Shown here one piece after another: positions 1-64,000 of a stretch of DNA of 64,000 nucleotides (the stretch's first letter is position 1; every line of letters begins with the position of its first letter). The translations under genes were made by a program, and so were the position numbers. This DNA comes from an uncultured Ignavibacteria bacterium (GTDB lineage Bacteria; Bacteroidota; Ignavibacteria; Ignavibacteriales; Ignavibacteriaceae). The stretch covers positions 26,275-90,274 of the forward strand of contig CAWFHZ010000016.1 in assembly GCA_963815785.1 (NCBI GenBank). The letters are read 5' to 3'. The notes beneath the pieces are model-generated. The model ran no database searches, was not told the origin of the DNA, and worked only from the letters and a program-made list of their open reading frames with translations.

Positions 1-412
1 ATAATATAACTTTTTCAGTAGAAGGTTCTACAAATTTCAACATTAGTTTAGCATTTATTTCACCAAACGAACCATTGAAATATGTAATTTCTCCAAGCAA
101 AAAAGCACCTTGAGAAATAAATTTAGCTTTCAATTCCTCATTCAATTCCGAACGATTGATTATATGAAATAAATTTCTTGTCTTTAGTTCTCTTCTTAAA
201 ATGGCATTAACAGTATCAGCTTCCGGAATTCTAATATTATTGTTTTCTTTTTTAATAACTAAAGGAAGTAAATCAACATATTCCATTTTGGAAACAGATT
301 GCTGGTCTATAATTTCACTTTTACTTCCCATTAATGAAGTACCAACACAACCAGTAACAAATATTATGATTGCAAATGCAAAACTCAAAATCATCAATTT
401 TGTACATTTCAT
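1..412 (-). CDS. partial cassette ORF: lipoprotein (N-terminus in window, C-terminus beyond the left edge)
   Basis: My own minus-strand translation from the ATG at 412-410 reads MKCTKLMILSFAFAIIIFVTGCVGTSLMGSKSEIIDQQ... This gives a signal peptide with a lipobox Cys. The frame is open to position 1. The ORF is absent from the supplied track because it is open-ended. Confidence 0.55.
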   Translation of the reverse strand, partial: MKCTKLMILSFAFAIIIFVTGCVGTSLMGSKSEIIDQQSVSKMEYVDLLPLVIKKENNNIRIPEADTVNAILRRELKTRNLFHIINRSELNEELKAKFISQGAFLLGEITYFNGSFGEINAKLMLKFVEPSTEKVIL

Positions 413-432
413 TTTTTTGTAACTCCAAAATT

Positions 433-655
433 GCCTAACGGTGTTGCAACTAAAGCGGCGCCCAACAAATCCACGCCACCTTAGCCACAAACGCCAATAA
501 TTTTACAAATTGTATTTAACTTTCATCGTAAATACAATTTGTGATAATGTTATTTAGAACTAATCCCTTAAATAAAAATTTGAACGAAAATCATAAACTT
601 ACAATATTAAAAACGCTGCATCGATTATGCGGTCGCTTTGAGTTGCAGGTTAGGC
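433..655 (-). other. attC-like recombination site 1 (223 bp)
   Basis: GCCTAAC at 433-439 and GTTAGGC at 649-655. The arms gcctaacGGTGTtgcaactaaagcg and cgctttGagttgcaGgttaggc form an imperfect inverted repeat with a bulged base. A central 14-bp perfect hairpin lies at 505-518/529-542. Confidence 0.7.
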
Positions 656-658
656 AAT

Positions 659-1744
659 TTATTTTAGTAAAATAGATGAAACAAATCCTTGAACACCGGT
701 ACCAATATTTTGAATGCTCGTTCCATCCCATTTAAAAATACCGTTCACAGTTTTTCCATTAACAGTGGTAAATAAGCCTCCGACATACAAAAAGTCGCCG
801 GATGTATATAAGCTATTTGGCCAATTATCAAATGAGAACTTATTAAAATCCCAATCACTTCCGGTCCAAATTGCATAATATGGCAAATCATTTGAACCAT
901 TTGATTGACCCGCTAAATGGAGTTCATTTTTATACACTGTCGCCACATATATTCTGTTTGAAATGGCAGTACTATCGACCGATTGCCAAATACTGTTATT
1001 CCATTTTGCAATATTAGTAACCGTCACATTGCCACATTTACTAAAATTGCCAGTAGCGTATAACTCATTATTGAAAACCGTAAGTGTCATTATATAAGAA
1101 CCTGAATTAACCCCGCTTCCTACCGTATCCCAATTTACCCCATTCCATTTAGCGATATTATTTGCATTAAAATTTCCCGAATAGTTTATAGTAAACCAGC
1201 CGCCTGCATAAAGTTCATCATTATAAACACAAAGTGTATATACTTCATCTGAAAGTCCTTCACCAACTGAGGACCAATTTGTTCCATTCCATTTTGCAAT
1301 ATTATCAGCTTTAATGCCACCAGAGCTTGAAAACCAACCGCCAGCATAAAGTTCATCTTTATAAACTTTAAGGCTAGTTACTCTACCATTAATTCCACCA
1401 TCAACTGATGACCATTCTTTCCCATCCCACTTTGCAATATTTTTAGCTTCCTTCCCTCCAGCTGAATCAATGAATCCACCAACATACAATTCATTATTAT
1501 AGAAGGCCATACATTCTACATCTGCATTTTGCCCCGATATTCCGGTACTAAGTGCACTCCACTTACTTTCATTCCAAACAGCAATATTTTTTATAGATTG
1601 ATTGCCTGGTATGGTAAATCTACCACCAATGAAAAGTGAATCTGAAGGGGATGTGGTGTTCCCATCAATTATTTCAGTTGGAGCTTCTGATTTGCATCCG
1701 TAGAATATTATTGAAACTAAAAAAAGTAAATTTAATATTTTCAT
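659..1744 (-). CDS. cassette ORF: seven-bladed beta-propeller-like repeat lipoprotein
   Basis: Signal peptide with lipobox (LVSIIFYGC). About seven tandem repeats of about 47 aa carry the motif NIAKWNGxxWSxVGxG...VYNxELYAGGxF. The TAA stop lies 4 nt from the attC core. Confidence 0.75.
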   Translation of the reverse strand: MKILNLLFLVSIIFYGCKSEAPTEIIDGNTTSPSDSLFIGGRFTIPGNQSIKNIAVWNESKWSALSTGISGQNADVECMAFYNNELYVGGFIDSAGGKEAKNIAKWDGKEWSSVDGGINGRVTSLKVYKDELYAGGWFSSSGGIKADNIAKWNGTNWSSVGEGLSDEVYTLCVYNDELYAGGWFTINYSGNFNANNIAKWNGVNWDTVGSGVNSGSYIMTLTVFNNELYATGNFSKCGNVTVTNIAKWNNSIWQSVDSTAISNRIYVATVYKNELHLAGQSNGSNDLPYYAIWTGSDWDFNKFSFDNWPNSLYTSGDFLYVGGLFTTVNGKTVNGIFKWDGTSIQNIGTGVQGFVSSILLK

Positions 1745-1765
1745 AAATTACTCCCCATATTAGTT

Positions 1766-1992
1766 GCCTAACGATGTTGTGCCTAAGCTGCTGCCCAAAA
1801 CAACAATGCTGAACAAGAACACTACTGCAAATGATTTAGTAAACTGTGCTTAACTTTCTTCGCAAGCACAGTTTACAAGTTAATTAGTTAGAATGAACAC
1901 CTTTAACAAAAACCTTTTTACGGAACTACTGACTTAAAAATCTCAATAATGCCGAGTGCGAATTGGCAGTCAGCTTGAGGCACGGGTTAGGC
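1766..1992 (-). other. attC-like recombination site 2 (227 bp)
   Basis: GCCTAAC at 1766-1772 and GTTAGGC at 1986-1992. The arms gcctaacGATGTTgtgcctaagctgctgcc and ggcagTcagcttGaggcacGGgttaggc have the same bulge geometry as site 1 but different sequence. A central 13-bp hairpin lies at 1839-1851/1864-1876. Confidence 0.7.
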
Positions 1993-1993
1993 T

Positions 1994-4900
1994 TCAATTC
2001 TTCGCACCTTTTTTTAAATTACAATATTTATGACTTGCTTGTAAGTTTAAGAACCTATCTTTACCGCCAGGTCCTAGTGGTTTAATATGATCAATATGAA
2101 TTTCATCGTTAATTAGTAACTTATTCTCACAAATTGGACACAAACCATTTTGTAGCTTTATCAATTCAATTATTTCTTCTCTAGTCAAAGATATTTTTCT
2201 AATATCTTTTTGATATTTCTTCCGATATTCTAAAATCCTCTGATGAAATTGTTCGATTTGATAAGGATTTTCTTCTTTGCTTTTAACGTTTTTTATGCTC
2301 TCAAAAATATCTACCAAGTCTTTCTTTATGTTTGTACGATCACTTAGTACACGCGCTTGATTAATAAAATGAATTAGATACCAGAGTGTATAAAAATCTT
2401 GTAAGGTTCTTGAATACCATTTTTGATTTTTAACATTAAAAATTCGTGTTAATTCTTTAGCAAGGTATTCTGATTCAATATCTTGCTCTATTTCTTCATC
2501 GATTAAAATAGTTTTTAGCTTGCGGAGAAGTTGTTCTGTTGATTTAATGCTTTTTAGGAAATTTTGTTTTTCTTTTAAATCAATTGTTGCTGTATTTAAG
2601 ATTTTAGTAACATCAATTTTGCTCTTGACCCTTATATAAAGACCGGTTGATTTATGATGTATATCTAAGAATGGATAAAATTGATCCGAATCGAAATCAG
2701 TAAATTCATTTTTATATTCCAAGTAAGAAAATATAGTATACATTTCCTCATTTTTCATTCTAGTGTCATTTCGACTTTGTAGTAAGTAGAACCAATTATC
2801 AAATTTATTTACTAGAGACTTTATGTTGTCAATGATATCTTTATCAACGTATGAATTCCACATCTCAAAAGAATTTTCCTTTATTGGGTAGGGGCGATTG
2901 TTTAATCGAATAAATAAATCAACTGGGTTGAATTCAGGATTATATTTGCTGTCGATCATTATGAAAGATAGCGGGAAATCGTGAATTGCATCCTTTAGCT
3001 CTTCAGTTAGTTCGTCAAAAGTAAGGCCATTTAAATTCTCAAGAATTTTTAATTTAGTTAATCGAAAACCGGTTTTTTCAGATGTTACTCTATTACCTTT
3101 TTCATCAATAAATTCTTGGTTCATAAATCCTAAAATGGATAATATACGCTGTTGACCATCAATGATTTCATAAATTCCATCTTCACGTTGGAAAATAAAC
3201 ATTGGTGGTAACTTGATTCCTAAAAGTATGCTTTCAATTATTGCACTCGACTTTACCTTATTAATTACTTCCCCACGTTGATATACTGGGCGAACAAGAA
3301 ATTTTCTTCTCAACATCATCCGACAAATATCATTAATTGTCAACGGGAAAGGTTCCGGCTTATCAATACGTATGTTATCAAAACTGTCAAAGCTATATTC
3401 AACAGTACTCTCTTTATATGTTTTTATCTTCTTTCTAAATGATTGATTACTAGAAATATAAATATCGAAATTAACATTAAAGACCTTGCTGAAATAATCA
3501 GCAATTGTATTGTATCTTGTCATAAATTGACTATAAAGAAACTGACTTGAATCATCAATGAATGTTTCAGAATTTTTTCTAAAGAATTTAATTAATTCGG
3601 TTGTAAACCCGTTTGTAATCATTTTGGCAATATCTTTTTTTTCATTTTCAAGTATAGAAATTGCCCAATACAGAGTTTCATAAGCGTATCTAGTAATTTT
3701 TAAGTTGTTATTCTCGAATACTTCTTTTAGTTGCAATAGAATTTTCACTTTTTCAACGAAATTCTTAAATAGACTCATTGTATCAGTAATATTTTCAGAA
3801 AATCTATTATAGAAAACATCGAATATTTCTTTTTGCCGTGTCGTTGTTATTGGCATCTTTGTACAGATTAACAAAAATCTGATTTCTTGTAGCAATTTTT
3901 CGAGCGTTTCCTTTTTATCAAGTTTTTGTAAATCTGATTCAGCCGCGAATAAAGCTGTAATATTATGAAATAAGTTTTTATTCTTGGAAATGTGCTCTTT
4001 AAAATATTTTGTGGGCTCATCATTTATATAAATGGCTTTCTCAATTTCTACACGTTTTAAGGGTGTAATTCCAGAATTATATCTTCTAAATATTTCTTTT
4101 TTTAACATATCTATTGATTTTTCATCTAATCTTCTTTCATCAACCAAAGAAAATTTTATAATGCGTATTCTTGTTTCAATAAATAGTTCTTTTAATTTTT
4201 CCTCAAGTTCATCGAAAGTTTTTCTTTCCAAGAATTTTAATAAATACAAACCACTCTTATTTAATGAGAACTCATTTCTATGGAATCTTATTATTGTTTC
4301 TAATCTTTGTCGTCCGTCTATCACTTCCATTTTATTGTTTGATTCAAAAACAATTAATGGAGGGATTTCAGTGCCTATCAAAATGCTTTCAATGAAATAT
4401 GTACCCTTAACATTATCCCAAACATATCTTCGCTGATAGTAAGGTTCATAATTAATCTTATTGATGATGCGTGGAGAAAGAAGCGCATCAATTGTTTTGT
4501 CCCAAGTTTCAATTTTTAATAAATACCTAAAGATTTCTTGTATTTCTTTGTATTGTAAGAATAATTTTTCCTCAACCTCGTATGAGTAATCTGTTTCATC
4601 ATTCTCATCTAAAATTTTATTTTGACGATAGGATATAACTTGGTTATCCCGCGAACAAATTGGACATTTAGAATTTAAGTGAGTTCTATTAATTATTCGT
4701 GCCGGCCATTCATTAAGGCAATCTTTACATATCCACCAAACAATTTCATTACTTTTTGCTAAATAATCTTTGGGTGTATTTTTATTCTTTTTATAGTTCC
4801 ATTCTAAGGCAATTTCAGGATATAATGCAGCAACAGACAAGTTCTTTTCCATATTTTCTTTTGCGCATTCAGGGCATCCCATATCTGTTTCAGTCCTACT

Positions 4901-5293
4901 TCTAACAAAGGTATTCCATTCGTGCTTTGGGTTAGTCTTACATTGCCACCATACTCTTCTCACTCCTTTGGGTGCGACTTCATATGGGTTCAATCCTTCG
5001 TTTCGTGTTGGATGCCATTCTGCAAGTAGATTGGGATATAAGGCTGCAAGTGATTCGTCGGGATGAGTACGAAAGGTGGAACAATAAGGACATCCTTTAG
5101 TTTTTTTAGTACGATTGTATATAGTGGCTTCCCAAATATGTTTTGGATTTTTCTTGCATTTCCACCATACCTTTTTTGTTCCCCCCAAGCTAAGGGTATT
5201 TGGATCTAAATCACCATTCTTTTCATAAAACCATTCTTCTAATAATTCAGGATACTCTTTTGTAAATGGTGGTAATAATTTTCTTTTTGCCAT
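1994..5293 (-). CDS. cassette ORF: Zn-ribbon x3 / DUF262 (ParB-like nuclease, GmrSD N-terminal type) x2 / C-terminal HNH endonuclease
   Basis: Three N-terminal repeats have the form L..EW....N......VWWxC...HxWxxxxxxR.....CPxC. There are two DUF262 cores: YQRRYVW...VIDGRQRLETI, and YQRGEV...IIDGQQRILSIL followed by DLFIRLNNRPYPI. The C-terminus reads CPIC...HIDHIKP...HKYCNLKKG (HNH). The TGA stop lies 1 nt from the attC core. Confidence 0.8.
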   Translation of the reverse strand: MAKRKLLPPFTKEYPELLEEWFYEKNGDLDPNTLSLGGTKKVWWKCKKNPKHIWEATIYNRTKKTKGCPYCSTFRTHPDESLAALYPNLLAEWHPTRNEGLNPYEVAPKGVRRVWWQCKTNPKHEWNTFVRSRTETDMGCPECAKENMEKNLSVAALYPEIALEWNYKKNKNTPKDYLAKSNEIVWWICKDCLNEWPARIINRTHLNSKCPICSRDNQVISYRQNKILDENDETDYSYEVEEKLFLQYKEIQEIFRYLLKIETWDKTIDALLSPRIINKINYEPYYQRRYVWDNVKGTYFIESILIGTEIPPLIVFESNNKMEVIDGRQRLETIIRFHRNEFSLNKSGLYLLKFLERKTFDELEEKLKELFIETRIRIIKFSLVDERRLDEKSIDMLKKEIFRRYNSGITPLKRVEIEKAIYINDEPTKYFKEHISKNKNLFHNITALFAAESDLQKLDKKETLEKLLQEIRFLLICTKMPITTTRQKEIFDVFYNRFSENITDTMSLFKNFVEKVKILLQLKEVFENNNLKITRYAYETLYWAISILENEKKDIAKMITNGFTTELIKFFRKNSETFIDDSSQFLYSQFMTRYNTIADYFSKVFNVNFDIYISSNQSFRKKIKTYKESTVEYSFDSFDNIRIDKPEPFPLTINDICRMMLRRKFLVRPVYQRGEVINKVKSSAIIESILLGIKLPPMFIFQREDGIYEIIDGQQRILSILGFMNQEFIDEKGNRVTSEKTGFRLTKLKILENLNGLTFDELTEELKDAIHDFPLSFIMIDSKYNPEFNPVDLFIRLNNRPYPIKENSFEMWNSYVDKDIIDNIKSLVNKFDNWFYLLQSRNDTRMKNEEMYTIFSYLEYKNEFTDFDSDQFYPFLDIHHKSTGLYIRVKSKIDVTKILNTATIDLKEKQNFLKSIKSTEQLLRKLKTILIDEEIEQDIESEYLAKELTRIFNVKNQKWYSRTLQDFYTLWYLIHFINQARVLSDRTNIKKDLVDIFESIKNVKSKEENPYQIEQFHQRILEYRKKYQKDIRKISLTREEIIELIKLQNGLCPICENKLLINDEIHIDHIKPLGPGGKDRFLNLQASHKYCNLKKGAKN

Positions 5294-5315
5294 ATCTCAC
5301 TATTTCCTTTAAGAA

Positions 5316-5764
5316 GCCTAACGAAGTTGCCGATAAGCGGCGCCCCAGAACTATTTTATTAGCCTAATTATTGTACCATAGGCTAAAATATTTGAACCAA
5401 TAGAGTAACCAGAAGTAAAGTTTTCTTTATCAACTTTAATATGAATAATTCCATCACCCCCAGAATTAGATGCATTTTCCATTAGTTCTTTAATAAGATA
5501 ATCAAAAATATCAGTCATTTTTTCCGGTTTTTTTTGAACTAAAGTGCTAAAGAAAGCACTAGTAGTTCCAATTACTTCGTAATTTTCTTTAATATCCCCA
5601 GTGCTTGCAATTATGTCTTCCATTTTGACTCCATAAATATTAAGAAGGTTTTTATTTAATTTATTTATACACTGCTAAACTGCAATGTTTATTAATCTTA
5701 CTATACTTAAGAACTACTCAAATCCCGTTTATATTACGGCGTCCGCTTGATTGGCAGGTTATAT
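5316..5764 (-). other. attC-like site 3, with a 90-aa ORF inside its central region (449 bp)
   Basis: GCCTAAC at 5316-5322 and GTTATAT at 5758-5764. The arms taacGAAGTtgccgataagcggcgcc and ggcgTccgcttGattggcaGgtta pair with the same bulged C/A geometry as sites 1 and 2. About 390 nt, including ORF 5351..5623, separates the arms. Confidence 0.55.
5351..5623 (-). CDS. small YbjQ/UPF0145-like protein (tentative), embedded between the arms of attC-like site 3
   Basis: The 90-aa ORF follows the pattern I..T.....YEVIG...(n)...A...GGDGIIHIKVD...ILAYGTIIRL. This resembles the YbjQ-family layout (TT..i.GYE..G ... GAnAv ... yGTAV). The resemblance was judged by eye only. Confidence 0.4.
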   Translation of the reverse strand: MEDIIASTGDIKENYEVIGTTSAFFSTLVQKKPEKMTDIFDYLIKELMENASNSGGDGIIHIKVDKENFTSGYSIGSNILAYGTIIRLIK

Positions 5765-7039
5765 TTTTTTTACGAACTTCAAATAGTTAACAATACTTCT
5801 GTAGCATATTAATTCTATATCAATAAATGGATCTACATCATAAAGTGTTAAATATATTTCATACCCTTTCCAGTCTCTTAAACTGCTACTCCCGCCGTGT
5901 AGAATTTCATTTCTTAAATCGAAAAGTCTATCAGCTTTTTCATCTATCTTTTTATCAATATTTTTTAATGAACATAATCCATTTCTAATACTAGTTTCTA
6001 CATTGTTCTTTTCACCAAATAAAGCATCTAAAGCAATATAAAAGTGCATAAATCTTTCGATATCTGAAGAAGCAAGTAAGCCGTAATTTATAAACTGCGT
6101 AGCTGTCTCAAATCTTTTTTTTGATTCTGAGTTTAATCTATTGATGGATTTAATATAGGAATCAATTTCTTCCAGAGTTTCTATATCTACTTCAAGATGA
6201 GATGCAAAAGATGGCTGCAAAAATGGGAGTGAATTTATTTGTAGATTAAAATCTACAGTATCACTTCCGGGAAATAATATACAATATCTGGGCGTATCAT
6301 TTTCAATATAATTTTGTAAGGAATCATAAGAAGTAATTTTGAATGAACAAACAATGGCAATAAAATCTCTTACAGTAAATGTTAATTTTCTTCTGGCTCC
6401 TTTTTCAGTCCCATTTGTTTTGAATATTAACCAAGTCAAAGGAATATTGTATGCAGCAGGGATTATAGACCTATTGTAATTTTGTCCATTACTAGGATTG
6501 AAGCCGTTAGAAGATTTAAAATCACGACTTATCTTTTCCCAATTCATTGCATCAGATGGCGCTAATAATGCTAAATCTAAACTTTCAAAAATATAAGAGT
6601 TTGATTTTATTATGGTTAATGGAAATAAATTCATCCAATCAATTATTGATGACATTAGCTTATTCTCAATAATACAATATAATTTTTTTGATACATTTTT
6701 GTAATCTGAATTAATACTTACTTCCAACAAATTATCTGCTTCAGATTTAAAAACTAAATCAGAATTAAAAATATCTTTATTAAATCCATTATTTTGAATT
6801 GTATCTATAATTACTGTCGAGAAATATTCATAATCACCACCCAAAAACCTTTTGTCAGATGAAATAATCATTTTAGACAAATCATTTCGAAGCTTAAAGC
6901 TTTTTTTTGTGTACCACCACTGCAAACCAATATTACCAATTAAAAAACTTGTTGGGAAACAGTCATTATAACTCATTTTATGAAGTTTTATTTCACGTAA
7001 TAAAGCTAATATTTTACCATATATCTTTTCTTTACCCAA
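5759..7039 (-). CDS. cassette ORF: protein with a C-terminal HEPN-like domain (Rx4H motif)
   Basis: 426 aa with a TTG start. The C-terminal helical region FMHFYIALDALFGE ... DRLFDLRNEILHGG carries the R-x4-H HEPN signature (RNEILH). The N-terminal 300 aa is unrecognised. The TAA stop overlaps the GTTA of the attC core. Confidence 0.55.
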   Translation of the reverse strand: MGKEKIYGKILALLREIKLHKMSYNDCFPTSFLIGNIGLQWWYTKKSFKLRNDLSKMIISSDKRFLGGDYEYFSTVIIDTIQNNGFNKDIFNSDLVFKSEADNLLEVSINSDYKNVSKKLYCIIENKLMSSIIDWMNLFPLTIIKSNSYIFESLDLALLAPSDAMNWEKISRDFKSSNGFNPSNGQNYNRSIIPAAYNIPLTWLIFKTNGTEKGARRKLTFTVRDFIAIVCSFKITSYDSLQNYIENDTPRYCILFPGSDTVDFNLQINSLPFLQPSFASHLEVDIETLEEIDSYIKSINRLNSESKKRFETATQFINYGLLASSDIERFMHFYIALDALFGEKNNVETSIRNGLCSLKNIDKKIDEKADRLFDLRNEILHGGSSSLRDWKGYEIYLTLYDVDPFIDIELICYRSIVNYLKFVKKI

Positions 7040-7368
7040 CTTGTATTGTTTTTTAATTCTTGAAAAATATAACTATTAATTATGCCGCCAAATATCCGTA
7101 TAACTATCCCGCGGCAAGAATGTTATATTCCACTTAAAACTTTTATTATTGGATATTTTCAAAACTTTTTGCGGCATATCATTCCACATATTTAAGAATG
7201 TTATCCAGACAGTTTCTTCGCGGGTCCCTTACTGAATTCATCAACAACAATACCCCGTGACTTCTTAGTATTTTCAACAAAATTCATTTATAACATAAAT
7301 CAATTTTGAATTACAGGCAATATTTTTTTTAATTTTATTATTATTTTTATTACCAACTAAATTTTATA

Positions 7369-8232
7369 GTGATTATGCTCCATATCGGCACTTGTTCTTG
7401 GAAATACGATTTCTGGAAAGGAATCATCTACCCCGATAAAGAAAAATTTAATTTCCTTGAAGAATATTCTCAGCATTATGATACTGTAGAAGTAGATCAG
7501 TGGTTCTGGAGTTTATTCGAAGTTGATAAAATTCTGCTCCCAAATGGTAAAGATGTTAAGGATTACACTAAATCAGTTCCAGATGATTTCAAATTCACAA
7601 TCAAAATACCAAACAGCATCACACTTACTCATTTCTACAACCGGAGTAAAAAAGAACCTCTCAAAGAAAATCCTCACTTCTTTGATCCTGAATTATTCGA
7701 TTCATTTCTAGGCACATTAAAACCAATGAAGAAAAAACTTGGACCTTTAATGTTTCAGTTCGAATATCTTAATAAGCAAAAAATGAGCGGACTCCCTGAA
7801 TTCATAGATCGTTTCGAAGCATTCCTCGAACAGCTTGATAATAAATACCAATATGGTGTAGAACTCCGGAATCCGAATTATCTTAAAAAACCATTTTTTG
7901 AATTCATTCAAAGAAATAATCTTATCGCAGTATTACTCGAAGGCTACTATATGCCTCCTGTAAAAGAAGTATTCAAAGAATTTAAAGATTACATAGAAGA
8001 TACTGTTGTAATAAGACTTCACGGACCGGATAGATCAGGAATGGAAAAGGCAACAGGTAAAGTCTGGAATAAAATCGTTGCCCCAAAAGACGAACAATTA
8101 AATGATATTGCAGAAATAGCTCATTATTTCCTCAATAAAAAAATGGATGTTTACTTAAACGTAAACAACCATTACGAAGGTTCAGCTCCGCTAACTATAC
8201 AGAAAATTCAAAAGCTAATTCCGAACAAATGA
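7369..8232 (+). CDS. DUF72 family protein
   Basis: Motifs seen: HIGTCSWKYDFWKGIIYP, VIRLHGPDR and VYLNVNNHYEGSAPLTIQKI. These are typical of the DUF72 (YecE-like) family. The true start may be the ATG at 7375. Confidence 0.75.
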   Translation: MIMLHIGTCSWKYDFWKGIIYPDKEKFNFLEEYSQHYDTVEVDQWFWSLFEVDKILLPNGKDVKDYTKSVPDDFKFTIKIPNSITLTHFYNRSKKEPLKENPHFFDPELFDSFLGTLKPMKKKLGPLMFQFEYLNKQKMSGLPEFIDRFEAFLEQLDNKYQYGVELRNPNYLKKPFFEFIQRNNLIAVLLEGYYMPPVKEVFKEFKDYIEDTVVIRLHGPDRSGMEKATGKVWNKIVAPKDEQLNDIAEIAHYFLNKKMDVYLNVNNHYEGSAPLTIQKIQKLIPNK

Positions 8233-8696
8233 GAACCAGACAAAAATATATTTATGACTATGAAACTAATTTTCTTGTAAGATTCCGAGATGAGAAGGGA
8301 AGATATATACAGAAGGCCTTTGGCTATGCATCAAAAAGTAAAAAAGAAGTTTTGGCTAAAGCAATTAAATGGCGCGATGAAAATCTTCCTGATATTCGTA
8401 AAACCGGAAAAAGAATGCTGCAGAGTAAACCCCAAAGGAATAAAAAAAATAAACTGCCTGCTGGAATCAGCCTTTCATTCAAGTATAAAGATACAAGGAA
8501 TAAAAAGTATAAATACCCAATTCTAAGTATTTCAGCGGGAAAAGATGAAAAAGGTAAGGCACTTATAAAAACTATTCGAATAAATAATTATGCAAATAGT
8601 GATGCGGCGATTGAAGCTGCAATAAGGATAAGAGTGAATTTGCTAATCGAAAATAATAAGACTGAATTACAAAGATTTGAGAATAAGAAAGGTTGA
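8229..8696 (+). CDS. hypothetical basic protein (possible tandem AP2-like DNA-binding repeats)
   Basis: 155 aa, Lys/Arg-rich. Its ATGA overlaps the DUF72 stop. The stretch F.VRF.D..G.....FGYASKS..EVLAKAIKWRDE resembles the AP2/integrase-type fold. The functional call is weak. Confidence 0.4.
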   Translation: MRTRQKYIYDYETNFLVRFRDEKGRYIQKAFGYASKSKKEVLAKAIKWRDENLPDIRKTGKRMLQSKPQRNKKNKLPAGISLSFKYKDTRNKKYKYPILSISAGKDEKGKALIKTIRINNYANSDAAIEAAIRIRVNLLIENNKTELQRFENKKG

Positions 8697-8880
8697 TCCA
8701 GGTATGTCTTTGCCTTGTTGATCTGAAGCTTTGGGAGGATCTTTTATATTAGATTTCCAACTTTTCTGAGAACATCATCTTTAAGCTGAACATAAATCTG
8801 GTAGTTGAGATAAGAAGGCAGCGCCCCTCTCACAATAAAAAAGATTAATAAACTATTAGGGGAATAAATTCGGGCTGTAT

Positions 8881-8921
8881 GCCTGCCTGCCTTAGGCACG
8901 GCCTGCCTGCCGTAGGTACGG
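8881..8921. repeat. tandem 20-nt palindromic repeat (gcctgcctgccNtaggNacgg x2)
   Basis: Read directly: gcctgcctgccttaggcacg followed by gcctgcctgccgtaggtacgg. Related cctgcc...ggcagg palindromes occur at 57120-57142, 57268-57288 and 63913-63935. Confidence 0.7.
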
Positions 8922-9873
8922 TTATTACCATAACACTATAAACCAAGCCGTACTTGTCCCGAAGGTATAGCCAACATCATTGCGGGGAAAACTTAGTTGG
9001 TGTTTCTAATCGTTTTACATTTAGCTCATTCATTCATCAGCACAATTCCATTTTTTTTATTACCCCATCTACTTGATAGCTCCACTTCGTTCCGCTATCA
9101 AGCTATTCCACTTAATCACAAAGCTAACCCTCGCTTCTTTATTCAATCGCTAAAAGTACGTTTGCTGTAAAAATTTCATAAAATATTATTTTCAATAAAA
9201 TCATTTCATATCAGTTCAATCAGTTAAATCTGCGTCCTATTATCTCTTAACTTTTTTAATTCAATATTTACTTACCGCAAACTTCAAATCGTTTCTGCAG
9301 GACCTGTCCGCCTCTGGCGGAAAAGTTTTTATGCGCTTGTTTTATTATCCGGCATTCGCCGTATCCAGCCCTCATTTATCTTAGGGCATTAGAATTTCAA
9401 AGCATCAATTTATTTCCGTTGCTCCTGCTGCTTCACTTCGCCGGGTCTGGTCGCCCCGGCTCGCTCTTTGCACTTAAGCCCTCACTTATTCACGATGTCC
9501 TAAGCTCGTTCTTAAGCCGTCGCAACTTTCATTATACTAATTTTATTGTTTTTTGTACGTAATTGTACGGATGTATAACCCCAATTGATGAATTATATTA
9601 TGATCGGATATGGGTTTATTTGGGTGTAATGATTCCTGATTTATTATACTTTTTATTCTCCCTTTATTAAGATTTTTCCACCCCCTCGGGTCGCGAAAAC
9701 GCGCATAGATGCCCTTGCGTATGCAGGGGTATCTGTTTATTTACGGTCAATAATTACACTTTAATTAGTAGTTATTACGGTTGTCACATATTTTTAATAA
9801 AAATATTTAACATTTTCTTAGGTATAATTATTGATTTAATTAATAATTCTTCAACCCAAAAGGAGTATCTCTT

Positions 9874-10320
9874 ATGAAACATTTTCTACTTATTGGCTTT
9901 TTCTTAATAAGCGTTCAGTTATTAGCACAGGATAATTCCGGTATTTATTCAAACCCCTATTTGCGATATAATTCGAATAATAATTATAATTCAGATTTAT
10001 TCAATTCTAACAATTCTCGTCCGTATAAAGATCTATACGGGAATAGTTATAAATATTATGAAAATATGTTTAAAGATAAAGATAATGATGGTTTAACAGG
10101 TTATTTTGATAATAACGATGCTAATAGTGATCCTTATAAATCATTATTCAAATCTAATAGTACATATACTCCCAATTATCTTAATCAGGATAATAATTAT
10201 AACTCTAATTATAATTCTTCCTATTATGATTTTAATAGAAGTAAAACTATATACACTGGTCCACAAGGTGGTCAGTACTATATCAACAGTAATGGCAATA
10301 AAACTTATATTAAAAAATAG
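9874..10320 (+). CDS. secreted low-complexity Asn/Tyr-rich protein
   Basis: Signal peptide MKHFLLIGFFLISVQLLAQ. The rest is N/Y/S/D-rich and contains a DKDNDG stretch. An aggag RBS lies upstream. Confidence 0.55.
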   Translation: MKHFLLIGFFLISVQLLAQDNSGIYSNPYLRYNSNNNYNSDLFNSNNSRPYKDLYGNSYKYYENMFKDKDNDGLTGYFDNNDANSDPYKSLFKSNSTYTPNYLNQDNNYNSNYNSSYYDFNRSKTIYTGPQGGQYYINSNGNKTYIKK

Positions 10321-10485
10321 TTTGCCACTTGACGTGAGATGAACTCACTTCATCAATACATTATCAGCCAGTATTACATAAGAAAAATTATGCAACTAAC
10401 TTTTTCATCTTTACTATTTATTTACTTTCTGTCGAAGTCGGCATAACTTTGGCTTATGTAAACTCGGCACGGCGCAAATAGCAGT

Positions 10486-10512
10486 GTCATTCTGAACTTG
10501 TTTCAGAATCTC
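10486..10512. repeat. intergenic copy of the GTCATTCTGAAC..GTTTCAGAATCTC palindromic element
   Basis: Sequence gtcattctgaacttgtttcagaatctc. The same unit occurs inside ORF 16569..16841. Confidence 0.7.
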
Positions 10513-10728
10513 ATAGTATAATCCTGTTTACAAAACATTTTTCAATAAATCGTTTCGTATCTATTCAGTTCATCTTTCGTTCCGTTCAGGTGCAAGTGTT
10601 AAACTGCACCTTCACTCCACTCTCATTTTTTTTGGGTGTAAGCATCTAGCTCCAAAATATTTTAATTTGTTTTGTAAATATTGTCAAAAAGTAGTATCGT
10701 ATAATAAATAGTTTATAATATATTTTTA

Positions 10729-11388
10729 ATGCCTGATACCGAACTCCTTTATAAGTTAACAGAAGGTTTCTCAACTCAAGCAAAAAATACTAATCGGTAT
10801 TGGATATTACTTGCATCAGCTTCAATTTTCTCTTTTATCGCGGAATCAAAATGCGATCTGATAGACTTACCCTTTGGTCTGGGAAGTGTAAGTCAAATTG
10901 ATTTTTATTCTATTATTGTATTCATTTTATCTGTTTTGATAATTGCATTTGCTTCTGCTCAATTACAAGCATACCGTACAAGGCAACTGATCCAGAAGTT
11001 AATTGAGAAAGAGACATCTAATAAATCAGAATATATAGATGATTTTCATATACAAGATATTTTTGAATCCATTGTTACCCCCACTATAAATAGAGTAGGT
11101 CCTATAGCACAATTTGCACAAGGCAGGAATCAATTCTTTGGTGATAAAAAACCTTCCAAATTTTGGCGCCTCTTATCTACCAGTCTGTACTTAATATTAA
11201 AAATGGTAAGTATGATGGTCATATATTTGTTACCAGCTCTTGCTTTGATAGAGAGTACATCGTTTTTTAATCAGATTGGTGGTAGTAATAATTGGTATAT
11301 CCCAAATTTTGTCTATTGGATTTTTATTATTGTTTCTTTTATTGTTTTATTCATCTCATTTAATTCCGAAATTATTTTTCCTAACTAA
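10729..11388 (+). CDS. hypothetical multi-pass membrane protein
   Basis: 219 aa with about four hydrophobic segments. No recognisable family. Confidence 0.5.
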   Translation: MPDTELLYKLTEGFSTQAKNTNRYWILLASASIFSFIAESKCDLIDLPFGLGSVSQIDFYSIIVFILSVLIIAFASAQLQAYRTRQLIQKLIEKETSNKSEYIDDFHIQDIFESIVTPTINRVGPIAQFAQGRNQFFGDKKPSKFWRLLSTSLYLILKMVSMMVIYLLPALALIESTSFFNQIGGSNNWYIPNFVYWIFIIVSFIVLFISFNSEIIFPN

Positions 11389-11445
11389 GGGGTTGAAGAA
11401 AATTTATATAAATAAGTAAATATGTATTGTATCTCAAAATCCCCA

Positions 11446-12528
11446 TCACGTAAGATTATACCTCTTCTTAAAATATTCCTTACTGAAATTCACTCCCATA
11501 TCAGTAAGTACTTTATCCCGTTCAGCACTATGGTCAACAACAGCTTCCTTCTTATTCAGCTTTACTCTCGGCGCATCAATCTTTCCGTAATTAAGTTCAG
11601 TATAATATCTCAGTAATTCATTCAGCGCTCTCTCTACAAGCTTCTTATCGGTAATGCCTAAATAGTTAAGCATCTCTTTGTGTATCTCCGCAGCTTTATA
11701 TGAACCGCTCTTTTGTGTTTCTGTTGTCAGTGTAACAGTAAGTACAGCTTTGGATATTTCCGCATTATGAAAACCAACCAGGTTCTGGTATAACCCGCCC
11801 ACATCGTAGCTCGGTGATTCTTTTATCTCTATTTCTTTGCCTTCTTCAAATACACTTATCGTATCCTGCACCATCTGCTCAAGATCTTCCAGCAGTTGTG
11901 CTTTTTCTGCAGGTGTTGCACCGGTAGCATATCTGCCAATAAGATACGGCATTCCAAACCTCTCCATCATTAACTGCCAGTACTCAATCCCTGCTCTCTT
12001 AAAAGTTACAGGCCAGTAGCATCTGCTTAATACTTTCTCTCCGTAAGGATTAACATAAGTCGGCTGGTATTGTGTTACTATAAATTTATAGTCAGGAAGC
12101 TTTTCACCTTCTTCAAAAAGATAATTGCCGTATCTCATTTTTCTTAGTCTTAATTTATTTTCTTTGTCGTAGATAAACCATTCCTGCGGTTTGCCTATAA
12201 TATTAACCGGTACAATCTCACTCCCGTCAAGTTTCCAGTCAATCTCACCGACAGAAAAACCAAACAGCACTGCATCAAGTACATTGTTCATTATCTCCCC
12301 AAGCGGCATCATTCTAAGTATATCAATGGTGCGGTTCTTTATCTTTTCGTCCTGTTCATAATCAACTTCCCATCCCATCTGCATTACCTGCATTTTCCTT
12401 TGCTGTATAGCAGCAATCAAATGAGCATCACTCAGTAAATCCCTCAGTATACTGAAGTCATAATTATTTTCAGCGAGTATCTTGTCCGGGTCAGGCAGTG
12501 AAGTATAAAGATGTTCATAAACCTGCAT
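11446..12528 (-). CDS. phage portal protein, Mu gp29-like (DUF935), probably N-terminally truncated
   Basis: 360 aa. The motif FHNAEISKAVLTVTLTTETQKSGSYKAAEIHKE resembles the conserved DUF935 portal core. Portals of this family are usually longer. 350 nt of noncoding junk lies upstream. Confidence 0.65.
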   Translation of the reverse strand: MQVYEHLYTSLPDPDKILAENNYDFSILRDLLSDAHLIAAIQQRKMQVMQMGWEVDYEQDEKIKNRTIDILRMMPLGEIMNNVLDAVLFGFSVGEIDWKLDGSEIVPVNIIGKPQEWFIYDKENKLRLRKMRYGNYLFEEGEKLPDYKFIVTQYQPTYVNPYGEKVLSRCYWPVTFKRAGIEYWQLMMERFGMPYLIGRYATGATPAEKAQLLEDLEQMVQDTISVFEEGKEIEIKESPSYDVGGLYQNLVGFHNAEISKAVLTVTLTTETQKSGSYKAAEIHKEMLNYLGITDKKLVERALNELLRYYTELNYGKIDAPRVKLNKKEAVVDHSAERDKVLTDMGVNFSKEYFKKRYNLT

Positions 12529-12877
12529 TTTATCGCGTGTTGCAAAATCACTTAAAAGTCTGTTTCTTATAATTTTTTTTCATTTCTCTATTCCGCTTTT
12601 GGTTTTATCCGTTTTAACTTGTTTCTTAGTTCCTTTATGATACCTTATAGTAGCCTTCTAAAAGAGGTTTGAGGTTTATAAGGATGGTGAGTAATTTGCC
12701 TTGCGCTCTAAAATTACTGCCATCCTTCCTTTTTATCTCTGATTTATTTCCTCTTTGCCTGCTGAAGGTTGCCTACTGCATACTCATTATTGCCTACTTG
12801 CCCTATATTTCCTGTACTTGCTTCTAAATTGTTTCCTCGGTAAATGAATCACAGGTTCATTACTTATTATTCTTTTT

Positions 12878-14129
12878 TCATCTTTCGCATAGTTCAGAAA
12901 TTGAGCTCATACTATCCACCGCATCGTCAAATTCACCATCGGGAAATTCTTCGCATTCATCAATAAAATCTTTTACCCACACTTCACCTTCAGGCAGATA
13001 AACTTTCCCCGCTTCAATCAGTGGAGTAACAGAATGCACCCTCGCTATTTTATCTGTATCAACTTTAATAGCTTTAATCGGTATTCTGCTTCCTCTTTTC
13101 ATTTCCTGTATAAGTGATTGCCCGCTTGCTTTATCCTCAACAAGCACTTCATTCGGATTATAAAGCTTATATAATTCTTTGCATTTCTTTTTTAGTTCAG
13201 GAAACTCAACTCTGTCTTTCCAGAGATTAACCAGGTAAAATCCATCGGGTGTAATAAACCACGTAGTACAAACCGAAAAATCATTTCCTTCTTTATCCTT
13301 AAAAGCAGTATCCCAGCTTTGTATTTTTTTAAGTATTCTTTTTTGTGTTATGTATTCAGGATTATAATATCTCCACCATTCACTTTTTATTATTCCGCTT
13401 GTTTCTTTATCAACAAACTTTCCAAATACTTCCTGGTCTCTTAATGCAGGAGAAATTTCTTTTACAAGTTCATCAATCTCATTCTTATCAATCAAAGGAT
13501 TATCGTAGGATGAAAAATTAAAACTCTCCCATTGCGATTTTCATCCCCTCCACTGGAGGGGTCCGGCTTTAGCCGGGGGTGGGTTTATCTGCACTTTGAC
13601 CTCTCTCAAACAGTTCATAGAACAGGTGCTTCTCCCTCTTCCCTTTAACATTCTTACCCTTCGGAGTTCCGCCTATCAGTACATCTGCCTTATAATCCAG
13701 TATCATTGGTCTTATAGATTCATTCCAAAGACTTCTGTTCTTAAGCACAATACCGGCTTCATTTATAATAATAAGCGCATAACCAAATCCCTCAATATTC
13801 TCAGGTCTGTCCGCACTTCGGAAATCGCATACAGAACTCATTATCTTAAGATCATTCCTGTTGCTTCTGTACTTCCATAAGTTTTTAGGTAATTGTTTTA
13901 GCGTAGGAGTAAAATATCTCTCAACATATCTGTCTATGTTCCCGTATATGGTATCAACCCAAAGCACCGGCGAAACTCCATCCATCATCTGATCAATAAC
14001 ATAATTTGCAAATCCTCTCGTCAGCCCGAAACGTCTTCCTTTGGCAATTACCTTATATCTGGCTTTGCTCTCAAAAAATATCTTCTGCTGATTTTTATGG
14101 TAAGTAATATCTAAGCTGATTTCTTTCAT
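12878..14129 (-). pseudogene. phage terminase large subunit, split by a palindromic element insertion
   Basis: The N-terminal ATPase fragment is 13569..14129 (KGRRFGLTRG, LIIINEAG). The C-terminal nuclease fragment is 12878..13540 (WESFNFSSYDNP..., DTAFKDKEGNDFSV, VEDKASGQSL, EFPDGEFDDAVDSMS). The two fragments are in different frames and are separated by the element at 13544-13584, which supplies an in-frame TAA. Confidence 0.8.
13544..13584. repeat. GC-rich double-hairpin element (tcccctccactggagggg tccggctttagccgg gggtgggt) inserted in the terminase gene
   Basis: Palindromes cccctcc/ggagggg and ccggc/gccgg stand out in otherwise AT-rich coding sequence. A related copy lies at 49789-49822. 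Confidence 0.75.
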
Positions 14130-14476
14130 TTAACAGTCTTCCGGGTAATCTTAATATCATATTCTCCCGTCTCGTCTATCTTTTCAGCTTGTCCCAGGTA
14201 TTGCTTTCCTAACCAGATCAGCATAACTACATTTCCCTGCATAGCAACGGAAATCTGTTTCTTCTTTAACCGTTCTCTAAGGTTAGCTTTCCCTTTTATG
14301 ATATTTTTCTCAAAGTTCCGTTTCAGTGTGCTGTCATCATAACCAAGTGCTTCAGCAATTTCTTTATTGGTTAATCCGTATGAAGCCAGTTTTTCTATTT
14401 TCTGTTCTTCTGTTAATTCAACTTTTTTCTTCGGTGGCTTTTTCATAAGTGGCGTTTTCCTTCCAAAATCAAACAA
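14126..14476 (-). CDS. phage terminase small subunit-like HTH protein
   Basis: 116 aa with an HTH (LTNKEIAEALGYDDSTLKRNF). It lies immediately upstream of the large terminase and overlaps it. Confidence 0.6.
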   Translation of the reverse strand: MFDFGRKTPLMKKPPKKKVELTEEQKIEKLASYGLTNKEIAEALGYDDSTLKRNFEKNIIKGKANLRERLKKKQISVAMQGNVVMLIWLGKQYLGQAEKIDETGEYDIKITRKTVK

Positions 14477-14605
14477 TCGATATAGATAAAATCTATTATA
14501 TTTTAAATATAATAAATTCTATTGATATTTATTAGGCAAAATGTTATATTTAATTAAGTTTTTTAGGCTATGATATACGATTTGTTAATAAAGTAAGGAT
14601 ATTCG

Positions 14606-15621
14606 ATGATGAATGAATTTGAAATTTTTAAGGCAGGGACTCATACTTCAAGTAATGGAACCACTAAAGACTATTCCATAAAAGACTTGGAGTTTATCGC
14701 CTCTTCTTATAATCCCGCAGAAAATGAAGCTCCTATTGTAATCGGTCACCCCGTAGATAATTCACCTGCTTACGGATGGATTGAATCTCTTAAGGTTGCA
14801 GGCGACAACTTCTTGCAAAACCTAAGGAAGTTATCAAGGAGTTTTCTGAAGCAGTTAAAAAAGGATTATATAAAAAACGAAGTATCTCTCTTGATAAAGA
14901 TGGAAAGTTAAGACACGTAGGTTTTCTTGGCGGTGCCGCTCCCGCTGTAAAAGGTTTAGCTGATATTCAGTTTAACGAACCTTCAGCAGTTACTTTTGAA
15001 CTTGATATTGAGGGGCTTAAAGAAAACGCAAAAGATGAACAGGTTATAGATAAAATTGATAACACTTCGGACAAGGATATCAAAGAACCGGTAACAGATG
15101 ATAAGCCCCCTCTTTTTTCTGAACAGTTAAACCAGATACGCGATAATCTTATTGAGCTTAATAAAAAGTTTGTAAGCACTCCTGATAAAACTAATACTTC
15201 TGATATTTCTAAAATCCAGTCTGCTGTTGATGAACTAAGCTTCAAGATTAACTTCTCTGAGTTTGAACCAATGCTTAATGATAAATTATCTTCCGGTTCT
15301 CTTACTCCCGCAATGAAGAAATCTGTAATGAGTCTCTTCGAATATCTCAACACTCAGAACTTCTCTGCTGAATATGATTACTCAAAATTCAGGAATGATG
15401 TTAAGAAGCTTCTTACTGATTTTGTTGAGTCGGTTCCAAAGATAGTCTATTATGAAAACTTTGCGGAGAAACCCGATGAACCTGATAATGATAGTAATAG
15501 TTTTTCCGGCTATACGCTTGATGAGGAGTCTGCTGCACTTCACAAAAAAGCTAAAACAATAATGAGGAAAGATAATATCTCCTACGAAGCAGCAGTAATG
15601 AAATTGTCTAAATTAAATTAA
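14606..15621 (+). pseudogene. phage scaffold/prohead-protease-like protein with one frameshift (about 14800-14815)
   Basis: The first frame gives FKAGTHTSSNGTTKDYS..APIVIGHPVDNSPAYGWIESLKV. After a -1 shift the reading continues KPKEVIKEFSEAVKKGLYKKRSISL..RHVGFLGGAAPAVKGL... and joins track ORF 15271..15621 with no further stop. Confidence 0.65.
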
Positions 15622-15633
15622 GGAAATGATACG

Positions 15634-16557
15634 ATGGGTACACTTTCAAACAAACGTGTGGTAGATCCTGTTCTTACTAACATAGCACGTGGCTATAACA
15701 ACGCCGCTCTTATCGGCACAATGCTTTTCCCGGTTGTCTCGGTTGATAAGGAAGGCGGTAAGATTCCTCAGTTTACCAAGGAAGCTTTTAAGATTTATAA
15801 TACTGAACGCGCAATCCGTGCTAAGTCCAACAGGATTTCACCGGAAGGTCGCACTTCAGTTGATTTCGTTCTTGATGAACACGATCTTGAATATCCTATG
15901 GATTACAGGGAGATTGATGAGGATGTTACTCCCTTAAAGATTTATGCTACTCAGGTTGTCACTGATGGTATAGGTCTAAGACTTGAAAAACTCATAGCTG
16001 ATTTGTCGCAGAACTTGTCAACTTATCCCTCAGGTAATAAAGTAACTCTCTCTGCAAGTGATCAGTTCTCAAATGCTTCTTCCGATCCATTCGTAATATT
16101 TGATACAGCTAAGGAAGCAGTAAGAGGTAAGATTGCAAAACGTCCCAATGTTTGTGTACTTGGTGCGCAGTCTTATAAAGCATTAAAGAACCATCCTGCA
16201 GTGCTTGATAGAATTAAATACACTCAGCACGCAGTGATAACTCCGGAACTTCTCAGAAATCTCTTAGACTTTGAACAGCTTTTTGTAGGTGATGCAGTAA
16301 GCGCAGATGACACAGGCACTTTCTCTGATATATGGTCTGATAATGCTGTTGTTGCCTATGTTCCTAAAGCTAAAACTGATTTGCCCCGTTCCTACTTCGA
16401 GCCTGCTTTTGCATATACACTCAGGAAGAAAGATAATCCTTTGGTTGATGTATATGATGAGAATGGAAAAGTCCAGGTTGTACGTAATACTGATATATTC
16501 ATTCCTAAAGTTGTCGGTGCAGAAGCAGGTTATTTAATCAACGATACTAATGCATAA
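15634..16557 (+). CDS. phage major capsid protein (lambda gpE-like family)
   Basis: 307 aa and intact. It sits after the scaffold gene. The N-terminal DPVLTNIARGY...LFPVVSV..GKIP.F and C-terminal AGYLI patterns are typical of gpE-like capsid proteins. Confidence 0.65.
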   Translation: MGTLSNKRVVDPVLTNIARGYNNAALIGTMLFPVVSVDKEGGKIPQFTKEAFKIYNTERAIRAKSNRISPEGRTSVDFVLDEHDLEYPMDYREIDEDVTPLKIYATQVVTDGIGLRLEKLIADLSQNLSTYPSGNKVTLSASDQFSNASSDPFVIFDTAKEAVRGKIAKRPNVCVLGAQSYKALKNHPAVLDRIKYTQHAVITPELLRNLLDFEQLFVGDAVSADDTGTFSDIWSDNAVVAYVPKAKTDLPRSYFEPAFAYTLRKKDNPLVDVYDENGKVQVVRNTDIFIPKVVGAEAGYLINDTNA

Positions 16558-16568
16558 GGTAAGGATAG

Positions 16569-16841
16569 ATGAAATACAAACTAATCAACACAGATTTAAT
16601 CTATAAAGGTACTCTTTATTCTGAAGGCTGCATTCTCGAAATCGATTCTAAAGATGCAGACTCAATCTCAGAGTATCTCAAACCTATTGAGAGTCATTCT
16701 GAATCTTCCCAGGTCAGTCATCCTGAACGAGTCATCCTGGACTTGTTTCAGGATCTCTCGGATAGTCATCCTTATACCGATTTATCAGTTAAATCTCCAA
16801 AACAAAAAAATTCAAAAAGCAATAAAGGAAAGAAACGATGA
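16569..16841 (+). CDS. small phage protein carrying an in-frame palindromic-repeat insertion
   Basis: 90 aa. Residues about 42-68 (HSESSQVSHPERVILDLFQDLSDSHP) are encoded by GTCATYCTGA-type repeat units at 16693-16771. Its ATGA overlaps the next gene. Confidence 0.45.
   Translation: MKYKLINTDLIYKGTLYSEGCILEIDSKDADSISEYLKPIESHSESSQVSHPERVILDLFQDLSDSHPYTDLSVKSPKQKNSKSNKGKKR
16693..16771. repeat. three abutting GTCAT(T/C)CTGA... repeat units inside a coding frame
   Basis: Sequence gtcattctgaatcttcccaggtca gtcatcctgaacga gtcatcctggacttgtttcaggatctc ggata gtcatcc. The third unit closely matches the intergenic copy at 10486-10512. Confidence 0.7.
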
Positions 16842-17170
16842 AAACCGAACAGCCGATTTTAATAACCTCAATAACTGCAACAGCAGATTTATCCGCAAAG
16901 CAAAATCTTTTTATTGGTTTTGATGGTGCGGTCTGCGGTAACGGTGTAAAACCTCTCGGTTCACTTAACGCAAATGCTGATTTAGATGAGCAGGCTCCCG
17001 TTACCTGTACAGGTATAGCACTTGTTTATTCAGGCGATACTATTTTAAAAGGTGATAAGCTCCAGAGCAATGCAGCAGGTAAAGCAATCCCTTATTCTTC
17101 CGGTGATATTGCAGGCTATGCATTGGACGCAGCCACCGGAGCAGATGAACTAATCAGGGTTCTTCTTTAA
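16838..17170 (+). CDS. DUF2190-type capsid decoration/cement protein
   Basis: 110 aa. The pattern G..V.V..TG.ALVYSGD.I.KGD.L.S...GKA.P......AGYALDAA.GADELIRVLL is characteristic of DUF2190. Confidence 0.7.
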   Translation: MKTEQPILITSITATADLSAKQNLFIGFDGAVCGNGVKPLGSLNANADLDEQAPVTCTGIALVYSGDTILKGDKLQSNAAGKAIPYSSGDIAGYALDAATGADELIRVLL

Positions 17171-17229
17171 TTATTAAACAGGAAATTTATTTTGTCTTAC
17201 ATAACATTCACAGTCGGCTTTGATTCAGA

Positions 17230-17448
17230 TTGATCAAGCTTACTCAGACACAGATAGATTCTGTAAAGGCTTATATGTATGAGTATTGCAGTGTTGGTGC
17301 ATTCACAGATGACTTTAATCCTATCTTAAATGGTAAGTATAATTTTTACTGCTATGCAGTCGATAGCGGTCCTGATTTCTTCAAATTCTGGGTAGCAAAA
17401 GGATGGGCAAGCCCGTACAAAAAAGGAAAAGAAATAATAAAGGAATAA
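17230..17448 (+). CDS. small phage protein (TTG start)
   Basis: 72-aa ORF in the head-gene series. No family recognised. Confidence 0.4.
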   Translation: MIKLTQTQIDSVKAYMYEYCSVGAFTDDFNPILNGKYNFYCYAVDSGPDFFKFWVAKGWASPYKKGKEIIKE

Positions 17449-17452
17449 TAAT

Positions 17453-17695
17453 TTGGCTCAGGTATTTTTTGAATTTCGGTTCGAGTCTGATGGAGTAACT
17501 ACTGCTCAGGATGTTGCTGATGCAAAAGTTATGTTAAAGCAATGGATAGAAAAGAAACTGTTCCAGGTCTCGGTTAACAATGGATTACAGGTAGAAGAAA
17601 ATCTTAATATCCAGCTGATAACCTGCGATGATGATACTGCTGATTTTGAAGTTGTGGACGGATGGGCTGAACCATCTTTACGCCACATTGGTTAA
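17453..17695 (+). CDS. small phage protein (TTG start)
   Basis: 80-aa acidic ORF in the head-gene series. No family recognised. Confidence 0.4.
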   Translation: MAQVFFEFRFESDGVTTAQDVADAKVMLKQWIEKKLFQVSVNNGLQVEENLNIQLITCDDDTADFEVVDGWAEPSLRHIG

Positions 17696-17730
17696 ATAAA
17701 TAAGTTCAATATGTAATATGCGGAGATACG

Positions 17731-18417
17731 ATGATAAAATATTTTTTGTTAATTCTTATGCTTGATATTTCTTTCCACAAAGTCCTATTCACAGTGGTGG
17801 ACTAGTGGTGGTAATCTTATATGGCCTTACGGCAAAGTCTCAATAACCAAATCACCATTAGAAGTAGATACAGTTGCATCAGTTAATGGTAATTTAACTT
17901 TAACAGATCAGGGAAGAAATTCAAAACTAAATCTTTCCTCATCTCATATAAGTCTTTCAGGCTGATTCAAATTTCATAGATAACGGAAGTTTATATTTAT
18001 CTCCTAATACTGATATATGGTTATCTAATCAGGCATCACATAACTTTACAATTTATCAATATGATTGGGGTCAGGTATTCCAGTACATCTATCCGGCAAA
18101 ACTGCAATTCTGGAATAGTGATATGAATGGTACTTATTGGGTTTTAGATGACAATACATCCACATCTACTTTTCATGGTACTTATGTTTTCATTAATACC
18201 AATAAGTTTAGATAATCAGCAATGAACCTGGCTGGTCTTCATTTATATTCAATGAAGGTGATTCACCTGGTGAAAGCAGTATTTATATGGATGCGGATAC
18301 TTTAACCCTGCATTCAGATAAAATTGCATTACCAACAATTCCTTCGGATAGCTCCGGCTTGCAAACAGGTATGCTGTATTTTGATTCTTCAACAGGCGCA
18401 ATAAAACGTAAATTCTG
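17731..18417 (+). pseudogene. secreted fibre-like protein broken by at least three frameshifts
   Basis: Fragments in three frames: MIKYFLLILML (signal peptide); SQWWTSGGNLIWPYGKVSIT...; ADSNFIDNGSLYLSPNTDIWLSNQ...; SNEPGWSSFIFNEGDSPGESSIYMDADTLTLHSDKIALPTIPSDSSGLQTGMLYFDSSTGAIKRKF. Confidence 0.55.
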
Positions 18418-18460
18418 ATTTTATAAGCATATTTTGAAATAATATTTCTTAACCATACAT

Positions 18461-18742
18461 TTGTATGGTATGGAAAGAAAAACCTTCAAATCACGTTTAT
18501 TCAAAAAAACTATTAAGCCCGATAATCTGGATTATTGGTTTTATCTCTATGCAGATGTCCTCTACAGGTTAAAACTAAATGAAGAACTTAATTGCACTTG
18601 TTCTCATTGCTGGGCTGAAAGGACAAAGCTTAACCATTTATTATTTCAAATCGAGGAAGAAGGACACATCCCGCCTATCCAGAGGAAAAATAAATTTTCC
18701 GGTAAGGGAGATTGCGGCAGAAGATTAGGTCCCATTGCTTAA
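18461..18742 (+). CDS. hypothetical protein
   Basis: 93-aa ORF with a CTCSHC motif. No family recognised. Confidence 0.35.
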   Translation: MYGMERKTFKSRLFKKTIKPDNLDYWFYLYADVLYRLKLNEELNCTCSHCWAERTKLNHLLFQIEEEGHIPPIQRKNKFSGKGDCGRRLGPIA

Positions 18743-19335
18743 TCATTATATAATCTTTCTTTCTACCACTTCACTCTATTTCACTCATTCCTCCATTCGT
18801 AAAACTCATTTCGTCATTCGTTCAACAAAGTTCTCATTAAACGTAACATCAACATCATTAAGAAAAGTAATTGTTCGCTTCGCTCACAAATACTTTAAGT
18901 CAGTTAATCTTTTTATGGCTCTATTGTTTCGCTTTACCAAAATCCTTTAAATATTATTAAAATGTTCTCTTTTCCTTTTCTTTCTCCTTTCTACTCTTTC
19001 TATCACTATTTAAGGTTTTAGGCTTTTGATGTCGCTTCACAACAAGCCAAAAATCGTAAATCGTTCTGTCAGTTTATTGTCTGTCAGCTACACCTAATTT
19101 TTGCCCCTGAATAGTTAATTTGCCATAAGGCGGTCTTATCAAAACATTGCAGCATAGCGTAGGTTTTCACTCTTTTCTTTAGCGTGGTAAAGGCAAAAAG
19201 GTGAACCACGTGTAACGGCACACCTTTTCACCTTTCCTTTACTCAGTAAAACTAAATCGAAAGTTATTACGGGGCAAAAATTGTTTTTTTTGCGGGGCGG
19301 TGTGCCTTGCTTGGTTTAACTAAAAGGAGATAGAT

Positions 19336-19533
19336 ATGGATGATATAAAAACACTTTTCAACCAGTGCCAGGAAAAAGACTGGATACCACAGCATAAATG
19401 CAAAATGCATTTAAAGGTTTTAGAAGAAACGCACTCAGTAAACTCATTGCATAATATTGTAACAGCTCGCAAATCTCAATGTAAAATCTGTAAGAAAATT
19501 TTTGAACAATATGATCCTAATGGTTTAAGATGA
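19336..19533 (+). CDS. small Cys-containing protein, translationally coupled to the SymE-like ORF
   Basis: 65 aa. A strong aaggaga RBS lies 6 nt upstream. It has Cys at QCQ, HKCKMH and CKIC. Its stop overlaps the next ATG (ATGA). Confidence 0.5.
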   Translation: MDDIKTLFNQCQEKDWIPQHKCKMHLKVLEETHSVNSLHNIVTARKSQCKICKKIFEQYDPNGLR

Positions 19534-19709
19534 AAGTTTATAAAAGCTATAATTCTAATAAGAGGGATTATAAAAATGTCCCTCAGATTAAAATCAAAAA
19601 TGAGCAGCTTGAAAATTCAGGATTTAAAATCGGAAGAGAGTATGCAGTAATATATCAACACGGTAAAATTACTCTGCTGTTAGTTGCTAAGAAAGAAAAT
19701 GATTTTTAA
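19530..19709 (+). CDS. SymE-family (AbrB/SpoVT-fold) toxin-like protein, 59 aa, missing from the ORF track
   Basis: My translation is MKVYKSYNSNKRDYKNVPQIKIKNEQLENSGFKIGREYAVIYQHGKITLLLVAKKENDF. By eye it aligns with the E. coli SymE core [38 protein letters not shown]. Confidence 0.6.
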   Translation: MKVYKSYNSNKRDYKNVPQIKIKNEQLENSGFKIGREYAVIYQHGKITLLLVAKKENDF

Positions 19710-19896
19710 TTTTATAAAAGTTATGCAAATCATTAATTCAAATAATTTATTAATAACAAAAAATAGTTTGGTTAAGAGAGTATCTTTCCTCAAGTCCCTA
19801 CTTTACTCCCTACTCAGTCCCTACTCTGACAGTGGGATTTCAAAATCCTTTAAAACTAAAAAAGCCCCAAAACAATCTGTTTTAAGGCTTTTCTTG

Positions 19897-19969
19897 AGCT
19901 GGCAATGGGACTCGAACCCGCAACCTGCTGATTACAAATCAGCTGCTCTACCAATTGAGCTATGCCAGC
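19897..19969 (-). tRNA. tRNA-Thr (anticodon UGU)
   Basis: The reverse complement is gctggca ta gctc aattggta gagc a gctga ttTGTaa tcagc aggtt gcggg ttcgagt cccat tgccagc t. This is a cloverleaf with 7-bp acceptor, D, anticodon and T arms. There is one C.A mismatch in the T stem, and CCA is not encoded. Confidence 0.85.
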
Positions 19970-20251
19970 GAAATAATTAACTATTAAAAAAGAACAATCC
20001 TACCTACCGGCAGGTATTACTTTTTTACTATCAAAATTTGAGCTTCAAAACTAATATTAATTCGCATTCTATGCAACAGACTAATTGTTGATTTCACGTC
20101 GTCAATCAACCTAAGAATTAAGTAATGCTAATTCATAAACTTAAATGTTTTATTTCAGTAATTCCCGGCAATTGAAAATAACGTCTCTTCTGGCTATTTT
20201 TAATAAGTGCTTGACATAAGTTTATCTTTCATTAACTGTCAGGACTGGTAT

Positions 20252-20464
20252 ATGAAAGAATTTTTTAGTGTGGAGGAAGTAGCAAAATTATTAGAGATTA
20301 CTCATTCCGGAGTTTTATATCATATTAAGAACCAAAAACTAAAGGCACACCAGGTCGGGAAAATCTACATCATTACTAAAGAGGACTTCGGAGATTTTCT
20401 TAAAAGACACAGGGAAGGAAAAAAGAAGCCCGTTAAGACTGTTCAGACAAAACTGAATTTTTAA
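20252..20464 (+). CDS. excisionase/MerR-type helix-turn-helix DNA-binding protein
   Basis: MKEFFSVEEVAKLLEITHSGVLYHIKNQKLKAHQVGKIYIITKEDFGDFL is the typical HTH_17/excisionase-family layout. I prefer the ATG at 20252 over the GTG at 20207. Confidence 0.7.
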   Translation: MKEFFSVEEVAKLLEITHSGVLYHIKNQKLKAHQVGKIYIITKEDFGDFLKRHREGKKKPVKTVQTKLNF

Positions 20465-20727
20465 TTGACTGTACTCTTAAAGAATTACTCAAATGCATTA
20501 GTTTTATCTGGATATTCTTACTGTAACATTAAGAAGCGCCGCAAAATCTTCTCCAATTTAATTTCATTTTATTACCTTTGAGTCAACTCAAAAAACAAAG
20601 TTCAAGTTTGAAACATAATTTATTCAAATGATCAATTAATTTGATAATCTTTCAGGAATCGTTTAAATCATATAAACAACTGATATATTTGATCCGGGAA
20701 TTTTTTCAAATCTTGCAAAACAGGAAA

Positions 20728-21570
20728 ATGGAAACAATAATATTAAACGTAATTAAAGAAACTCTTCAGATTACTTTACTCATAACATTAATGATGATTG
20801 CTGTTGATGCAATAAATATCTGGTCACGGGGGAAAATATCCTTATTATTGAAAGGTAAGGGAAAACTTCGTCAGTATGTTGTCTCTTCATTTATCGGGAC
20901 AATACCCGGCTGCTTTGGCGGGTTTACAAATGTAACTTTCTATATGCATGGACTTATCAGCTTCGGAGCTTTAGCGGGTTCTATGATTGCTGTATCGGGA
21001 GATGAGGCATTTGTCATGCTTGCCATGTTTCCTAAAACTGCAATTCTTCTTTTTGCTGTACTTTTTGTAATCGGGATTTTTGGAGGAAAACTGACAGATA
21101 TTATAGTAAAGAAATATAAAATAATTACCTGCAGTGACTGCCCTGAATTGGTCGTCCATAATACGGAAAGAAACTTAAGACATTTTTTAAAAGAACATGT
21201 GCTTGAACATATTATTAAAAAGCATATATGGAAAATAGCTATCTGGACATTTGGTGCATTGCTGGTTGTTGAATTCGGGTTTCAATATTTTCATCTTGAA
21301 AAAATAGCATCGGAGTATAAACTCGCTTTATTATTCCTGGGTGCTATAATCGGACTTATTCCTGAATCCGGACCACATTTAATTTTTGTATCGCTGTTTG
21401 CTAACGGGTTAATACCTTTTTCGATCCTCCTTACCAGCTCAATAGTACAGGATGGACATAGTATGCTGCCATTGCTATCGTATTCTTTAAAGGATTCAAT
21501 TAAAATTAAAGCATTTAATTTTGTTTTCGGAATATCAATCGGGTTAATTCTGTTATTACTTGGTTTCTGA
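20728..21570 (+). CDS. polytopic membrane protein, putative metal (Mn/As-type, ArsP_2-like) transporter
   Basis: About 280 aa from METIILNV, with about 8-10 TM segments. The C-terminal GLIPESGPHLIFVSLF..G.IPFSILLTSSIVQDGHSMLPLL resembles the 10-TM putative heavy-metal exporter family. Confidence 0.5.
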   Translation: METIILNVIKETLQITLLITLMMIAVDAINIWSRGKISLLLKGKGKLRQYVVSSFIGTIPGCFGGFTNVTFYMHGLISFGALAGSMIAVSGDEAFVMLAMFPKTAILLFAVLFVIGIFGGKLTDIIVKKYKIITCSDCPELVVHNTERNLRHFLKEHVLEHIIKKHIWKIAIWTFGALLVVEFGFQYFHLEKIASEYKLALLFLGAIIGLIPESGPHLIFVSLFANGLIPFSILLTSSIVQDGHSMLPLLSYSLKDSIKIKAFNFVFGISIGLILLLLGF

Positions 21571-21840
21571 TTTAATGGAATAATATTCCAGTACATCTTT
21601 AAAAACAGGAAAACTATTATAACCACAAAGGGATTACTTCTAAAATGGTTTTTCTAAAAGAATATAAAAATGAGATAATTTTAGATATCATCTACGCTTT
21701 TTAATTTCAAATCTTTATCATCTGTTTTTTGATAAATAAATTTACCCATCTGGATTTAAGATTTAGTTCTACATATCGAAAAATTATTATATCTTTTGTT
21801 TTAATTAGTAATTTGGTATTTTTCAAAAACTTGAAATCCA

Positions 21841-22407
21841 ATGCAGTATAACTCAGAAGAGCTAACACTTTTATTAAATAAGAGTCTATCGGGAGATAAA
21901 TCCTCGTTGGATAAAATTCTTCCGATTGTATACAATGAATTACGAAAGATTTCTTCCAAATATCTTCACGAAGAACACCAACCTCACACACTTCAAACCA
22001 CAGAACTTGTGCATGAAGTTTACCTGAAGCTTATTGGCAGCCAGAAGATTAATTGGGAAAGCAGAGCCCATTTTTTCGGAATAGCCGCAAAAACAATGAG
22101 AGAAATTCTTGTTGATCATGCACGAAGACGAAATTCCCAAAAGCGCGGAAACGGCATAAAATCTTTATCCCTTGATGAAGTCTTCAATGTATCGGGTGAA
22201 TTTGACGAACAGATTATAGCACTTGATGAGGCGCTTAAAAAATTTGAAATGATTGAGGAGCGTCCCGGAAAAATTGTGGAACTACGATTTTTTTCGGGGT
22301 TGTCGATTGAAGAAACTGCTGAACTTCTCAGCATTTCTCCCGCAACTGCAAAAAGAGATTGGGTTTACGCCAAAGCCTGGCTTTACAGAGAAATGCGAAC
22401 ATCCTGA
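21841..22407 (+). CDS. ECF-type RNA polymerase sigma factor (kinase-associated ECF class)
   Basis: Motifs seen: LPIVYNELRKISSKYL..E...HTLQTTELVHEVYLKL, WESRAHFFGIAAKTMREILVDHARRR, and a region 4 HTH (LSIEETAELLSISPATAKRDW). Confidence 0.85.
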   Translation: MQYNSEELTLLLNKSLSGDKSSLDKILPIVYNELRKISSKYLHEEHQPHTLQTTELVHEVYLKLIGSQKINWESRAHFFGIAAKTMREILVDHARRRNSQKRGNGIKSLSLDEVFNVSGEFDEQIIALDEALKKFEMIEERPGKIVELRFFSGLSIEETAELLSISPATAKRDWVYAKAWLYREMRTS

Positions 22408-22410
22408 AGA

Positions 22411-24984
22411 ATGCTCACCTTGGAAAACAAAAGATCTGACAAAATAAAAGATTTATTAGATGAGGCACTGGCCTTAAGTCCTTCAGAAAGAGAATCATTT
22501 TTAGATAAAAATTGTGAAGATGATCCCGTTCTGAAGAAGGAAGCAATTTCACTTTTAAAATCTTTGGAGACAACAGAGGATTTTTTAGAAAAATATCTTG
22601 ATGGTGAAAATAAAAAAGAAGATACTTTTACAGATAATCTTATTGGAAAGAATATCGGTTCTTATTTAATTGAAGGTATCGCAGGCAGAGGTGGAATGGG
22701 AGTTGTTTACAGGGGAATTAGGAATGATGATGAATTTGATCATAAAGTTGCTATAAAAATTATCGGGTATGGATTAAACTCAGAATACCTGTTAAAACGA
22801 TTCCAGATTGAACGACAAACGCTGGCGAATTTACAGCATCCTAATATTACACGTCTATTAGATGGCGGCAGAACCGCAGAAGGTTTACCGTTCCTCGTTA
22901 TGGAATACATTGAGGGGATTCCGATAACTAAATATGCTGTTCAGAATAAGTTAAATATTGAAGACAGATTGAAGATATTTCTTAAGGTTTGTGAAGCAGT
23001 TCAATACGCTCATCAGAATCTAATTATTCATCGTGATATAAAACCTGGAAACATTTTGGTTAATAATCTTGGAATTCCGAAACTTCTTGATTTTGGAATT
23101 GCGAAAATAATGGATGAAAATTTGTTGGAGGGAAATGAAGTTTTAACACGTACAAATCTTCTGAATTTTACACCAGAATTTGCAAGTCCCGAACAAATTC
23201 TTGGTGAGAAAATTACAACTTCAAGTGATATATATTCGCTTGGGGTTTTATTATATAATTTACTTACAGATTCTCTGCCATATCGTTTTAAAGGAACATC
23301 CATCACTTCACTAAGCAAAATAATTTCGGATGAAGATTATTTAAAACCAAGCGAAGCAGTTCAAAAAAAACTTAGTGAACAGCAGAATCAAATATCACAG
23401 GAATCAATTAAGCCCGAAATATTATGTAAAAAACTAAAGGGAGATCTCGATAAAATAGTTCTCAAATCAATGCATAATGAACCGGCAAGAAGATATAGAT
23501 CCGTTGAACAACTTGCCGAGGATATCAGAAGGTATCTTTCAGGATTACCGGTTCTTGCACAAGGCGATTCAAAAAGTTACATTTTTCTAAAGTTTATTCA
23601 GCGTCATAAAGCCGGGGTCTTATCAACCACTTTGTTTTTATTGCTGCTTATTACAAGTGTAATAATTATAGTATGGCAGGCTAATCTTACAAAAATTGAA
23701 ATGAACAAGGCCAAAATTGAAGCAATAAAGGCTGAAAAGGTAAGTATGTTTTTACAAAAAATGATTTCATCTGCTGATCCATATGAAGTTGGACGTGATG
23801 TTAAAGTTTACGATGTTGTTGAAAAGGCATCACACAATGTTGGGAAAGAATTTAAAGAGGAACCGAAAGTTGAAGCCGCAATTCATTCAACTCTTGGTAA
23901 TACGTTTACAAATCTTGGTGAATATAAAGAAGCGAAAGATCATCTTTTAAAAGCACTTAAATTAAATGAGGAGAACTACGGTACAAATAGTAATGAAACT
24001 GCAGGCAGTTTACATGACCTGGCTCTTTACTATCATTGGACCGGTGAATTGAGATTTGCCGATTCACTTTATAATAAAGCAGATTATATTTTCCGTAAAA
24101 CCGGTTCCAAACCGGGGTTAGGAATGGAAACTAACCTTAATGATTATGCAACACTTCAAACTGATCTTGGGAACTATGAGAAAGCAAAAAAAATGTTACT
24201 CGAAGATATGCAGATCGCAATAAACATTAAAGGCTTCAATAGTTATGAAACTGCTACTGTTATGAATAACCTTGCCATAGCTCTTGATTATTTGAAGGAT
24301 CTTAAAGGTGCAGAAGAATATTATTTGAAAGCCCAAAAAATTGACAGGAACCTGTATGGAGAGAACAGCCCGACTGTAGCTTCAACCTATAATAATCTGG
24401 CTTTTATTTATTCTGAAAGAAATGAATTACAAAAAGCTAAAGATTATTTTATGAAATCTTTTGAAATGAAAAAGGCATTACTCGGTAAAGATCATCCGGA
24501 TGTGGGACTGGCGTTAAATAACCTTGGATGTATTGAAATAAAATTAAAAAATTACAAAGCTGCTAAAGACTATCTTGAGAAATCAGTTATACAATTAAGA
24601 AAAACTTATCCTGAAGATCATTTTTGGATTGGAAGAAGTTACTACTGGTTAGGTTTGATTCATAATGAAACCGGGGACTATGGTACCGCTGAAATGTATT
24701 TAAAAAAATCACTCTCTATTAGAGAGAAAAATTATCCTAAAGGAAATTCAATTATATTCCAGACGGAAGGTGAACTTGGAATTTCTTATCTCAATCAAAA
24801 CGAATTAAAAAATGCCGAAAAATATCTTTTAGATGCTTACAACGGCTATGTTGTTGAGGATTCAAATTTAGATGACAACTCAATTAGAATTGTACAAAAT
24901 ATTATTACACTGTATAAGAAAAATTCAAATTCTGCAGAAGTTGAAAAATATTCTGAAATATTAAAGAATATCCAGCCGAAATGA
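22411..24984 (+). CDS. Ser/Thr protein kinase with a TM segment and C-terminal TPR repeats
   Basis: Hanks kinase motifs are present: GRGGMGVVY, VAIK, HRDIKPGNIL, DFGIAK, SPEQ. A TM helix follows (LSTTLFLLLLITSVIIIVW). Multiple TPR-like repeats follow that (NNLA..Y...G.Y..A...Y.KA). Confidence 0.9.
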   Translation: MLTLENKRSDKIKDLLDEALALSPSERESFLDKNCEDDPVLKKEAISLLKSLETTEDFLEKYLDGENKKEDTFTDNLIGKNIGSYLIEGIAGRGGMGVVYRGIRNDDEFDHKVAIKIIGYGLNSEYLLKRFQIERQTLANLQHPNITRLLDGGRTAEGLPFLVMEYIEGIPITKYAVQNKLNIEDRLKIFLKVCEAVQYAHQNLIIHRDIKPGNILVNNLGIPKLLDFGIAKIMDENLLEGNEVLTRTNLLNFTPEFASPEQILGEKITTSSDIYSLGVLLYNLLTDSLPYRFKGTSITSLSKIISDEDYLKPSEAVQKKLSEQQNQISQESIKPEILCKKLKGDLDKIVLKSMHNEPARRYRSVEQLAEDIRRYLSGLPVLAQGDSKSYIFLKFIQRHKAGVLSTTLFLLLLITSVIIIVWQANLTKIEMNKAKIEAIKAEKVSMFLQKMISSADPYEVGRDVKVYDVVEKASHNVGKEFKEEPKVEAAIHSTLGNTFTNLGEYKEAKDHLLKALKLNEENYGTNSNETAGSLHDLALYYHWTGELRFADSLYNKADYIFRKTGSKPGLGMETNLNDYATLQTDLGNYEKAKKMLLEDMQIAINIKGFNSYETATVMNNLAIALDYLKDLKGAEEYYLKAQKIDRNLYGENSPTVASTYNNLAFIYSERNELQKAKDYFMKSFEMKKALLGKDHPDVGLALNNLGCIEIKLKNYKAAKDYLEKSVIQLRKTYPEDHFWIGRSYYWLGLIHNETGDYGTAEMYLKKSLSIREKNYPKGNSIIFQTEGELGISYLNQNELKNAEKYLLDAYNGYVVEDSNLDDNSIRIVQNIITLYKKNSNSAEVEKYSEILKNIQPK

Positions 24985-26048
24985 AAACTTCGGACATTCC
25001 CGGAATTCGCTTAACCTCTCAACATATTTCTTCAAAAAAATATAAAACTGTAAAAGACCTCATAAATTATTTGGGTGCGATCCAGGCACAGGATTATTTA
25101 ATGTCCAGGTGGGCAATTGGGGTTAGATTAGAAAATTCTTCAGAAAAAATAATAAATGATGCAATAGACAAAGGCGAAATACTCAGGACACATTTACTGC
25201 GTCCTACGTGGCATTTCGTTTCTTCAGAAAATATATACTGGATGCTTGAACTTACAGCATCAAGAATTAAGAATTCTATGAGTTCAAGAAATAGGGAGTT
25301 AGATCTTACCAGGGAAGTGTTTAGGAAAAGTAATAGAATTATATATAATGTTTTAAAAGGAAATAATTATTTAACCAGAGAAGAACTTATTTTAATCTTA
25401 AATAAAGCAAAAATTAAGACCGATAAAAACAGGGCTTCACATCTTTTGGCTGAAGCAGAACTTTGCGGAATAATATGCAGCGGAAAAACCAAAGGGAACA
25501 AGCATACTTATGCATTGCTTGAAGAGAGAGTTTCGACGTCAGAAGTATATGAGAGAGAAAAATCACTTTCAAAACTAGCACTTATTTATTTCCAAAGTCG
25601 TGGACCTGCGACACTAAAAGACTTTTCGTGGTGGTCGGGATTAAATCTTACTGAATCGGGATTAGCACTTGAATTGATTAAATCAGAATTAATTTCTTTT
25701 AAGAATGATTCACAAACGTACTGGTTTTCAGATCGTGCAAAAGAAAATACAAATCAAAAAAATAAAATTTATCTGCTGCCTGCTTTCGATGAATACTTAA
25801 TCAGTTATACCAATAGATCAGCGGTTTTGATTTCTGAAGAACATAAATCCATGGTATCTACGAATGGGTTGTTTCGTCCCATAATAGTTTTTGATGGAAA
25901 AATAATCGGAACATGGAAACGAACTTTAAAAAGAGATAAAGTATCTGTCCAGTTTGAATATTTTAAGAACCCAAGTAAGAAAGTGGATCAATTAGTTAAA
26001 AAAGAAACCGAAAATTTAGGCAGATTTTTAGGAAAGAAACTCTCTTAA
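24981..26048 (+). CDS. winged-helix AlkZ/YcaQ-like protein (DNA crosslink-repair glycosylase family)
   Basis: Motifs seen: LGAIQAQDYLMSRWAIGVRL, LLRPTWHFV, LLPAFDEYLISY and FDGKIIGTWKR. These are typical of the YcaQ/AlkZ family. Its ATGA overlaps the kinase stop. Confidence 0.7.
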   Translation: MKTSDIPGIRLTSQHISSKKYKTVKDLINYLGAIQAQDYLMSRWAIGVRLENSSEKIINDAIDKGEILRTHLLRPTWHFVSSENIYWMLELTASRIKNSMSSRNRELDLTREVFRKSNRIIYNVLKGNNYLTREELILILNKAKIKTDKNRASHLLAEAELCGIICSGKTKGNKHTYALLEERVSTSEVYEREKSLSKLALIYFQSRGPATLKDFSWWSGLNLTESGLALELIKSELISFKNDSQTYWFSDRAKENTNQKNKIYLLPAFDEYLISYTNRSAVLISEEHKSMVSTNGLFRPIIVFDGKIIGTWKRTLKRDKVSVQFEYFKNPSKKVDQLVKKETENLGRFLGKKLS

Positions 26049-26219
26049 AGTTGTAAATATAGTGCAGGCGATCTTGTATCCCACCCAATAATCCAATAAA
26101 TTTAGTTCAACCTCTCCCACTTGTGTCACGATTTCGAGAAGTCTAGCGAAAATATCATAATTTCCAGGTAGTGCCCTCAAACTGGTTATCTTTATTTTTC
26201 TATTTTAAGTTGTTAAATA

Positions 26220-29200
26220 ATGAAGTTTAATTCTTTCTATTTCCACATAATATTTATTATAGCCTTTTCTTTCAGCGCTGAATCGCAAGAAATACATTTC
26301 AGGCATTTAACTATTGATAACGGGCTTTCACAGAATGCTGTTTCCTCCATCATACAGGATAGACAGGGTTTTATGTGGTTTGGTACAAAGGATGGTCTTA
26401 ATCGTTACAATGGATACTCCTTTGTCATTTATCAGAACGATCCATTTGATACAACAACTATTCCACCAATTATGTAACTGCATTATTTCTTGACAAGGAT
26501 AGCTTTCTTTGGATCGGGGCGAAAGACGGATCCCTGAGTTATTTAAAAACCGGAAATGAAAATTTTAACCGCATTAATTATCAGCAAGATTCATCAGACA
26601 ACCAGGAAAATAGTTCAATCAATTGTATTGCGGAAGATTTAAACGGCAATATCTGGATTGGTACCAACGGAAATGGTTTATTCAGACTCTCATTTCCTGA
26701 TGAAAAAAACTCCAAAATGAAATTCAAACAATTTATAAATGATCCTGATGAAAGTACGAGTCTTGGTTATAATAACATAACCAGCCTTTTTGTTGATGCA
26801 ATCGGAACTTTGTGGATTGGTACCAGCCTGACTCTTGAAAAGTATAATTCCGCTGATGAAAACTTTAAACATTACAGTATCACAGTAAAATCAAAAGAAG
26901 CACCTTCTTTGCTAAGTGAAAATGAAGTCAGTGCAATTTATGAAGATAAATCTGGGAAATTCTGGCTGGGCACGCCAAGTGGTTTGGTATTATTTAATAG
27001 AAAAAGCGGGGACTATAATTTATTTCCTCACCACTACAGTATATTCAGATTCGGATGGGGAAGAATATCAAATATTCTGGAAGATGACTCCGGGTTGTTC
27101 TGGCTGGCTACTCCCGGCGGACTAATGATTTTTGATAACATTAAAAAAAAATATAATTATTGCATGAATGATCCTTTGGATCCTTCCAGCATAAGCTATA
27201 ATTCTGTCTCCAGCATCTGGCGTGACCGCACAGGTATTTTATGGCTGGGTACACCCGGTGCTGGAATTAATATTTATAATCCAAATCAAAACAGGTTTTC
27301 TACTTTTATAAGAAAAAAAGATGAAAAATCGCGGATTACCGGGTTTAGTGTCCGGGCTATACTTGAGGATAATAAAGAATATGTATGGATTAGTACAGAT
27401 GTTTTGTACAGATGGAACAGAAGCACCGGAGAACTCAAAAGTTACGAAACATCTTCAGATCATCCTGATGATTTTGGTAATACCGGTGCCCGGTCAATAA
27501 TACAATCAGTAAAAGGCGATTTATGGTTTGCGACTCCGCAGGGTTTATTCAATTATAATCCCATAAATGAAAAATCCAGGCAATATAAATTTGATCCGAT
27601 GAATACGGATGGTTTACCGCAAAGAGAAGTTTTTGCAGTTTATGAAGATCATAAAGGGGATATCTGGATTGCGACGGAAAATTATTTTTGTAAACTGACT
27701 GATTATAAAAAAGGAACATTTAAAACATTCAGGTACAATAAAAATATTCCTAAAAATGAAATTGCTCAAGTCTGTATTTATGAAGATACAAAATCAGATT
27801 TCTGGCTAGGCACAAATGACGGTTTGATACGGTTTGTACAGTCTACCGGAACTTTTTTAAAATACCGGAACGATCCTTCTGATCCTTCAAGTCTGAATAA
27901 TAATAATATTAAATCAATTTGTCCCGATCCATCGGAACCGGAAAAATTTCTCTGGTTGGGAACTGCTGGCGGAGGTCTAAACAAATTCAATTACAAAAAT
28001 AAAACTTTTACTCATTTTACGACAAAAGATAACCTCCCAAATAATGTAGTTTATGGAATTCTACCTGATGAAAAAAGAAATCTCTGGCTTAGCACAAATA
28101 GAGGATTATCAATGTTTAATCCTGTTCAGCTCAGATTCAGAAATTATGATGTGCTTGATGGTTTGCAGAGTAACGAATTTAACACCGGTGCTTATTTCAG
28201 GAGCAACCGTGGAGAATTATTCTTTGGTGGAATTAAAGGAATCAATCATTTTTTCCCGAAAAATATAAAGGACAACCGGGTAATCCCAAATATTGTCATA
28301 ACCCGGTGTATAATTCCAAGTCAATCATCTTCTACTACAAATGAGAATGGAGAAGAAATTAAATCTCTCTTAAACACAAAATCAATAACTCTCTCATACA
28401 ATGAAAATATTTTTAGTTTTGATTTTGCTGCAATGGATTTTTCGGCACCCGAAAAAAACAGGTATGCTTACAAACTCGAAAATTTTAACGAGAACTGGAT
28501 AAATACAGGCACAAGCAATACAGCCACTTTTACTCATCTTCCTCCCGGTAAATATGTTTTCCGTGTGAAAGGCTCAAACAATGATGGAGTCTGGAATAAT
28601 GAAGGAGCTTCTTTAGAATTAATAATTCTTCCTCCGTGGTGGAGAACCTTGTGGGCATATGCATTATACTTAATTTTATTTTTATCAGGTCTTTATTTCT
28701 TAAGGCGATATGAATTAAACCGGGTATATTTAAAAAATCAATTAAAGATAGAGATGGTTAAATCAGATTCGCTGAGTAATTTAAATAAGCTGAAGTCGCA
28801 ATTCTTTGCAAATATTTCACACGAATTCAGGACGCCTCTAACGTTAATCCTTGGGCAGATAGACAGCGTTCTTTCGTCAGAAATTAATTCTAAAGAAAAA
28901 GGAAAATTACACATTGCCAATCGGAACGCAGGCAGACTTCTAACCTTAATAAACCAGCTACTTGATATTTCAAAGATTGAAGCAGGAAAAATGGAATTAA
29001 AAGCTGAAAAGCATAATATTGTTTCATTTCTTAAAAGTCTGTTTTATTCATTTGAATCACTTGCTGAATCGCGAAAGATAACCCTTAAGTTTGAATCTGA
29101 GCTTCAGAATATTCCCGTAGTTTTTGATCCCGATAAGATGGAAAAAGTATTTTATAATCTTATTTCAAATGCTTTTAAGTTTACCAAATTGAATGATGAA

Positions 29201-30355
29201 ATAAGTGTAAAACTGAACCTGTATAAAACATCTGCATTGTTAATCAGGGTTAAGGATACCGGGATAGGAATAAAAACAGACCGGCTGGAGCATATTTTTG
29301 ACCGATTCTACCAGGCTGATAATTCGAATACAAGGGAACACGAAGGGACTGGAATTGGGCTGGCATTAGCTAAGGAACTAATTGAGCTTCACAATGGAAA
29401 AATTACTGTCGAAAGTAAATTTGGAGAAGGATCAGAATTTATAATTGAGCTTCCTTTGGGAGACACTAAAATTAAAATGGAACAGCCGGTTGAATTGCCA
29501 TCTTATAATATCCCTTCAACAAAACTTATCACTGTTACTGAACCGCTGAAAGAATATCAGGAGTACCCATCATCATTTGCTGAATCCGCTAATGATAAGG
29601 AAATTATATTGATTGTAGAAGATAATGCAGATGTGCTTTCATACATATGTGAGCAGCTTAAAACTGATTACCAGGTTATTGAGGCTACAGACGGTTTGGC
29701 CGGAAAATCCAGAGCACTGGATGTGATTCCTGATCTGATAATAACAGATGTTATGATGCCTAAGATGGATGGTTATACATTAAGCCGGGAAATAAGAATG
29801 GATGAAAGAACAAGCCATATCCCAATTATTATGTTAACTGCTAAAGCAGGGCTTGATGATAAAATAGAGGGACTTGAAACCGGAATTGATGATTATCTAA
29901 CAAAACCTTTCAGTGCTAAAGAATTAAAAGTTCGCGTTAAAAATTTAATTTTTCAACGCAGGCAATTGCGGAAACGCTTCAGTACCTCAACAATTATCAA
30001 ACCATCGGAAGTTTCAACCACATCTATTGACCAGGTATTTCTGAGAAAAACTTTAGAAATTATTGAAGAACATTTTGGTGATGAACAGTTTAGTGTTGAT
30101 AAACTGGCAGAAGAAATAAGTATGAGTGTTTCGCAACTTAACAGAAAGCTAAATGCCCTTGTTGATCAACCGGCAGGGCAACTAATCAGATCACTTCGTT
30201 TACAGAGAGCCGCAGATCTCTTACACAAAAATTCTGGTACAATAGCAGAGATATGTTATAAAGTGGGTTTTAATGACCAGGCTTATTTTTCCCGGGCTTT
30301 TAAAAAACAATTTGGGTGCAGTCCTTCAGAATATAAGAAGACCGAGAGTAATTGA
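26220..30355 (+). pseudogene. hybrid two-component regulator (propeller repeats / Y_Y_Y / TM / HisKA-HATPase / REC / AraC HTH) with one frameshift near 26465-26480
   Basis: Track ORF 26220..26477 holds the signal peptide and the first propeller repeat. The shifted frame reads NYVTALFLDKDSFLWIGAKDG... and joins 26717..30355. Later motifs are SHEFRTPLT, GTGIGLA, DVMMPKMDG and an AraC-type HTH C-terminus. It may be intact if the shift is a sequencing error. Confidence 0.8.
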
Positions 30356-30810
30356 AAGGTTAATTTAATATCAGTCCTATGGATGAAAATATTACAAAAA
30401 TAAGATTTTCCCTTAACCAACCCTTTGATTCAAATTAAAAGATTGAACGGATTAGGAAGACAACAAATAAAATTAACATCAGCACTTCATAGAATAAGAT
30501 TTATTACTTTCTCCATAAAAATTCCTCAGACAATATTCCCCTAAAAGTAGCTTCGTAGGGAATACTGGCGTAACTGCTGCTTAATCCAATCTCTATCTTT
30601 ACACAAGTAATTTTTGAAGTTTATCAAAAATCAGGGAGGGAAGTTAATGTTCTGTTTCTTTTCATTAAAGGTTGATTTTCATTTAATTCTGACAATAAGA
30701 GTGAATAATCCAAACATTTGCGTGAATAATACAAGATAAACTTAAACCTTTCTTTTACTTTTACTTCCACAGATTTACACCTACTATCGAGCAATTATCA
30801 ACAGATTAAT

Positions 30811-31251
30811 GTGAAATTATTAAAGATTAAAGGTATCTATAATGATTCAGGTACGATCGAGCTTGAATCTTTGAAAACAATTGATTGGAAATCGTTATGT
30901 GAGGACAATCCACCCGGACTTCCTCCCGGAATCAGGTTGGAATTGGCGATTTCAGTTAATGAGGATGATTTTCTGACGGGCGAAAACGGAATTGTGTGGG
31001 CAACCTACGATTCAAGGCAAACTGAAGTTATACAAAGCGCTTTGCTTGCCCAGCATATAAATTCTGAAATAAAGAAAATTCTGTTTAATGAAACTGAAAT
31101 GTACCTGCTGATTATTACCGATGATTCAGATTTAAGTGATGTAAAAGATTTTATATGGAGAAATAGAAGTGGATTGAGATTAAAACCCGATTGGAGTTAT
31201 CCAGATGGTGAAAAGAATAAAAGTTTTGAGCAATGGTTAAGCGGACAATAA
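30811..31251 (+). CDS. hypothetical protein (GTG start)
   Basis: 146-aa ORF. No recognisable family. Confidence 0.4.
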   Translation: MKLLKIKGIYNDSGTIELESLKTIDWKSLCEDNPPGLPPGIRLELAISVNEDDFLTGENGIVWATYDSRQTEVIQSALLAQHINSEIKKILFNETEMYLLIITDDSDLSDVKDFIWRNRSGLRLKPDWSYPDGEKNKSFEQWLSGQ

Positions 31252-31303
31252 ATTTTAATTCAAGGTAACTAATAAAATCAATAACAAATCCGAAAGGAAA
31301 TAT

Positions 31304-31735
31304 ATGAAATCAATTATTTCAGTACTTTTTTTGCTCGCTTTCTTTATATCGATGAGCAGTTCAGTGTTTGCACAGGCGGCAGAGGGGAATGTCTTTGTAG
31401 TAACAAATTTTGAAAGAGCTTTCCCGGATGACGGATCTGCAGCGGAATTAGATTCTCTTAATCAAATCTCTATGGATTATTCCTGGAAGAACAATCCATA
31501 TGTTGTTAGCTATAAAACTTTGCGTCACTGGTGGGGTCATGATAATCGTGATTTTATCCAGATCATAGAAGTAAAAAGCTGGGATGATGTTACAAAAGCC
31601 AACGAAAAGGCAAATGAATTATTTATGAAAGCAATGCCTAATAAAGCTGATAGGGTAGCCTTTGGTAAAGCTTACAATAAATATTTCTCCGGCAAACACT
31701 CTGATGAAATTTACAGAGAAGTAGTTTTTAAATAA
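31304..31735 (+). CDS. secreted hypothetical protein
   Basis: Signal peptide MKSIISVLFLLAFFISMSSSVFAQ. An aggaaa RBS lies upstream. Confidence 0.55.
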   Translation: MKSIISVLFLLAFFISMSSSVFAQAAEGNVFVVTNFERAFPDDGSAAELDSLNQISMDYSWKNNPYVVSYKTLRHWWGHDNRDFIQIIEVKSWDDVTKANEKANELFMKAMPNKADRVAFGKAYNKYFSGKHSDEIYREVVFK

Positions 31736-31823
31736 ATCAATGTTTTGTCAATTCAATGAATGGAAATATTATTAATTATTTCCATTCTTCAATTAATGTC
31801 AAAAATCAAATGGAGAAGGTACT

Positions 31824-32294
31824 ATGAAAAAACTAACTCAAATATTTTTTGCAATGTTCGTTTTATTGTTGTTAACAGGCAGCAGTTTCGCGCAGCAATG
31901 GTCTGATGCACAGAAAGATGTATGGGCTGGCGTAGAAAAATACTGGCAGGTATCATCATCAGGTGATGCAGCTGGATTTATGACGTATTTCGATGACAGC
32001 TATATGGGCTGGAGCAATAATTCACTTGTACCGATGAACAAGACCAACACAGGCAAGTGGGTTACTCAGGATGCACAGAACAATACAACTCTTGTATATT
32101 CCATCACTCCCCTCACTATATGGGTAAAGGGTGACTTTGCATATGTACATTATACTTATGCTTCGCTCGAACAAAATAATGAAACAAAAAAGAAGAACCC
32201 CAGCTCAGGTATCTGGACAGACATCCTGATGAAAAAAGACGGTAAGTGGGTGCTGATAGGCGATCACGGCGGAAGAACATCCAAGGATCAATAA
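31824..32294 (+). CDS. secreted NTF2-like (SnoaL/DUF4440-type) protein
   Basis: It has a signal peptide. The W...D...F...F.DDY.GW...... and KKDGKWVLIGDHG patterns are typical of the NTF2-fold DUF4440 family. Confidence 0.6.
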   Translation: MKKLTQIFFAMFVLLLLTGSSFAQQWSDAQKDVWAGVEKYWQVSSSGDAAGFMTYFDDSYMGWSNNSLVPMNKTNTGKWVTQDAQNNTTLVYSITPLTIWVKGDFAYVHYTYASLEQNNETKKKNPSSGIWTDILMKKDGKWVLIGDHGGRTSKDQ

Positions 32295-32324
32295 ATAGAA
32301 CTATCTGAGATAACCAGTAAAATT

Positions 32325-32362
32325 AAAAGATGTCATCTTCAAAAAAGATGACATCTTTTGTA
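32325..32362 (+). terminator. rho-independent terminator
   Basis: A 15-bp stem, aaaagatgtcatctt / aagatgacatctttt, with a 5-nt loop, followed by a T-rich run. Confidence 0.7.
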
Positions 32363-32416
32363 TTAGAGTGAATCTTACTATGAAAGAAAAAAAATTAACG
32401 AAGACCTTCGAAAAAA

Positions 32417-32944
32417 ATGAGAACAGGATCCATTCTGCAAATACTTTTATTAGTTGCAATCACAATTACCCCTTTAATATTTATTCCCTGCTCAAATCCC
32501 GAAAAAGAAGATACTGAACAAGTAGAATCAAACATAAAATCATACACTCATACGTGGGATGAAATTATGAATCACAGAAAACAGTATAAGTTTAATAATT
32601 CCAACTTTACACAAGATGTTGTAATGCGTGCAAGTCCATCAGATATAGTTGGAATTGACGGCGCAAAAGCTTATTATTCAAACTTTCTTACCGGGTTTTC
32701 AAATATTCAATTCACAATTAAAGATGTTTTCGGGCAGGGAGATAAACTTGTAAAGTACTGGAATTTTAAAGAAACTCACACACGCTATTTATTAGACATT
32801 CCTACAACGGGAAAATATGTGGGCATTGATTGTTCAACCTAAGTCCGAATGGGTAATGGAAAAATTGCGGAGGAAAGAGATTTTTATGATAACTATGATT
32901 TTCAAAATCAATTGAGACTAATACCACCTTATGAGCAAAAATAA
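32417..32944 (+). pseudogene. SnoaL-like (ester-cyclase type) protein with a frameshift near 32835-32845
   Basis: The track ORF ends ...GKYVGIDCST*. The shifted frame continues VRMGNGKIAEERDFYDNYDFQNQLRLIPPYEQK*, which is the canonical C-terminus of this fold. Confidence 0.6.
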
Positions 32945-32959
32945 AGAGAGTTCAAAATT

Positions 32960-33677
32960 ATGGTAAGGATCTTCAGAAGCATCAGACTTAAACTTGCAGC
33001 GGAAAACAATGTTGTAAAATACCTTCGTTATGCATTTGGCGAAATCGTACTTGTTGTAATCGGAATTTTAATTGCTTTGCAGGTAAACAACTGGAATGAA
33101 AAAAGAAAAGACGCAAATTTTGAGCATGAGATTCTTTCACTTATCGATCAAAATCTTGAACAGGATTCTGTTTCCTTATCGTTTGAACTTTCCCATACAA
33201 AACTTGCTATACATTTAACTGATCGATTGCTAAAGCAAGTCGCATTAAAAAACTTTAATGATAGTTTGAATTACTGGATGGGAAAAATTATCTCCTTCGA
33301 ACGTTTTAGATCTCAATCCAGCGCTTATGAAATGTTGAAGTCCAAAGGTCTGGAAAACATCTCTGATAAAAAACTTCAGATGGCACTAATAACGTATTAT
33401 GACCAAAGTTTATACCAAATTTACCAGTCTCTGAATGACGTAGAATTATCTTTTAAACAAGATTGGATTCCGGTAATTAAAAAAGAATTTTCAGACTTTA
33501 ACTGGACAAATTACTGCATTCCAACTAATCCTGAAAGAATTCTTTAAAAAGCCATCTACAATCACTCTCTTTAAATTGTATCAGGATAACAGAAGAGGTC
33601 TTGTTAGAAATGGAGAAAAAGCACTCGATAAAATTGCTGAAATCAGAAAGCTTATTAAAAAAGACACTGGAAGATGA
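32960..33677 (+). pseudogene. paralogue 1 of the tandem N-anchor family (DUF6090-like, name from memory); one frameshift near 33535
   Basis: The N-terminus is MVRIFRSIRLKLAAENNVVKYLRYAFGEIVLVVIGILIALQVNNWNEKRK. After ..NPE the frame slips in a gaaagaa run and continues FFKKPSTITLFKLYQDNRRGLVRNGEKALDKIAEIRKLIKKDTGR*. Confidence 0.65.
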
Positions 33678-34479
33678 AAATTTTTAGAAATGTAAGACAA
33701 AAACTCGCAGCCGAAAACAGTGTTGCAAAATACTTGCGTTATGCCGTTGGCGAAATAGTTCTGGTAGTAATTGGAATTCTGATTGCATCCTTCAGGTTAA
33801 CAACTGGAATGAAAACCAGAAACAAAAAAAACGGGAAACAGTCTATTTACAAAATTTAAGTATTGATCTAAAGAAACAAATACAGCTGCAGGATATCTAT
33901 ATCGATTTTGAAGATATCTTCCTTCAGGATTGCAAAGATATAGTTGCACATTATGAACAAAATATCGGGTTCAAAAACATGGACTCCATTTTTCCAAAAA
34001 TAAATGATCTGAGTGCAAGAATATCATTCACCAATGCCAACACAACTCTTTCAGAAATGATAAATTCCGGAGACATCAATATTATTGATAATGAATCACT
34101 AAAAAAGGAACTTATAGAATTTAACCAGTTTATAGAAGGGTTTGCCAGGAATACAGTTAATAATAACACTAATCTGGTAGATCAGATTGTTGCAAGAAGC
34201 GTTGTTAAGAATAGCAACTTTGCATATTCTAATTATTCCAAAAGAATGAGAAGCAAAATTCAAAAAAATTATCAGATGAATTTTATTAATGTTAAAGACA
34301 ACACCCTGAAAACGATTGCAATTCAAAATCTCAATGAACCCAAAATTAGACTGGAGTTAATTAATGATGTGGTTTTTAGAAATGGTTTAGCCGAATTACA
34401 AAAATCAGGCGACGAAATGTTAAAAACAAAAGCAACACAATTGTTAAAACATATTGAAACAGAATTAAATCATAGATGA
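33674..34479 (+). pseudogene. paralogue 2 of the tandem N-anchor family; one frameshift near 33790
   Basis: The N-terminus is MKIFRNVRQKLAAENSVAKYLRYAVGEIVLVVIGILIA. After the shift it reads LQVNNWNENQKQKKRETVYLQNLSIDLKKQ... and joins track ORF 33979..34479. Its ATGA overlaps paralogue 1. Confidence 0.65.
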
Positions 34480-35216
34480 AAATTTTTAGGAACATCCGCA
34501 AAAAACTAGCTTCCGAACAAAAAGGAATGTCTTACCTTCGTTATGCAGTCGGAGAAATATTTCTTGTAGTTATCGGAATACTTATTGCGCTGCAGATTAA
34601 TAATTGGAATGAAAACCGAAAACTTGATAAGTCTAGACAAGAATACTATCGGCAGCTTTTAATTGATTTGAACAAGGATAAAGAATCAGCAAACTATTTT
34701 ATAGAGAGTTTTAAAAAAGAACACGAGGAATACAACAATTACCTGGAACTTTATGACAAAAAGAATTTAACTCCGTCCGAAGTTTATAACAAACTATTAA
34801 AGTTAAACCTGGCTTCCGTTTTTATGAAATTCAATTCTAACACCATAGAATCAATCCGCAGCAGCGGTGAGTTGATATTGTTTCCCCTGGAAATAAGAAA
34901 TAAATTATTGGATTTAAAAGTGTTGCAGGATAATATACTTGAGAGAGCAAAACATGAAGATAACCATAAAGCGGATGTTATCAGAAGTATGTCTCTAATA
35001 AGAGGAGCCTCAACACTTGATTCCCGACTGAAAAATCATCCTCAATTAAAAGCTTTCTTGAAATTTAATAACAATCTTCCGCAAATAATTCTGGGCTTAG
35101 ACGCAACACAAAGATGGAAAGATTTTTCAGAAACACATTCAGTTTCGAGCTTAACAAAAATGATAAAGGATATTAATGTTATCATCGGTTTGATTAAAAA
35201 TGAAATGAACAAATAA
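34476..35216 (+). CDS. paralogue 3 of the tandem N-anchor family
   Basis: The N-terminus is MKIFRNIRKKLASEQKGMSYLRYAVGEIFLVVIGILIALQINNWNENRK. The C-terminal 195 aa is divergent. Its ATGA overlaps paralogue 2. Confidence 0.75.
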   Translation: MKIFRNIRKKLASEQKGMSYLRYAVGEIFLVVIGILIALQINNWNENRKLDKSRQEYYRQLLIDLNKDKESANYFIESFKKEHEEYNNYLELYDKKNLTPSEVYNKLLKLNLASVFMKFNSNTIESIRSSGELILFPLEIRNKLLDLKVLQDNILERAKHEDNHKADVIRSMSLIRGASTLDSRLKNHPQLKAFLKFNNNLPQIILGLDATQRWKDFSETHSVSSLTKMIKDINVIIGLIKNEMNK

Positions 35217-35232
35217 ATTTTATTAAAACTTT

Positions 35233-36000
35233 ATGACCAGAATCTTCAGAAACATCAGACAAAAACTCGCAGCCGAAAATAGTGTTGCAAAATACCTGCG
35301 TTATGCAATTGGTGAAATCGTACTTGTAGTAATTGGAATTTTAATTGCTCTACAGGTGAACAATTGGAATGAACAAAGAAAATCGAAAATACATGAAAAA
35401 GAATTATATGGCCGAATATTAATGGATTTGAAAATTGATGAAGACAGAATAAACCAACATATTGATTATTTTAATAATGATTTGGAAATTCTTAATAATA
35501 TTTACCAGGAAACTCAGGGTTTTTCGAAAAGTGATTCCCTTGCGGACTTTGGTTCAATCCGGAGTTTTAGAATTTTCAATCTGGTCATTACCTCAAATTA
35601 TTCCAAAAGCACCAAAGAAATAAGCAACCCTGAAATTGAGAAAAGTTTGAATGAATATTTTGCAAGAGAACAGCTCATAAAAGATGCTTTAGAAAATATT
35701 CGAAATTTCAAGGAGAGCCATGTAAAACCCTTTCTGGCCAAATACGGCATCAATAATACAGGAGTGCTATTTAAGAACCGCCAATTAGATTATTATAAGC
35801 TTAGGGAAAAAAATATACTATCCCTTACAAAATTTAAAGCACAGTATGGTACCGTACAATTAGACCAACTGCTTTTTGGTATCGGTGTAAGAACTTCCTG
35901 GGCCAGGACAGAACTTCAACATATCTTGTCCATGAACGAAAAACTGCAATTGGATTTGATGAACGAATTGGGCGATAATAATCCATTTAATAAAGAATAA
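35233..36000 (+). CDS. paralogue 4 of the tandem N-anchor family
   Basis: The N-terminus is MTRIFRNIRQKLAAENSVAKYLRYAIGEIVLVVIGILIALQVNNWNEQRK. The C-terminal domain is divergent. Confidence 0.75.
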   Translation: MTRIFRNIRQKLAAENSVAKYLRYAIGEIVLVVIGILIALQVNNWNEQRKSKIHEKELYGRILMDLKIDEDRINQHIDYFNNDLEILNNIYQETQGFSKSDSLADFGSIRSFRIFNLVITSNYSKSTKEISNPEIEKSLNEYFAREQLIKDALENIRNFKESHVKPFLAKYGINNTGVLFKNRQLDYYKLREKNILSLTKFKAQYGTVQLDQLLFGIGVRTSWARTELQHILSMNEKLQLDLMNELGDNNPFNKE

Positions 36001-36031
36001 TGAAATTAAAGAAACAACCAACAAATAATTA

Positions 36032-36808
36032 ATGATTAAGTTCTTCAGAAATATAAGAAAGCAACTTGCTTCAGAAAACAAAGTAATGGCGTATTTGCGT
36101 TATGCTGTTGGCGAAATAGTACTTGTTGTTGTTGGTATTTTAATTGCACTTCAGGTTAACAACTGGAACGAACAGCGAAAACATAAAAATGAAGAAATAC
36201 AGTTTCTAAAAGGTTTTAAGAGAACCCTAAATGAAGATCTAAAGAACAATAATTGGAGGGGAAAGCAGTTTGAGTTAACCAGAGAATCGATTGATATCCT
36301 TCTCTCAAGCCTTAAACAAAATATGCCCTATAACGACTCGCTTTCCTACCATTTTGGTAGGATAACTCAAACCTGGAGACTCGCAACAAACAATGAGGTA
36401 TTTGAAACCTTAAAATCTTACAACTTAAATCTTATTTCGAATGAGAAATTACGGTATGAAATTGTAGGTTATTATTCTTACTCAGACAATTATCTTAAAT
36501 CTGATGTACAAACATATTTTTCAATTATTGATGATGCCAGTAAAAATATTTTCAATACAAGGTTTGATGCATTGTGGAACGGAAGCTACACGAGGAAATC
36601 CGAGAAGAGTGGAAATATTATCGATTCGAATCTACGTATGATTCCTAATGACTATGCCGAATTGAAACATGACAATAAATTTCTCTATTTCTTAAGAAGT
36701 TTAAAAAATCAATATTATTGGAAAATTGAAACGAATTTGAATAGAATAGACAAAAATGCAAATGCTTTGATTAAAAATATAGATAACGAATTAAATAAAA
36801 TAGAATAA
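36032..36808 (+). CDS. paralogue 5 of the tandem N-anchor family
   Basis: The N-terminus is MIKFFRNIRKQLASENKVMAYLRYAVGEIVLVVVGILIALQVNNWNEQRK. The C-terminal domain is divergent. Confidence 0.75.
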   Translation: MIKFFRNIRKQLASENKVMAYLRYAVGEIVLVVVGILIALQVNNWNEQRKHKNEEIQFLKGFKRTLNEDLKNNNWRGKQFELTRESIDILLSSLKQNMPYNDSLSYHFGRITQTWRLATNNEVFETLKSYNLNLISNEKLRYEIVGYYSYSDNYLKSDVQTYFSIIDDASKNIFNTRFDALWNGSYTRKSEKSGNIIDSNLRMIPNDYAELKHDNKFLYFLRSLKNQYYWKIETNLNRIDKNANALIKNIDNELNKIE

Positions 36809-36841
36809 TGAAAGCAGAACAAGTTAACCAACTAATAACTC

Positions 36842-37552
36842 GTGATTAAATTCTTCAGAAATATAAGAAAGCAACTTGCCTCAGAGAATAAAGTGATGGC
36901 ATACTTACGCTATGCTGTTGGAGAAATTGTTTTAGTTGTTATCGGGATTTTAATTGCTTTGCAGATTAACAACTGGAATGAATTAAGAAAACAAAATGTT
37001 GCTGAGACTGAATTTTTAGAAGGTGTGAAAAAAGATCTTACGCAAGACAAACAATATATCAAATTAGTCTTAAAGGAAATGGAACCGAAAATAGAGGCAT
37101 TTGACTTATTAAACAGTAAGGGGTTTTTAAAGTCTCAGAATAATAATATAACTTCCATTGACACATTATTACAAATTTATTTTTCAACAAAGGGGATACG
37201 TACATTTTATCCGGTGTCCGGTTCTTTTCAATCAGCTGTGTCCGGAAGTGAACTTAATAACTATAAAGATAAAGAAATCATCAGTTCAATCATTAAATTA
37301 TATAATTCAACTTATTCGAGATTAATTGATAACGGGAAAATACTGGATGACAGATGGGCATTTTTAAGAAAAAAATATATCCATCAATTCCGTACAGCAA
37401 ATTTTCATTTTACGGATAATGCAAAACTCTCTGAAATTATGGATGATATGTACTATCACTATCTTGAACTGCAATGGTATCGGGGAGTGTTAAAAGATAC
37501 TCTTGTTGAAATTGATGGATTATTAAAAAAGATAAATGATGGAATTCTTTAA
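36842..37552 (+). CDS. paralogue 6 of the tandem N-anchor family (GTG start)
   Basis: The N-terminus is (M)IKFFRNIRKQLASENKVMAYLRYAVGEIVLVVIGILIALQINNWNELRK. The C-terminal domain is divergent. Confidence 0.75.
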   Translation: MIKFFRNIRKQLASENKVMAYLRYAVGEIVLVVIGILIALQINNWNELRKQNVAETEFLEGVKKDLTQDKQYIKLVLKEMEPKIEAFDLLNSKGFLKSQNNNITSIDTLLQIYFSTKGIRTFYPVSGSFQSAVSGSELNNYKDKEIISSIIKLYNSTYSRLIDNGKILDDRWAFLRKKYIHQFRTANFHFTDNAKLSEIMDDMYYHYLELQWYRGVLKDTLVEIDGLLKKINDGIL

Positions 37553-37644
37553 TCAAATCAGTACGAAATAAGGTTTTTAAAAATGAAAGCCGAATCAATT
37601 ATAAAATATTTTATCATGCCTGATTTTATTGAATCATACATTTA

Positions 37645-40600
37645 ATGAAAAAGAAAACACAACAGCTAAATCCCGAACAAAAAATTTCTGAACTTCAAAA
37701 AGAGTTATTGAAAAAAACCCGCGAACTTGAAATTGAAGCCTCACTTGAAAGAGTGAGAGCCGTTGCCATGGAAATGTATAAATCAGACGACCTGCTGAAT
37801 GTAAGTGAAGTTTTGTATAAAGAACTCTACAGGTTAGGATTCAATGAGATCAGAAATGCGATGATCAATATTCATAATGATGAGAATAAAACTTTTCTTA
37901 ATTATGATTATTCCGATGAAATTGGCAGAAGCAAAACGCTTTTAAATTTTAACACACATCCCGTAATGGAAAAACAAATAAAGCAGTCACGAATTGCAAA
38001 TGATGCTTTTTCAGAAGCAGTTTACAAGGGAAAGAATTTAGAGCAATGGAAAGAGTTTAGAAGAAAATACGGAGAAAAAGAAGATCCGAGAATTGAAAAG
38101 ATAAAAGCGCTTTACTACTATTTCTATTCAATAGGTACCGGAACAATCGGCATTTCAACTTTTAGTCAAATCGATAAAGAAAAACTGGTTTTGCTCAAAA
38201 GATTCAGAAATGTTTTCAGCTTGGCTTATCGAAGATATGCAGATATAGCTTTAGCAGAAGCACAGGCAAGAGAAGCGCTAATTGAAGCTTCACTTGAAAG
38301 AGTTCGTGCTGTTGCTATGAGCATGCAGTAAGTCGGATGATCTGCTTAGCATCTGCGAAGTTTCATTCAAAGAATTTAAAAAATTAGGATTTGATAATCT
38401 CAGAAACGCTATCATTCATATTCTTAATGATGAGCAAAAATATTTTATGGATTATGATTTTTCTGATTATCTGGGCGGCGGCATTAACAAAATAAGTTAT
38501 AACTCGCACCCGATGCTCAACGAGCATCTGAAAAAACTTAAAAAGGCAAATGATGCTTTTGCAGAGGTTGTTATCGATGGTGATCAGCTGGAAAGCTGGA
38601 AAGATTTCCGGCGGAGAGGCGGACAGCAGGATGATCCGAGACTCGATGATATTCCTGCACTTTATTATTATCTCTATTCTATAGGTGTTGGGGATATAGG
38701 TATTTCAACATTTAAACAGATTGATGAATCACAAATAAAAATTCTGAAAAGATTCCGGAATGTTTTTGATCTGGCATACCGAAGGTATAAGGACATATCT
38801 CAGGCAGAAGCACAGGCGCGGGAAGCACAGATTGAATTGGCACTCGAAAGAGTCCGTGCAAGAACAATGGCTATGCACAACAGCAGCGAACTTGCAGAAA
38901 CAACCGCTGTACTTTTTCAGCAGTTTGTAGCTTTGGGAATAACTCCGAAAAGATGTTTTATCGGAATTATCGATAAGGATAAAAAAAGTGAAGATGTTTA
39001 TCTTACAAGTAACGAAGGAAAGGTAATTCCAGGCACTGAATCAGTACCAATGATGGAACAGGAATATTTGAAAAAAGTATATAATGCCTGGAACAAAAAG
39101 AAGGAACACATTTCATATAAACTGCAGGGACAACAAAGGGTCGACTGGACAACTTATATTATGAACAAAGCAAAGCTGTCTCTACCGGAATATGCATCAG
39201 ATAAATTAAACCTCGACCAATTGCAAAATGAGCCGGCAGTATTTAATTACTTTTTCTTTTCAAGCGGCCACATTGGTCTGCATACTCTCGAAGATATTTC
39301 TGAAGAGGAAATTTCTATACTGAAAAGATTTTCAGCCGTATTTGAACAAACCTACACCCGTTTCCTCGATCTGCAAAAAGCAGAAACACAGGCAAGGGAA
39401 GCTGAAATTCAACTTGCTTTAGAAAGAGTACGTGCGCGAACAATGGCTATGCATAAAAGTGATGAGCTGGCTGAAACGGCAGCTATCCTATTTCAGCAAA
39501 TGACACAGCTTGGGGTTACACCTGAACGGATAAATATCTGTCTGATTAAAGAAGAAGATAACGTCCTTGAAGTGTGGGCTACAGATCAACAAGGTGTTAA
39601 AATCAGTCATCATTTTAATACAAGTCTTGATGAGCCGACAACAGGAAAAAGAGTTTATGATGCATGGAAAGAAAAAAAGAAATCACTTATCATTGACCTG
39701 AGCGGAAAAGAACTAAGTGATTGGATCCGGTATGTGCGGGAAGTTATGGGTATGACGATTAAAGCTGAGCTGATAAGAGAACATCGGATACATAGTGTGG
39801 CTTTCTTCTCTCAAGGTATGATATTAACAACTACACCTGAACCATTACCCAAAGAGTCAATAAAATTACTGGAACGTTTTGCAGAAGTATTCAATTTAAC
39901 CTATCGTCGTTTTCTCGATCTGCAAAAAGCAGAAGCGCAGGCAAGGGAAGCACAAATTGAAGTGGCTCTTGAAAGGGTGCGCGCAAGAACCATGGCCATG
40001 CAGAAAAGTGAAGAACTCAAGGAAGTTATTCGGGTCGTTTATGAACAAATCGCTCATTTAAAAATAAATGTGGACCATGCCGGTTTTGTAGTGGATTATA
40101 CACCAAAAGGTGACTGGCATTTTTGGATTGCTGATCAGCAGGAAATACCATCTAAAATCACACATCCATACTTTGATTCAGTTTGGGCGCATCAATTTAA
40201 TGAAGCTAAAGAAAAAGGAACAGATGTTTTTACCACCAGTCTGAACTTCGAAGAAAAAAATAAATTTTACAGCGATATGTTTAAACACCTTCCAGACTTA
40301 TCTGAGGAAGCAAAGGATTTTTATTTTAGTTGCCCTGGCTTAGCCGGCTCGACAGCATTAATGCAGAATGTTTCGCTCTACATTGAGAATTTTTCAGGCA
40401 TTCCTTATTCGGATGAAGAGAATAAAATTCTGATCCGATTTGGTAAAGTTTTCCAGCAGACGTATACCCGCTTCCTCGATCTGCAGAAAGCTGAGGCACA
40501 AGCAAGAGAATCTCAGATAGAAGCAGCTTTGGAAAGAGTAAGAACTAATGCAATGGCTATGCAAAATAGTGATGATCTTGCCAAAATTGTAGAAATAGTT

Positions 40601-43486
40601 TTTACCGAACTCAGGAAAGTTGGTTTTCAAACCAGTCGTTGTGGAATAGGAATAATTGAAAGTGCCGAAACTAAAAAAGTTGATATCTGGTCTACCACAC
40701 TAGCAGATGATGAGATATCAATTCAAATCTCAGGTGATGAAATTTTAGAGGGACATGCATTATTGGACGGTATAATTGAACACTGGGTAAATCAAACAGA
40801 ATTCTCTTATGTACTTGAAGGTGATGACTTTCTGAAGTACTACCAGAGAGTTAAAAAAACAAACTTTCATTTACCAGATTACGCACAGAAAAATTTATCA
40901 AAAGATGAAAAACAGTATTACTACATGGTTCCATGTAAAGCTGGTGGTATATATGCCTTCAGCTTGGTTCCGTTTACTGATGAAGTTAAAAAAATATTGA
41001 GAAGATTTATTGAAGTCTTTCAATTAGCATATACCCGCTATGAAGACCTACAAAAAGCAGAAGCACAGGCAAGAGAAGCTAAGATAGAAGCAGCTTTAGA
41101 AAAAGTTCGTTCACGTTCATTAGCCATGCACAAGAGCAAAGACCTGGAGATAGTTATTACAGTTCTTTTACAACAATTGGAGGAAATTGGGATTCTTTTA
41201 GATACAGCCTCAATAGTTATTCCTTCAAAGGATATGAAAACATCTGTCGATTGGACCGCAAGTAAAAAATACAAGTATTCGAAGGGTTTTATCGTACCTT
41301 TCATGGAGAATGGGAAGCCGGTACTAAGTGGTGAAATAAACAGGGACATGGTTGCAGCCCTGATATCGGGGAAAGAATTTACCAAATCGTATTCTATGAA
41401 AGAAAAAAATAAATACTATCAAAATTTATTTGATAAATCCGGGTTTAGTGAAACCCCTGAAGCACGTAAAAAATTTCTTTTGAGCCTTCCTGGCATATCA
41501 GTTTCAACGGCGGGAATGTAGACCTGCAAAAAGCAGAAGCACAGGCAAGAGAAGCACAAATTGAAGCTGCCTTGGAAAGAGTTCGAAGTCGAAGTATGGG
41601 TATGCATAAAAGTAATGAGTTAAAAGATGTGGTCAGATTGCTCTACAAAGAATTTCGAATTCTTGAAACAGGTTTTGATTCTGTCAATATCCAGTTAAAC
41701 CTGGATTCTTCCAAAGATATCAATTTCTGGGCTTCGGTAGAAGAAGATGTATACCCGGAATTATATCATTTGCCGTACTCTGAGTTACCGATATTTGAAA
41801 AAATTAAAAACGCTTTTAATTCACCAGGAGAAGGATTTTTTGAGTATTCATCAAACAAAGAAGAAAAGAATGCCTTTTTCAGTGGTATATTCAAAGTCCA
41901 GCCGGTACCGCTTAAAAGAAAAAAAATAATTCAAAATGCTGAAGGAATGGTTATGATGGGATGGTTTCACAGGCATTCCGGCATTGACATCGTGCGATAC
42001 AATCTCAAACGTTTCAGTGAAGAAGAGAAGGACATAGTAAAGCGATTCGCTGCTGCATTCGAACAGACCTATATCCGCTTCACTGATCTTCAAAAAGCAG
42101 AAACACAGGCACGAGAAGCAATTAAACAGGCATCCCTGGATAGAGTGCGCGGCGAAATTGCAAGTATGCGCACTGCTGAAGATTTAAATCGCATTACACC
42201 TATTATCTGGCGTGAACTAAAAACACTCGAGGTTCCCTTTATCAGGTGCGGTGTTTTTATTATTAATGAGGAAGATGAAGTAACGCAGGTTTATTTAACC
42301 ACGCCTGATGGTAAAGCACTCGGAGTTTTGAATTTGAGATTTGATGCAAATGAACTCACCCGTAATACAGTTAAGTTCTGGAGAAAAAATGAAATCTACA
42401 GAGAGCACTGGAATAAAGAAGAGTTTTTAAACTGGACAAAATCAATGATGAAACTCGGACAGGTTCAGAATGCAGAAACTTACCAGGGTTCATCAAATCC
42501 CCCTGATTCACTTCACCTTCACTTTGTTCCATTTACACAGGGGATGTTGTACGTTGGTGATATTTCTCCTCTTACTGATGAAAAACTCGATCTTGTAAAA
42601 ACATTGGCAGAAGCTTTCTCAATTGCCTATGCACGTTACGAGGATTTTAAAAATCTTGAAGATGCAAAAAATAAAATAGAGATTACATTAAATGAATTAA
42701 AAGCCGCACAGGCACAGCTTATCCATTCAGAAAAGATGGCATCACTCGGTGAACTGACTGCAGGCATAGCTCACGAAATTAAAAATCCTTTAAACTTTGT
42801 GAACAATTTTTCAGAGATAAGCCGGGAATTATTAATGAAATAGAAGATGAATTACAGAAAAATGATAAAGAAGAAGTGCATTGATCTATTCTAAAAGATT
42901 TAAAACTAAATCTTGAAAAAATAAATCAGCACGGTAAACGAGCTGATTCGATTGTAAAAGGAATGCTTCTTCACTCAAGAGGAACTTCGGGAGAAAAAAC
43001 ATTAACGGATATAAATGATTTGCTTGATCAGTATGTTAATCTTGCCTACCACGGAATGAGAGCACAGAATAAAGAATTCAATATAACGATTGAAAAAGAT
43101 TACGACGAATCATTGGAAAAGATAAGTGTAATACCGCAGGATATCAGCAGAGTATTTTTAAACATAATTAACAATTCCTGCTATGCGGCGTATGATAAGA
43201 AAAAGAAAAACAATGATGAAAATTTCTCTCCGATATCTGAAAGTCTCAACAAAAAAACTGAATGGGAAAATTGAAGTAAGAATTGCTGATAACGGAAACG
43301 GAATTCCAAAAGATAATACTTGATAAAATATTCCAGCCTTTCTTTACAACAAAGCCATCCGGCGAAGGAACAGGTTTAGGATTATCGTTAAGTTATGATA
43401 TAGTTACGAAAGTGCACGGAGGTGAATTGAAAGTTGAAACTACTGAAGGTAAAGGAACCGAATTCATAATCATTTTGAAAAATTGA
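37645..43486 (+). pseudogene. giant sensor histidine kinase with nine tandem modules of about 185 aa; interrupted by frameshifts, a deletion and an in-frame TGA
   Basis: Track ORFs 37645..38331, 38447..41521, 41572..42843, 42963..43274 and 43283..43486 join into one reading when shifted. Modules are delimited by ..LKRF..VF...[37 protein letters not shown]. The C-terminus holds HisKA ([27 protein letters not shown]) and HATPase ([23 protein letters not shown]). Confidence 0.8.
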
Positions 43487-43495
43487 GAAACACCA

Positions 43496-46400
43496 ATGAA
43501 AAATAACTTCACAAAAATCCTTTATACTGTAGTATGTTGCGTTATAATACTTAACTCGGGGTTGGCAACTATTACCTTCGGACAACAAAGAAATTATTTG
43601 TTCGAAAATATTTCAGATTCCAGAAGGACTCTCAAATTCTAACGTGAATTATATCTTCCAGGACACAATGGCTTTCTCTGGATTTCAACTGCAGACGGAC
43701 TTAACAGATATGATGGAAATAATATAAAAGTATTTAAAAACGATCCGAATGATTCCACTACAATACCAACGAATGATTGCTATGCAATTACAGAGGATTC
43801 GGACGGATTTATCTGGGTTGGTGTTTCAAATAATATTATTGCAAAATATGATCCCAAAAATGAAACTTTTCAAAGCTATCACATTCAAACTTCAGGTGTC
43901 ACTAAAATATCATTATTTTATTCGGCACATGTTAGACTCAAAAGGAAATTTATGGTTTGGATCTTCGTATCATGGAATACAAAAATTCAACAAAGCAAAA
44001 AATAAGTTTGAACAGATGCACTCTTGAGGTAATCCAATAAAAATATTCAATGGGGAAATCTCTATGATATAACTGAATTAAAGAATGGAAGTCTACTTAG
44101 CTAGCTGATTACGCAAATGGTATAAAAATATACAATGAGAAGCTCAATTTATTTCAGCCATATTTACCTCAAAACCAATTTCAGTCCGGATCAAATTTCA
44201 AAAATCTATCAAGACATAGCCGGAAATATTTGGTTCGGAGGTAGAAATGCTACTTTAATCAAATACTCTCCCAGCTTATAATACTATTGAAAATATCGAT
44301 ATTTTTGGACCGAACAAAAATGGCAAGGGAAGCTATGACAAATAGATGGAATCGTTCAGGATGATGAAGGATATTTATGGGTAGGAATTTATTCGAGGTG
44401 AATTTCACAGAATTGATGTCAAATACAAAAAGCATTCAGAAAATACGATTACAGTAATCAACAAATTCAGATATTGCAGCAAGAATAGTTATTAAGTCAA
44501 CTAATTAAGAGACAAATATGGTAGTAGTCTGGATGGCGACATGTGGTAAAGGACTCATCAAATTTGATCCGCTTAGAGAACCGTTTAATTTTTATAAGTT
44601 TATTGCTAACCGGGGCTGCAAGTTCCAGCGCAAATTTTTCAACAGTAATAGCGGGTTTACAGCAGAGCAAAGAAATAATAGTCGGAACATCTGAAAAGGG
44701 GTTATTTACTTATGATACTGGAAAATCATAAGTCTGAATAACTTAAAATCTCAAAATTGACAAATCTAATGCTGCAGGAGGGAAAATAAATATTCAGGGT
44801 CTTGCTGTTGATAATGAGGGTAATAAATGGTTTGCATATAATAATCTTGGTCTGCACAGAATTGACAAGAATAATTTGTTAAGCACTTATCTAAATCGCC
44901 TAATGCAAATAAAACCACAAATATTATATAAACTCGATAAAGACTAGATTCATCAGGTAATATCTGGATTGCCTCAAGACAGGGATTTGAGAAATACGAA
45001 CCCGTCCCAAAATCAATATACGTTCCTACCAACGATAATGAATAAACCGATAAGAGAGGAACTAAACGCAAAAAATACATAGAATAACTGAGTCCAGAAA
45101 CCTATAGCTTCCATATTAAAAGTTGGTGAAGCCTCAAATCTGGAAAAAACATTCACCCTGAATTCAGACCAGAAAGTTTTAATAATTGGTCTAGGAGAGG
45201 GTCAAATGGATGTCGGCGTGGGTCTTTCAGATGCCGGATCATTATTAAACAAAGATGGTAAGACAATCTGGTCGATGAATGATTTATATAAAACATTTAA
45301 TGACGGGGGAGGATTTAAAAACCGGATTGCACTTGGATGTTTAAATTTGAAAAAGGGAGATTATAAAATTACATATGCAACAGATGTGGGTCACTCTTAC
45401 GGCACTTGGAATGTAACTCCACCTCCTGATTCCCTGTGGTACGGAATTCAGGTATTGAGTTTAACTGAATCCGATTATAACAGCATTAACCAAATGAATG
45501 AAAAAGAAATTAACTCCAATAAATTTATGCATACGGAAATAGGCACAAGTATTGAATTCAGTAAGCGGTACCGTAATGTTCTTTGGTTAGGTTCTACACA
45601 AAGCGGATTTTTTAAATATGATTTAACAACAGGTAATTTTAAGCAATATAATTTTGACTCCCTGAATGTTAGTTCTCTGAACAATTATATTAATTGCATT
45701 TTTGAAGATCGGGAAGGAATAGTCTGGATTGCAACAGCAAACAGTTTACTAAGATTTGATCCCTCCACTGAAAATATTAACAGATTTGATCAAAAAGACG
45801 GCCTTCCCTCCAATCAAATAAATTCGATTCTAGAAGATCTTGAAGGGAGTCTTTGGATTAACACCTCAGCAGGATTATCCAAACTGAATAAAAATGCACC
45901 TAAGGATAAATGGAATTTTGTCAACTTTGATGCTCAGGACGGGCTTCAGGGTTTCACCAGCAGTAAGGCAAACTGGATTGATAAAGACGGAGAAATATTT
46001 TTAGGAGGAATCGATGGGTTTACATATTTCTATCCCGGCAAAATTAATGAGATAAAACCGGATATAGTTATAGAGGACATAAAAGTTTCTGATATCTCAC
46101 TTAAATCAGATTCCTCTGAAATTAAGACTGATAAAAGTGTAATGAGGCTGAATGAACTTAATCTTTCATATACTCAGAATAATTTATCCTTTGAGTTTGC
46201 TTCGATCCATTATTCAAGACCTGAAAAAAATAAAATTATGTACAGACTGGAGGGTTTTGATAATCACTGGCTGTCCAATGATCGGGATTTCGCTTCATAC
46301 AATAATCTTTCTCCGGGTGAGTACACATTTATGGTTAAAGGCTCAAACGGTGATGGGATCTGGAATGAAGGTGGAAAGTCAATAAAAATTATTATCAATC

Positions 46401-47376
46401 CTCCATGGTGGAAAACCATTGTTGCATACATTAGCTACTTTTTCGTGTTTGGTTTTTTAGTTTTTGGTGTAGACAGGTTCCAGAGGAGACGTTTAATTGA
46501 AAAAGAACGAACCATTGCAAAAGAGAAAGAGCTTGAGCAGGCAAAAGAAATTGAAAAAGCCTATGACGAATTGAAGGCTACCCAGGCACAGCTTATTCAT
46601 TCAGAAAAGATGGCTTCACTCGGTGAACTAACAGCAGGTATTGCACACGAAATAAAAAATCCTTTAAACTTCTATTAATAATTTTTCTGAGATAAGTACT
46701 GAATTGCTGGATGAAATGCAGACCGAATTAAATAGCAACGACAAAAAGAGTGAGAGTGTAAAGGAGATAGTAGAAAATTTGAAACAAAACCTGGAAAAAA
46801 TTAATCTGCATGGAAAACGTGCAGATTCCATCGTGAAAGGAATGCTTCTTCACTCAAGAGGGACTTCCGGAGAAAAAACACCAACAGATATAAATGATCT
46901 GCTGGATCAATATGTAACTCTTGCTTATCACGGATTGAGGGCACAGGATAAAGAATTTAATATTACAATTCAAAAAGATTATGATAAGTCAATTGAAAAG
47001 ATAGATGTTGTTCCGCAGGATATAAGCAGGGTATTTCTCAACATAGTTAACAATGCCTGCTATGCGGCAAATGAAAAAAAGAAACAGGATAATGGTAATT
47101 TTAATCCGGTACTTAAAGTATCAACGAAAAATTTACAAAACAGTGTTGAAATCCACATAATAGATAACGGAAATGGAATACCGTTTATCAGCAAAAGAAA
47201 ATATATTTAATCCTTTTTTTACAACCAAACCAACCGGCGAAGGAACGGGTCTGGGACTTTCGCTAAGCTATGATATCGTTACAAAGATGCACGGCGGGAA
47301 TATAGCTTTTAAAACTGAAGAAGGTAAATACACAGAATTTATAATAACATTACCTAAACACAAAGAGGCAAAATGA
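43496..47376 (+). pseudogene. second sensor histidine kinase (propeller repeats / Y_Y_Y / TM / HisKA-HATPase); N-terminal 1.7 kb heavily fragmented
   Basis: It starts MKNNFTKILYTVVCCVIILNSGLA. The stretch 43.5-45.2 kb gives only short propeller-repeat fragments in all three frames (ADGLNRYDGNNIKVFKNDPNDSTTIP, GFIWVG, GNLWFGS). 45206..46678 is intact through Y_Y_Y and the TM segment. Further shifts lie near 46675 and 47190. The C-terminal kinase core is paralogous to 42.66-43.49 kb. Confidence 0.75.
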
Positions 47377-47735
47377 AGTTATTAGTAGTAGATGATGAAA
47401 GCGATGTTCAGTTTTTATTCCAGCAGAAATTCAGGAAGGAAATAAAAGCCGGTACAATTCAGATAAAATATGCTTTAAACGGAATTTCCGCTCTTGAATT
47501 GCTTGAATCAATTGAAAATAAATATGAATATTTGATTTTAACGGATATTAATATGCCCGAGATGAATGGAATAGAACTGCTCAAAAATATTAAAGCCAGG
47601 TATCCTTCTCTAAAAGTGATTATAATAACAGCTTACGGAGATGAACAGAATTTTAATATGGCAAAGCAATTGGGAGCGTATGATTATTTTACTAAGCCGC
47701 TTCAGTTTGAGCTGCTCAAAGAGAGATTAAGTTAA
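47373..47735 (+). CDS. single-domain response regulator (CheY-like receiver)
   Basis: The pattern LLVVDDE...[10 protein letters not shown]...ITAYGD...[11 protein letters not shown] identifies a receiver. Its ATGA overlaps the kinase stop. Confidence 0.85.
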
Positions 47736-47761
47736 TAAATATCATTAAATGGAATTATAAA

Positions 47762-48922
47762 ATGGAATTAGCACGAATACTGGTGGTAGATGACGAACCG
47801 GATCTCCAGGAATTAATCCGTCAGAAATTCCGGAATAAAATTAAAGCAAATGAATATGAATTTCATTTTGCTGAAAACGGTGTTGAAGCGCTTGATAAAT
47901 TAACTGCCGACGGAACAATTGATCTTATTTTAACTGACATCAATATGCCGGTGATGGACGGGCTTACACTGCTTTCCAGAATAAATGAGCTTAATAATAA
48001 ATTTCTGCGTTCAGTTATTGTTTCCGCATACGGAGATATGGAAAATATTAGAACTGCCATGAACAGGGGAGCGTATGATTTCGTGACCAAACCCATTGAT
48101 TTAAAGGACCTGGAAATAACCATAGAAAAATCACTGAAGGAAATTGAAAAGTCCAAAGAAGCCTTATCGTCACACGATAAATTAATTGCACTGAAGCAGG
48201 AGCTTGAGATTGCAAAGGTAATTCAGACTTCTATTCTTCCAAAAACATTTCCTGAAAAAAAAGAATTTGAAATATTCGCAAAAATGATTCCCGCTAAAGA
48301 AGTAGGTGGTGATCTGTATGATTTTTTCATGCTGGATAAATACAGGCTTGCAGTTGTATTGGGAGATGTATCAGGCAAAGGAATTGCTGCAGCTATGCTG
48401 ATGGCGGTTAGTAAGACTTTAATTAAGGCAACTGCCTACAAAGGAATGCCCGCAGACAGTGTTTTATTTGAAGTAAATAATCTTCTTGCGGATGATAGTC
48501 CCCCGAATATGTTTGTTACAGTTTTTTACGGGGTTCTCGATACAAGAAATGGTTCATTCGAATATTCAAACGGGGGACACAACGCCCCGTTTCTGATTTC
48601 CTCTGACGGCAATATTACTCAGCTCGATAATATCGGTGGTTTACTGCTGGGAGCAATGAAAGATTCGGAATATGAATCAAATATAATAACACTGAAACCT
48701 GGTGATTATCTGGTTTTATATACTGACGGAGTGACAGAGGCATTTAATAAAGACGATGAGGAATATGAAGATGAACGTCTTATTAATTCACTACGGAATG
48801 CCGGAAAGGAAAACGCCGGTAAACTTGTAGAAAGAGTTATTGCTGATGTTCAGAAATTTTCTGAGGGAGTCGAACAGTCCGATGATATAACATGCTTAGT
48901 CTTAAAATACTTAAGCTTATAG
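47762..48922 (+). CDS. response regulator fused to a PP2C/SpoIIE-type phosphatase (RsbU-like)
   Basis: The receiver shows ILVVDDEPD, TDINMPVMDG and KP. The SpoIIE-type domain shows GGDLYDF, VLGDVSGKGIAAAMLMA, LYTDGVTEA and DDITCLVL. Confidence 0.85.
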   Translation: MELARILVVDDEPDLQELIRQKFRNKIKANEYEFHFAENGVEALDKLTADGTIDLILTDINMPVMDGLTLLSRINELNNKFLRSVIVSAYGDMENIRTAMNRGAYDFVTKPIDLKDLEITIEKSLKEIEKSKEALSSHDKLIALKQELEIAKVIQTSILPKTFPEKKEFEIFAKMIPAKEVGGDLYDFFMLDKYRLAVVLGDVSGKGIAAAMLMAVSKTLIKATAYKGMPADSVLFEVNNLLADDSPPNMFVTVFYGVLDTRNGSFEYSNGGHNAPFLISSDGNITQLDNIGGLLLGAMKDSEYESNIITLKPGDYLVLYTDGVTEAFNKDDEEYEDERLINSLRNAGKENAGKLVERVIADVQKFSEGVEQSDDITCLVLKYLSL

Positions 48923-49124
48923 AATTAATTGATTTAGCAACTGGATATTTGATAATTGTAGACTAGTCCTGAGGTAGAGTATTAATTCTGGTGAAAATCA
49001 TTCGTTCATTTCAATTTTCTGTTTTTTTGTCCCTTTATTAACTTCTGGTTTACTATCTTACTAATACATCCTGAAATTTCTTCAACTAGATTTTAATTAT
49101 TATTTATATTTATCGGAGGTAACT

Positions 49125-50270
49125 ATGTACAAATCTACCGGGTTTTTGTACCTGTTCACTGCCATATCTCTATTTCTCTTTTCAGCACAATTAATAAATG
49201 CACAAAGTCCTGATACTTTGTTTTATGATTCATTCGAAAACATGGATAACTGGACACCGGTTGGACCATTGGGACAAATAAACTGGTCTGTAGAAAATTC
49301 AAATTATGCTGGCGGTCTTGCAGCACCGGAAGTCCGGTTTACATGGCAATATATTTTTGTTGGTGAATCATATCTTCTTGCAACACCTGTTTTCACCGGA
49401 ATGCAGGGACATAATATGGAATTAAAATTTAATTACTACGAAGATTACTGGTCGAATATTGTTTATGTAGGAGTTGCAATTACAGGTGATGGCGGAACGA
49501 CTTACAATTCGATTTGGGAACTGCAGGCAAGCGGCAATTCAGGTCCCGAACAAATTACAGTTGATTTTACCGGGATAGATAATATGCAGGTTGCACTCTA
49601 TTATCTTGGCGACGCAAATGATATCGATTTCTGGTATGTAGATGATTTTACTTTAATGGATATTGATGCAGTTCCGGTTGAGCTTACTTCTTTTACTGCA
49701 CAGTCAGTTGCCGGAAATGTAAATCTGGAATGGCAGACAGCAACAGAGACAAATAATAAAGGATTTGAAATTCAGAGATACGAAGTTAGTCCCCTCCAGG
49801 GAGGGGAACTGAAGGGGTGGGTAAATATAGGATTTGTTGAAGGAAATGGAACAACAACTAAATCACATTCATATAACTTTAAAGAGAGAAATGTTGAAAC
49901 AGGGACACACTCATACAGGTTAAAACAAATTGATTTTGATGGTTCGTTTGAGTATTCAGATATTGTGGATGTTAAAGTAACCAATATTCCGTTGGAGTTT
50001 TCACTTTCACAGAATTATCCAAATCCGTTTAATCCGACAACAAATATAAAATTCAGTTTACCAGTTGATTCCAGGGTAACTCTGGAAGTTTATAATATCC
50101 TTGGGCAAAAAGTGAAAACCTTAATAAGCAATGAACTAACGGCGGGAAATAATAATATTACTTTTGATGCTTCCGGTTTTAACAGCGGGGTTTATATTTA
50201 TAGAATTGAAGCAGAAGGAAATAACGGAGAAAAATTTTCAACAATTAAGAAAATGATTCTTACAAAATAA
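49125..50270 (+). CDS. secreted protein with a T9SS C-terminal sorting domain; carries an in-frame palindromic element
   Basis: It has a signal peptide. The C-terminal LSQNYPNPFNPTTNIKFSLP...VYNILGQKV...SGVYIYRI..........KKMILTK is the canonical type A CTD. The segment YEVSPLQGGELKGWV is encoded by a GC-rich hairpin element. Confidence 0.8.
   Translation: MYKSTGFLYLFTAISLFLFSAQLINAQSPDTLFYDSFENMDNWTPVGPLGQINWSVENSNYAGGLAAPEVRFTWQYIFVGESYLLATPVFTGMQGHNMELKFNYYEDYWSNIVYVGVAITGDGGTTYNSIWELQASGNSGPEQITVDFTGIDNMQVALYYLGDANDIDFWYVDDFTLMDIDAVPVELTSFTAQSVAGNVNLEWQTATETNNKGFEIQRYEVSPLQGGELKGWVNIGFVEGNGTTTKSHSYNFKERNVETGTHSYRLKQIDFDGSFEYSDIVDVKVTNIPLEFSLSQNYPNPFNPTTNIKFSLPVDSRVTLEVYNILGQKVKTLISNELTAGNNNITFDASGFNSGVYIYRIEAEGNNGEKFSTIKKMILTK
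49789..49822. repeat. GC-rich hairpin element (gtcccctccagggagggg aactgaa ggggtgggt) in frame within a CDS
   Basis: It belongs to the same family as 13544-13584 (tcccctcc..ggagggg ... ggggtgggt). The local GC spike stands out in AT-rich coding sequence. Confidence 0.7.
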
Positions 50271-50293
50271 TAACGCAAATTATTATTAGAGAA

Positions 50294-50330
50294 AAGGCCG
50301 GTTTTAATTAAGCCGGCTTTATATTTATTT
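50294..50330 (+). terminator. rho-independent terminator
   Basis: An 8-bp stem aaggccgg / ccggcttt with an 11-nt loop, followed by tatttatttt. Confidence 0.55.
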
Positions 50331-50438
50331 TATTTTTTCTTTCCTCTCCGAGGAAAATACCCTGATAAAACAAAATACCGTAAGTACTATAATCGTTCCC
50401 CATGCACTAATCAAAAATATCCAGCCGCTTATTTTCAT
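50325..50438 (-). CDS. possible 37-aa single-pass membrane peptide downstream of the TonB-dependent receptor
   Basis: My translation is MKISGWIFLISAWGTIIVLTVFCFIRVFSSERKEKIK. An aggaaa RBS lies 8 nt upstream. It falls below the ORF-track size cutoff. Confidence 0.3.
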   Translation of the reverse strand: MKISGWIFLISAWGTIIVLTVFCFIRVFSSERKEKIK

Positions 50439-50591
50439 AATATTTTCCTGCGGGAATTATATTGGTGTTAAAAAATAATAATGTTTCGGAAGAACATATC
50501 TAAGTTATATTTGAGAATCAAGATTGATTAGATGGGTAGTCGGATTTATAAAAGGACAGGATTACTCCTGTCCTTTTAAAACTAAATTGGA

Positions 50592-52721
50592 TTACAGCAT
50601 TATTCTGATACTGCCGAAAAATTCTCTTCCTGCACCCGGCTGGTAGGCATTACCTCCCGGATCGGGTTCTGTAAATGCAACATACTTCTGATCGCCGAGA
50701 TTTCTTCCCTGTAATATAATTTCTGCATTCAATCCGTTAAGAATTAAGTTATAGCCTATTCTTGCCCCGATAAGTGTATAACCAGCAGCAGCTTCACTTT
50801 CTATGTTTGCACCGTCAATAAAGGTTTTACTTTGAGTTTCGCTGTTTACTCCTATAAAGAAGTTATAAGGTAACTGGTACTTAACATCAATATATAGTTG
50901 ATGCTGTGGAGAGTTTGGCAGAAGGTTGCCATTCTCAATATATTTTACAACTGCAGGATCATCCATCAGAATACGGATGGGGGTATCGTTTGTGTATTTG
51001 AAATGTGAATATGTGTAAGCTGCCTGGATTGTTAAATCATTAGTCGGATGAACTTTGGTTGAAAATTCTATTCCTATTCTTTCACTGGATCCTACATTCC
51101 TGTAAAAGGTTTCCTGGTTTCGCAGTGAATCTGTTATGCGGTAGCGGTCAAAATCGTTCTCAGTCACTAAATAAAATCCGGTTAAATCATAATAGACAGA
51201 GTTGGCAACATAACCTCTGCACCCAAGCTCATAATCGTTTGAGGTTGACGGGACGAGATGAGTGTTAAACCCGCCGAAGTTATCAGGGTTCTGGGCAAGC
51301 TCTTCAGTTGCAGGAGGAAGAAATCCCTGTCCCCAGTCGGCATAAAGGTTAGCTTCTTCCATTAAAGAATAACTAATACCGACTTTACCGGTTGTTTTGG
51401 AAAAATCAGCATTTCCTGATGCATCATATCCCGCTTTTAATAAATCATCCAGTTCGTTGTGGATCTTATCGTAGCGCAGACTCAGGAATAAATTTGTCTT
51501 ATCACCAAGTGAAATATTATCAAAAAAGAATAAACCCAGTCCCCTCTGGTTAATTTCTTCGTTAGATAGAATTTCATTTTCAGGAACAGAATAATTATTA
51601 GCAACACGGTGTTCATTTATTTTCTGCCATTGCAGATCTGCACCCGCACTTATTTTATTTTTGAAGAAGTCTTCTTTTTTTCCGTAGCTGAATGAGTACT
51701 GGAGTGAAGTTCCCGGTGTCTGGATTGTTCTGTAATTAAAAGTATGATTATTAGCTTCCGTGAATAATGTTCTTTTATTGTAAACATAAAATTGAATTTC
51801 ATGTTTATCAAATATCATTAGTCCTGTTAAACCTGCTGTTGTTCTTTCGGTTTGAAGATATTCGTTGAAAGGAACTGCATCAGGGTTTGCCTGCTTTGGG
51901 TCTTCATTGTACTGTTGAAGATTTATGCCTTCAGGGTTCTCGTGATAGAAATTTACATATTCAACAATAGGAGTCAGTTTAATATTACTGTTGGGGATAT
52001 AAGCTGCTTTTGCATAAACATTATTCCCCCAGAAATGAGTATGCACACGGTAGCCGTCTCCCATAGTTCTTCCGAAAGAAACCCGGTAATTTATATCATT
52101 CGAATGTCCGCCAAACTGTCCGTAACCTTTCCAGAAATTATTTGAACCATATACTCCTCCTGCTTCTGCAGAGAGGGGAGTGTTGGGTGAATTTTTACTG
52201 AGTATATTTATTATTCCGCCGGAAGCACTTCCGCCGTATAAAGAAGCCGCCGGTCCCCTGAGAACTTCAATTCGTGCAATATTAGCCATGTCAATATCAA
52301 AGAAGTCCGGTGCGAAACCTGTCGGGTCGTTAATAGGTAATTCGTCTAATAGAATTTTGATTCCCCGTATTCCTCTTTCTGTCAAAATTCCAATCCCGCG
52401 TATTGAAAGGTGAAGCCTGTTTCCATTCGCCTGGTTATCTATTTTAACCCCGGGCACAATTTTCAACGCTTCATCTATTGAAACAAATCTTGGAACTGTG
52501 TTTAGAAAATCCTGTTCAACTATGCTTGTGGCAAAAGGAATTTCTTTAAGAGGAATGTTAAGTCTGGGCGCAGTTACTACCACATCCTGGGGCAGCTGGT
52601 AGGTGATTGTATCTGTTTTTGAAGTCTTATCCTGTGCGAGTGAAACAAACCCGCAGAACAGGATCCCTGATATTAATAATATTAATCTTTTCATTTTCTT
52701 TCCGAATGAATTGTAAAACAA
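50592..52721 (-). CDS. TonB-dependent outer-membrane receptor
   Basis: It has a signal peptide and a plug domain (VVVTA.R......IP...S...........V..DEAL..VPGV, IEVLRGPAS.LYG). The barrel is long, with a C-terminal aromatic-rich terminus (REFFGSIRIML). Confidence 0.85.
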   Translation of the reverse strand: MFYNSFGKKMKRLILLISGILFCGFVSLAQDKTSKTDTITYQLPQDVVVTAPRLNIPLKEIPFATSIVEQDFLNTVPRFVSIDEALKIVPGVKIDNQANGNRLHLSIRGIGILTERGIRGIKILLDELPINDPTGFAPDFFDIDMANIARIEVLRGPAASLYGGSASGGIINILSKNSPNTPLSAEAGGVYGSNNFWKGYGQFGGHSNDINYRVSFGRTMGDGYRVHTHFWGNNVYAKAAYIPNSNIKLTPIVEYVNFYHENPEGINLQQYNEDPKQANPDAVPFNEYLQTERTTAGLTGLMIFDKHEIQFYVYNKRTLFTEANNHTFNYRTIQTPGTSLQYSFSYGKKEDFFKNKISAGADLQWQKINEHRVANNYSVPENEILSNEEINQRGLGLFFFDNISLGDKTNLFLSLRYDKIHNELDDLLKAGYDASGNADFSKTTGKVGISYSLMEEANLYADWGQGFLPPATEELAQNPDNFGGFNTHLVPSTSNDYELGCRGYVANSVYYDLTGFYLVTENDFDRYRITDSLRNQETFYRNVGSSERIGIEFSTKVHPTNDLTIQAAYTYSHFKYTNDTPIRILMDDPAVVKYIENGNLLPNSPQHQLYIDVKYQLPYNFFIGVNSETQSKTFIDGANIESEAAAGYTLIGARIGYNLILNGLNAEIILQGRNLGDQKYVAFTEPDPGGNAYQPGAGREFFGSIRIML

Positions 52722-52752
52722 GTTGATTATTGGATATAAGATTAATTTTAAT

Positions 52753-53289
52753 TCAGGAAAGCTTCGGTGGCGGGACAGGTATTTTTATATCATTAAATAA
52801 TATTTTTCCGGCAGAGGCTGAAAAATAACTGCACTGGTAAAATGAAATTTCCAGGCTGAATACATTATTCACAAGCGCCTGTGAAATCAGGTTTACAATG
52901 CTTGTTTTCACTCTTGAATCGTTCAGGTTACCGCTTGCAAGCTGGTTTATTTCATCATTGAATGATTTTACAATTTTTTCTTCGGCTATATCATTTAAGA
53001 CTGATAAAATAAAGCAATCGTCCGATTCTTCAATACTCAAAATATCATATAATCTTCCCCTGTATTCAAACTCATTTTCGTCACTCCATATGAATCCATT
53101 TATGGTTTTATTAAAACAGTCTTTTTTTATTCTAAACTTTTCAATCTTATCTGATATGAAATTACCTTCCTTTATGTTCGAAAGGATTTCCTGTTTAACT
53201 GATTTCTGCACCTGGTAAAAAATGACGATAAATCCCCCTGAGTTAATGAAAAGTAAAATGGCGAGCAATATGGTGATGCACTTCTTCAA
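52753..53289 (-). CDS. hypothetical membrane-anchored protein
   Basis: 178 aa with an N-terminal TM helix. It lies upstream of the receptor and is co-oriented with it. Confidence 0.5.
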   Translation of the reverse strand: MKKCITILLAILLFINSGGFIVIFYQVQKSVKQEILSNIKEGNFISDKIEKFRIKKDCFNKTINGFIWSDENEFEYRGRLYDILSIEESDDCFILSVLNDIAEEKIVKSFNDEINQLASGNLNDSRVKTSIVNLISQALVNNVFSLEISFYQCSYFSASAGKILFNDIKIPVPPPKLS

Positions 53290-53597
53290 TAATATTCATT
53301 TTTGTGCTTAACAAAAATACATAATCTGAATTATTAATACAGTATTATATTAATCCTTTTATTTCCTCACTAAAAAAATGATTTTTGGAAGATATTTAAG
53401 ATTATTCTCTGAACCAGAGGAAAAATTGAAGCTTAAAAAGTTAACCTTTACAGGATTTGTACTACGGGGAGTTTTTCTTAGCACTTCACACACTTAGGAT
53501 TAGACCTTTCATGGGATAAATCACATAAGTTTTTCTTCGGGAATAAAATTGTTTTTATATTGTACTATTCAATTGAAACTGAAAAGAGAAATGCCGG

Positions 53598-54227
53598 ATG
53601 AATAAACTGCTGAAAAAAGCTTTAATCCTTGGAATAATAACTGTGGTCTATAATATTATTGAAGGGCTGGTCTCGGTTTTCTTCGGGGCAAAGGATGAAA
53701 CACTTGCTCTTCTCGGTTTTGGTATAGACAGTTTTGTAGAAGTAATTTCAGGAATAGCTATTGTTCATATGATTCTCCGGATGAAGTACTCAAAGGTAAT
53801 TTCGCGGGATAAATTTGAAAGAACAGCTTTAATAATAAACGGCTCGGCTTTTTATCTGTTAACAGCAGGATTAATTGTCGGCTCAGCGTTAAATATAATT
53901 TATAACATTAAACCGGAAACCACTTTTGCGGGAATAATAATATCGGTTATATCAATTGGAACAATGTACTACCTTATGAAAGCAAAACTGAGTGTTGGCA
54001 GAGAATTGAAATCTGACGCAATAATAGCAGACGCAAACTGTACTAAAACATGTTTCTATCTTTCTTTTATCCTGCTTGCTTCAAGCGGACTTTATGAAAT
54101 TTTTAAGATAGGATATTTCGATGTTTTAGGTTCACTTGGTATTGCATATTATGCATTCAAAGAGGGGAGAGAGTCATTCGAAAAATCACGCTCTGAGAAT
54201 TTAAGCTGTGCCTGTGATGATGACTGA
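53598..54227 (+). CDS. cation-efflux (CDF-like) transmembrane-domain protein
   Basis: 209 aa with about 5-6 TM segments. The N-terminal NIIEGLVSVFFG....LALLGFGIDSFVEV pattern is typical of CDF TM helices 1-2. The tail is Cys/Asp-rich (CACDDD). Confidence 0.55.
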   Translation: MNKLLKKALILGIITVVYNIIEGLVSVFFGAKDETLALLGFGIDSFVEVISGIAIVHMILRMKYSKVISRDKFERTALIINGSAFYLLTAGLIVGSALNIIYNIKPETTFAGIIISVISIGTMYYLMKAKLSVGRELKSDAIIADANCTKTCFYLSFILLASSGLYEIFKIGYFDVLGSLGIAYYAFKEGRESFEKSRSENLSCACDDD

Positions 54228-54237
54228 TGTAAACGGA

Positions 54238-56298
54238 TTACCATCCGCCTCCGCCTCCCCCACCGCCTCCTCCTCCGGAAGAACCGCTGCTTCCTGAACT
54301 TGAGCCCGGTGCAGTTGATGATGAAGATATTGCACCCGAAAATCCGCTGCTGAAGGATGATGTGAAACCTGATGTATCAAAACTGTTCCAGTTGGTTCCT
54401 GAATACCATGCAGGCGAATAATTTTGTTCCGCTGCTGCTTTGGCAAGTACATCGGAGAATTGTTCCGACCATTTCTGCTCAACACTTAACGCAAATGCAA
54501 ACGGCAGATATTTTTCAAAAAGTTCCGGTGTCTTTTCAACGGGAGTAAGATAATTTAACCTGTCCTTTTCTGCTGTTGAAAGATACATCTTGAATCCTTC
54601 AATTTTATCGAGCATTTTTCGTCCTAGGAGAGTAGGTGCTTTCAGCAGGTGATAAAAAAGAATGTTCAGAAAAAAGATTGCCCCGACTATTATTGCTGAA
54701 ACTAGTGAACCGGAAGTATAGAAAAAATAAATGCCTGCTATTTCCCCGATGACAAACGGTATTGCAAACAATGTTGAAAAGATTGCAGCTCCTACTACAG
54801 ACGCTTTAAATTTTCCTCCGGAAAATACCTGCCGCCATGTTTTAGATACTGCTACTAATAGTGCTCCTACTGCTAAACTCCAGATTGATATCCAGATAAG
54901 CAGAAATACCTGTTCACCGTGACCCATAGAAATACTAAAAATTAAAAAGAAAAAGGAAATGACTACACCAATAATAAACTGCTTCCTGTTTGTGAGAAAA
55001 TATGTTTTTTCAAATGAGTTCTTCAATTCTTTCTTTAAAGCACTTATCGCACTGCTGAATATTGCGTGATTTGTATTTTTTAATTCCAGTTCATATTCTT
55101 CATCTTTACCGGGATCCTCTTTAGGTATATCTTTTATTCTGTTCTGTACAGCTGATGAGATAATGCCGGATATTTTTTTTGCAAAGAAATTATTGCTGTT
55201 CTTTAAAGTGTCCAGCTTATTTAATACATCTTCAGCCTGGAAGTTGGAACCGTTTTTTGAAAAAGTTAGTTTTTCGGCAATCTTCTTTTCTTCTTTACTT
55301 AGTGATGCAGTATCACTTTTCAATCTTATTAATGAATACTTTCCGTCTTCCTCTTTTATTTTAAGGTAACCTTTCACTGCCATATTAATAATTGAAGCTG
55401 CAAATGATTTATTATCAAATCCCATTCGTTCAATATATCTTACAGCAGCAGGGGAGAGGTTGTCAGGCGGAGTAAACAAAGGAATTATAACATCTTTTTC
55501 AGGATCTTTCCCGACCTTAAACCATACAATCAGGTAGTAAAAGAAAATAATAAACAGCCCGGTAATGCCAATAATTTCACTTAAGTTATCTTCGGCAAAA
55601 TAAGAGAGCTTTTGTGTGGCTGTCGGTTCTGATACAATTCCTTTAGGGAATTCAAGTACAACTGTCAATCCTTCAAACGAACGAAGAGAATTATTAGTTT
55701 CATAATTTACTTTCCCCGGTGAAAGTAGTTTTGCAGATAAATTTCTTTCTCGCGAACCCTGCCTGCCTGTGTACCCGTAAAATTTCAAATCATTTGATGA
55801 GACTCTTTCGGGAAGAGTTATTGTTGCCGAAGCTTCTTCAATCGGGAATACCCACCCGTTGCCTGTTGCATTCCAGTAAAGCTCGTCATGGTCAGGGAAG
55901 AAGCCGAGCTGCCGGTTAGTTTTGTAAACGAGTTTGTAAGTATAATCACCGGGATCGAGATAAACATTTTTATTGCCGATATAAATTCTTATTCCGTTAC
56001 TCATAGATTCCGTATGATAATCTTCAGGCTTATTGTCCCTGTAAACTCCGAGTATATTCATATCAACTACAATTTTATTACCGTAGGAATCCTTGTAGGT
56101 TGTGGGGAAATCTCTGTAGATACCTCGCTTTATATCTATTCCAAGAGCCTTCACTTTTATTGTTTCAGTCACAAGCATCGAGGCATCTTTTTGAATTACA
56201 ATATCACTGTGGTAGGAGTATATTTTTTCCTGTGAGATGGCGGATAAAGAAGAAGTTAAAACCAGGATTACAGAAAAGGTGATTAAAATATTTTTCAT
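54238..56298 (-). CDS. DUF2207 domain membrane protein with a Ser/Gly-rich tail
   Basis: It has a signal peptide and an N-terminal extracytoplasmic domain (Y.SDI.I..D.S..VTETI.V......I.RGIYRDFP). Several TM segments follow. The C-terminus is [20 protein letters not shown]. It is paired with LemA. Confidence 0.8.
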
Positions 56299-56300
56299 TT

Positions 56301-56849
56301 TCAGCTTAAACCAACCTTCGGGGTATCTCGTTCTGTGGCTAACGAAATTTCGAAGAATTCCTCTTTCTTGAAATTAAAAACCAATGCAATAATATTTGAA
56401 GGAAAAGATTCAACCTGCGTGTTGTAATCTCTTACAGCCCCGTTATAATATCTTCTTGCAAACTGTATCTGGTCTTCAACTTCAGTTAATTGTTCCTGAA
56501 GTTTAAGAAAATTCTGATTGGCTTTTAGGTCGGGATAATTTTCAACAACTGCAAACAGATTTTTAAGCATTCCCGATAATTCTGATTCCGGCTGTGCTTT
56601 TTCCCCGGGTGAGTTAAGCTGCATGGTTCTTGCTCTCTGACTGGTTATTTTCTGCAGAAGATCTTTTTCATAGTTACTGTATCCGCTTACTGTATCAACA
56701 AGATTAGGTATAAGATCGTATCGTCTTTTAAGCTGAACATCAATTCCGCTCCACGCTTCTCTAACAATATTCTTTTGTTTAATAAACCGGTTGTATATAA
56801 AAACAAACCAGAGAATTATAAATGCAATTAATATAACGGCTATTATCAT
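56301..56849 (-). CDS. lemA: LemA family protein
   Basis: It has an N-terminal TM helix. Motifs seen: [28 protein letters not shown] and [12 protein letters not shown]...E..I..AR..YN..V..YN. Confidence 0.9.
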
Positions 56850-56929
56850 TTTAAAATTTCAGTCCCGGAATTAAGATTATAATTAAGAGTAATAGAATAT
56901 AATCAGAAAACTTTACAGTTTGAAAATTA

Positions 56930-57543
56930 ATAGCATGAAAGAATTCTGTGCTTTCCAAAATGCTGTTTAAGCACCTGTCATTTACTCCTATGCCGGCCAG
57001 GTTTGGCAGAATGACATAAGTTGCTCATTGTCATTTCGATCCCGGTTTATCGGGAGAGATTTCTCATCCTGTTAAACCAGGGATTCGAAATGCCACAAAC
57101 ACTGAATGTCATTTCGAGCCTGCCTATGCCGGTAGGCAGGTTTAACGAGAAATCTCCTCCTCAAATGTTTTTCTCTTTCCCCGCACATTAAAAGAATTGT
57201 GCCGTCATTTAATGTTAAAGAATTCTGTGCCTTCCAAACTTATAATTGAAAATTGATAGTTGATAACCTGACTGCCGTCAGGCAAGTTTGAAAATTCTTA
57301 ATTATTAATTGTTCATCGTTAATTGTTCATCAAGTGCTGTCATTTCGACTTGGCTGCCGGTAAGGCAGTTTCCGATTTATCGGGAGAGAAATCTCATCCT
57401 CAAATGTTTTTCTCTTTCCCCGCACATTAAAAGAATTGTGCCGTCATTTAATGTTAAAGAATTCTGTGCCTTCCAAACTTATAATTGAAAATTGATAGTT
57501 GTCAACCTGACTGCCGTCAGGCAAGTTTGATAATTAATAATTG
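56930..57543. repeat. cluster of nested palindromic units plus a 133-bp direct repeat (57160-57292 and 57399-57531)
   Basis: GTCATTTCGA-[hairpin]-GAGAAATCTC units lie at 57030-57065, 57108-57156 and 57340-57396. The two 133-bp copies are nearly identical (offset 239 bp), and each ends in the hairpin ctgactgccgtcaggcaag. Confidence 0.8.
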
Positions 57544-58140
57544 TTAATTTACAATTGTTAACTCGTTAACCCATACAAGCTCACATGCACCCCCGCCGGT
57601 ATCATCTCTTCTGAGGGAGCTCTCCCAGTGAAATCCGCCTTTGCCTTTAACAGCAACAAGAAAACCTTTCATCTCTATTATACATCCTTTATAAAGTTTG
57701 TCCAGGGTTTTTTCAATTTTATCATTTGCGGGGATGATGTGCATATTTGCACTATGTGTGCTTATTTCAGAAGCGGGTATTATGAGTGTCTTGGCTTTCC
57801 AGTGATACCACCTGTTACTCTGACTGATTTCCAGTCCGTCTATTATTACCTGGTTAGACATCTGACCCCAGCCCAAAGCAAGATCCATCGGGGACAAATC
57901 ACTTGCTTCTCCAATTGAAAAACTGTTTGTGCTTAATACAAAAGCTTTTATGCTGAAGCTTGCAAGAGGTGTAATTGTAAAATCATCTTTCTGCCAGCTG
58001 ACAGGATTATTAACTGTCACCTGCACAGGATCATCCGGTGCAAGTATGCCCGGAGGATGCTTTAATTCTTTCTCAGGCCAGAAGCTGTAAACCGCTATCG
58101 CAGTGATGAGAACTAAAAGGAAAATAAGAAATTTCTTCAT
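57544..58140 (-). CDS. hypothetical membrane-anchored/exported protein
   Basis: 198 aa with an N-terminal hydrophobic anchor. No family recognised. Confidence 0.5.
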   Translation of the reverse strand: MKKFLIFLLVLITAIAVYSFWPEKELKHPPGILAPDDPVQVTVNNPVSWQKDDFTITPLASFSIKAFVLSTNSFSIGEASDLSPMDLALGWGQMSNQVIIDGLEISQSNRWYHWKAKTLIIPASEISTHSANMHIIPANDKIEKTLDKLYKGCIIEMKGFLVAVKGKGGFHWESSLRRDDTGGGACELVWVNELTIVN

Positions 58141-58306
58141 TTCATAAATTATTTTTCCTCCCTTAACTGCACAAATGAAATGCCAGCTGCTAAGTAAAAC
58201 CAGGGAATAATATTTTTAATCTTAATTGCTGATATGTATTCCAAATACGCAATTATTACCACAGGTGCCGGTTAAATAGCTGCAAATTCCGGAAATAATC
58301 AAAAAC

Positions 58307-58837
58307 TCAGTCCTGCAGAGTCATTACAAAATCATTTGGATTATAACCATTCTTCCTGAGAATATTGTAAGCTTCATTAAGCTTTTCTTCAGGCAGCTGT
58401 TTCGTACGGCTGAGTATCCATCCGTATTTACGGTTTGGAGTACCGATAACCGCGTAATCATAATCATCACTAAGCCCTATTATCCAGTAATCTCCCCAGA
58501 AAAGATTTATCCCGAAAATGCTTACAAAACTGACTTCAAGTTTTGAATTGGATTTTTTATCTGCAACTTTTGCAATACCCTCCGATGTATTCATTTCACC
58601 ATCTTCTTCTCTGCAGCTGTTTACAACTTTAATAGTTCCGTCTTCATTTAGGGAATAATTTGCTGTTGTATTGCCAGTGCAGTTCTTCTGAAAGCGATTC
58701 GGAATTTTAGCTATTTCATACCACAGACCAATATACCTTTTAAGATCTACATGGTTAACAGTTACAGGTTCCGTGTTTTCATCCTGTGCCATAATATTAA
58801 TTGAAAGTATTAAAAAAATTACCATTATTGATTTCAT
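58307..58837 (-). CDS. blc: bacterial lipocalin (Blc-like)
   Basis: It has a signal peptide. Motifs seen: YIGLWYEIAKIPNRFQKNC, DGTIKVVNSC, YWIIGLSDDYDYAVIG.P.R.YGWILSR. Confidence 0.85.
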   Translation of the reverse strand: MKSIMVIFLILSINIMAQDENTEPVTVNHVDLKRYIGLWYEIAKIPNRFQKNCTGNTTANYSLNEDGTIKVVNSCREEDGEMNTSEGIAKVADKKSNSKLEVSFVSIFGINLFWGDYWIIGLSDDYDYAVIGTPNRKYGWILSRTKQLPEEKLNEAYNILRKNGYNPNDFVMTLQD

Positions 58838-59223
58838 ACAAATTGTTCTTCATTAATTAATAAAAGATTTTAGCTTACATCAGTTAAACACAATCAGTGC
58901 AAAAAAAATTCCATTACATTGTAAAAATAAAGAAATTCAGGTTGGAAAATTTATTAATGATTTTAATCACGGTAATTGATCATTATTATTATACCTTTGC
59001 AGCAGATTTAATAATAATTATAAGGTGTACGATGAGATTAGTCTTTACAGAATTTGTTGTACTTTTAGCCGGTGGATTAAGGAAAACGGAAGGCATTTAA
59101 TTTGAGAGCGCTACTGATTTCTTTGGTTGCCGGCGCCGATTTTTGAATATAATTTTCCATACATAATATCATAGTAATTGCCCCTTGTAATGAGGGGTTT
59201 TTACTTTTTATACACTCGGGGTG

Positions 59224-59499
59224 TTAACCCAGGTTTTTAAATATCCTGGAAATAAATGGAAGTATGAAACCTATGGATGCGATTAAAACCTCTTTGGTTC
59301 CAAAAACGAATGCGTGGCTGATGCCTGAGAAATGCATAAATGTTTCTATTAAAAAAAGAAAAAACATAAAAAAAGCAAACCCGGTAATGCCTGCATAAAA
59401 TGGCTCTATAAAATAATTATATGCTGATGATTTAACTGTTACTGATGTGCTCCCTTTTTTGTTTATAATTTTGGAATAGATCCGTAAAATTGCTTCCAT
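59224..59499 (-). CDS. small membrane protein
   Basis: 91 aa with two or three hydrophobic segments. No family recognised. Confidence 0.4.
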   Translation of the reverse strand: MEAILRIYSKIINKKGSTSVTVKSSAYNYFIEPFYAGITGFAFFMFFLFLIETFMHFSGISHAFVFGTKEVLIASIGFILPFISRIFKNLG

Positions 59500-59821
59500 A
59501 TTATCTAATCCCTATCCTGTCGGTAAATAGTTTCTGTAATTGAAAATTTAAGATACATAGTAAACAGTTCATCGTATGTGACAATTTTACAGCATCCTGA
59601 TATTTGTGATTTTTATTAATAGTTAATAGATCCTCATTGAAGCATTTCATTCTTAGTAGTGTCCTCGTTTAACTTTGAATGTGAAAATCTTTCAGTTGAA
59701 CAAATTCACAAAGTCTCGAATCATTTTAAATTTACGGCACTGTATCATCTTTTTTGTTTGGTCATTTGTTATCGTTAAACTATTTTAGATAACTTTTTAT
59801 TATTAAGGTTGCAGAATATTC

Positions 59822-60922
59822 ATGACAAAACCATTGAAGATCATCTCAGTAGTAGGGGCGCGCCCCAACTTTATGAAAATAGCGCCGATACACCGGGAAT
59901 TTCTTAAACATAAAGATGTGGTTAATAACCTTGTCTGCCATACAGGTCAGCATTATGATGAAAAGATGTCCGAAGTTTTCTTCAGGGATCTTGAACTGCC
60001 CGAGCCTGATTTTTATCTCGGTGCAGGTTCCGGGTCTCACGCAGAACAGACAGCCAAAGTTATGATTGAGTTTGAGAAAGTTGTTCTGGCCGAAAAACCT
60101 GACCTCGTAATCGTGGTTGGAGATGTTAATTCAACTATTGCCTGCAGCCTGGTTGCCGTAAAACTTGGAATTAAAGTGGCGCACGTTGAAGCAGGTTTAA
60201 GATCTTTCGACAGGACAATGCCGGAAGAAATAAACAGGATTCTGACCGATTCAATTTCTGATTACCTTTTCATTACAGAAGAGAGCGGTATAAAGAATCT
60301 TGAAAAGGAGGGAGTGGATAAAGAGAAAGTATTCTTTGTCGGTAACGTAATGATAGACAGCCTCGTTCATTTTCTCGGCAAAGCGGATAAATCCGGAATA
60401 ATGGAATCGTTAAAAGTTAAAGCCGGTGAATTTGTCCTCGTAACACTTCATCGTCCTTCAAATGTTGATTCCGTGGAAACTCTTAAAGAGATAATTGATT
60501 TACTGAATTTTATAGCTGATAAAGCAAATGTTATATTTCCTGTTCATCCAAGAACAATAAAGAATATTACATCAGCCGGGTTACTGGGTAAAATAAATAA
60601 AAACCTTATTCTTACTGAACCGGTTGGTTATATTGATTTTCTTTCTTTGATAAAGAATGCGCGGCTTATAATAACCGACAGCGGCGGTATCCAGGAGGAA
60701 TCAACGTATCTTGGCGTTCAATGTATTACCGTAAGGGACAATACTGAAAGACCAATCACTGTTAAACTCGGTACTAACCAGCTGATAGGAACCGATCTGA
60801 ATAAAGTTAAAGCTGCTGCAATGAGTATTTTGAACGGAAACATTAAAAAGGGTTCGGTACCTCCGCTATGGGATGGACATGCTTCCGGACGTATAGTAGA
60901 TATTATCCTTAACAATCTTTAG
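59822..60922 (+). CDS. wecB: UDP-N-acetylglucosamine 2-epimerase (non-hydrolysing)
   Basis: Motifs seen: VVGARPNFMKIAP, HTGQHYD..MS..FF, GDVNSTIA, HVEAGLRSFD..MPEEINR, HRPSNVD, DSGGIQEE. Confidence 0.9.
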   Translation: MTKPLKIISVVGARPNFMKIAPIHREFLKHKDVVNNLVCHTGQHYDEKMSEVFFRDLELPEPDFYLGAGSGSHAEQTAKVMIEFEKVVLAEKPDLVIVVGDVNSTIACSLVAVKLGIKVAHVEAGLRSFDRTMPEEINRILTDSISDYLFITEESGIKNLEKEGVDKEKVFFVGNVMIDSLVHFLGKADKSGIMESLKVKAGEFVLVTLHRPSNVDSVETLKEIIDLLNFIADKANVIFPVHPRTIKNITSAGLLGKINKNLILTEPVGYIDFLSLIKNARLIITDSGGIQEESTYLGVQCITVRDNTERPITVKLGTNQLIGTDLNKVKAAAMSILNGNIKKGSVPPLWDGHASGRIVDIILNNL

Positions 60923-60935
60923 AAATATTTAATAA

Positions 60936-61640
60936 GATTTCTCTCCCGACTTGTCGGGATTCGAAATGACACCTCTTTTACTCCCGCTTGCCTCATCCGA
61001 ATGAAATGAAGAAAGGTCATTCCTCTAAAACCCTCGCACATAAAAAGAATTGCGAATAAAAATTTTATGAAGCGAAACGTTAAAAGATAAATTCTGTTTG
61101 ACCCCGCCCTGGCGGGGGAGTTTATTTATCTTAGTGAAGCGGAATAAAATTTTAGCAATTATTTTTCGGTGCATGTTCTTTTGTAACTTTTCTTGCGCCA
61201 AGAAAAGTTAGTCTAAAATCATAAATTAATTGATTATGAATAATAACTTTTATTAACATATTATAGATTTCTCACCCCGATGAACCTGCCTACCGGTTTA
61301 CCTCGCTGAGCCTTGGCGAAGCGGATAGGCCGGATTGTTAATTGCTGATTGTTAATTTTTAATTATAAATTATTCATCTCTCCGCCTCTGGCGGAAGATA
61401 TCTTTTCCTGGGGAGTAAGATCTCTCCCGTTGGTCGAAATGGCTGCAATTAGTACCCGTCATTTCGAAGGAGGAACGACTGCCTGTCCGCCTCTGGCAGA
61501 AGAAATCTAATGTCCAAAAAGATTTCTCTCCCGATAAACCGGGATCGAAATGACTGAAGAAACAGGGTGATCTTATCGACAACTCTGCCAGAGACAAACA
61601 GGCTCCGGAAGGAGACATCCTAAACACCCATACAATATTC
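60936..61640. repeat. second cluster of the same palindromic repeat families
   Basis: An inverted unit gatttctctcccgacttgtcgggattcgaaatgac lies at 60936-60970. The palindrome ccccgccctggcgggg lies at 61102-61117. ccgcctctggcgg occurs at about 61381-61393, with the variant ccgcctctggcag at about 61487-61499. gtcatttcgaagg lies near 61458. An inverted unit gatttctctcccgataaaccgggatcgaaatgac lies at about 61521-61554. Confidence 0.75.
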
Positions 61641-61865
61641 CCCGTCCTTTTCCGCAAACAGCCCTCTATTTGTGGCATTATTTTCGCTTTTTAATAGCTG
61701 ATTAAAATTTTTCCTGTGCTGCAACAGGCTGAAATTCAGAATATTTTCAGAAAAATGCATTTTTACTCAATTTACATTTACTGAACACTTCCAATTTTAT
61801 CCTGCAGCAAGGTAAATATTACAAGTTGGAATCTGACCAAATTATTAACAATCAGGAATACTGAT

Positions 61866-62270
61866 ATGAAAAAATGGTTCTTTTTAACGCCTCTGTTTCT
61901 GCTGACTATTCTCAGCTATACCGGGTGCAGTTCTTCTGTTGGTACACAGATTACCTTCAGGAACCTCGCATCTAATGCAGTTTATGTAAACTTCCGGGCG
62001 AACGTTATTAATGTACCTGCCGGACAAACTGTGTTAATTAAGGATGTCCCCAAAGGAATGTTCGATTATAACACTACCTATGAAGTCCCTGCAAATTCAA
62101 CTGCTTCAGCTGCACAAGGAGATGTCTCCGGTACAATTACCATCGCCGGATCAGGAACAAAAATTCTGATTCTCTATTCAAGTACCTTCGTTGATGGTAC
62201 TTATACAGTTTATGCAACTTACTCTACTAATGAAGATCAGACAGTAGTAACAAGTCCTACTGGTCCCTAG
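61866..62270 (+). CDS. lipoprotein, unknown function
   Basis: Signal peptide with lipobox (LLTILSYTGC). 134 aa. Confidence 0.6.
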   Translation: MKKWFFLTPLFLLTILSYTGCSSSVGTQITFRNLASNAVYVNFRANVINVPAGQTVLIKDVPKGMFDYNTTYEVPANSTASAAQGDVSGTITIAGSGTKILILYSSTFVDGTYTVYATYSTNEDQTVVTSPTGP

Positions 62271-62726
62271 TTGAGCAGAAAAATTTAAATACCCCGGCCG
62301 TTACTGCGGGTTTCTGATATCTCCCTGCAGACTGGCCGGAAGGGGTATATCTTCAGCAGTTCCTTTAAGTTAAAGTAATTATTACACCCGCATGTCATAT
62401 TTATTCAATCCTTATTTCCTCACAGCCCTCATTTTTTTCCGGCATAGCCTTTTTCTGCACTTGCAGCGGTAAGTAAATAATAATAAATTTGGCATTGAGT
62501 TTGTTTTCAACAGAAGTGTTTTTTGAATAGCAGGAACTTCCGGTTGAAGACATTAAGGGAGTTTAGTTGAGTACCCGGGCGGCATCCCACGAACAAGACT
62601 CGCTTTTTGTAATCATTTCATACGGTTATTATATCCGGAGTGATGCAGGATACTGGTTTATTTACGGCTGGGTGTCAATATTGTTATTATCATTTTTATT
62701 TTTCTCAAAATAGGTTCAGCAGCATT

Positions 62727-63890
62727 ATGAATTTAAAAGTACTTTTACTTACACCAATTCTTGTAATTTTATTTACTCTCCTGCAAAATCAATTAACATA
62801 CGCCCAGGAAGAAGAACCCATTTTATATTACCAGATGGAGCCTCTTGACGACAGTCTTTTCATCCATATACAGGATCAGCTTCTTATTGCTCCGCCCGAT
62901 CCCAAGGCTGAAATAATTGTAGACCTGAGAGATCCCAACAACCAGACTATCTCCATAAAAGGAAATTTATACCCGTTCCTTGCTCTAAAACCTGAGACAC
63001 GTGCACTTGTTCAGACCTATGCTTTTAAAATAAATCTTGAAGAGACAACTAATTACGGCAGTGTATTCACAAGAGTAATCGAAAAGATAAGGCTGAACAA
63101 AATAGCATCCCCGCCGAGTGTTTTCCAGATTACATCAACACTCAGTTACATTAACCCGTTTTTCCAGCTTCTTGGCGGAGAACGATTTGGTATTTCTCTT
63201 AAAAAGGATGCAGGTTTTTCTTTCGGTATTGAGACACCTTACTCGGGTCCTCTCGAATCAAATATGGTGGAAGCTAATTTCCATATACTCGGGTTCCACG
63301 GAGGTATTTATTCCAATATCGATGCTATAACAGAAATCCAGACAAAGAATAACCACAATAATATTTATGTAACAAATGGGTTCCAGCTTGGTTATGTAAT
63401 TCCTCTCGGCAACTTTCTTGAAGTGGGTTACCTGGAATCATCCAAGAAGTTCAGTGATTCACAAATGAAAGAATATATAAAAAACAAAGCAATTGTTTAC
63501 AATAAGGATTCCACGATAAAATACAGTGCTTACTTTGTTGAAAAAAGTTATTTGAATTTTGAAATTCGTTATCCTATAGAAATTATGGGCTCCACACGCG
63601 GAAAATTTTACGGCGCACGTTACCTCGATGAATGGCATATAGGCTATACAGGCAGGGAGCTTTCATTAGCCGGAAGTACTTTCGATTTTCGTTTCGATGC
63701 AATGTTCGATAGTCCTGTAAGAAGAAACCAGATAGTGTTTGAAATGATGGTTCAAAAGGTAATGGATTACTGGGGCTTCAGTGCTTTCGCAATGGGTCCA
63801 TCGGGCACGCTTACTACCTTGAATGACGGTGCTTACGGGTTCTCATCCATATTCTTTAATATGAGGTTAAAGCTGGGTACATCGCTGTAA
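62727..63890 (+). CDS. exported hypothetical protein (possible outer-membrane beta-barrel)
   Basis: I prefer the ATG at 62727 (MNLKVLLLTPILVILFTLLQNQLTYAQ signal peptide). The protein has alternating-hydrophobicity strands and the C-terminal residues are GTSL. No family recognised. Confidence 0.55.
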   Translation: MNLKVLLLTPILVILFTLLQNQLTYAQEEEPILYYQMEPLDDSLFIHIQDQLLIAPPDPKAEIIVDLRDPNNQTISIKGNLYPFLALKPETRALVQTYAFKINLEETTNYGSVFTRVIEKIRLNKIASPPSVFQITSTLSYINPFFQLLGGERFGISLKKDAGFSFGIETPYSGPLESNMVEANFHILGFHGGIYSNIDAITEIQTKNNHNNIYVTNGFQLGYVIPLGNFLEVGYLESSKKFSDSQMKEYIKNKAIVYNKDSTIKYSAYFVEKSYLNFEIRYPIEIMGSTRGKFYGARYLDEWHIGYTGRELSLAGSTFDFRFDAMFDSPVRRNQIVFEMMVQKVMDYWGFSAFAMGPSGTLTTLNDGAYGFSSIFFNMRLKLGTSL

Positions 63891-64000
63891 GATGTGTGAT
63901 GTGTTCCGCCATAGCCTGCCTGACGGTAGACAGGGCGGATCAGCCTTTGGCTGAGATGTATGATGGAAGAGGGGAAGAGAGTGAGTGACGGAGGGCGCAG

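Follow-up and report, generated by a model that had tools for sequence, protein, structure and literature searches.

The gene at positions 37645 to 43486 of the window, the 64,000-nucleotide stretch of DNA from an uncultured Ignavibacteria bacterium that was analysed here, is probably orthologous to an intact gene (about 1,780 amino acids) that occupies the same place in related genomes and would encode a soluble, presumably dimeric HisKA-type kinase with cassette-like, GAF-like modules on a helical spine. The copy in this assembly is broken, with inactivation slightly favoured as the cause. The modules belong to a large, unnamed bacterial family whose members differ from species to species in the number and order of their modules.

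Organization of the locus

No single open reading frame spans the gene. Its coding sequence runs through frames 1, 2, 1, 0, 1 and 2 in succession (translation table 11), and stitching across the lesions gives a protein of about 1,949 amino acids. Searched with a module profile, the stitched translation contains nine modules, eight of them full, with scores of 214-270 bits each, and one, module 7, truncated (96 bits). The H-box AHEIKNP and then HATPase_c follow the last module (profile matches on gene pieces, E = 7e-5 for HisKA and 1.6e-12 for HATPase_c), and NIINN, DNGNGIP and GTGLGL are visible beside AHEIKNP in the stitched translation. The locus accordingly has the parts that mark a HisKA-type kinase, namely, a DHp domain with the H-box histidine and HATPase_c with N, G1 and G2 boxes, and lacks the uninterrupted coding frame of a working one. 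The original prediction of nine modules running into HisKA and HATPase is thus upheld, and its treatment of 37645-43486 as one intact kinase gene is not, given six lesions and a truncated module 7. The features of the locus and its downstream neighbours are as follows.

37645..43486, forward strand: disrupted kinase gene, whole (cap helix, nine GAF-like modules, HisKA/DHp, HATPase_c)
37645-37743, forward: N-terminal cap helix, a linker mimic (RELEIEASLERVRA)
37744..38292, forward: module 1, type D (the usual N-terminal type), 95% identical to module 1 of P0002
38293..38842, forward: module 2, type D, with lesion 1 (frame 1 to 2)
38843..39418, forward: module 3, type P
39419..39967, forward: module 4, type A, 90-92% identical to the next-to-last module (7) of P0001 and P0002; modelled
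39968..40528, forward: module 5, type B, 83% identical to module 2 of P0001; second half of the two-module model
40529..41095, forward: module 6, type C
41096..41571, forward: module 7, truncated, 92% identical to the intact module 1 of P0003; stop at 41519
41572..42135, forward: module 8, type U, 84% identical to module 5 of P0002
42136..42720, forward: module 9, type E, output-adjacent adapter, 81-82% identical to the last module of P0001 and P0002
42721..43486, forward: HisKA/DHp (H-box AHEIKNP) and HATPase_c core, with lesions 3-6
38254..42117, forward: eight linker tract copies with an AEAQARE core, each within one unbroken connector helix (about 48-51 residues)
43496..47360, forward: Reg_prop/Y_Y_Y histidine kinase, broken by many frame switches
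47373-47735, forward: stand-alone receiver, intact
47762-48922, forward: receiver-SpoIIE phosphatase, intact

By type, the module order reads D D P A B C ? U E, where the question mark stands for module 7. Module 3 has no close counterpart among the modules of P0001, P0002 and G003. Pairwise identity among the nine modules is 21-58%, linker included, and the same modules are 81-97% identical to orthologue modules of other species, in agreement with the claim that the inner domains are divergent and not the product of a recent duplication. The absence of a transmembrane segment was likewise confirmed: a 19-residue Kyte-Doolittle scan of the stitched protein yielded no convincing candidate, the highest mean, 1.61, falling within the core of module 7. 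The reading of the locus as a soluble sensor histidine kinase, predicted to carry nine stacked sensor-like domains on long helices and no transmembrane segment, is supported by these features.

Intact orthologues (P0001, 1,791 amino acids; P0002, 1,778 amino acids) occur in conserved synteny, and the order of the genes in the kinase cluster is kept in L005. The stand-alone receiver and the receiver-SpoIIE phosphatase (47373..48922) could act downstream as partners of the kinase cluster.

Linker motif and connector helix

A 21-nucleotide motif, GCAGAAGCACAGGCAAGRGAA, recurs at 38254, 38804, 39380, 39929, 40490, 41057, 41533 and 42097. All eight sites, which had been listed on first inspection of the DNA, match with 0-3 mismatches, against 0 matches expected from dinucleotide shuffles. 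The spacings are 550, 576, 549, 561, 567, 476 and 564 nucleotides; the range of 549-576 noted earlier with one exception is borne out, and the exception, 476 nucleotides, is explained by a deletion of about 115 nucleotides in module 7. The nucleotide motif is mostly what a conserved peptide and codon bias would yield. Excess codon identity is confined to one 11-residue tract of the linker (0.68 observed, 0.49 expected); the remaining linker (0.42 and 0.37) and the module cores (0.44 and 0.46) lie near expectation. The linkers that flank module 7 share an exact tract of 29 nucleotides, and no longer one occurs in the gene.

The connector, a near-invariant helix of about 48 residues that joins the cores, has the consensus RF..VF...Y.RF.DL.KAE.QAREA.IE.ALE.VR.....M. 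Across 1,446 modules, all positions with at least 80% conservation fall within it, and no position among core residues 48-168 reaches that level. The original prediction called the connectors signalling-helix-type. They are indeed long helices between modules, and in the models have the length of an S-helix, which spans some 40 residues from one signalling domain to the next. Their identification as canonical S-helices is rejected: the central heptad of an S-helix carries a defining, strongly conserved ERT signature (Anantharaman, Balaji and Aravind 2006, PMC1592074), and this signature is not conserved here. The connector reads ERVRA(R/V/E)(T/A/I), with variants such as LERVRARTMAM and LERVRAVAMSM. 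The first R after V (R21) is the one invariant residue, and conservation does not extend to the R-T pair. Both kinds of helix, at about 40-50 residues, join two signalling domains and conserve polar residues at apparent core positions, and the connector is presumably a parallel dimer as it feeds a DHp. The connector, however, extends the last helix of one GAF-like core without a break and precedes the first helix of the next, which makes it an inter-GAF linker and not a separate module.

Fold of the modules

Each module has an alpha/beta core of about 130 residues. Modules of types A and B were modelled, and the GAF/PAS-like fold suspected for single modules emerged as GAF-like. The AF2 model of module 4 (pLDDT 92, pTM 0.84) has the central antiparallel sheet backed by helices that characterizes GAF domains and is superposable on solved GAF structures. 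Its top Foldseek matches are all GAF proteins (6oap, 4g3v, 1ykd, 5w10 and phytochromes; E from 1e-5, probability 1.0), and among the 43 PDB matches listed at E <= 0.001 almost all contain a GAF domain. The TM-scores lie in a moderate range, 0.45-0.6 with a single module and 0.35-0.46 with the pair, and for module 4 take values of 0.58-0.62 when normalised to single-GAF targets.

The two-module model (pLDDT 83.5) contains one unbroken helix at residues 161-208 and aligns over about 400-450 columns to GAF-PHY, to the GAF-A/B pairs of PDE2A and PDE6, and to CyaB2 (E from 1e-8 to 1e-10). The alignments to 1ykd, 3ibj and PDE6C extend over both domains, so that the model reproduces the tandem arrangement of two GAFs on a long helix. 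None of the Pfam profiles GAF, GAF_2 and GAF_3 matched even at E <= 10, either with 23 modules taken singly or with long pieces; there was no NCBIfam match and none in a profile search of PDB sequences. On the strength of the models, we regard the modules as cryptic GAF-like domains unseen by sequence profiles. Tandem GAFs that bind cyclic nucleotides carry an NKFDE-type ligand-pocket signature; no conserved cNMP-pocket signature is present here, as no core position is 80% conserved in 1,446 modules.

Nature of the lesions

Base-by-base alignment to the intact orthologues and to a 92%-identical module mapped six lesions, comprising four single-nucleotide frameshifts, one in-frame TGA and one deletion of about 115 nucleotides.

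38329, forward strand: lesion 1, an extra T (CAG-T-AAG, against CAG-AAG in an orthologue that is 95% identical in DNA over modules 1-2)
about 41519, forward: lesion 2, deletion of about 115 nucleotides (39 residues); end of module 7 lost, frame 2 to 1
about 42830, forward: lesion 3, -1
42882, forward: lesion 4, +3 nucleotides with an in-frame TGA
about 43237, forward: lesion 5, +1
about 43319, forward: lesion 6, +1

Lesion 2 removes the last two strands of module 7 and the start of its connector helix, and the profile match of this module ends at position 135 of 214. The kinase core by itself has three frameshifts and the TGA.

A recent, real inactivation of the kinase pair is slightly favoured over local consensus errors in the assembly. 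Under the latter reading, which is a serious contender, both kinase genes are intact and functional in the organism, and one possible cause of the errors would be co-occurring strains whose different module orders confuse assembly or polishing. Single-base indels make up four of the six lesions, and in the neighbouring Reg_prop/Y_Y_Y kinase the frame switches are closely spaced in a sequence that is otherwise well conserved. Breaks at this hypervariable locus occur in two other assemblies besides the present one, that is, in 3 of 13 from the genus, which could mean a locus-specific assembly problem; moreover, open reading frames of at least 150 amino acids cover 0.75 of the contig concerned (C16), the lowest value among the large contigs, compared with a normal 0.87 for the genome (22 contigs, 95.7% estimated completeness). 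The disrupted copy also shows no excess of amino-acid change, with a branch dN of 0.047 next to 0.048 and 0.068 for two intact orthologues and a dN/dS of 0.14 in modules 1-2. This relative-rate test, however, is blind to an inactivation younger than about 1-2% neutral divergence and therefore lends no strong support to an artefact. Against consensus error, only 2 of the 50 kinase cores in the genome are split, namely the adjacent pair described here, and the other 48 are whole, as are long neighbouring genes of 1,212, 1,099 and 857 amino acids, so the assembly is not generally noisy. Furthermore, none of the six lesions lies in a homopolymer, and the deletion of about 115 nucleotides and the 3-nucleotide insertion with a stop are atypical of consensus errors. 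Annotation of the gene in this genome as a functional nine-sensor kinase needs caution.

That the frame changes are programmed, through ribosomal frameshifting or an alternative genetic code, and yield one full-length protein is extremely improbable. The sole observation in favour of this idea is that the stitched pieces line up into one protein. The lesions, however, are of mixed kinds (+1, -1, +3 with TGA and the deletion of about 115 nucleotides) with no common sequence context, the off-frames contain all three kinds of stop, the same protein is read from one frame in the orthologues, and module 7 is without 39 residues of its fold; together, these observations effectively refute it.

A large family with reshuffled modules

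At least 3,263 representative clusters at 50% identity match the module profile, and a word search returned more than 3,651 matches to the LERVRA-linker family. Ignavibacteria and Bacteroidota account for thousands of clusters, many of which stem from soil metagenomes, and members are annotated merely as 'ATP-binding protein' or 'hypothetical protein'. The module profile also gave the distribution of module number, 5-17 per protein with a median of 8-9 among the proteins examined, a size-biased sample. Nine modules is an ordinary number within the family, and the architecture, at first considered unusual, is not. The arrays lead to histidine kinases (165), SpoIIE phosphatases (28) and cyclases (9). 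The cores sort into about 25 recurrent types with positional rules: type E closes the array in all 97 of its occurrences, and type D, usually first, is the first module in 135 proteins. The possibility that the modules belong to an already described repeated arrangement was borne out for the fold, since tandem GAF sensors on a long helix are known, and not for the family itself: in profile libraries and in the literature, we found no description of a multi-module LERVRA-linker family.

In ten complete congeneric orthologues, the modules form ten different strings of 4-8: DDBCUOAE, DABBBACE, DDCALCE, DABPBCE, DDAULE, DBPCE, DRAAE, DR.UE, DDBCE and DAUE. One cassette, 90-92% identical, occupies different positions in different orthologues, and synonymous divergence from a single relative rises from 0.17 in modules 1-2 to 1.3 in module 9 and the kinase core. 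Judging from these comparisons, the modules appear to behave as cassettes that vary in number and order between all species of the genus, while D in first and E in last place stay fixed. More tentatively, and with less than even probability, the near-invariant connector and the fixed D and E ends could form a plug-and-play system, in which recombination at the DNA of the conserved 11-residue tract adds, removes and relocates cassettes without loss of frame, and the broken copies, here and in two congeners, are by-products. The deletion in module 7, which adjoins the longest (29-nucleotide) intragenic repeat, would then be one example, and every species would carry its own combination of inputs on one kinase.

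It is unlikely that the modules are structural beads of a long rod, which would serve as a scaffold, ruler or protein-protein platform and leave signalling to the helix and the terminal module. Consistent with such a role, conservation across the 1,446 modules resides wholly in the connector, the cores have no recognisable binding motif, cNMP-type or otherwise, and module number is free to vary, from 4 to 17. By contrast, purifying selection has kept the types of core, about 25, at 80-97% identity from species to species, a pattern in better accord with functions specific to each type than with filler. Small-molecule sensing is the classical role of the GAF fold, and the same arrays feed three different output enzymes, as expected of input modules.

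Proposed mechanism and comparison with known systems

HisKA kinases are dimers. By analogy with tandem GAF and phytochrome proteins, the connector helices of the two chains would form a long helical spine, which would be shifted by ligand binding or another change in any of the cores. The C-terminal helix of module 9 continues into the DHp helix, and this type E module would pass the shift into the latter; the change in DHp would in turn set the activity of the kinase towards the receiver proteins encoded downstream.

The family is invisible to domain databases, and recognition of its modules as GAF-like gives a handle for naming it. The roughly 25 types and their positional grammar are a starting point for a ligand search type by type, and the arrays allow one to ask how many inputs one helical spine can integrate. 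Reshuffling at the species level on an invariant connector amounts to a natural experiment in modular sensor design that could guide the engineering of chimeric sensors.

Several known systems share parts of this architecture. Like GAF-PP2C/SpoIIE (RsbU-type) phosphatases and class III cyclases with GAF inputs, arrays of the family can end in SpoIIE or cyclase, the present copy having a kinase output; we did not find such array lengths or a cassette grammar described for those enzymes. The tandem GAFs of CyaB2 (1ykd), PDE2A (3ibj) and PDE6 are similar in that GAF-type cores sit on one long helix that leads to a catalytic output. They differ in having two modules, compared with nine here, and the modules described here share 9-17% sequence identity with them, match no Pfam GAF profile and, with no conserved core residues, have no cNMP-type motif. 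The connector is the best-conserved part here, whereas inter-GAF coiled coils are said to be poorly conserved (PMC1592074).

The best structural matches are phytochrome and cyanobacteriochrome kinases, namely, the GAF-PHY of Cph2 (4bwi), SyB-Cph1 (8w26) and the dual-sensor kinase 6oap. Multi-GAF cyanobacteriochromes exist as well. The modules described here are without PAS or knot, PHY tongue and the conserved bilin-binding Cys, and their hosts are Ignavibacteria and Bacteroidota, not cyanobacteria. In both groups a helical spine bears GAF-type domains and leads to a HisKA kinase or some other output; the family described here has longer arrays and a near-invariant connector.

A frame-broken gene encoding nine modules and a kinase

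The gene under study is:

37645-43486 (+), multi-module sensor histidine kinase

The original prediction placed a 21-nt motif at eight sites in this gene, and all eight were found where predicted, with 0-3 mismatches against 0 expected from shuffles. The predicted spacing of 549-576 nt with a single exception was also borne out; the exception, 476 nt, arises because about 115 nt have been lost (lesion 2 in the table below). The assumption that the interval reads as one gene failed: under table 11, the reading switches through frames 1, 2, 1, 0, 1, 2. In the protein stitched across the lesions (1,949 residues), the module profile matches nine times ahead of HisKA and HATPase_c, as proposed, and no convincing TM segment was found. 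Module 7 is incomplete, its match ending at position 135 of the 214 in the module profile.

Lesions were mapped by DNA alignment against intact orthologues and against the 92%-identical module of P0003, a protein with an intact counterpart of module 7.

Lesions of the kinase gene (number; position; change)
1; 38329; extra T
2; about 41519; about 115 nt lost, equal to 39 residues (last two strands and connector-helix start of module 7)
3; about 42830; -1
4; 42882; +3 nt with an in-frame TGA
5; about 43237; +1
6; about 43319; +1

None of the six lies within a homopolymer run. Alternative genetic code and programmed frameshifting were rejected, given the mixed kinds of lesion, the occurrence of all three stop types and the single-frame orthologues.

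Modules with a predicted GAF-like fold

Pfam, NCBIfam and a profile search of PDB sequences had no match to the modules, permissive thresholds included. An alignment of 23 module sequences was built from the window and two orthologous loci. Single-module modeling, a check proposed in the original prediction, was informative: AlphaFold2 yielded a confident model of module 4 (pLDDT 92, pTM 0.84), in which an alpha/beta core lies between an N-terminal helix and a C-terminal helix of 51 residues, and Foldseek recognized this model as GAF-like. Its PDB matches are almost exclusively GAF-containing structures (E from 1e-5, probability 1.0, sequence identity 9-17%), among them the cyanobacteriochrome dual-sensor kinase 6oap, the Nlh2 GAF domain 4g3v, the CyaB2 tandem GAF 1ykd, the Lcd1 GAF domain with cAMP 5w10 and many phytochromes. 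In a two-module model (pLDDT 83.5), residues 161-208 form one unbroken helix between the cores, and the model aligns over both domains with the GAF-PHY units of Cph2 and SyB-Cph1, the GAF-A/B pairs of PDE2A and PDE6, and CyaB2 (E 1e-8 to 1e-10). On these matches, the modules are predicted to be cryptic GAF-like domains, strung together in the manner of tandem GAFs.

A large family with a conserved connector and diverse cores

With a 1,066-aa intact piece as the query, a word-based search produced more than 3,651 matches of 1,000-1,860 aa, with Ignavibacteria, Chitinophagaceae and Sphingobacteriales as named sources. In an exhaustive profile search, 3,263 clusters (50% identity) matched, and E was <= 1e-30 for 1,964 of these. 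The largest member has 3,880 aa and 17 modules, and nine modules, which the original prediction had considered unusual, are ordinary within the family. The earlier observation is partly confirmed and its interpretation partly supported: the motif array and the order of modules and kinase stand, and the continuous gene and the unusual architecture do not. Literature searches found no paper on this multi-module family.

We analyzed 258 proteins, namely 257 fetched sequences and the stitched window protein. Their outputs are HisKA/HATPase (165), SpoIIE (28) and class III cyclase (9), with the other 56 ending at contig edges. Among 1,446 full-length modules, all positions conserved at 80% or more lie in the connector, the helix that links successive cores, and none in the core; the connector consensus is RF..VF...Y.RF.DL.KAE.QAREA.IE.ALE.VR.....M, and its invariant residues include R21, R180, D183 and E188 (numbered as in module 4). 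Clustering of 2,131 cores at 40% identity or higher resolved about 25 recurrent types. Type E, that of window module 9, is the final module in 97 of its 97 occurrences; type D, to which window modules 1 and 2 belong, opens 135 proteins; and types A, B and C occupy any interior position.

Conservation of the linker DNA exceeds what the peptide demands in part only.

Codon identity between linkers and between cores (region; observed; expected)
[11 protein letters not shown] tract; 0.68; 0.49
remaining linker; 0.42; 0.37
cores; 0.44; 0.46

Nucleotide-level homogenization of the entire linker was rejected, the excess codon identity being confined to the [11 protein letters not shown] tract. Exact tracts common to pairs of linkers reach 29 nt at most (median 13.5 nt), and this longest tract is found in the two linkers that border the incomplete module 7.

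Module shuffling between related species

With one letter per core type and a dot for an untyped core, the string for the window gene is DDPABC.UE. Members of the same genus supplied ten complete orthologues at the syntenic locus, which show ten different strings of 4-8 modules each (DDBCUOAE, DABBBACE, DDCALCE, DABPBCE, DDAULE, DBPCE, DRAAE, DR.UE, DDBCE and DAUE), with D first and E last in all ten. Individual modules recur at other positions: window module 4 shares 90-92% identity with the penultimate module of the intact orthologues P0001 and P0002 (the latter 1,778 aa long), and window module 7 is 92% identical to module 1 of P0003. Relative to the lineage of genome G003 and locus L005, the flanks are 84-98% and modules 1-2 are 95% identical, whereas the gene interior shows just 74-87% identity and a rearranged order. 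Modules 1-2 have a synonymous divergence of 0.17, against 1.3 for module 9 together with the kinase core. The block of 95% identity stops at 38883, the end of a linker, a breakpoint of limited resolution because linkers are conserved everywhere.

Inactivation or local consensus error

The next gene is also broken, with many frame switches:

43496-47360 (+), Reg_prop/Y_Y_Y kinase, directly 3' of the studied kinase

Some of these switches are just tens of bases apart, and the in-frame sequence is well conserved relative to orthologues. These two genes account for the 2 split kinase cores among 50 in the genome. An assembly that is error-ridden in general was rejected, since 48 of the 50 cores are intact and long ORFs cover a normal 0.87 of the genome; neighboring genes of 1,212, 1,099 and 857 aa are intact as well. 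The damage is local.

The dN/dS ratio is 0.14 in modules 1-2, the upper end of a range of 0.05-0.14, and dN on the window branch for module 9 plus kinase shows no excess (0.047 versus 0.048 and 0.068). An old pseudogene is therefore ruled out, there being no acceleration of dN. Judged by these ratios, the kinase gene still looks selected; such measures do not discriminate between inactivation in the very recent past and an error of the local consensus. The orthologous multi-module kinase is also frame-broken in two congeneric genomes, G001 and G008, which fits frequent decay and a hard-to-assemble locus alike. The pieces comprise 4 ORFs in G008 (locus L016, G008:C1:25500-33000) and 3 in G001 (locus L017, G001:C4:1-5000). 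When metagenomes were scanned with module 3, the window's version of the gene turned up in no other assembly. We lean slightly towards a real inactivation of the kinase; that the lesions are artefacts of local consensus error has a substantial chance, somewhat short of even.

Elsewhere in the genome, a kinase core appears as two profile matches 361 nt apart (contig C13, minus strand, reverse-complement 396076-397149) covering profile positions 4-170 and 172-263, a possible third split core that could reflect an insertion or a break.

Neighboring genes

Signaling genes are dense across the window. Further features are:

16557-20641, about 4 kb without an ORF of at least 120 aa; one tRNA at 19897-19969 (-)
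22411-26048 (+), Ser/Thr protein kinase with TPR repeats (857 aa), with a 4-nt overlap with the start of an AlkZ-like DNA glycosylase gene
32960-37552 (+), five tandem paralogues matching DUF6090, directly upstream of the kinase
33979-34479, ORF without a Pfam match within the DUF6090 array region

Part of the DUF6090 array is 98% identical to G003 at the DNA level, and L005 has one copy fewer than the window in the stretch from the array to the kinase. The two kinases are separated in relatives by a TPR-containing histidine kinase (L004, 15405-17408; L005, 6428-8497), which the window does not have between 43486 and 43496. A further stretch of low long-ORF coverage runs from 58.7 to 64 kb of the window and beyond on the same contig (C16).

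Proposed mechanism and comparison with known systems

HisKA kinases act as dimers. In such a dimer, which is predicted to be elongated and parallel, the connectors could make up a long spine of parallel helices that carries the GAF-like cores as side beads, and a change in any core might be relayed by the helix to the type-E module and from there to the DHp. Candidate partners are encoded just downstream:

47373-48922, receiver and receiver-SpoIIE genes

Lacking a conserved ERT signature, the hallmark of canonical S-helices, the connector does not belong with them. The kinase is a tandem GAF sensor of a known kind, present here as a disrupted copy. As modeled, its modules appear to share the working arrangement of the tandem GAFs of CyaB2 and PDEs and of phytochrome GAF-PHY units, from which it differs in the length of the array and in having no conserved pocket residues. 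Inter-GAF coiled coils are poorly conserved (PMC1592074); in this family, unlike in the CyaB2/PDE tandem GAFs and GAF-PHY, the conserved element is the connector.
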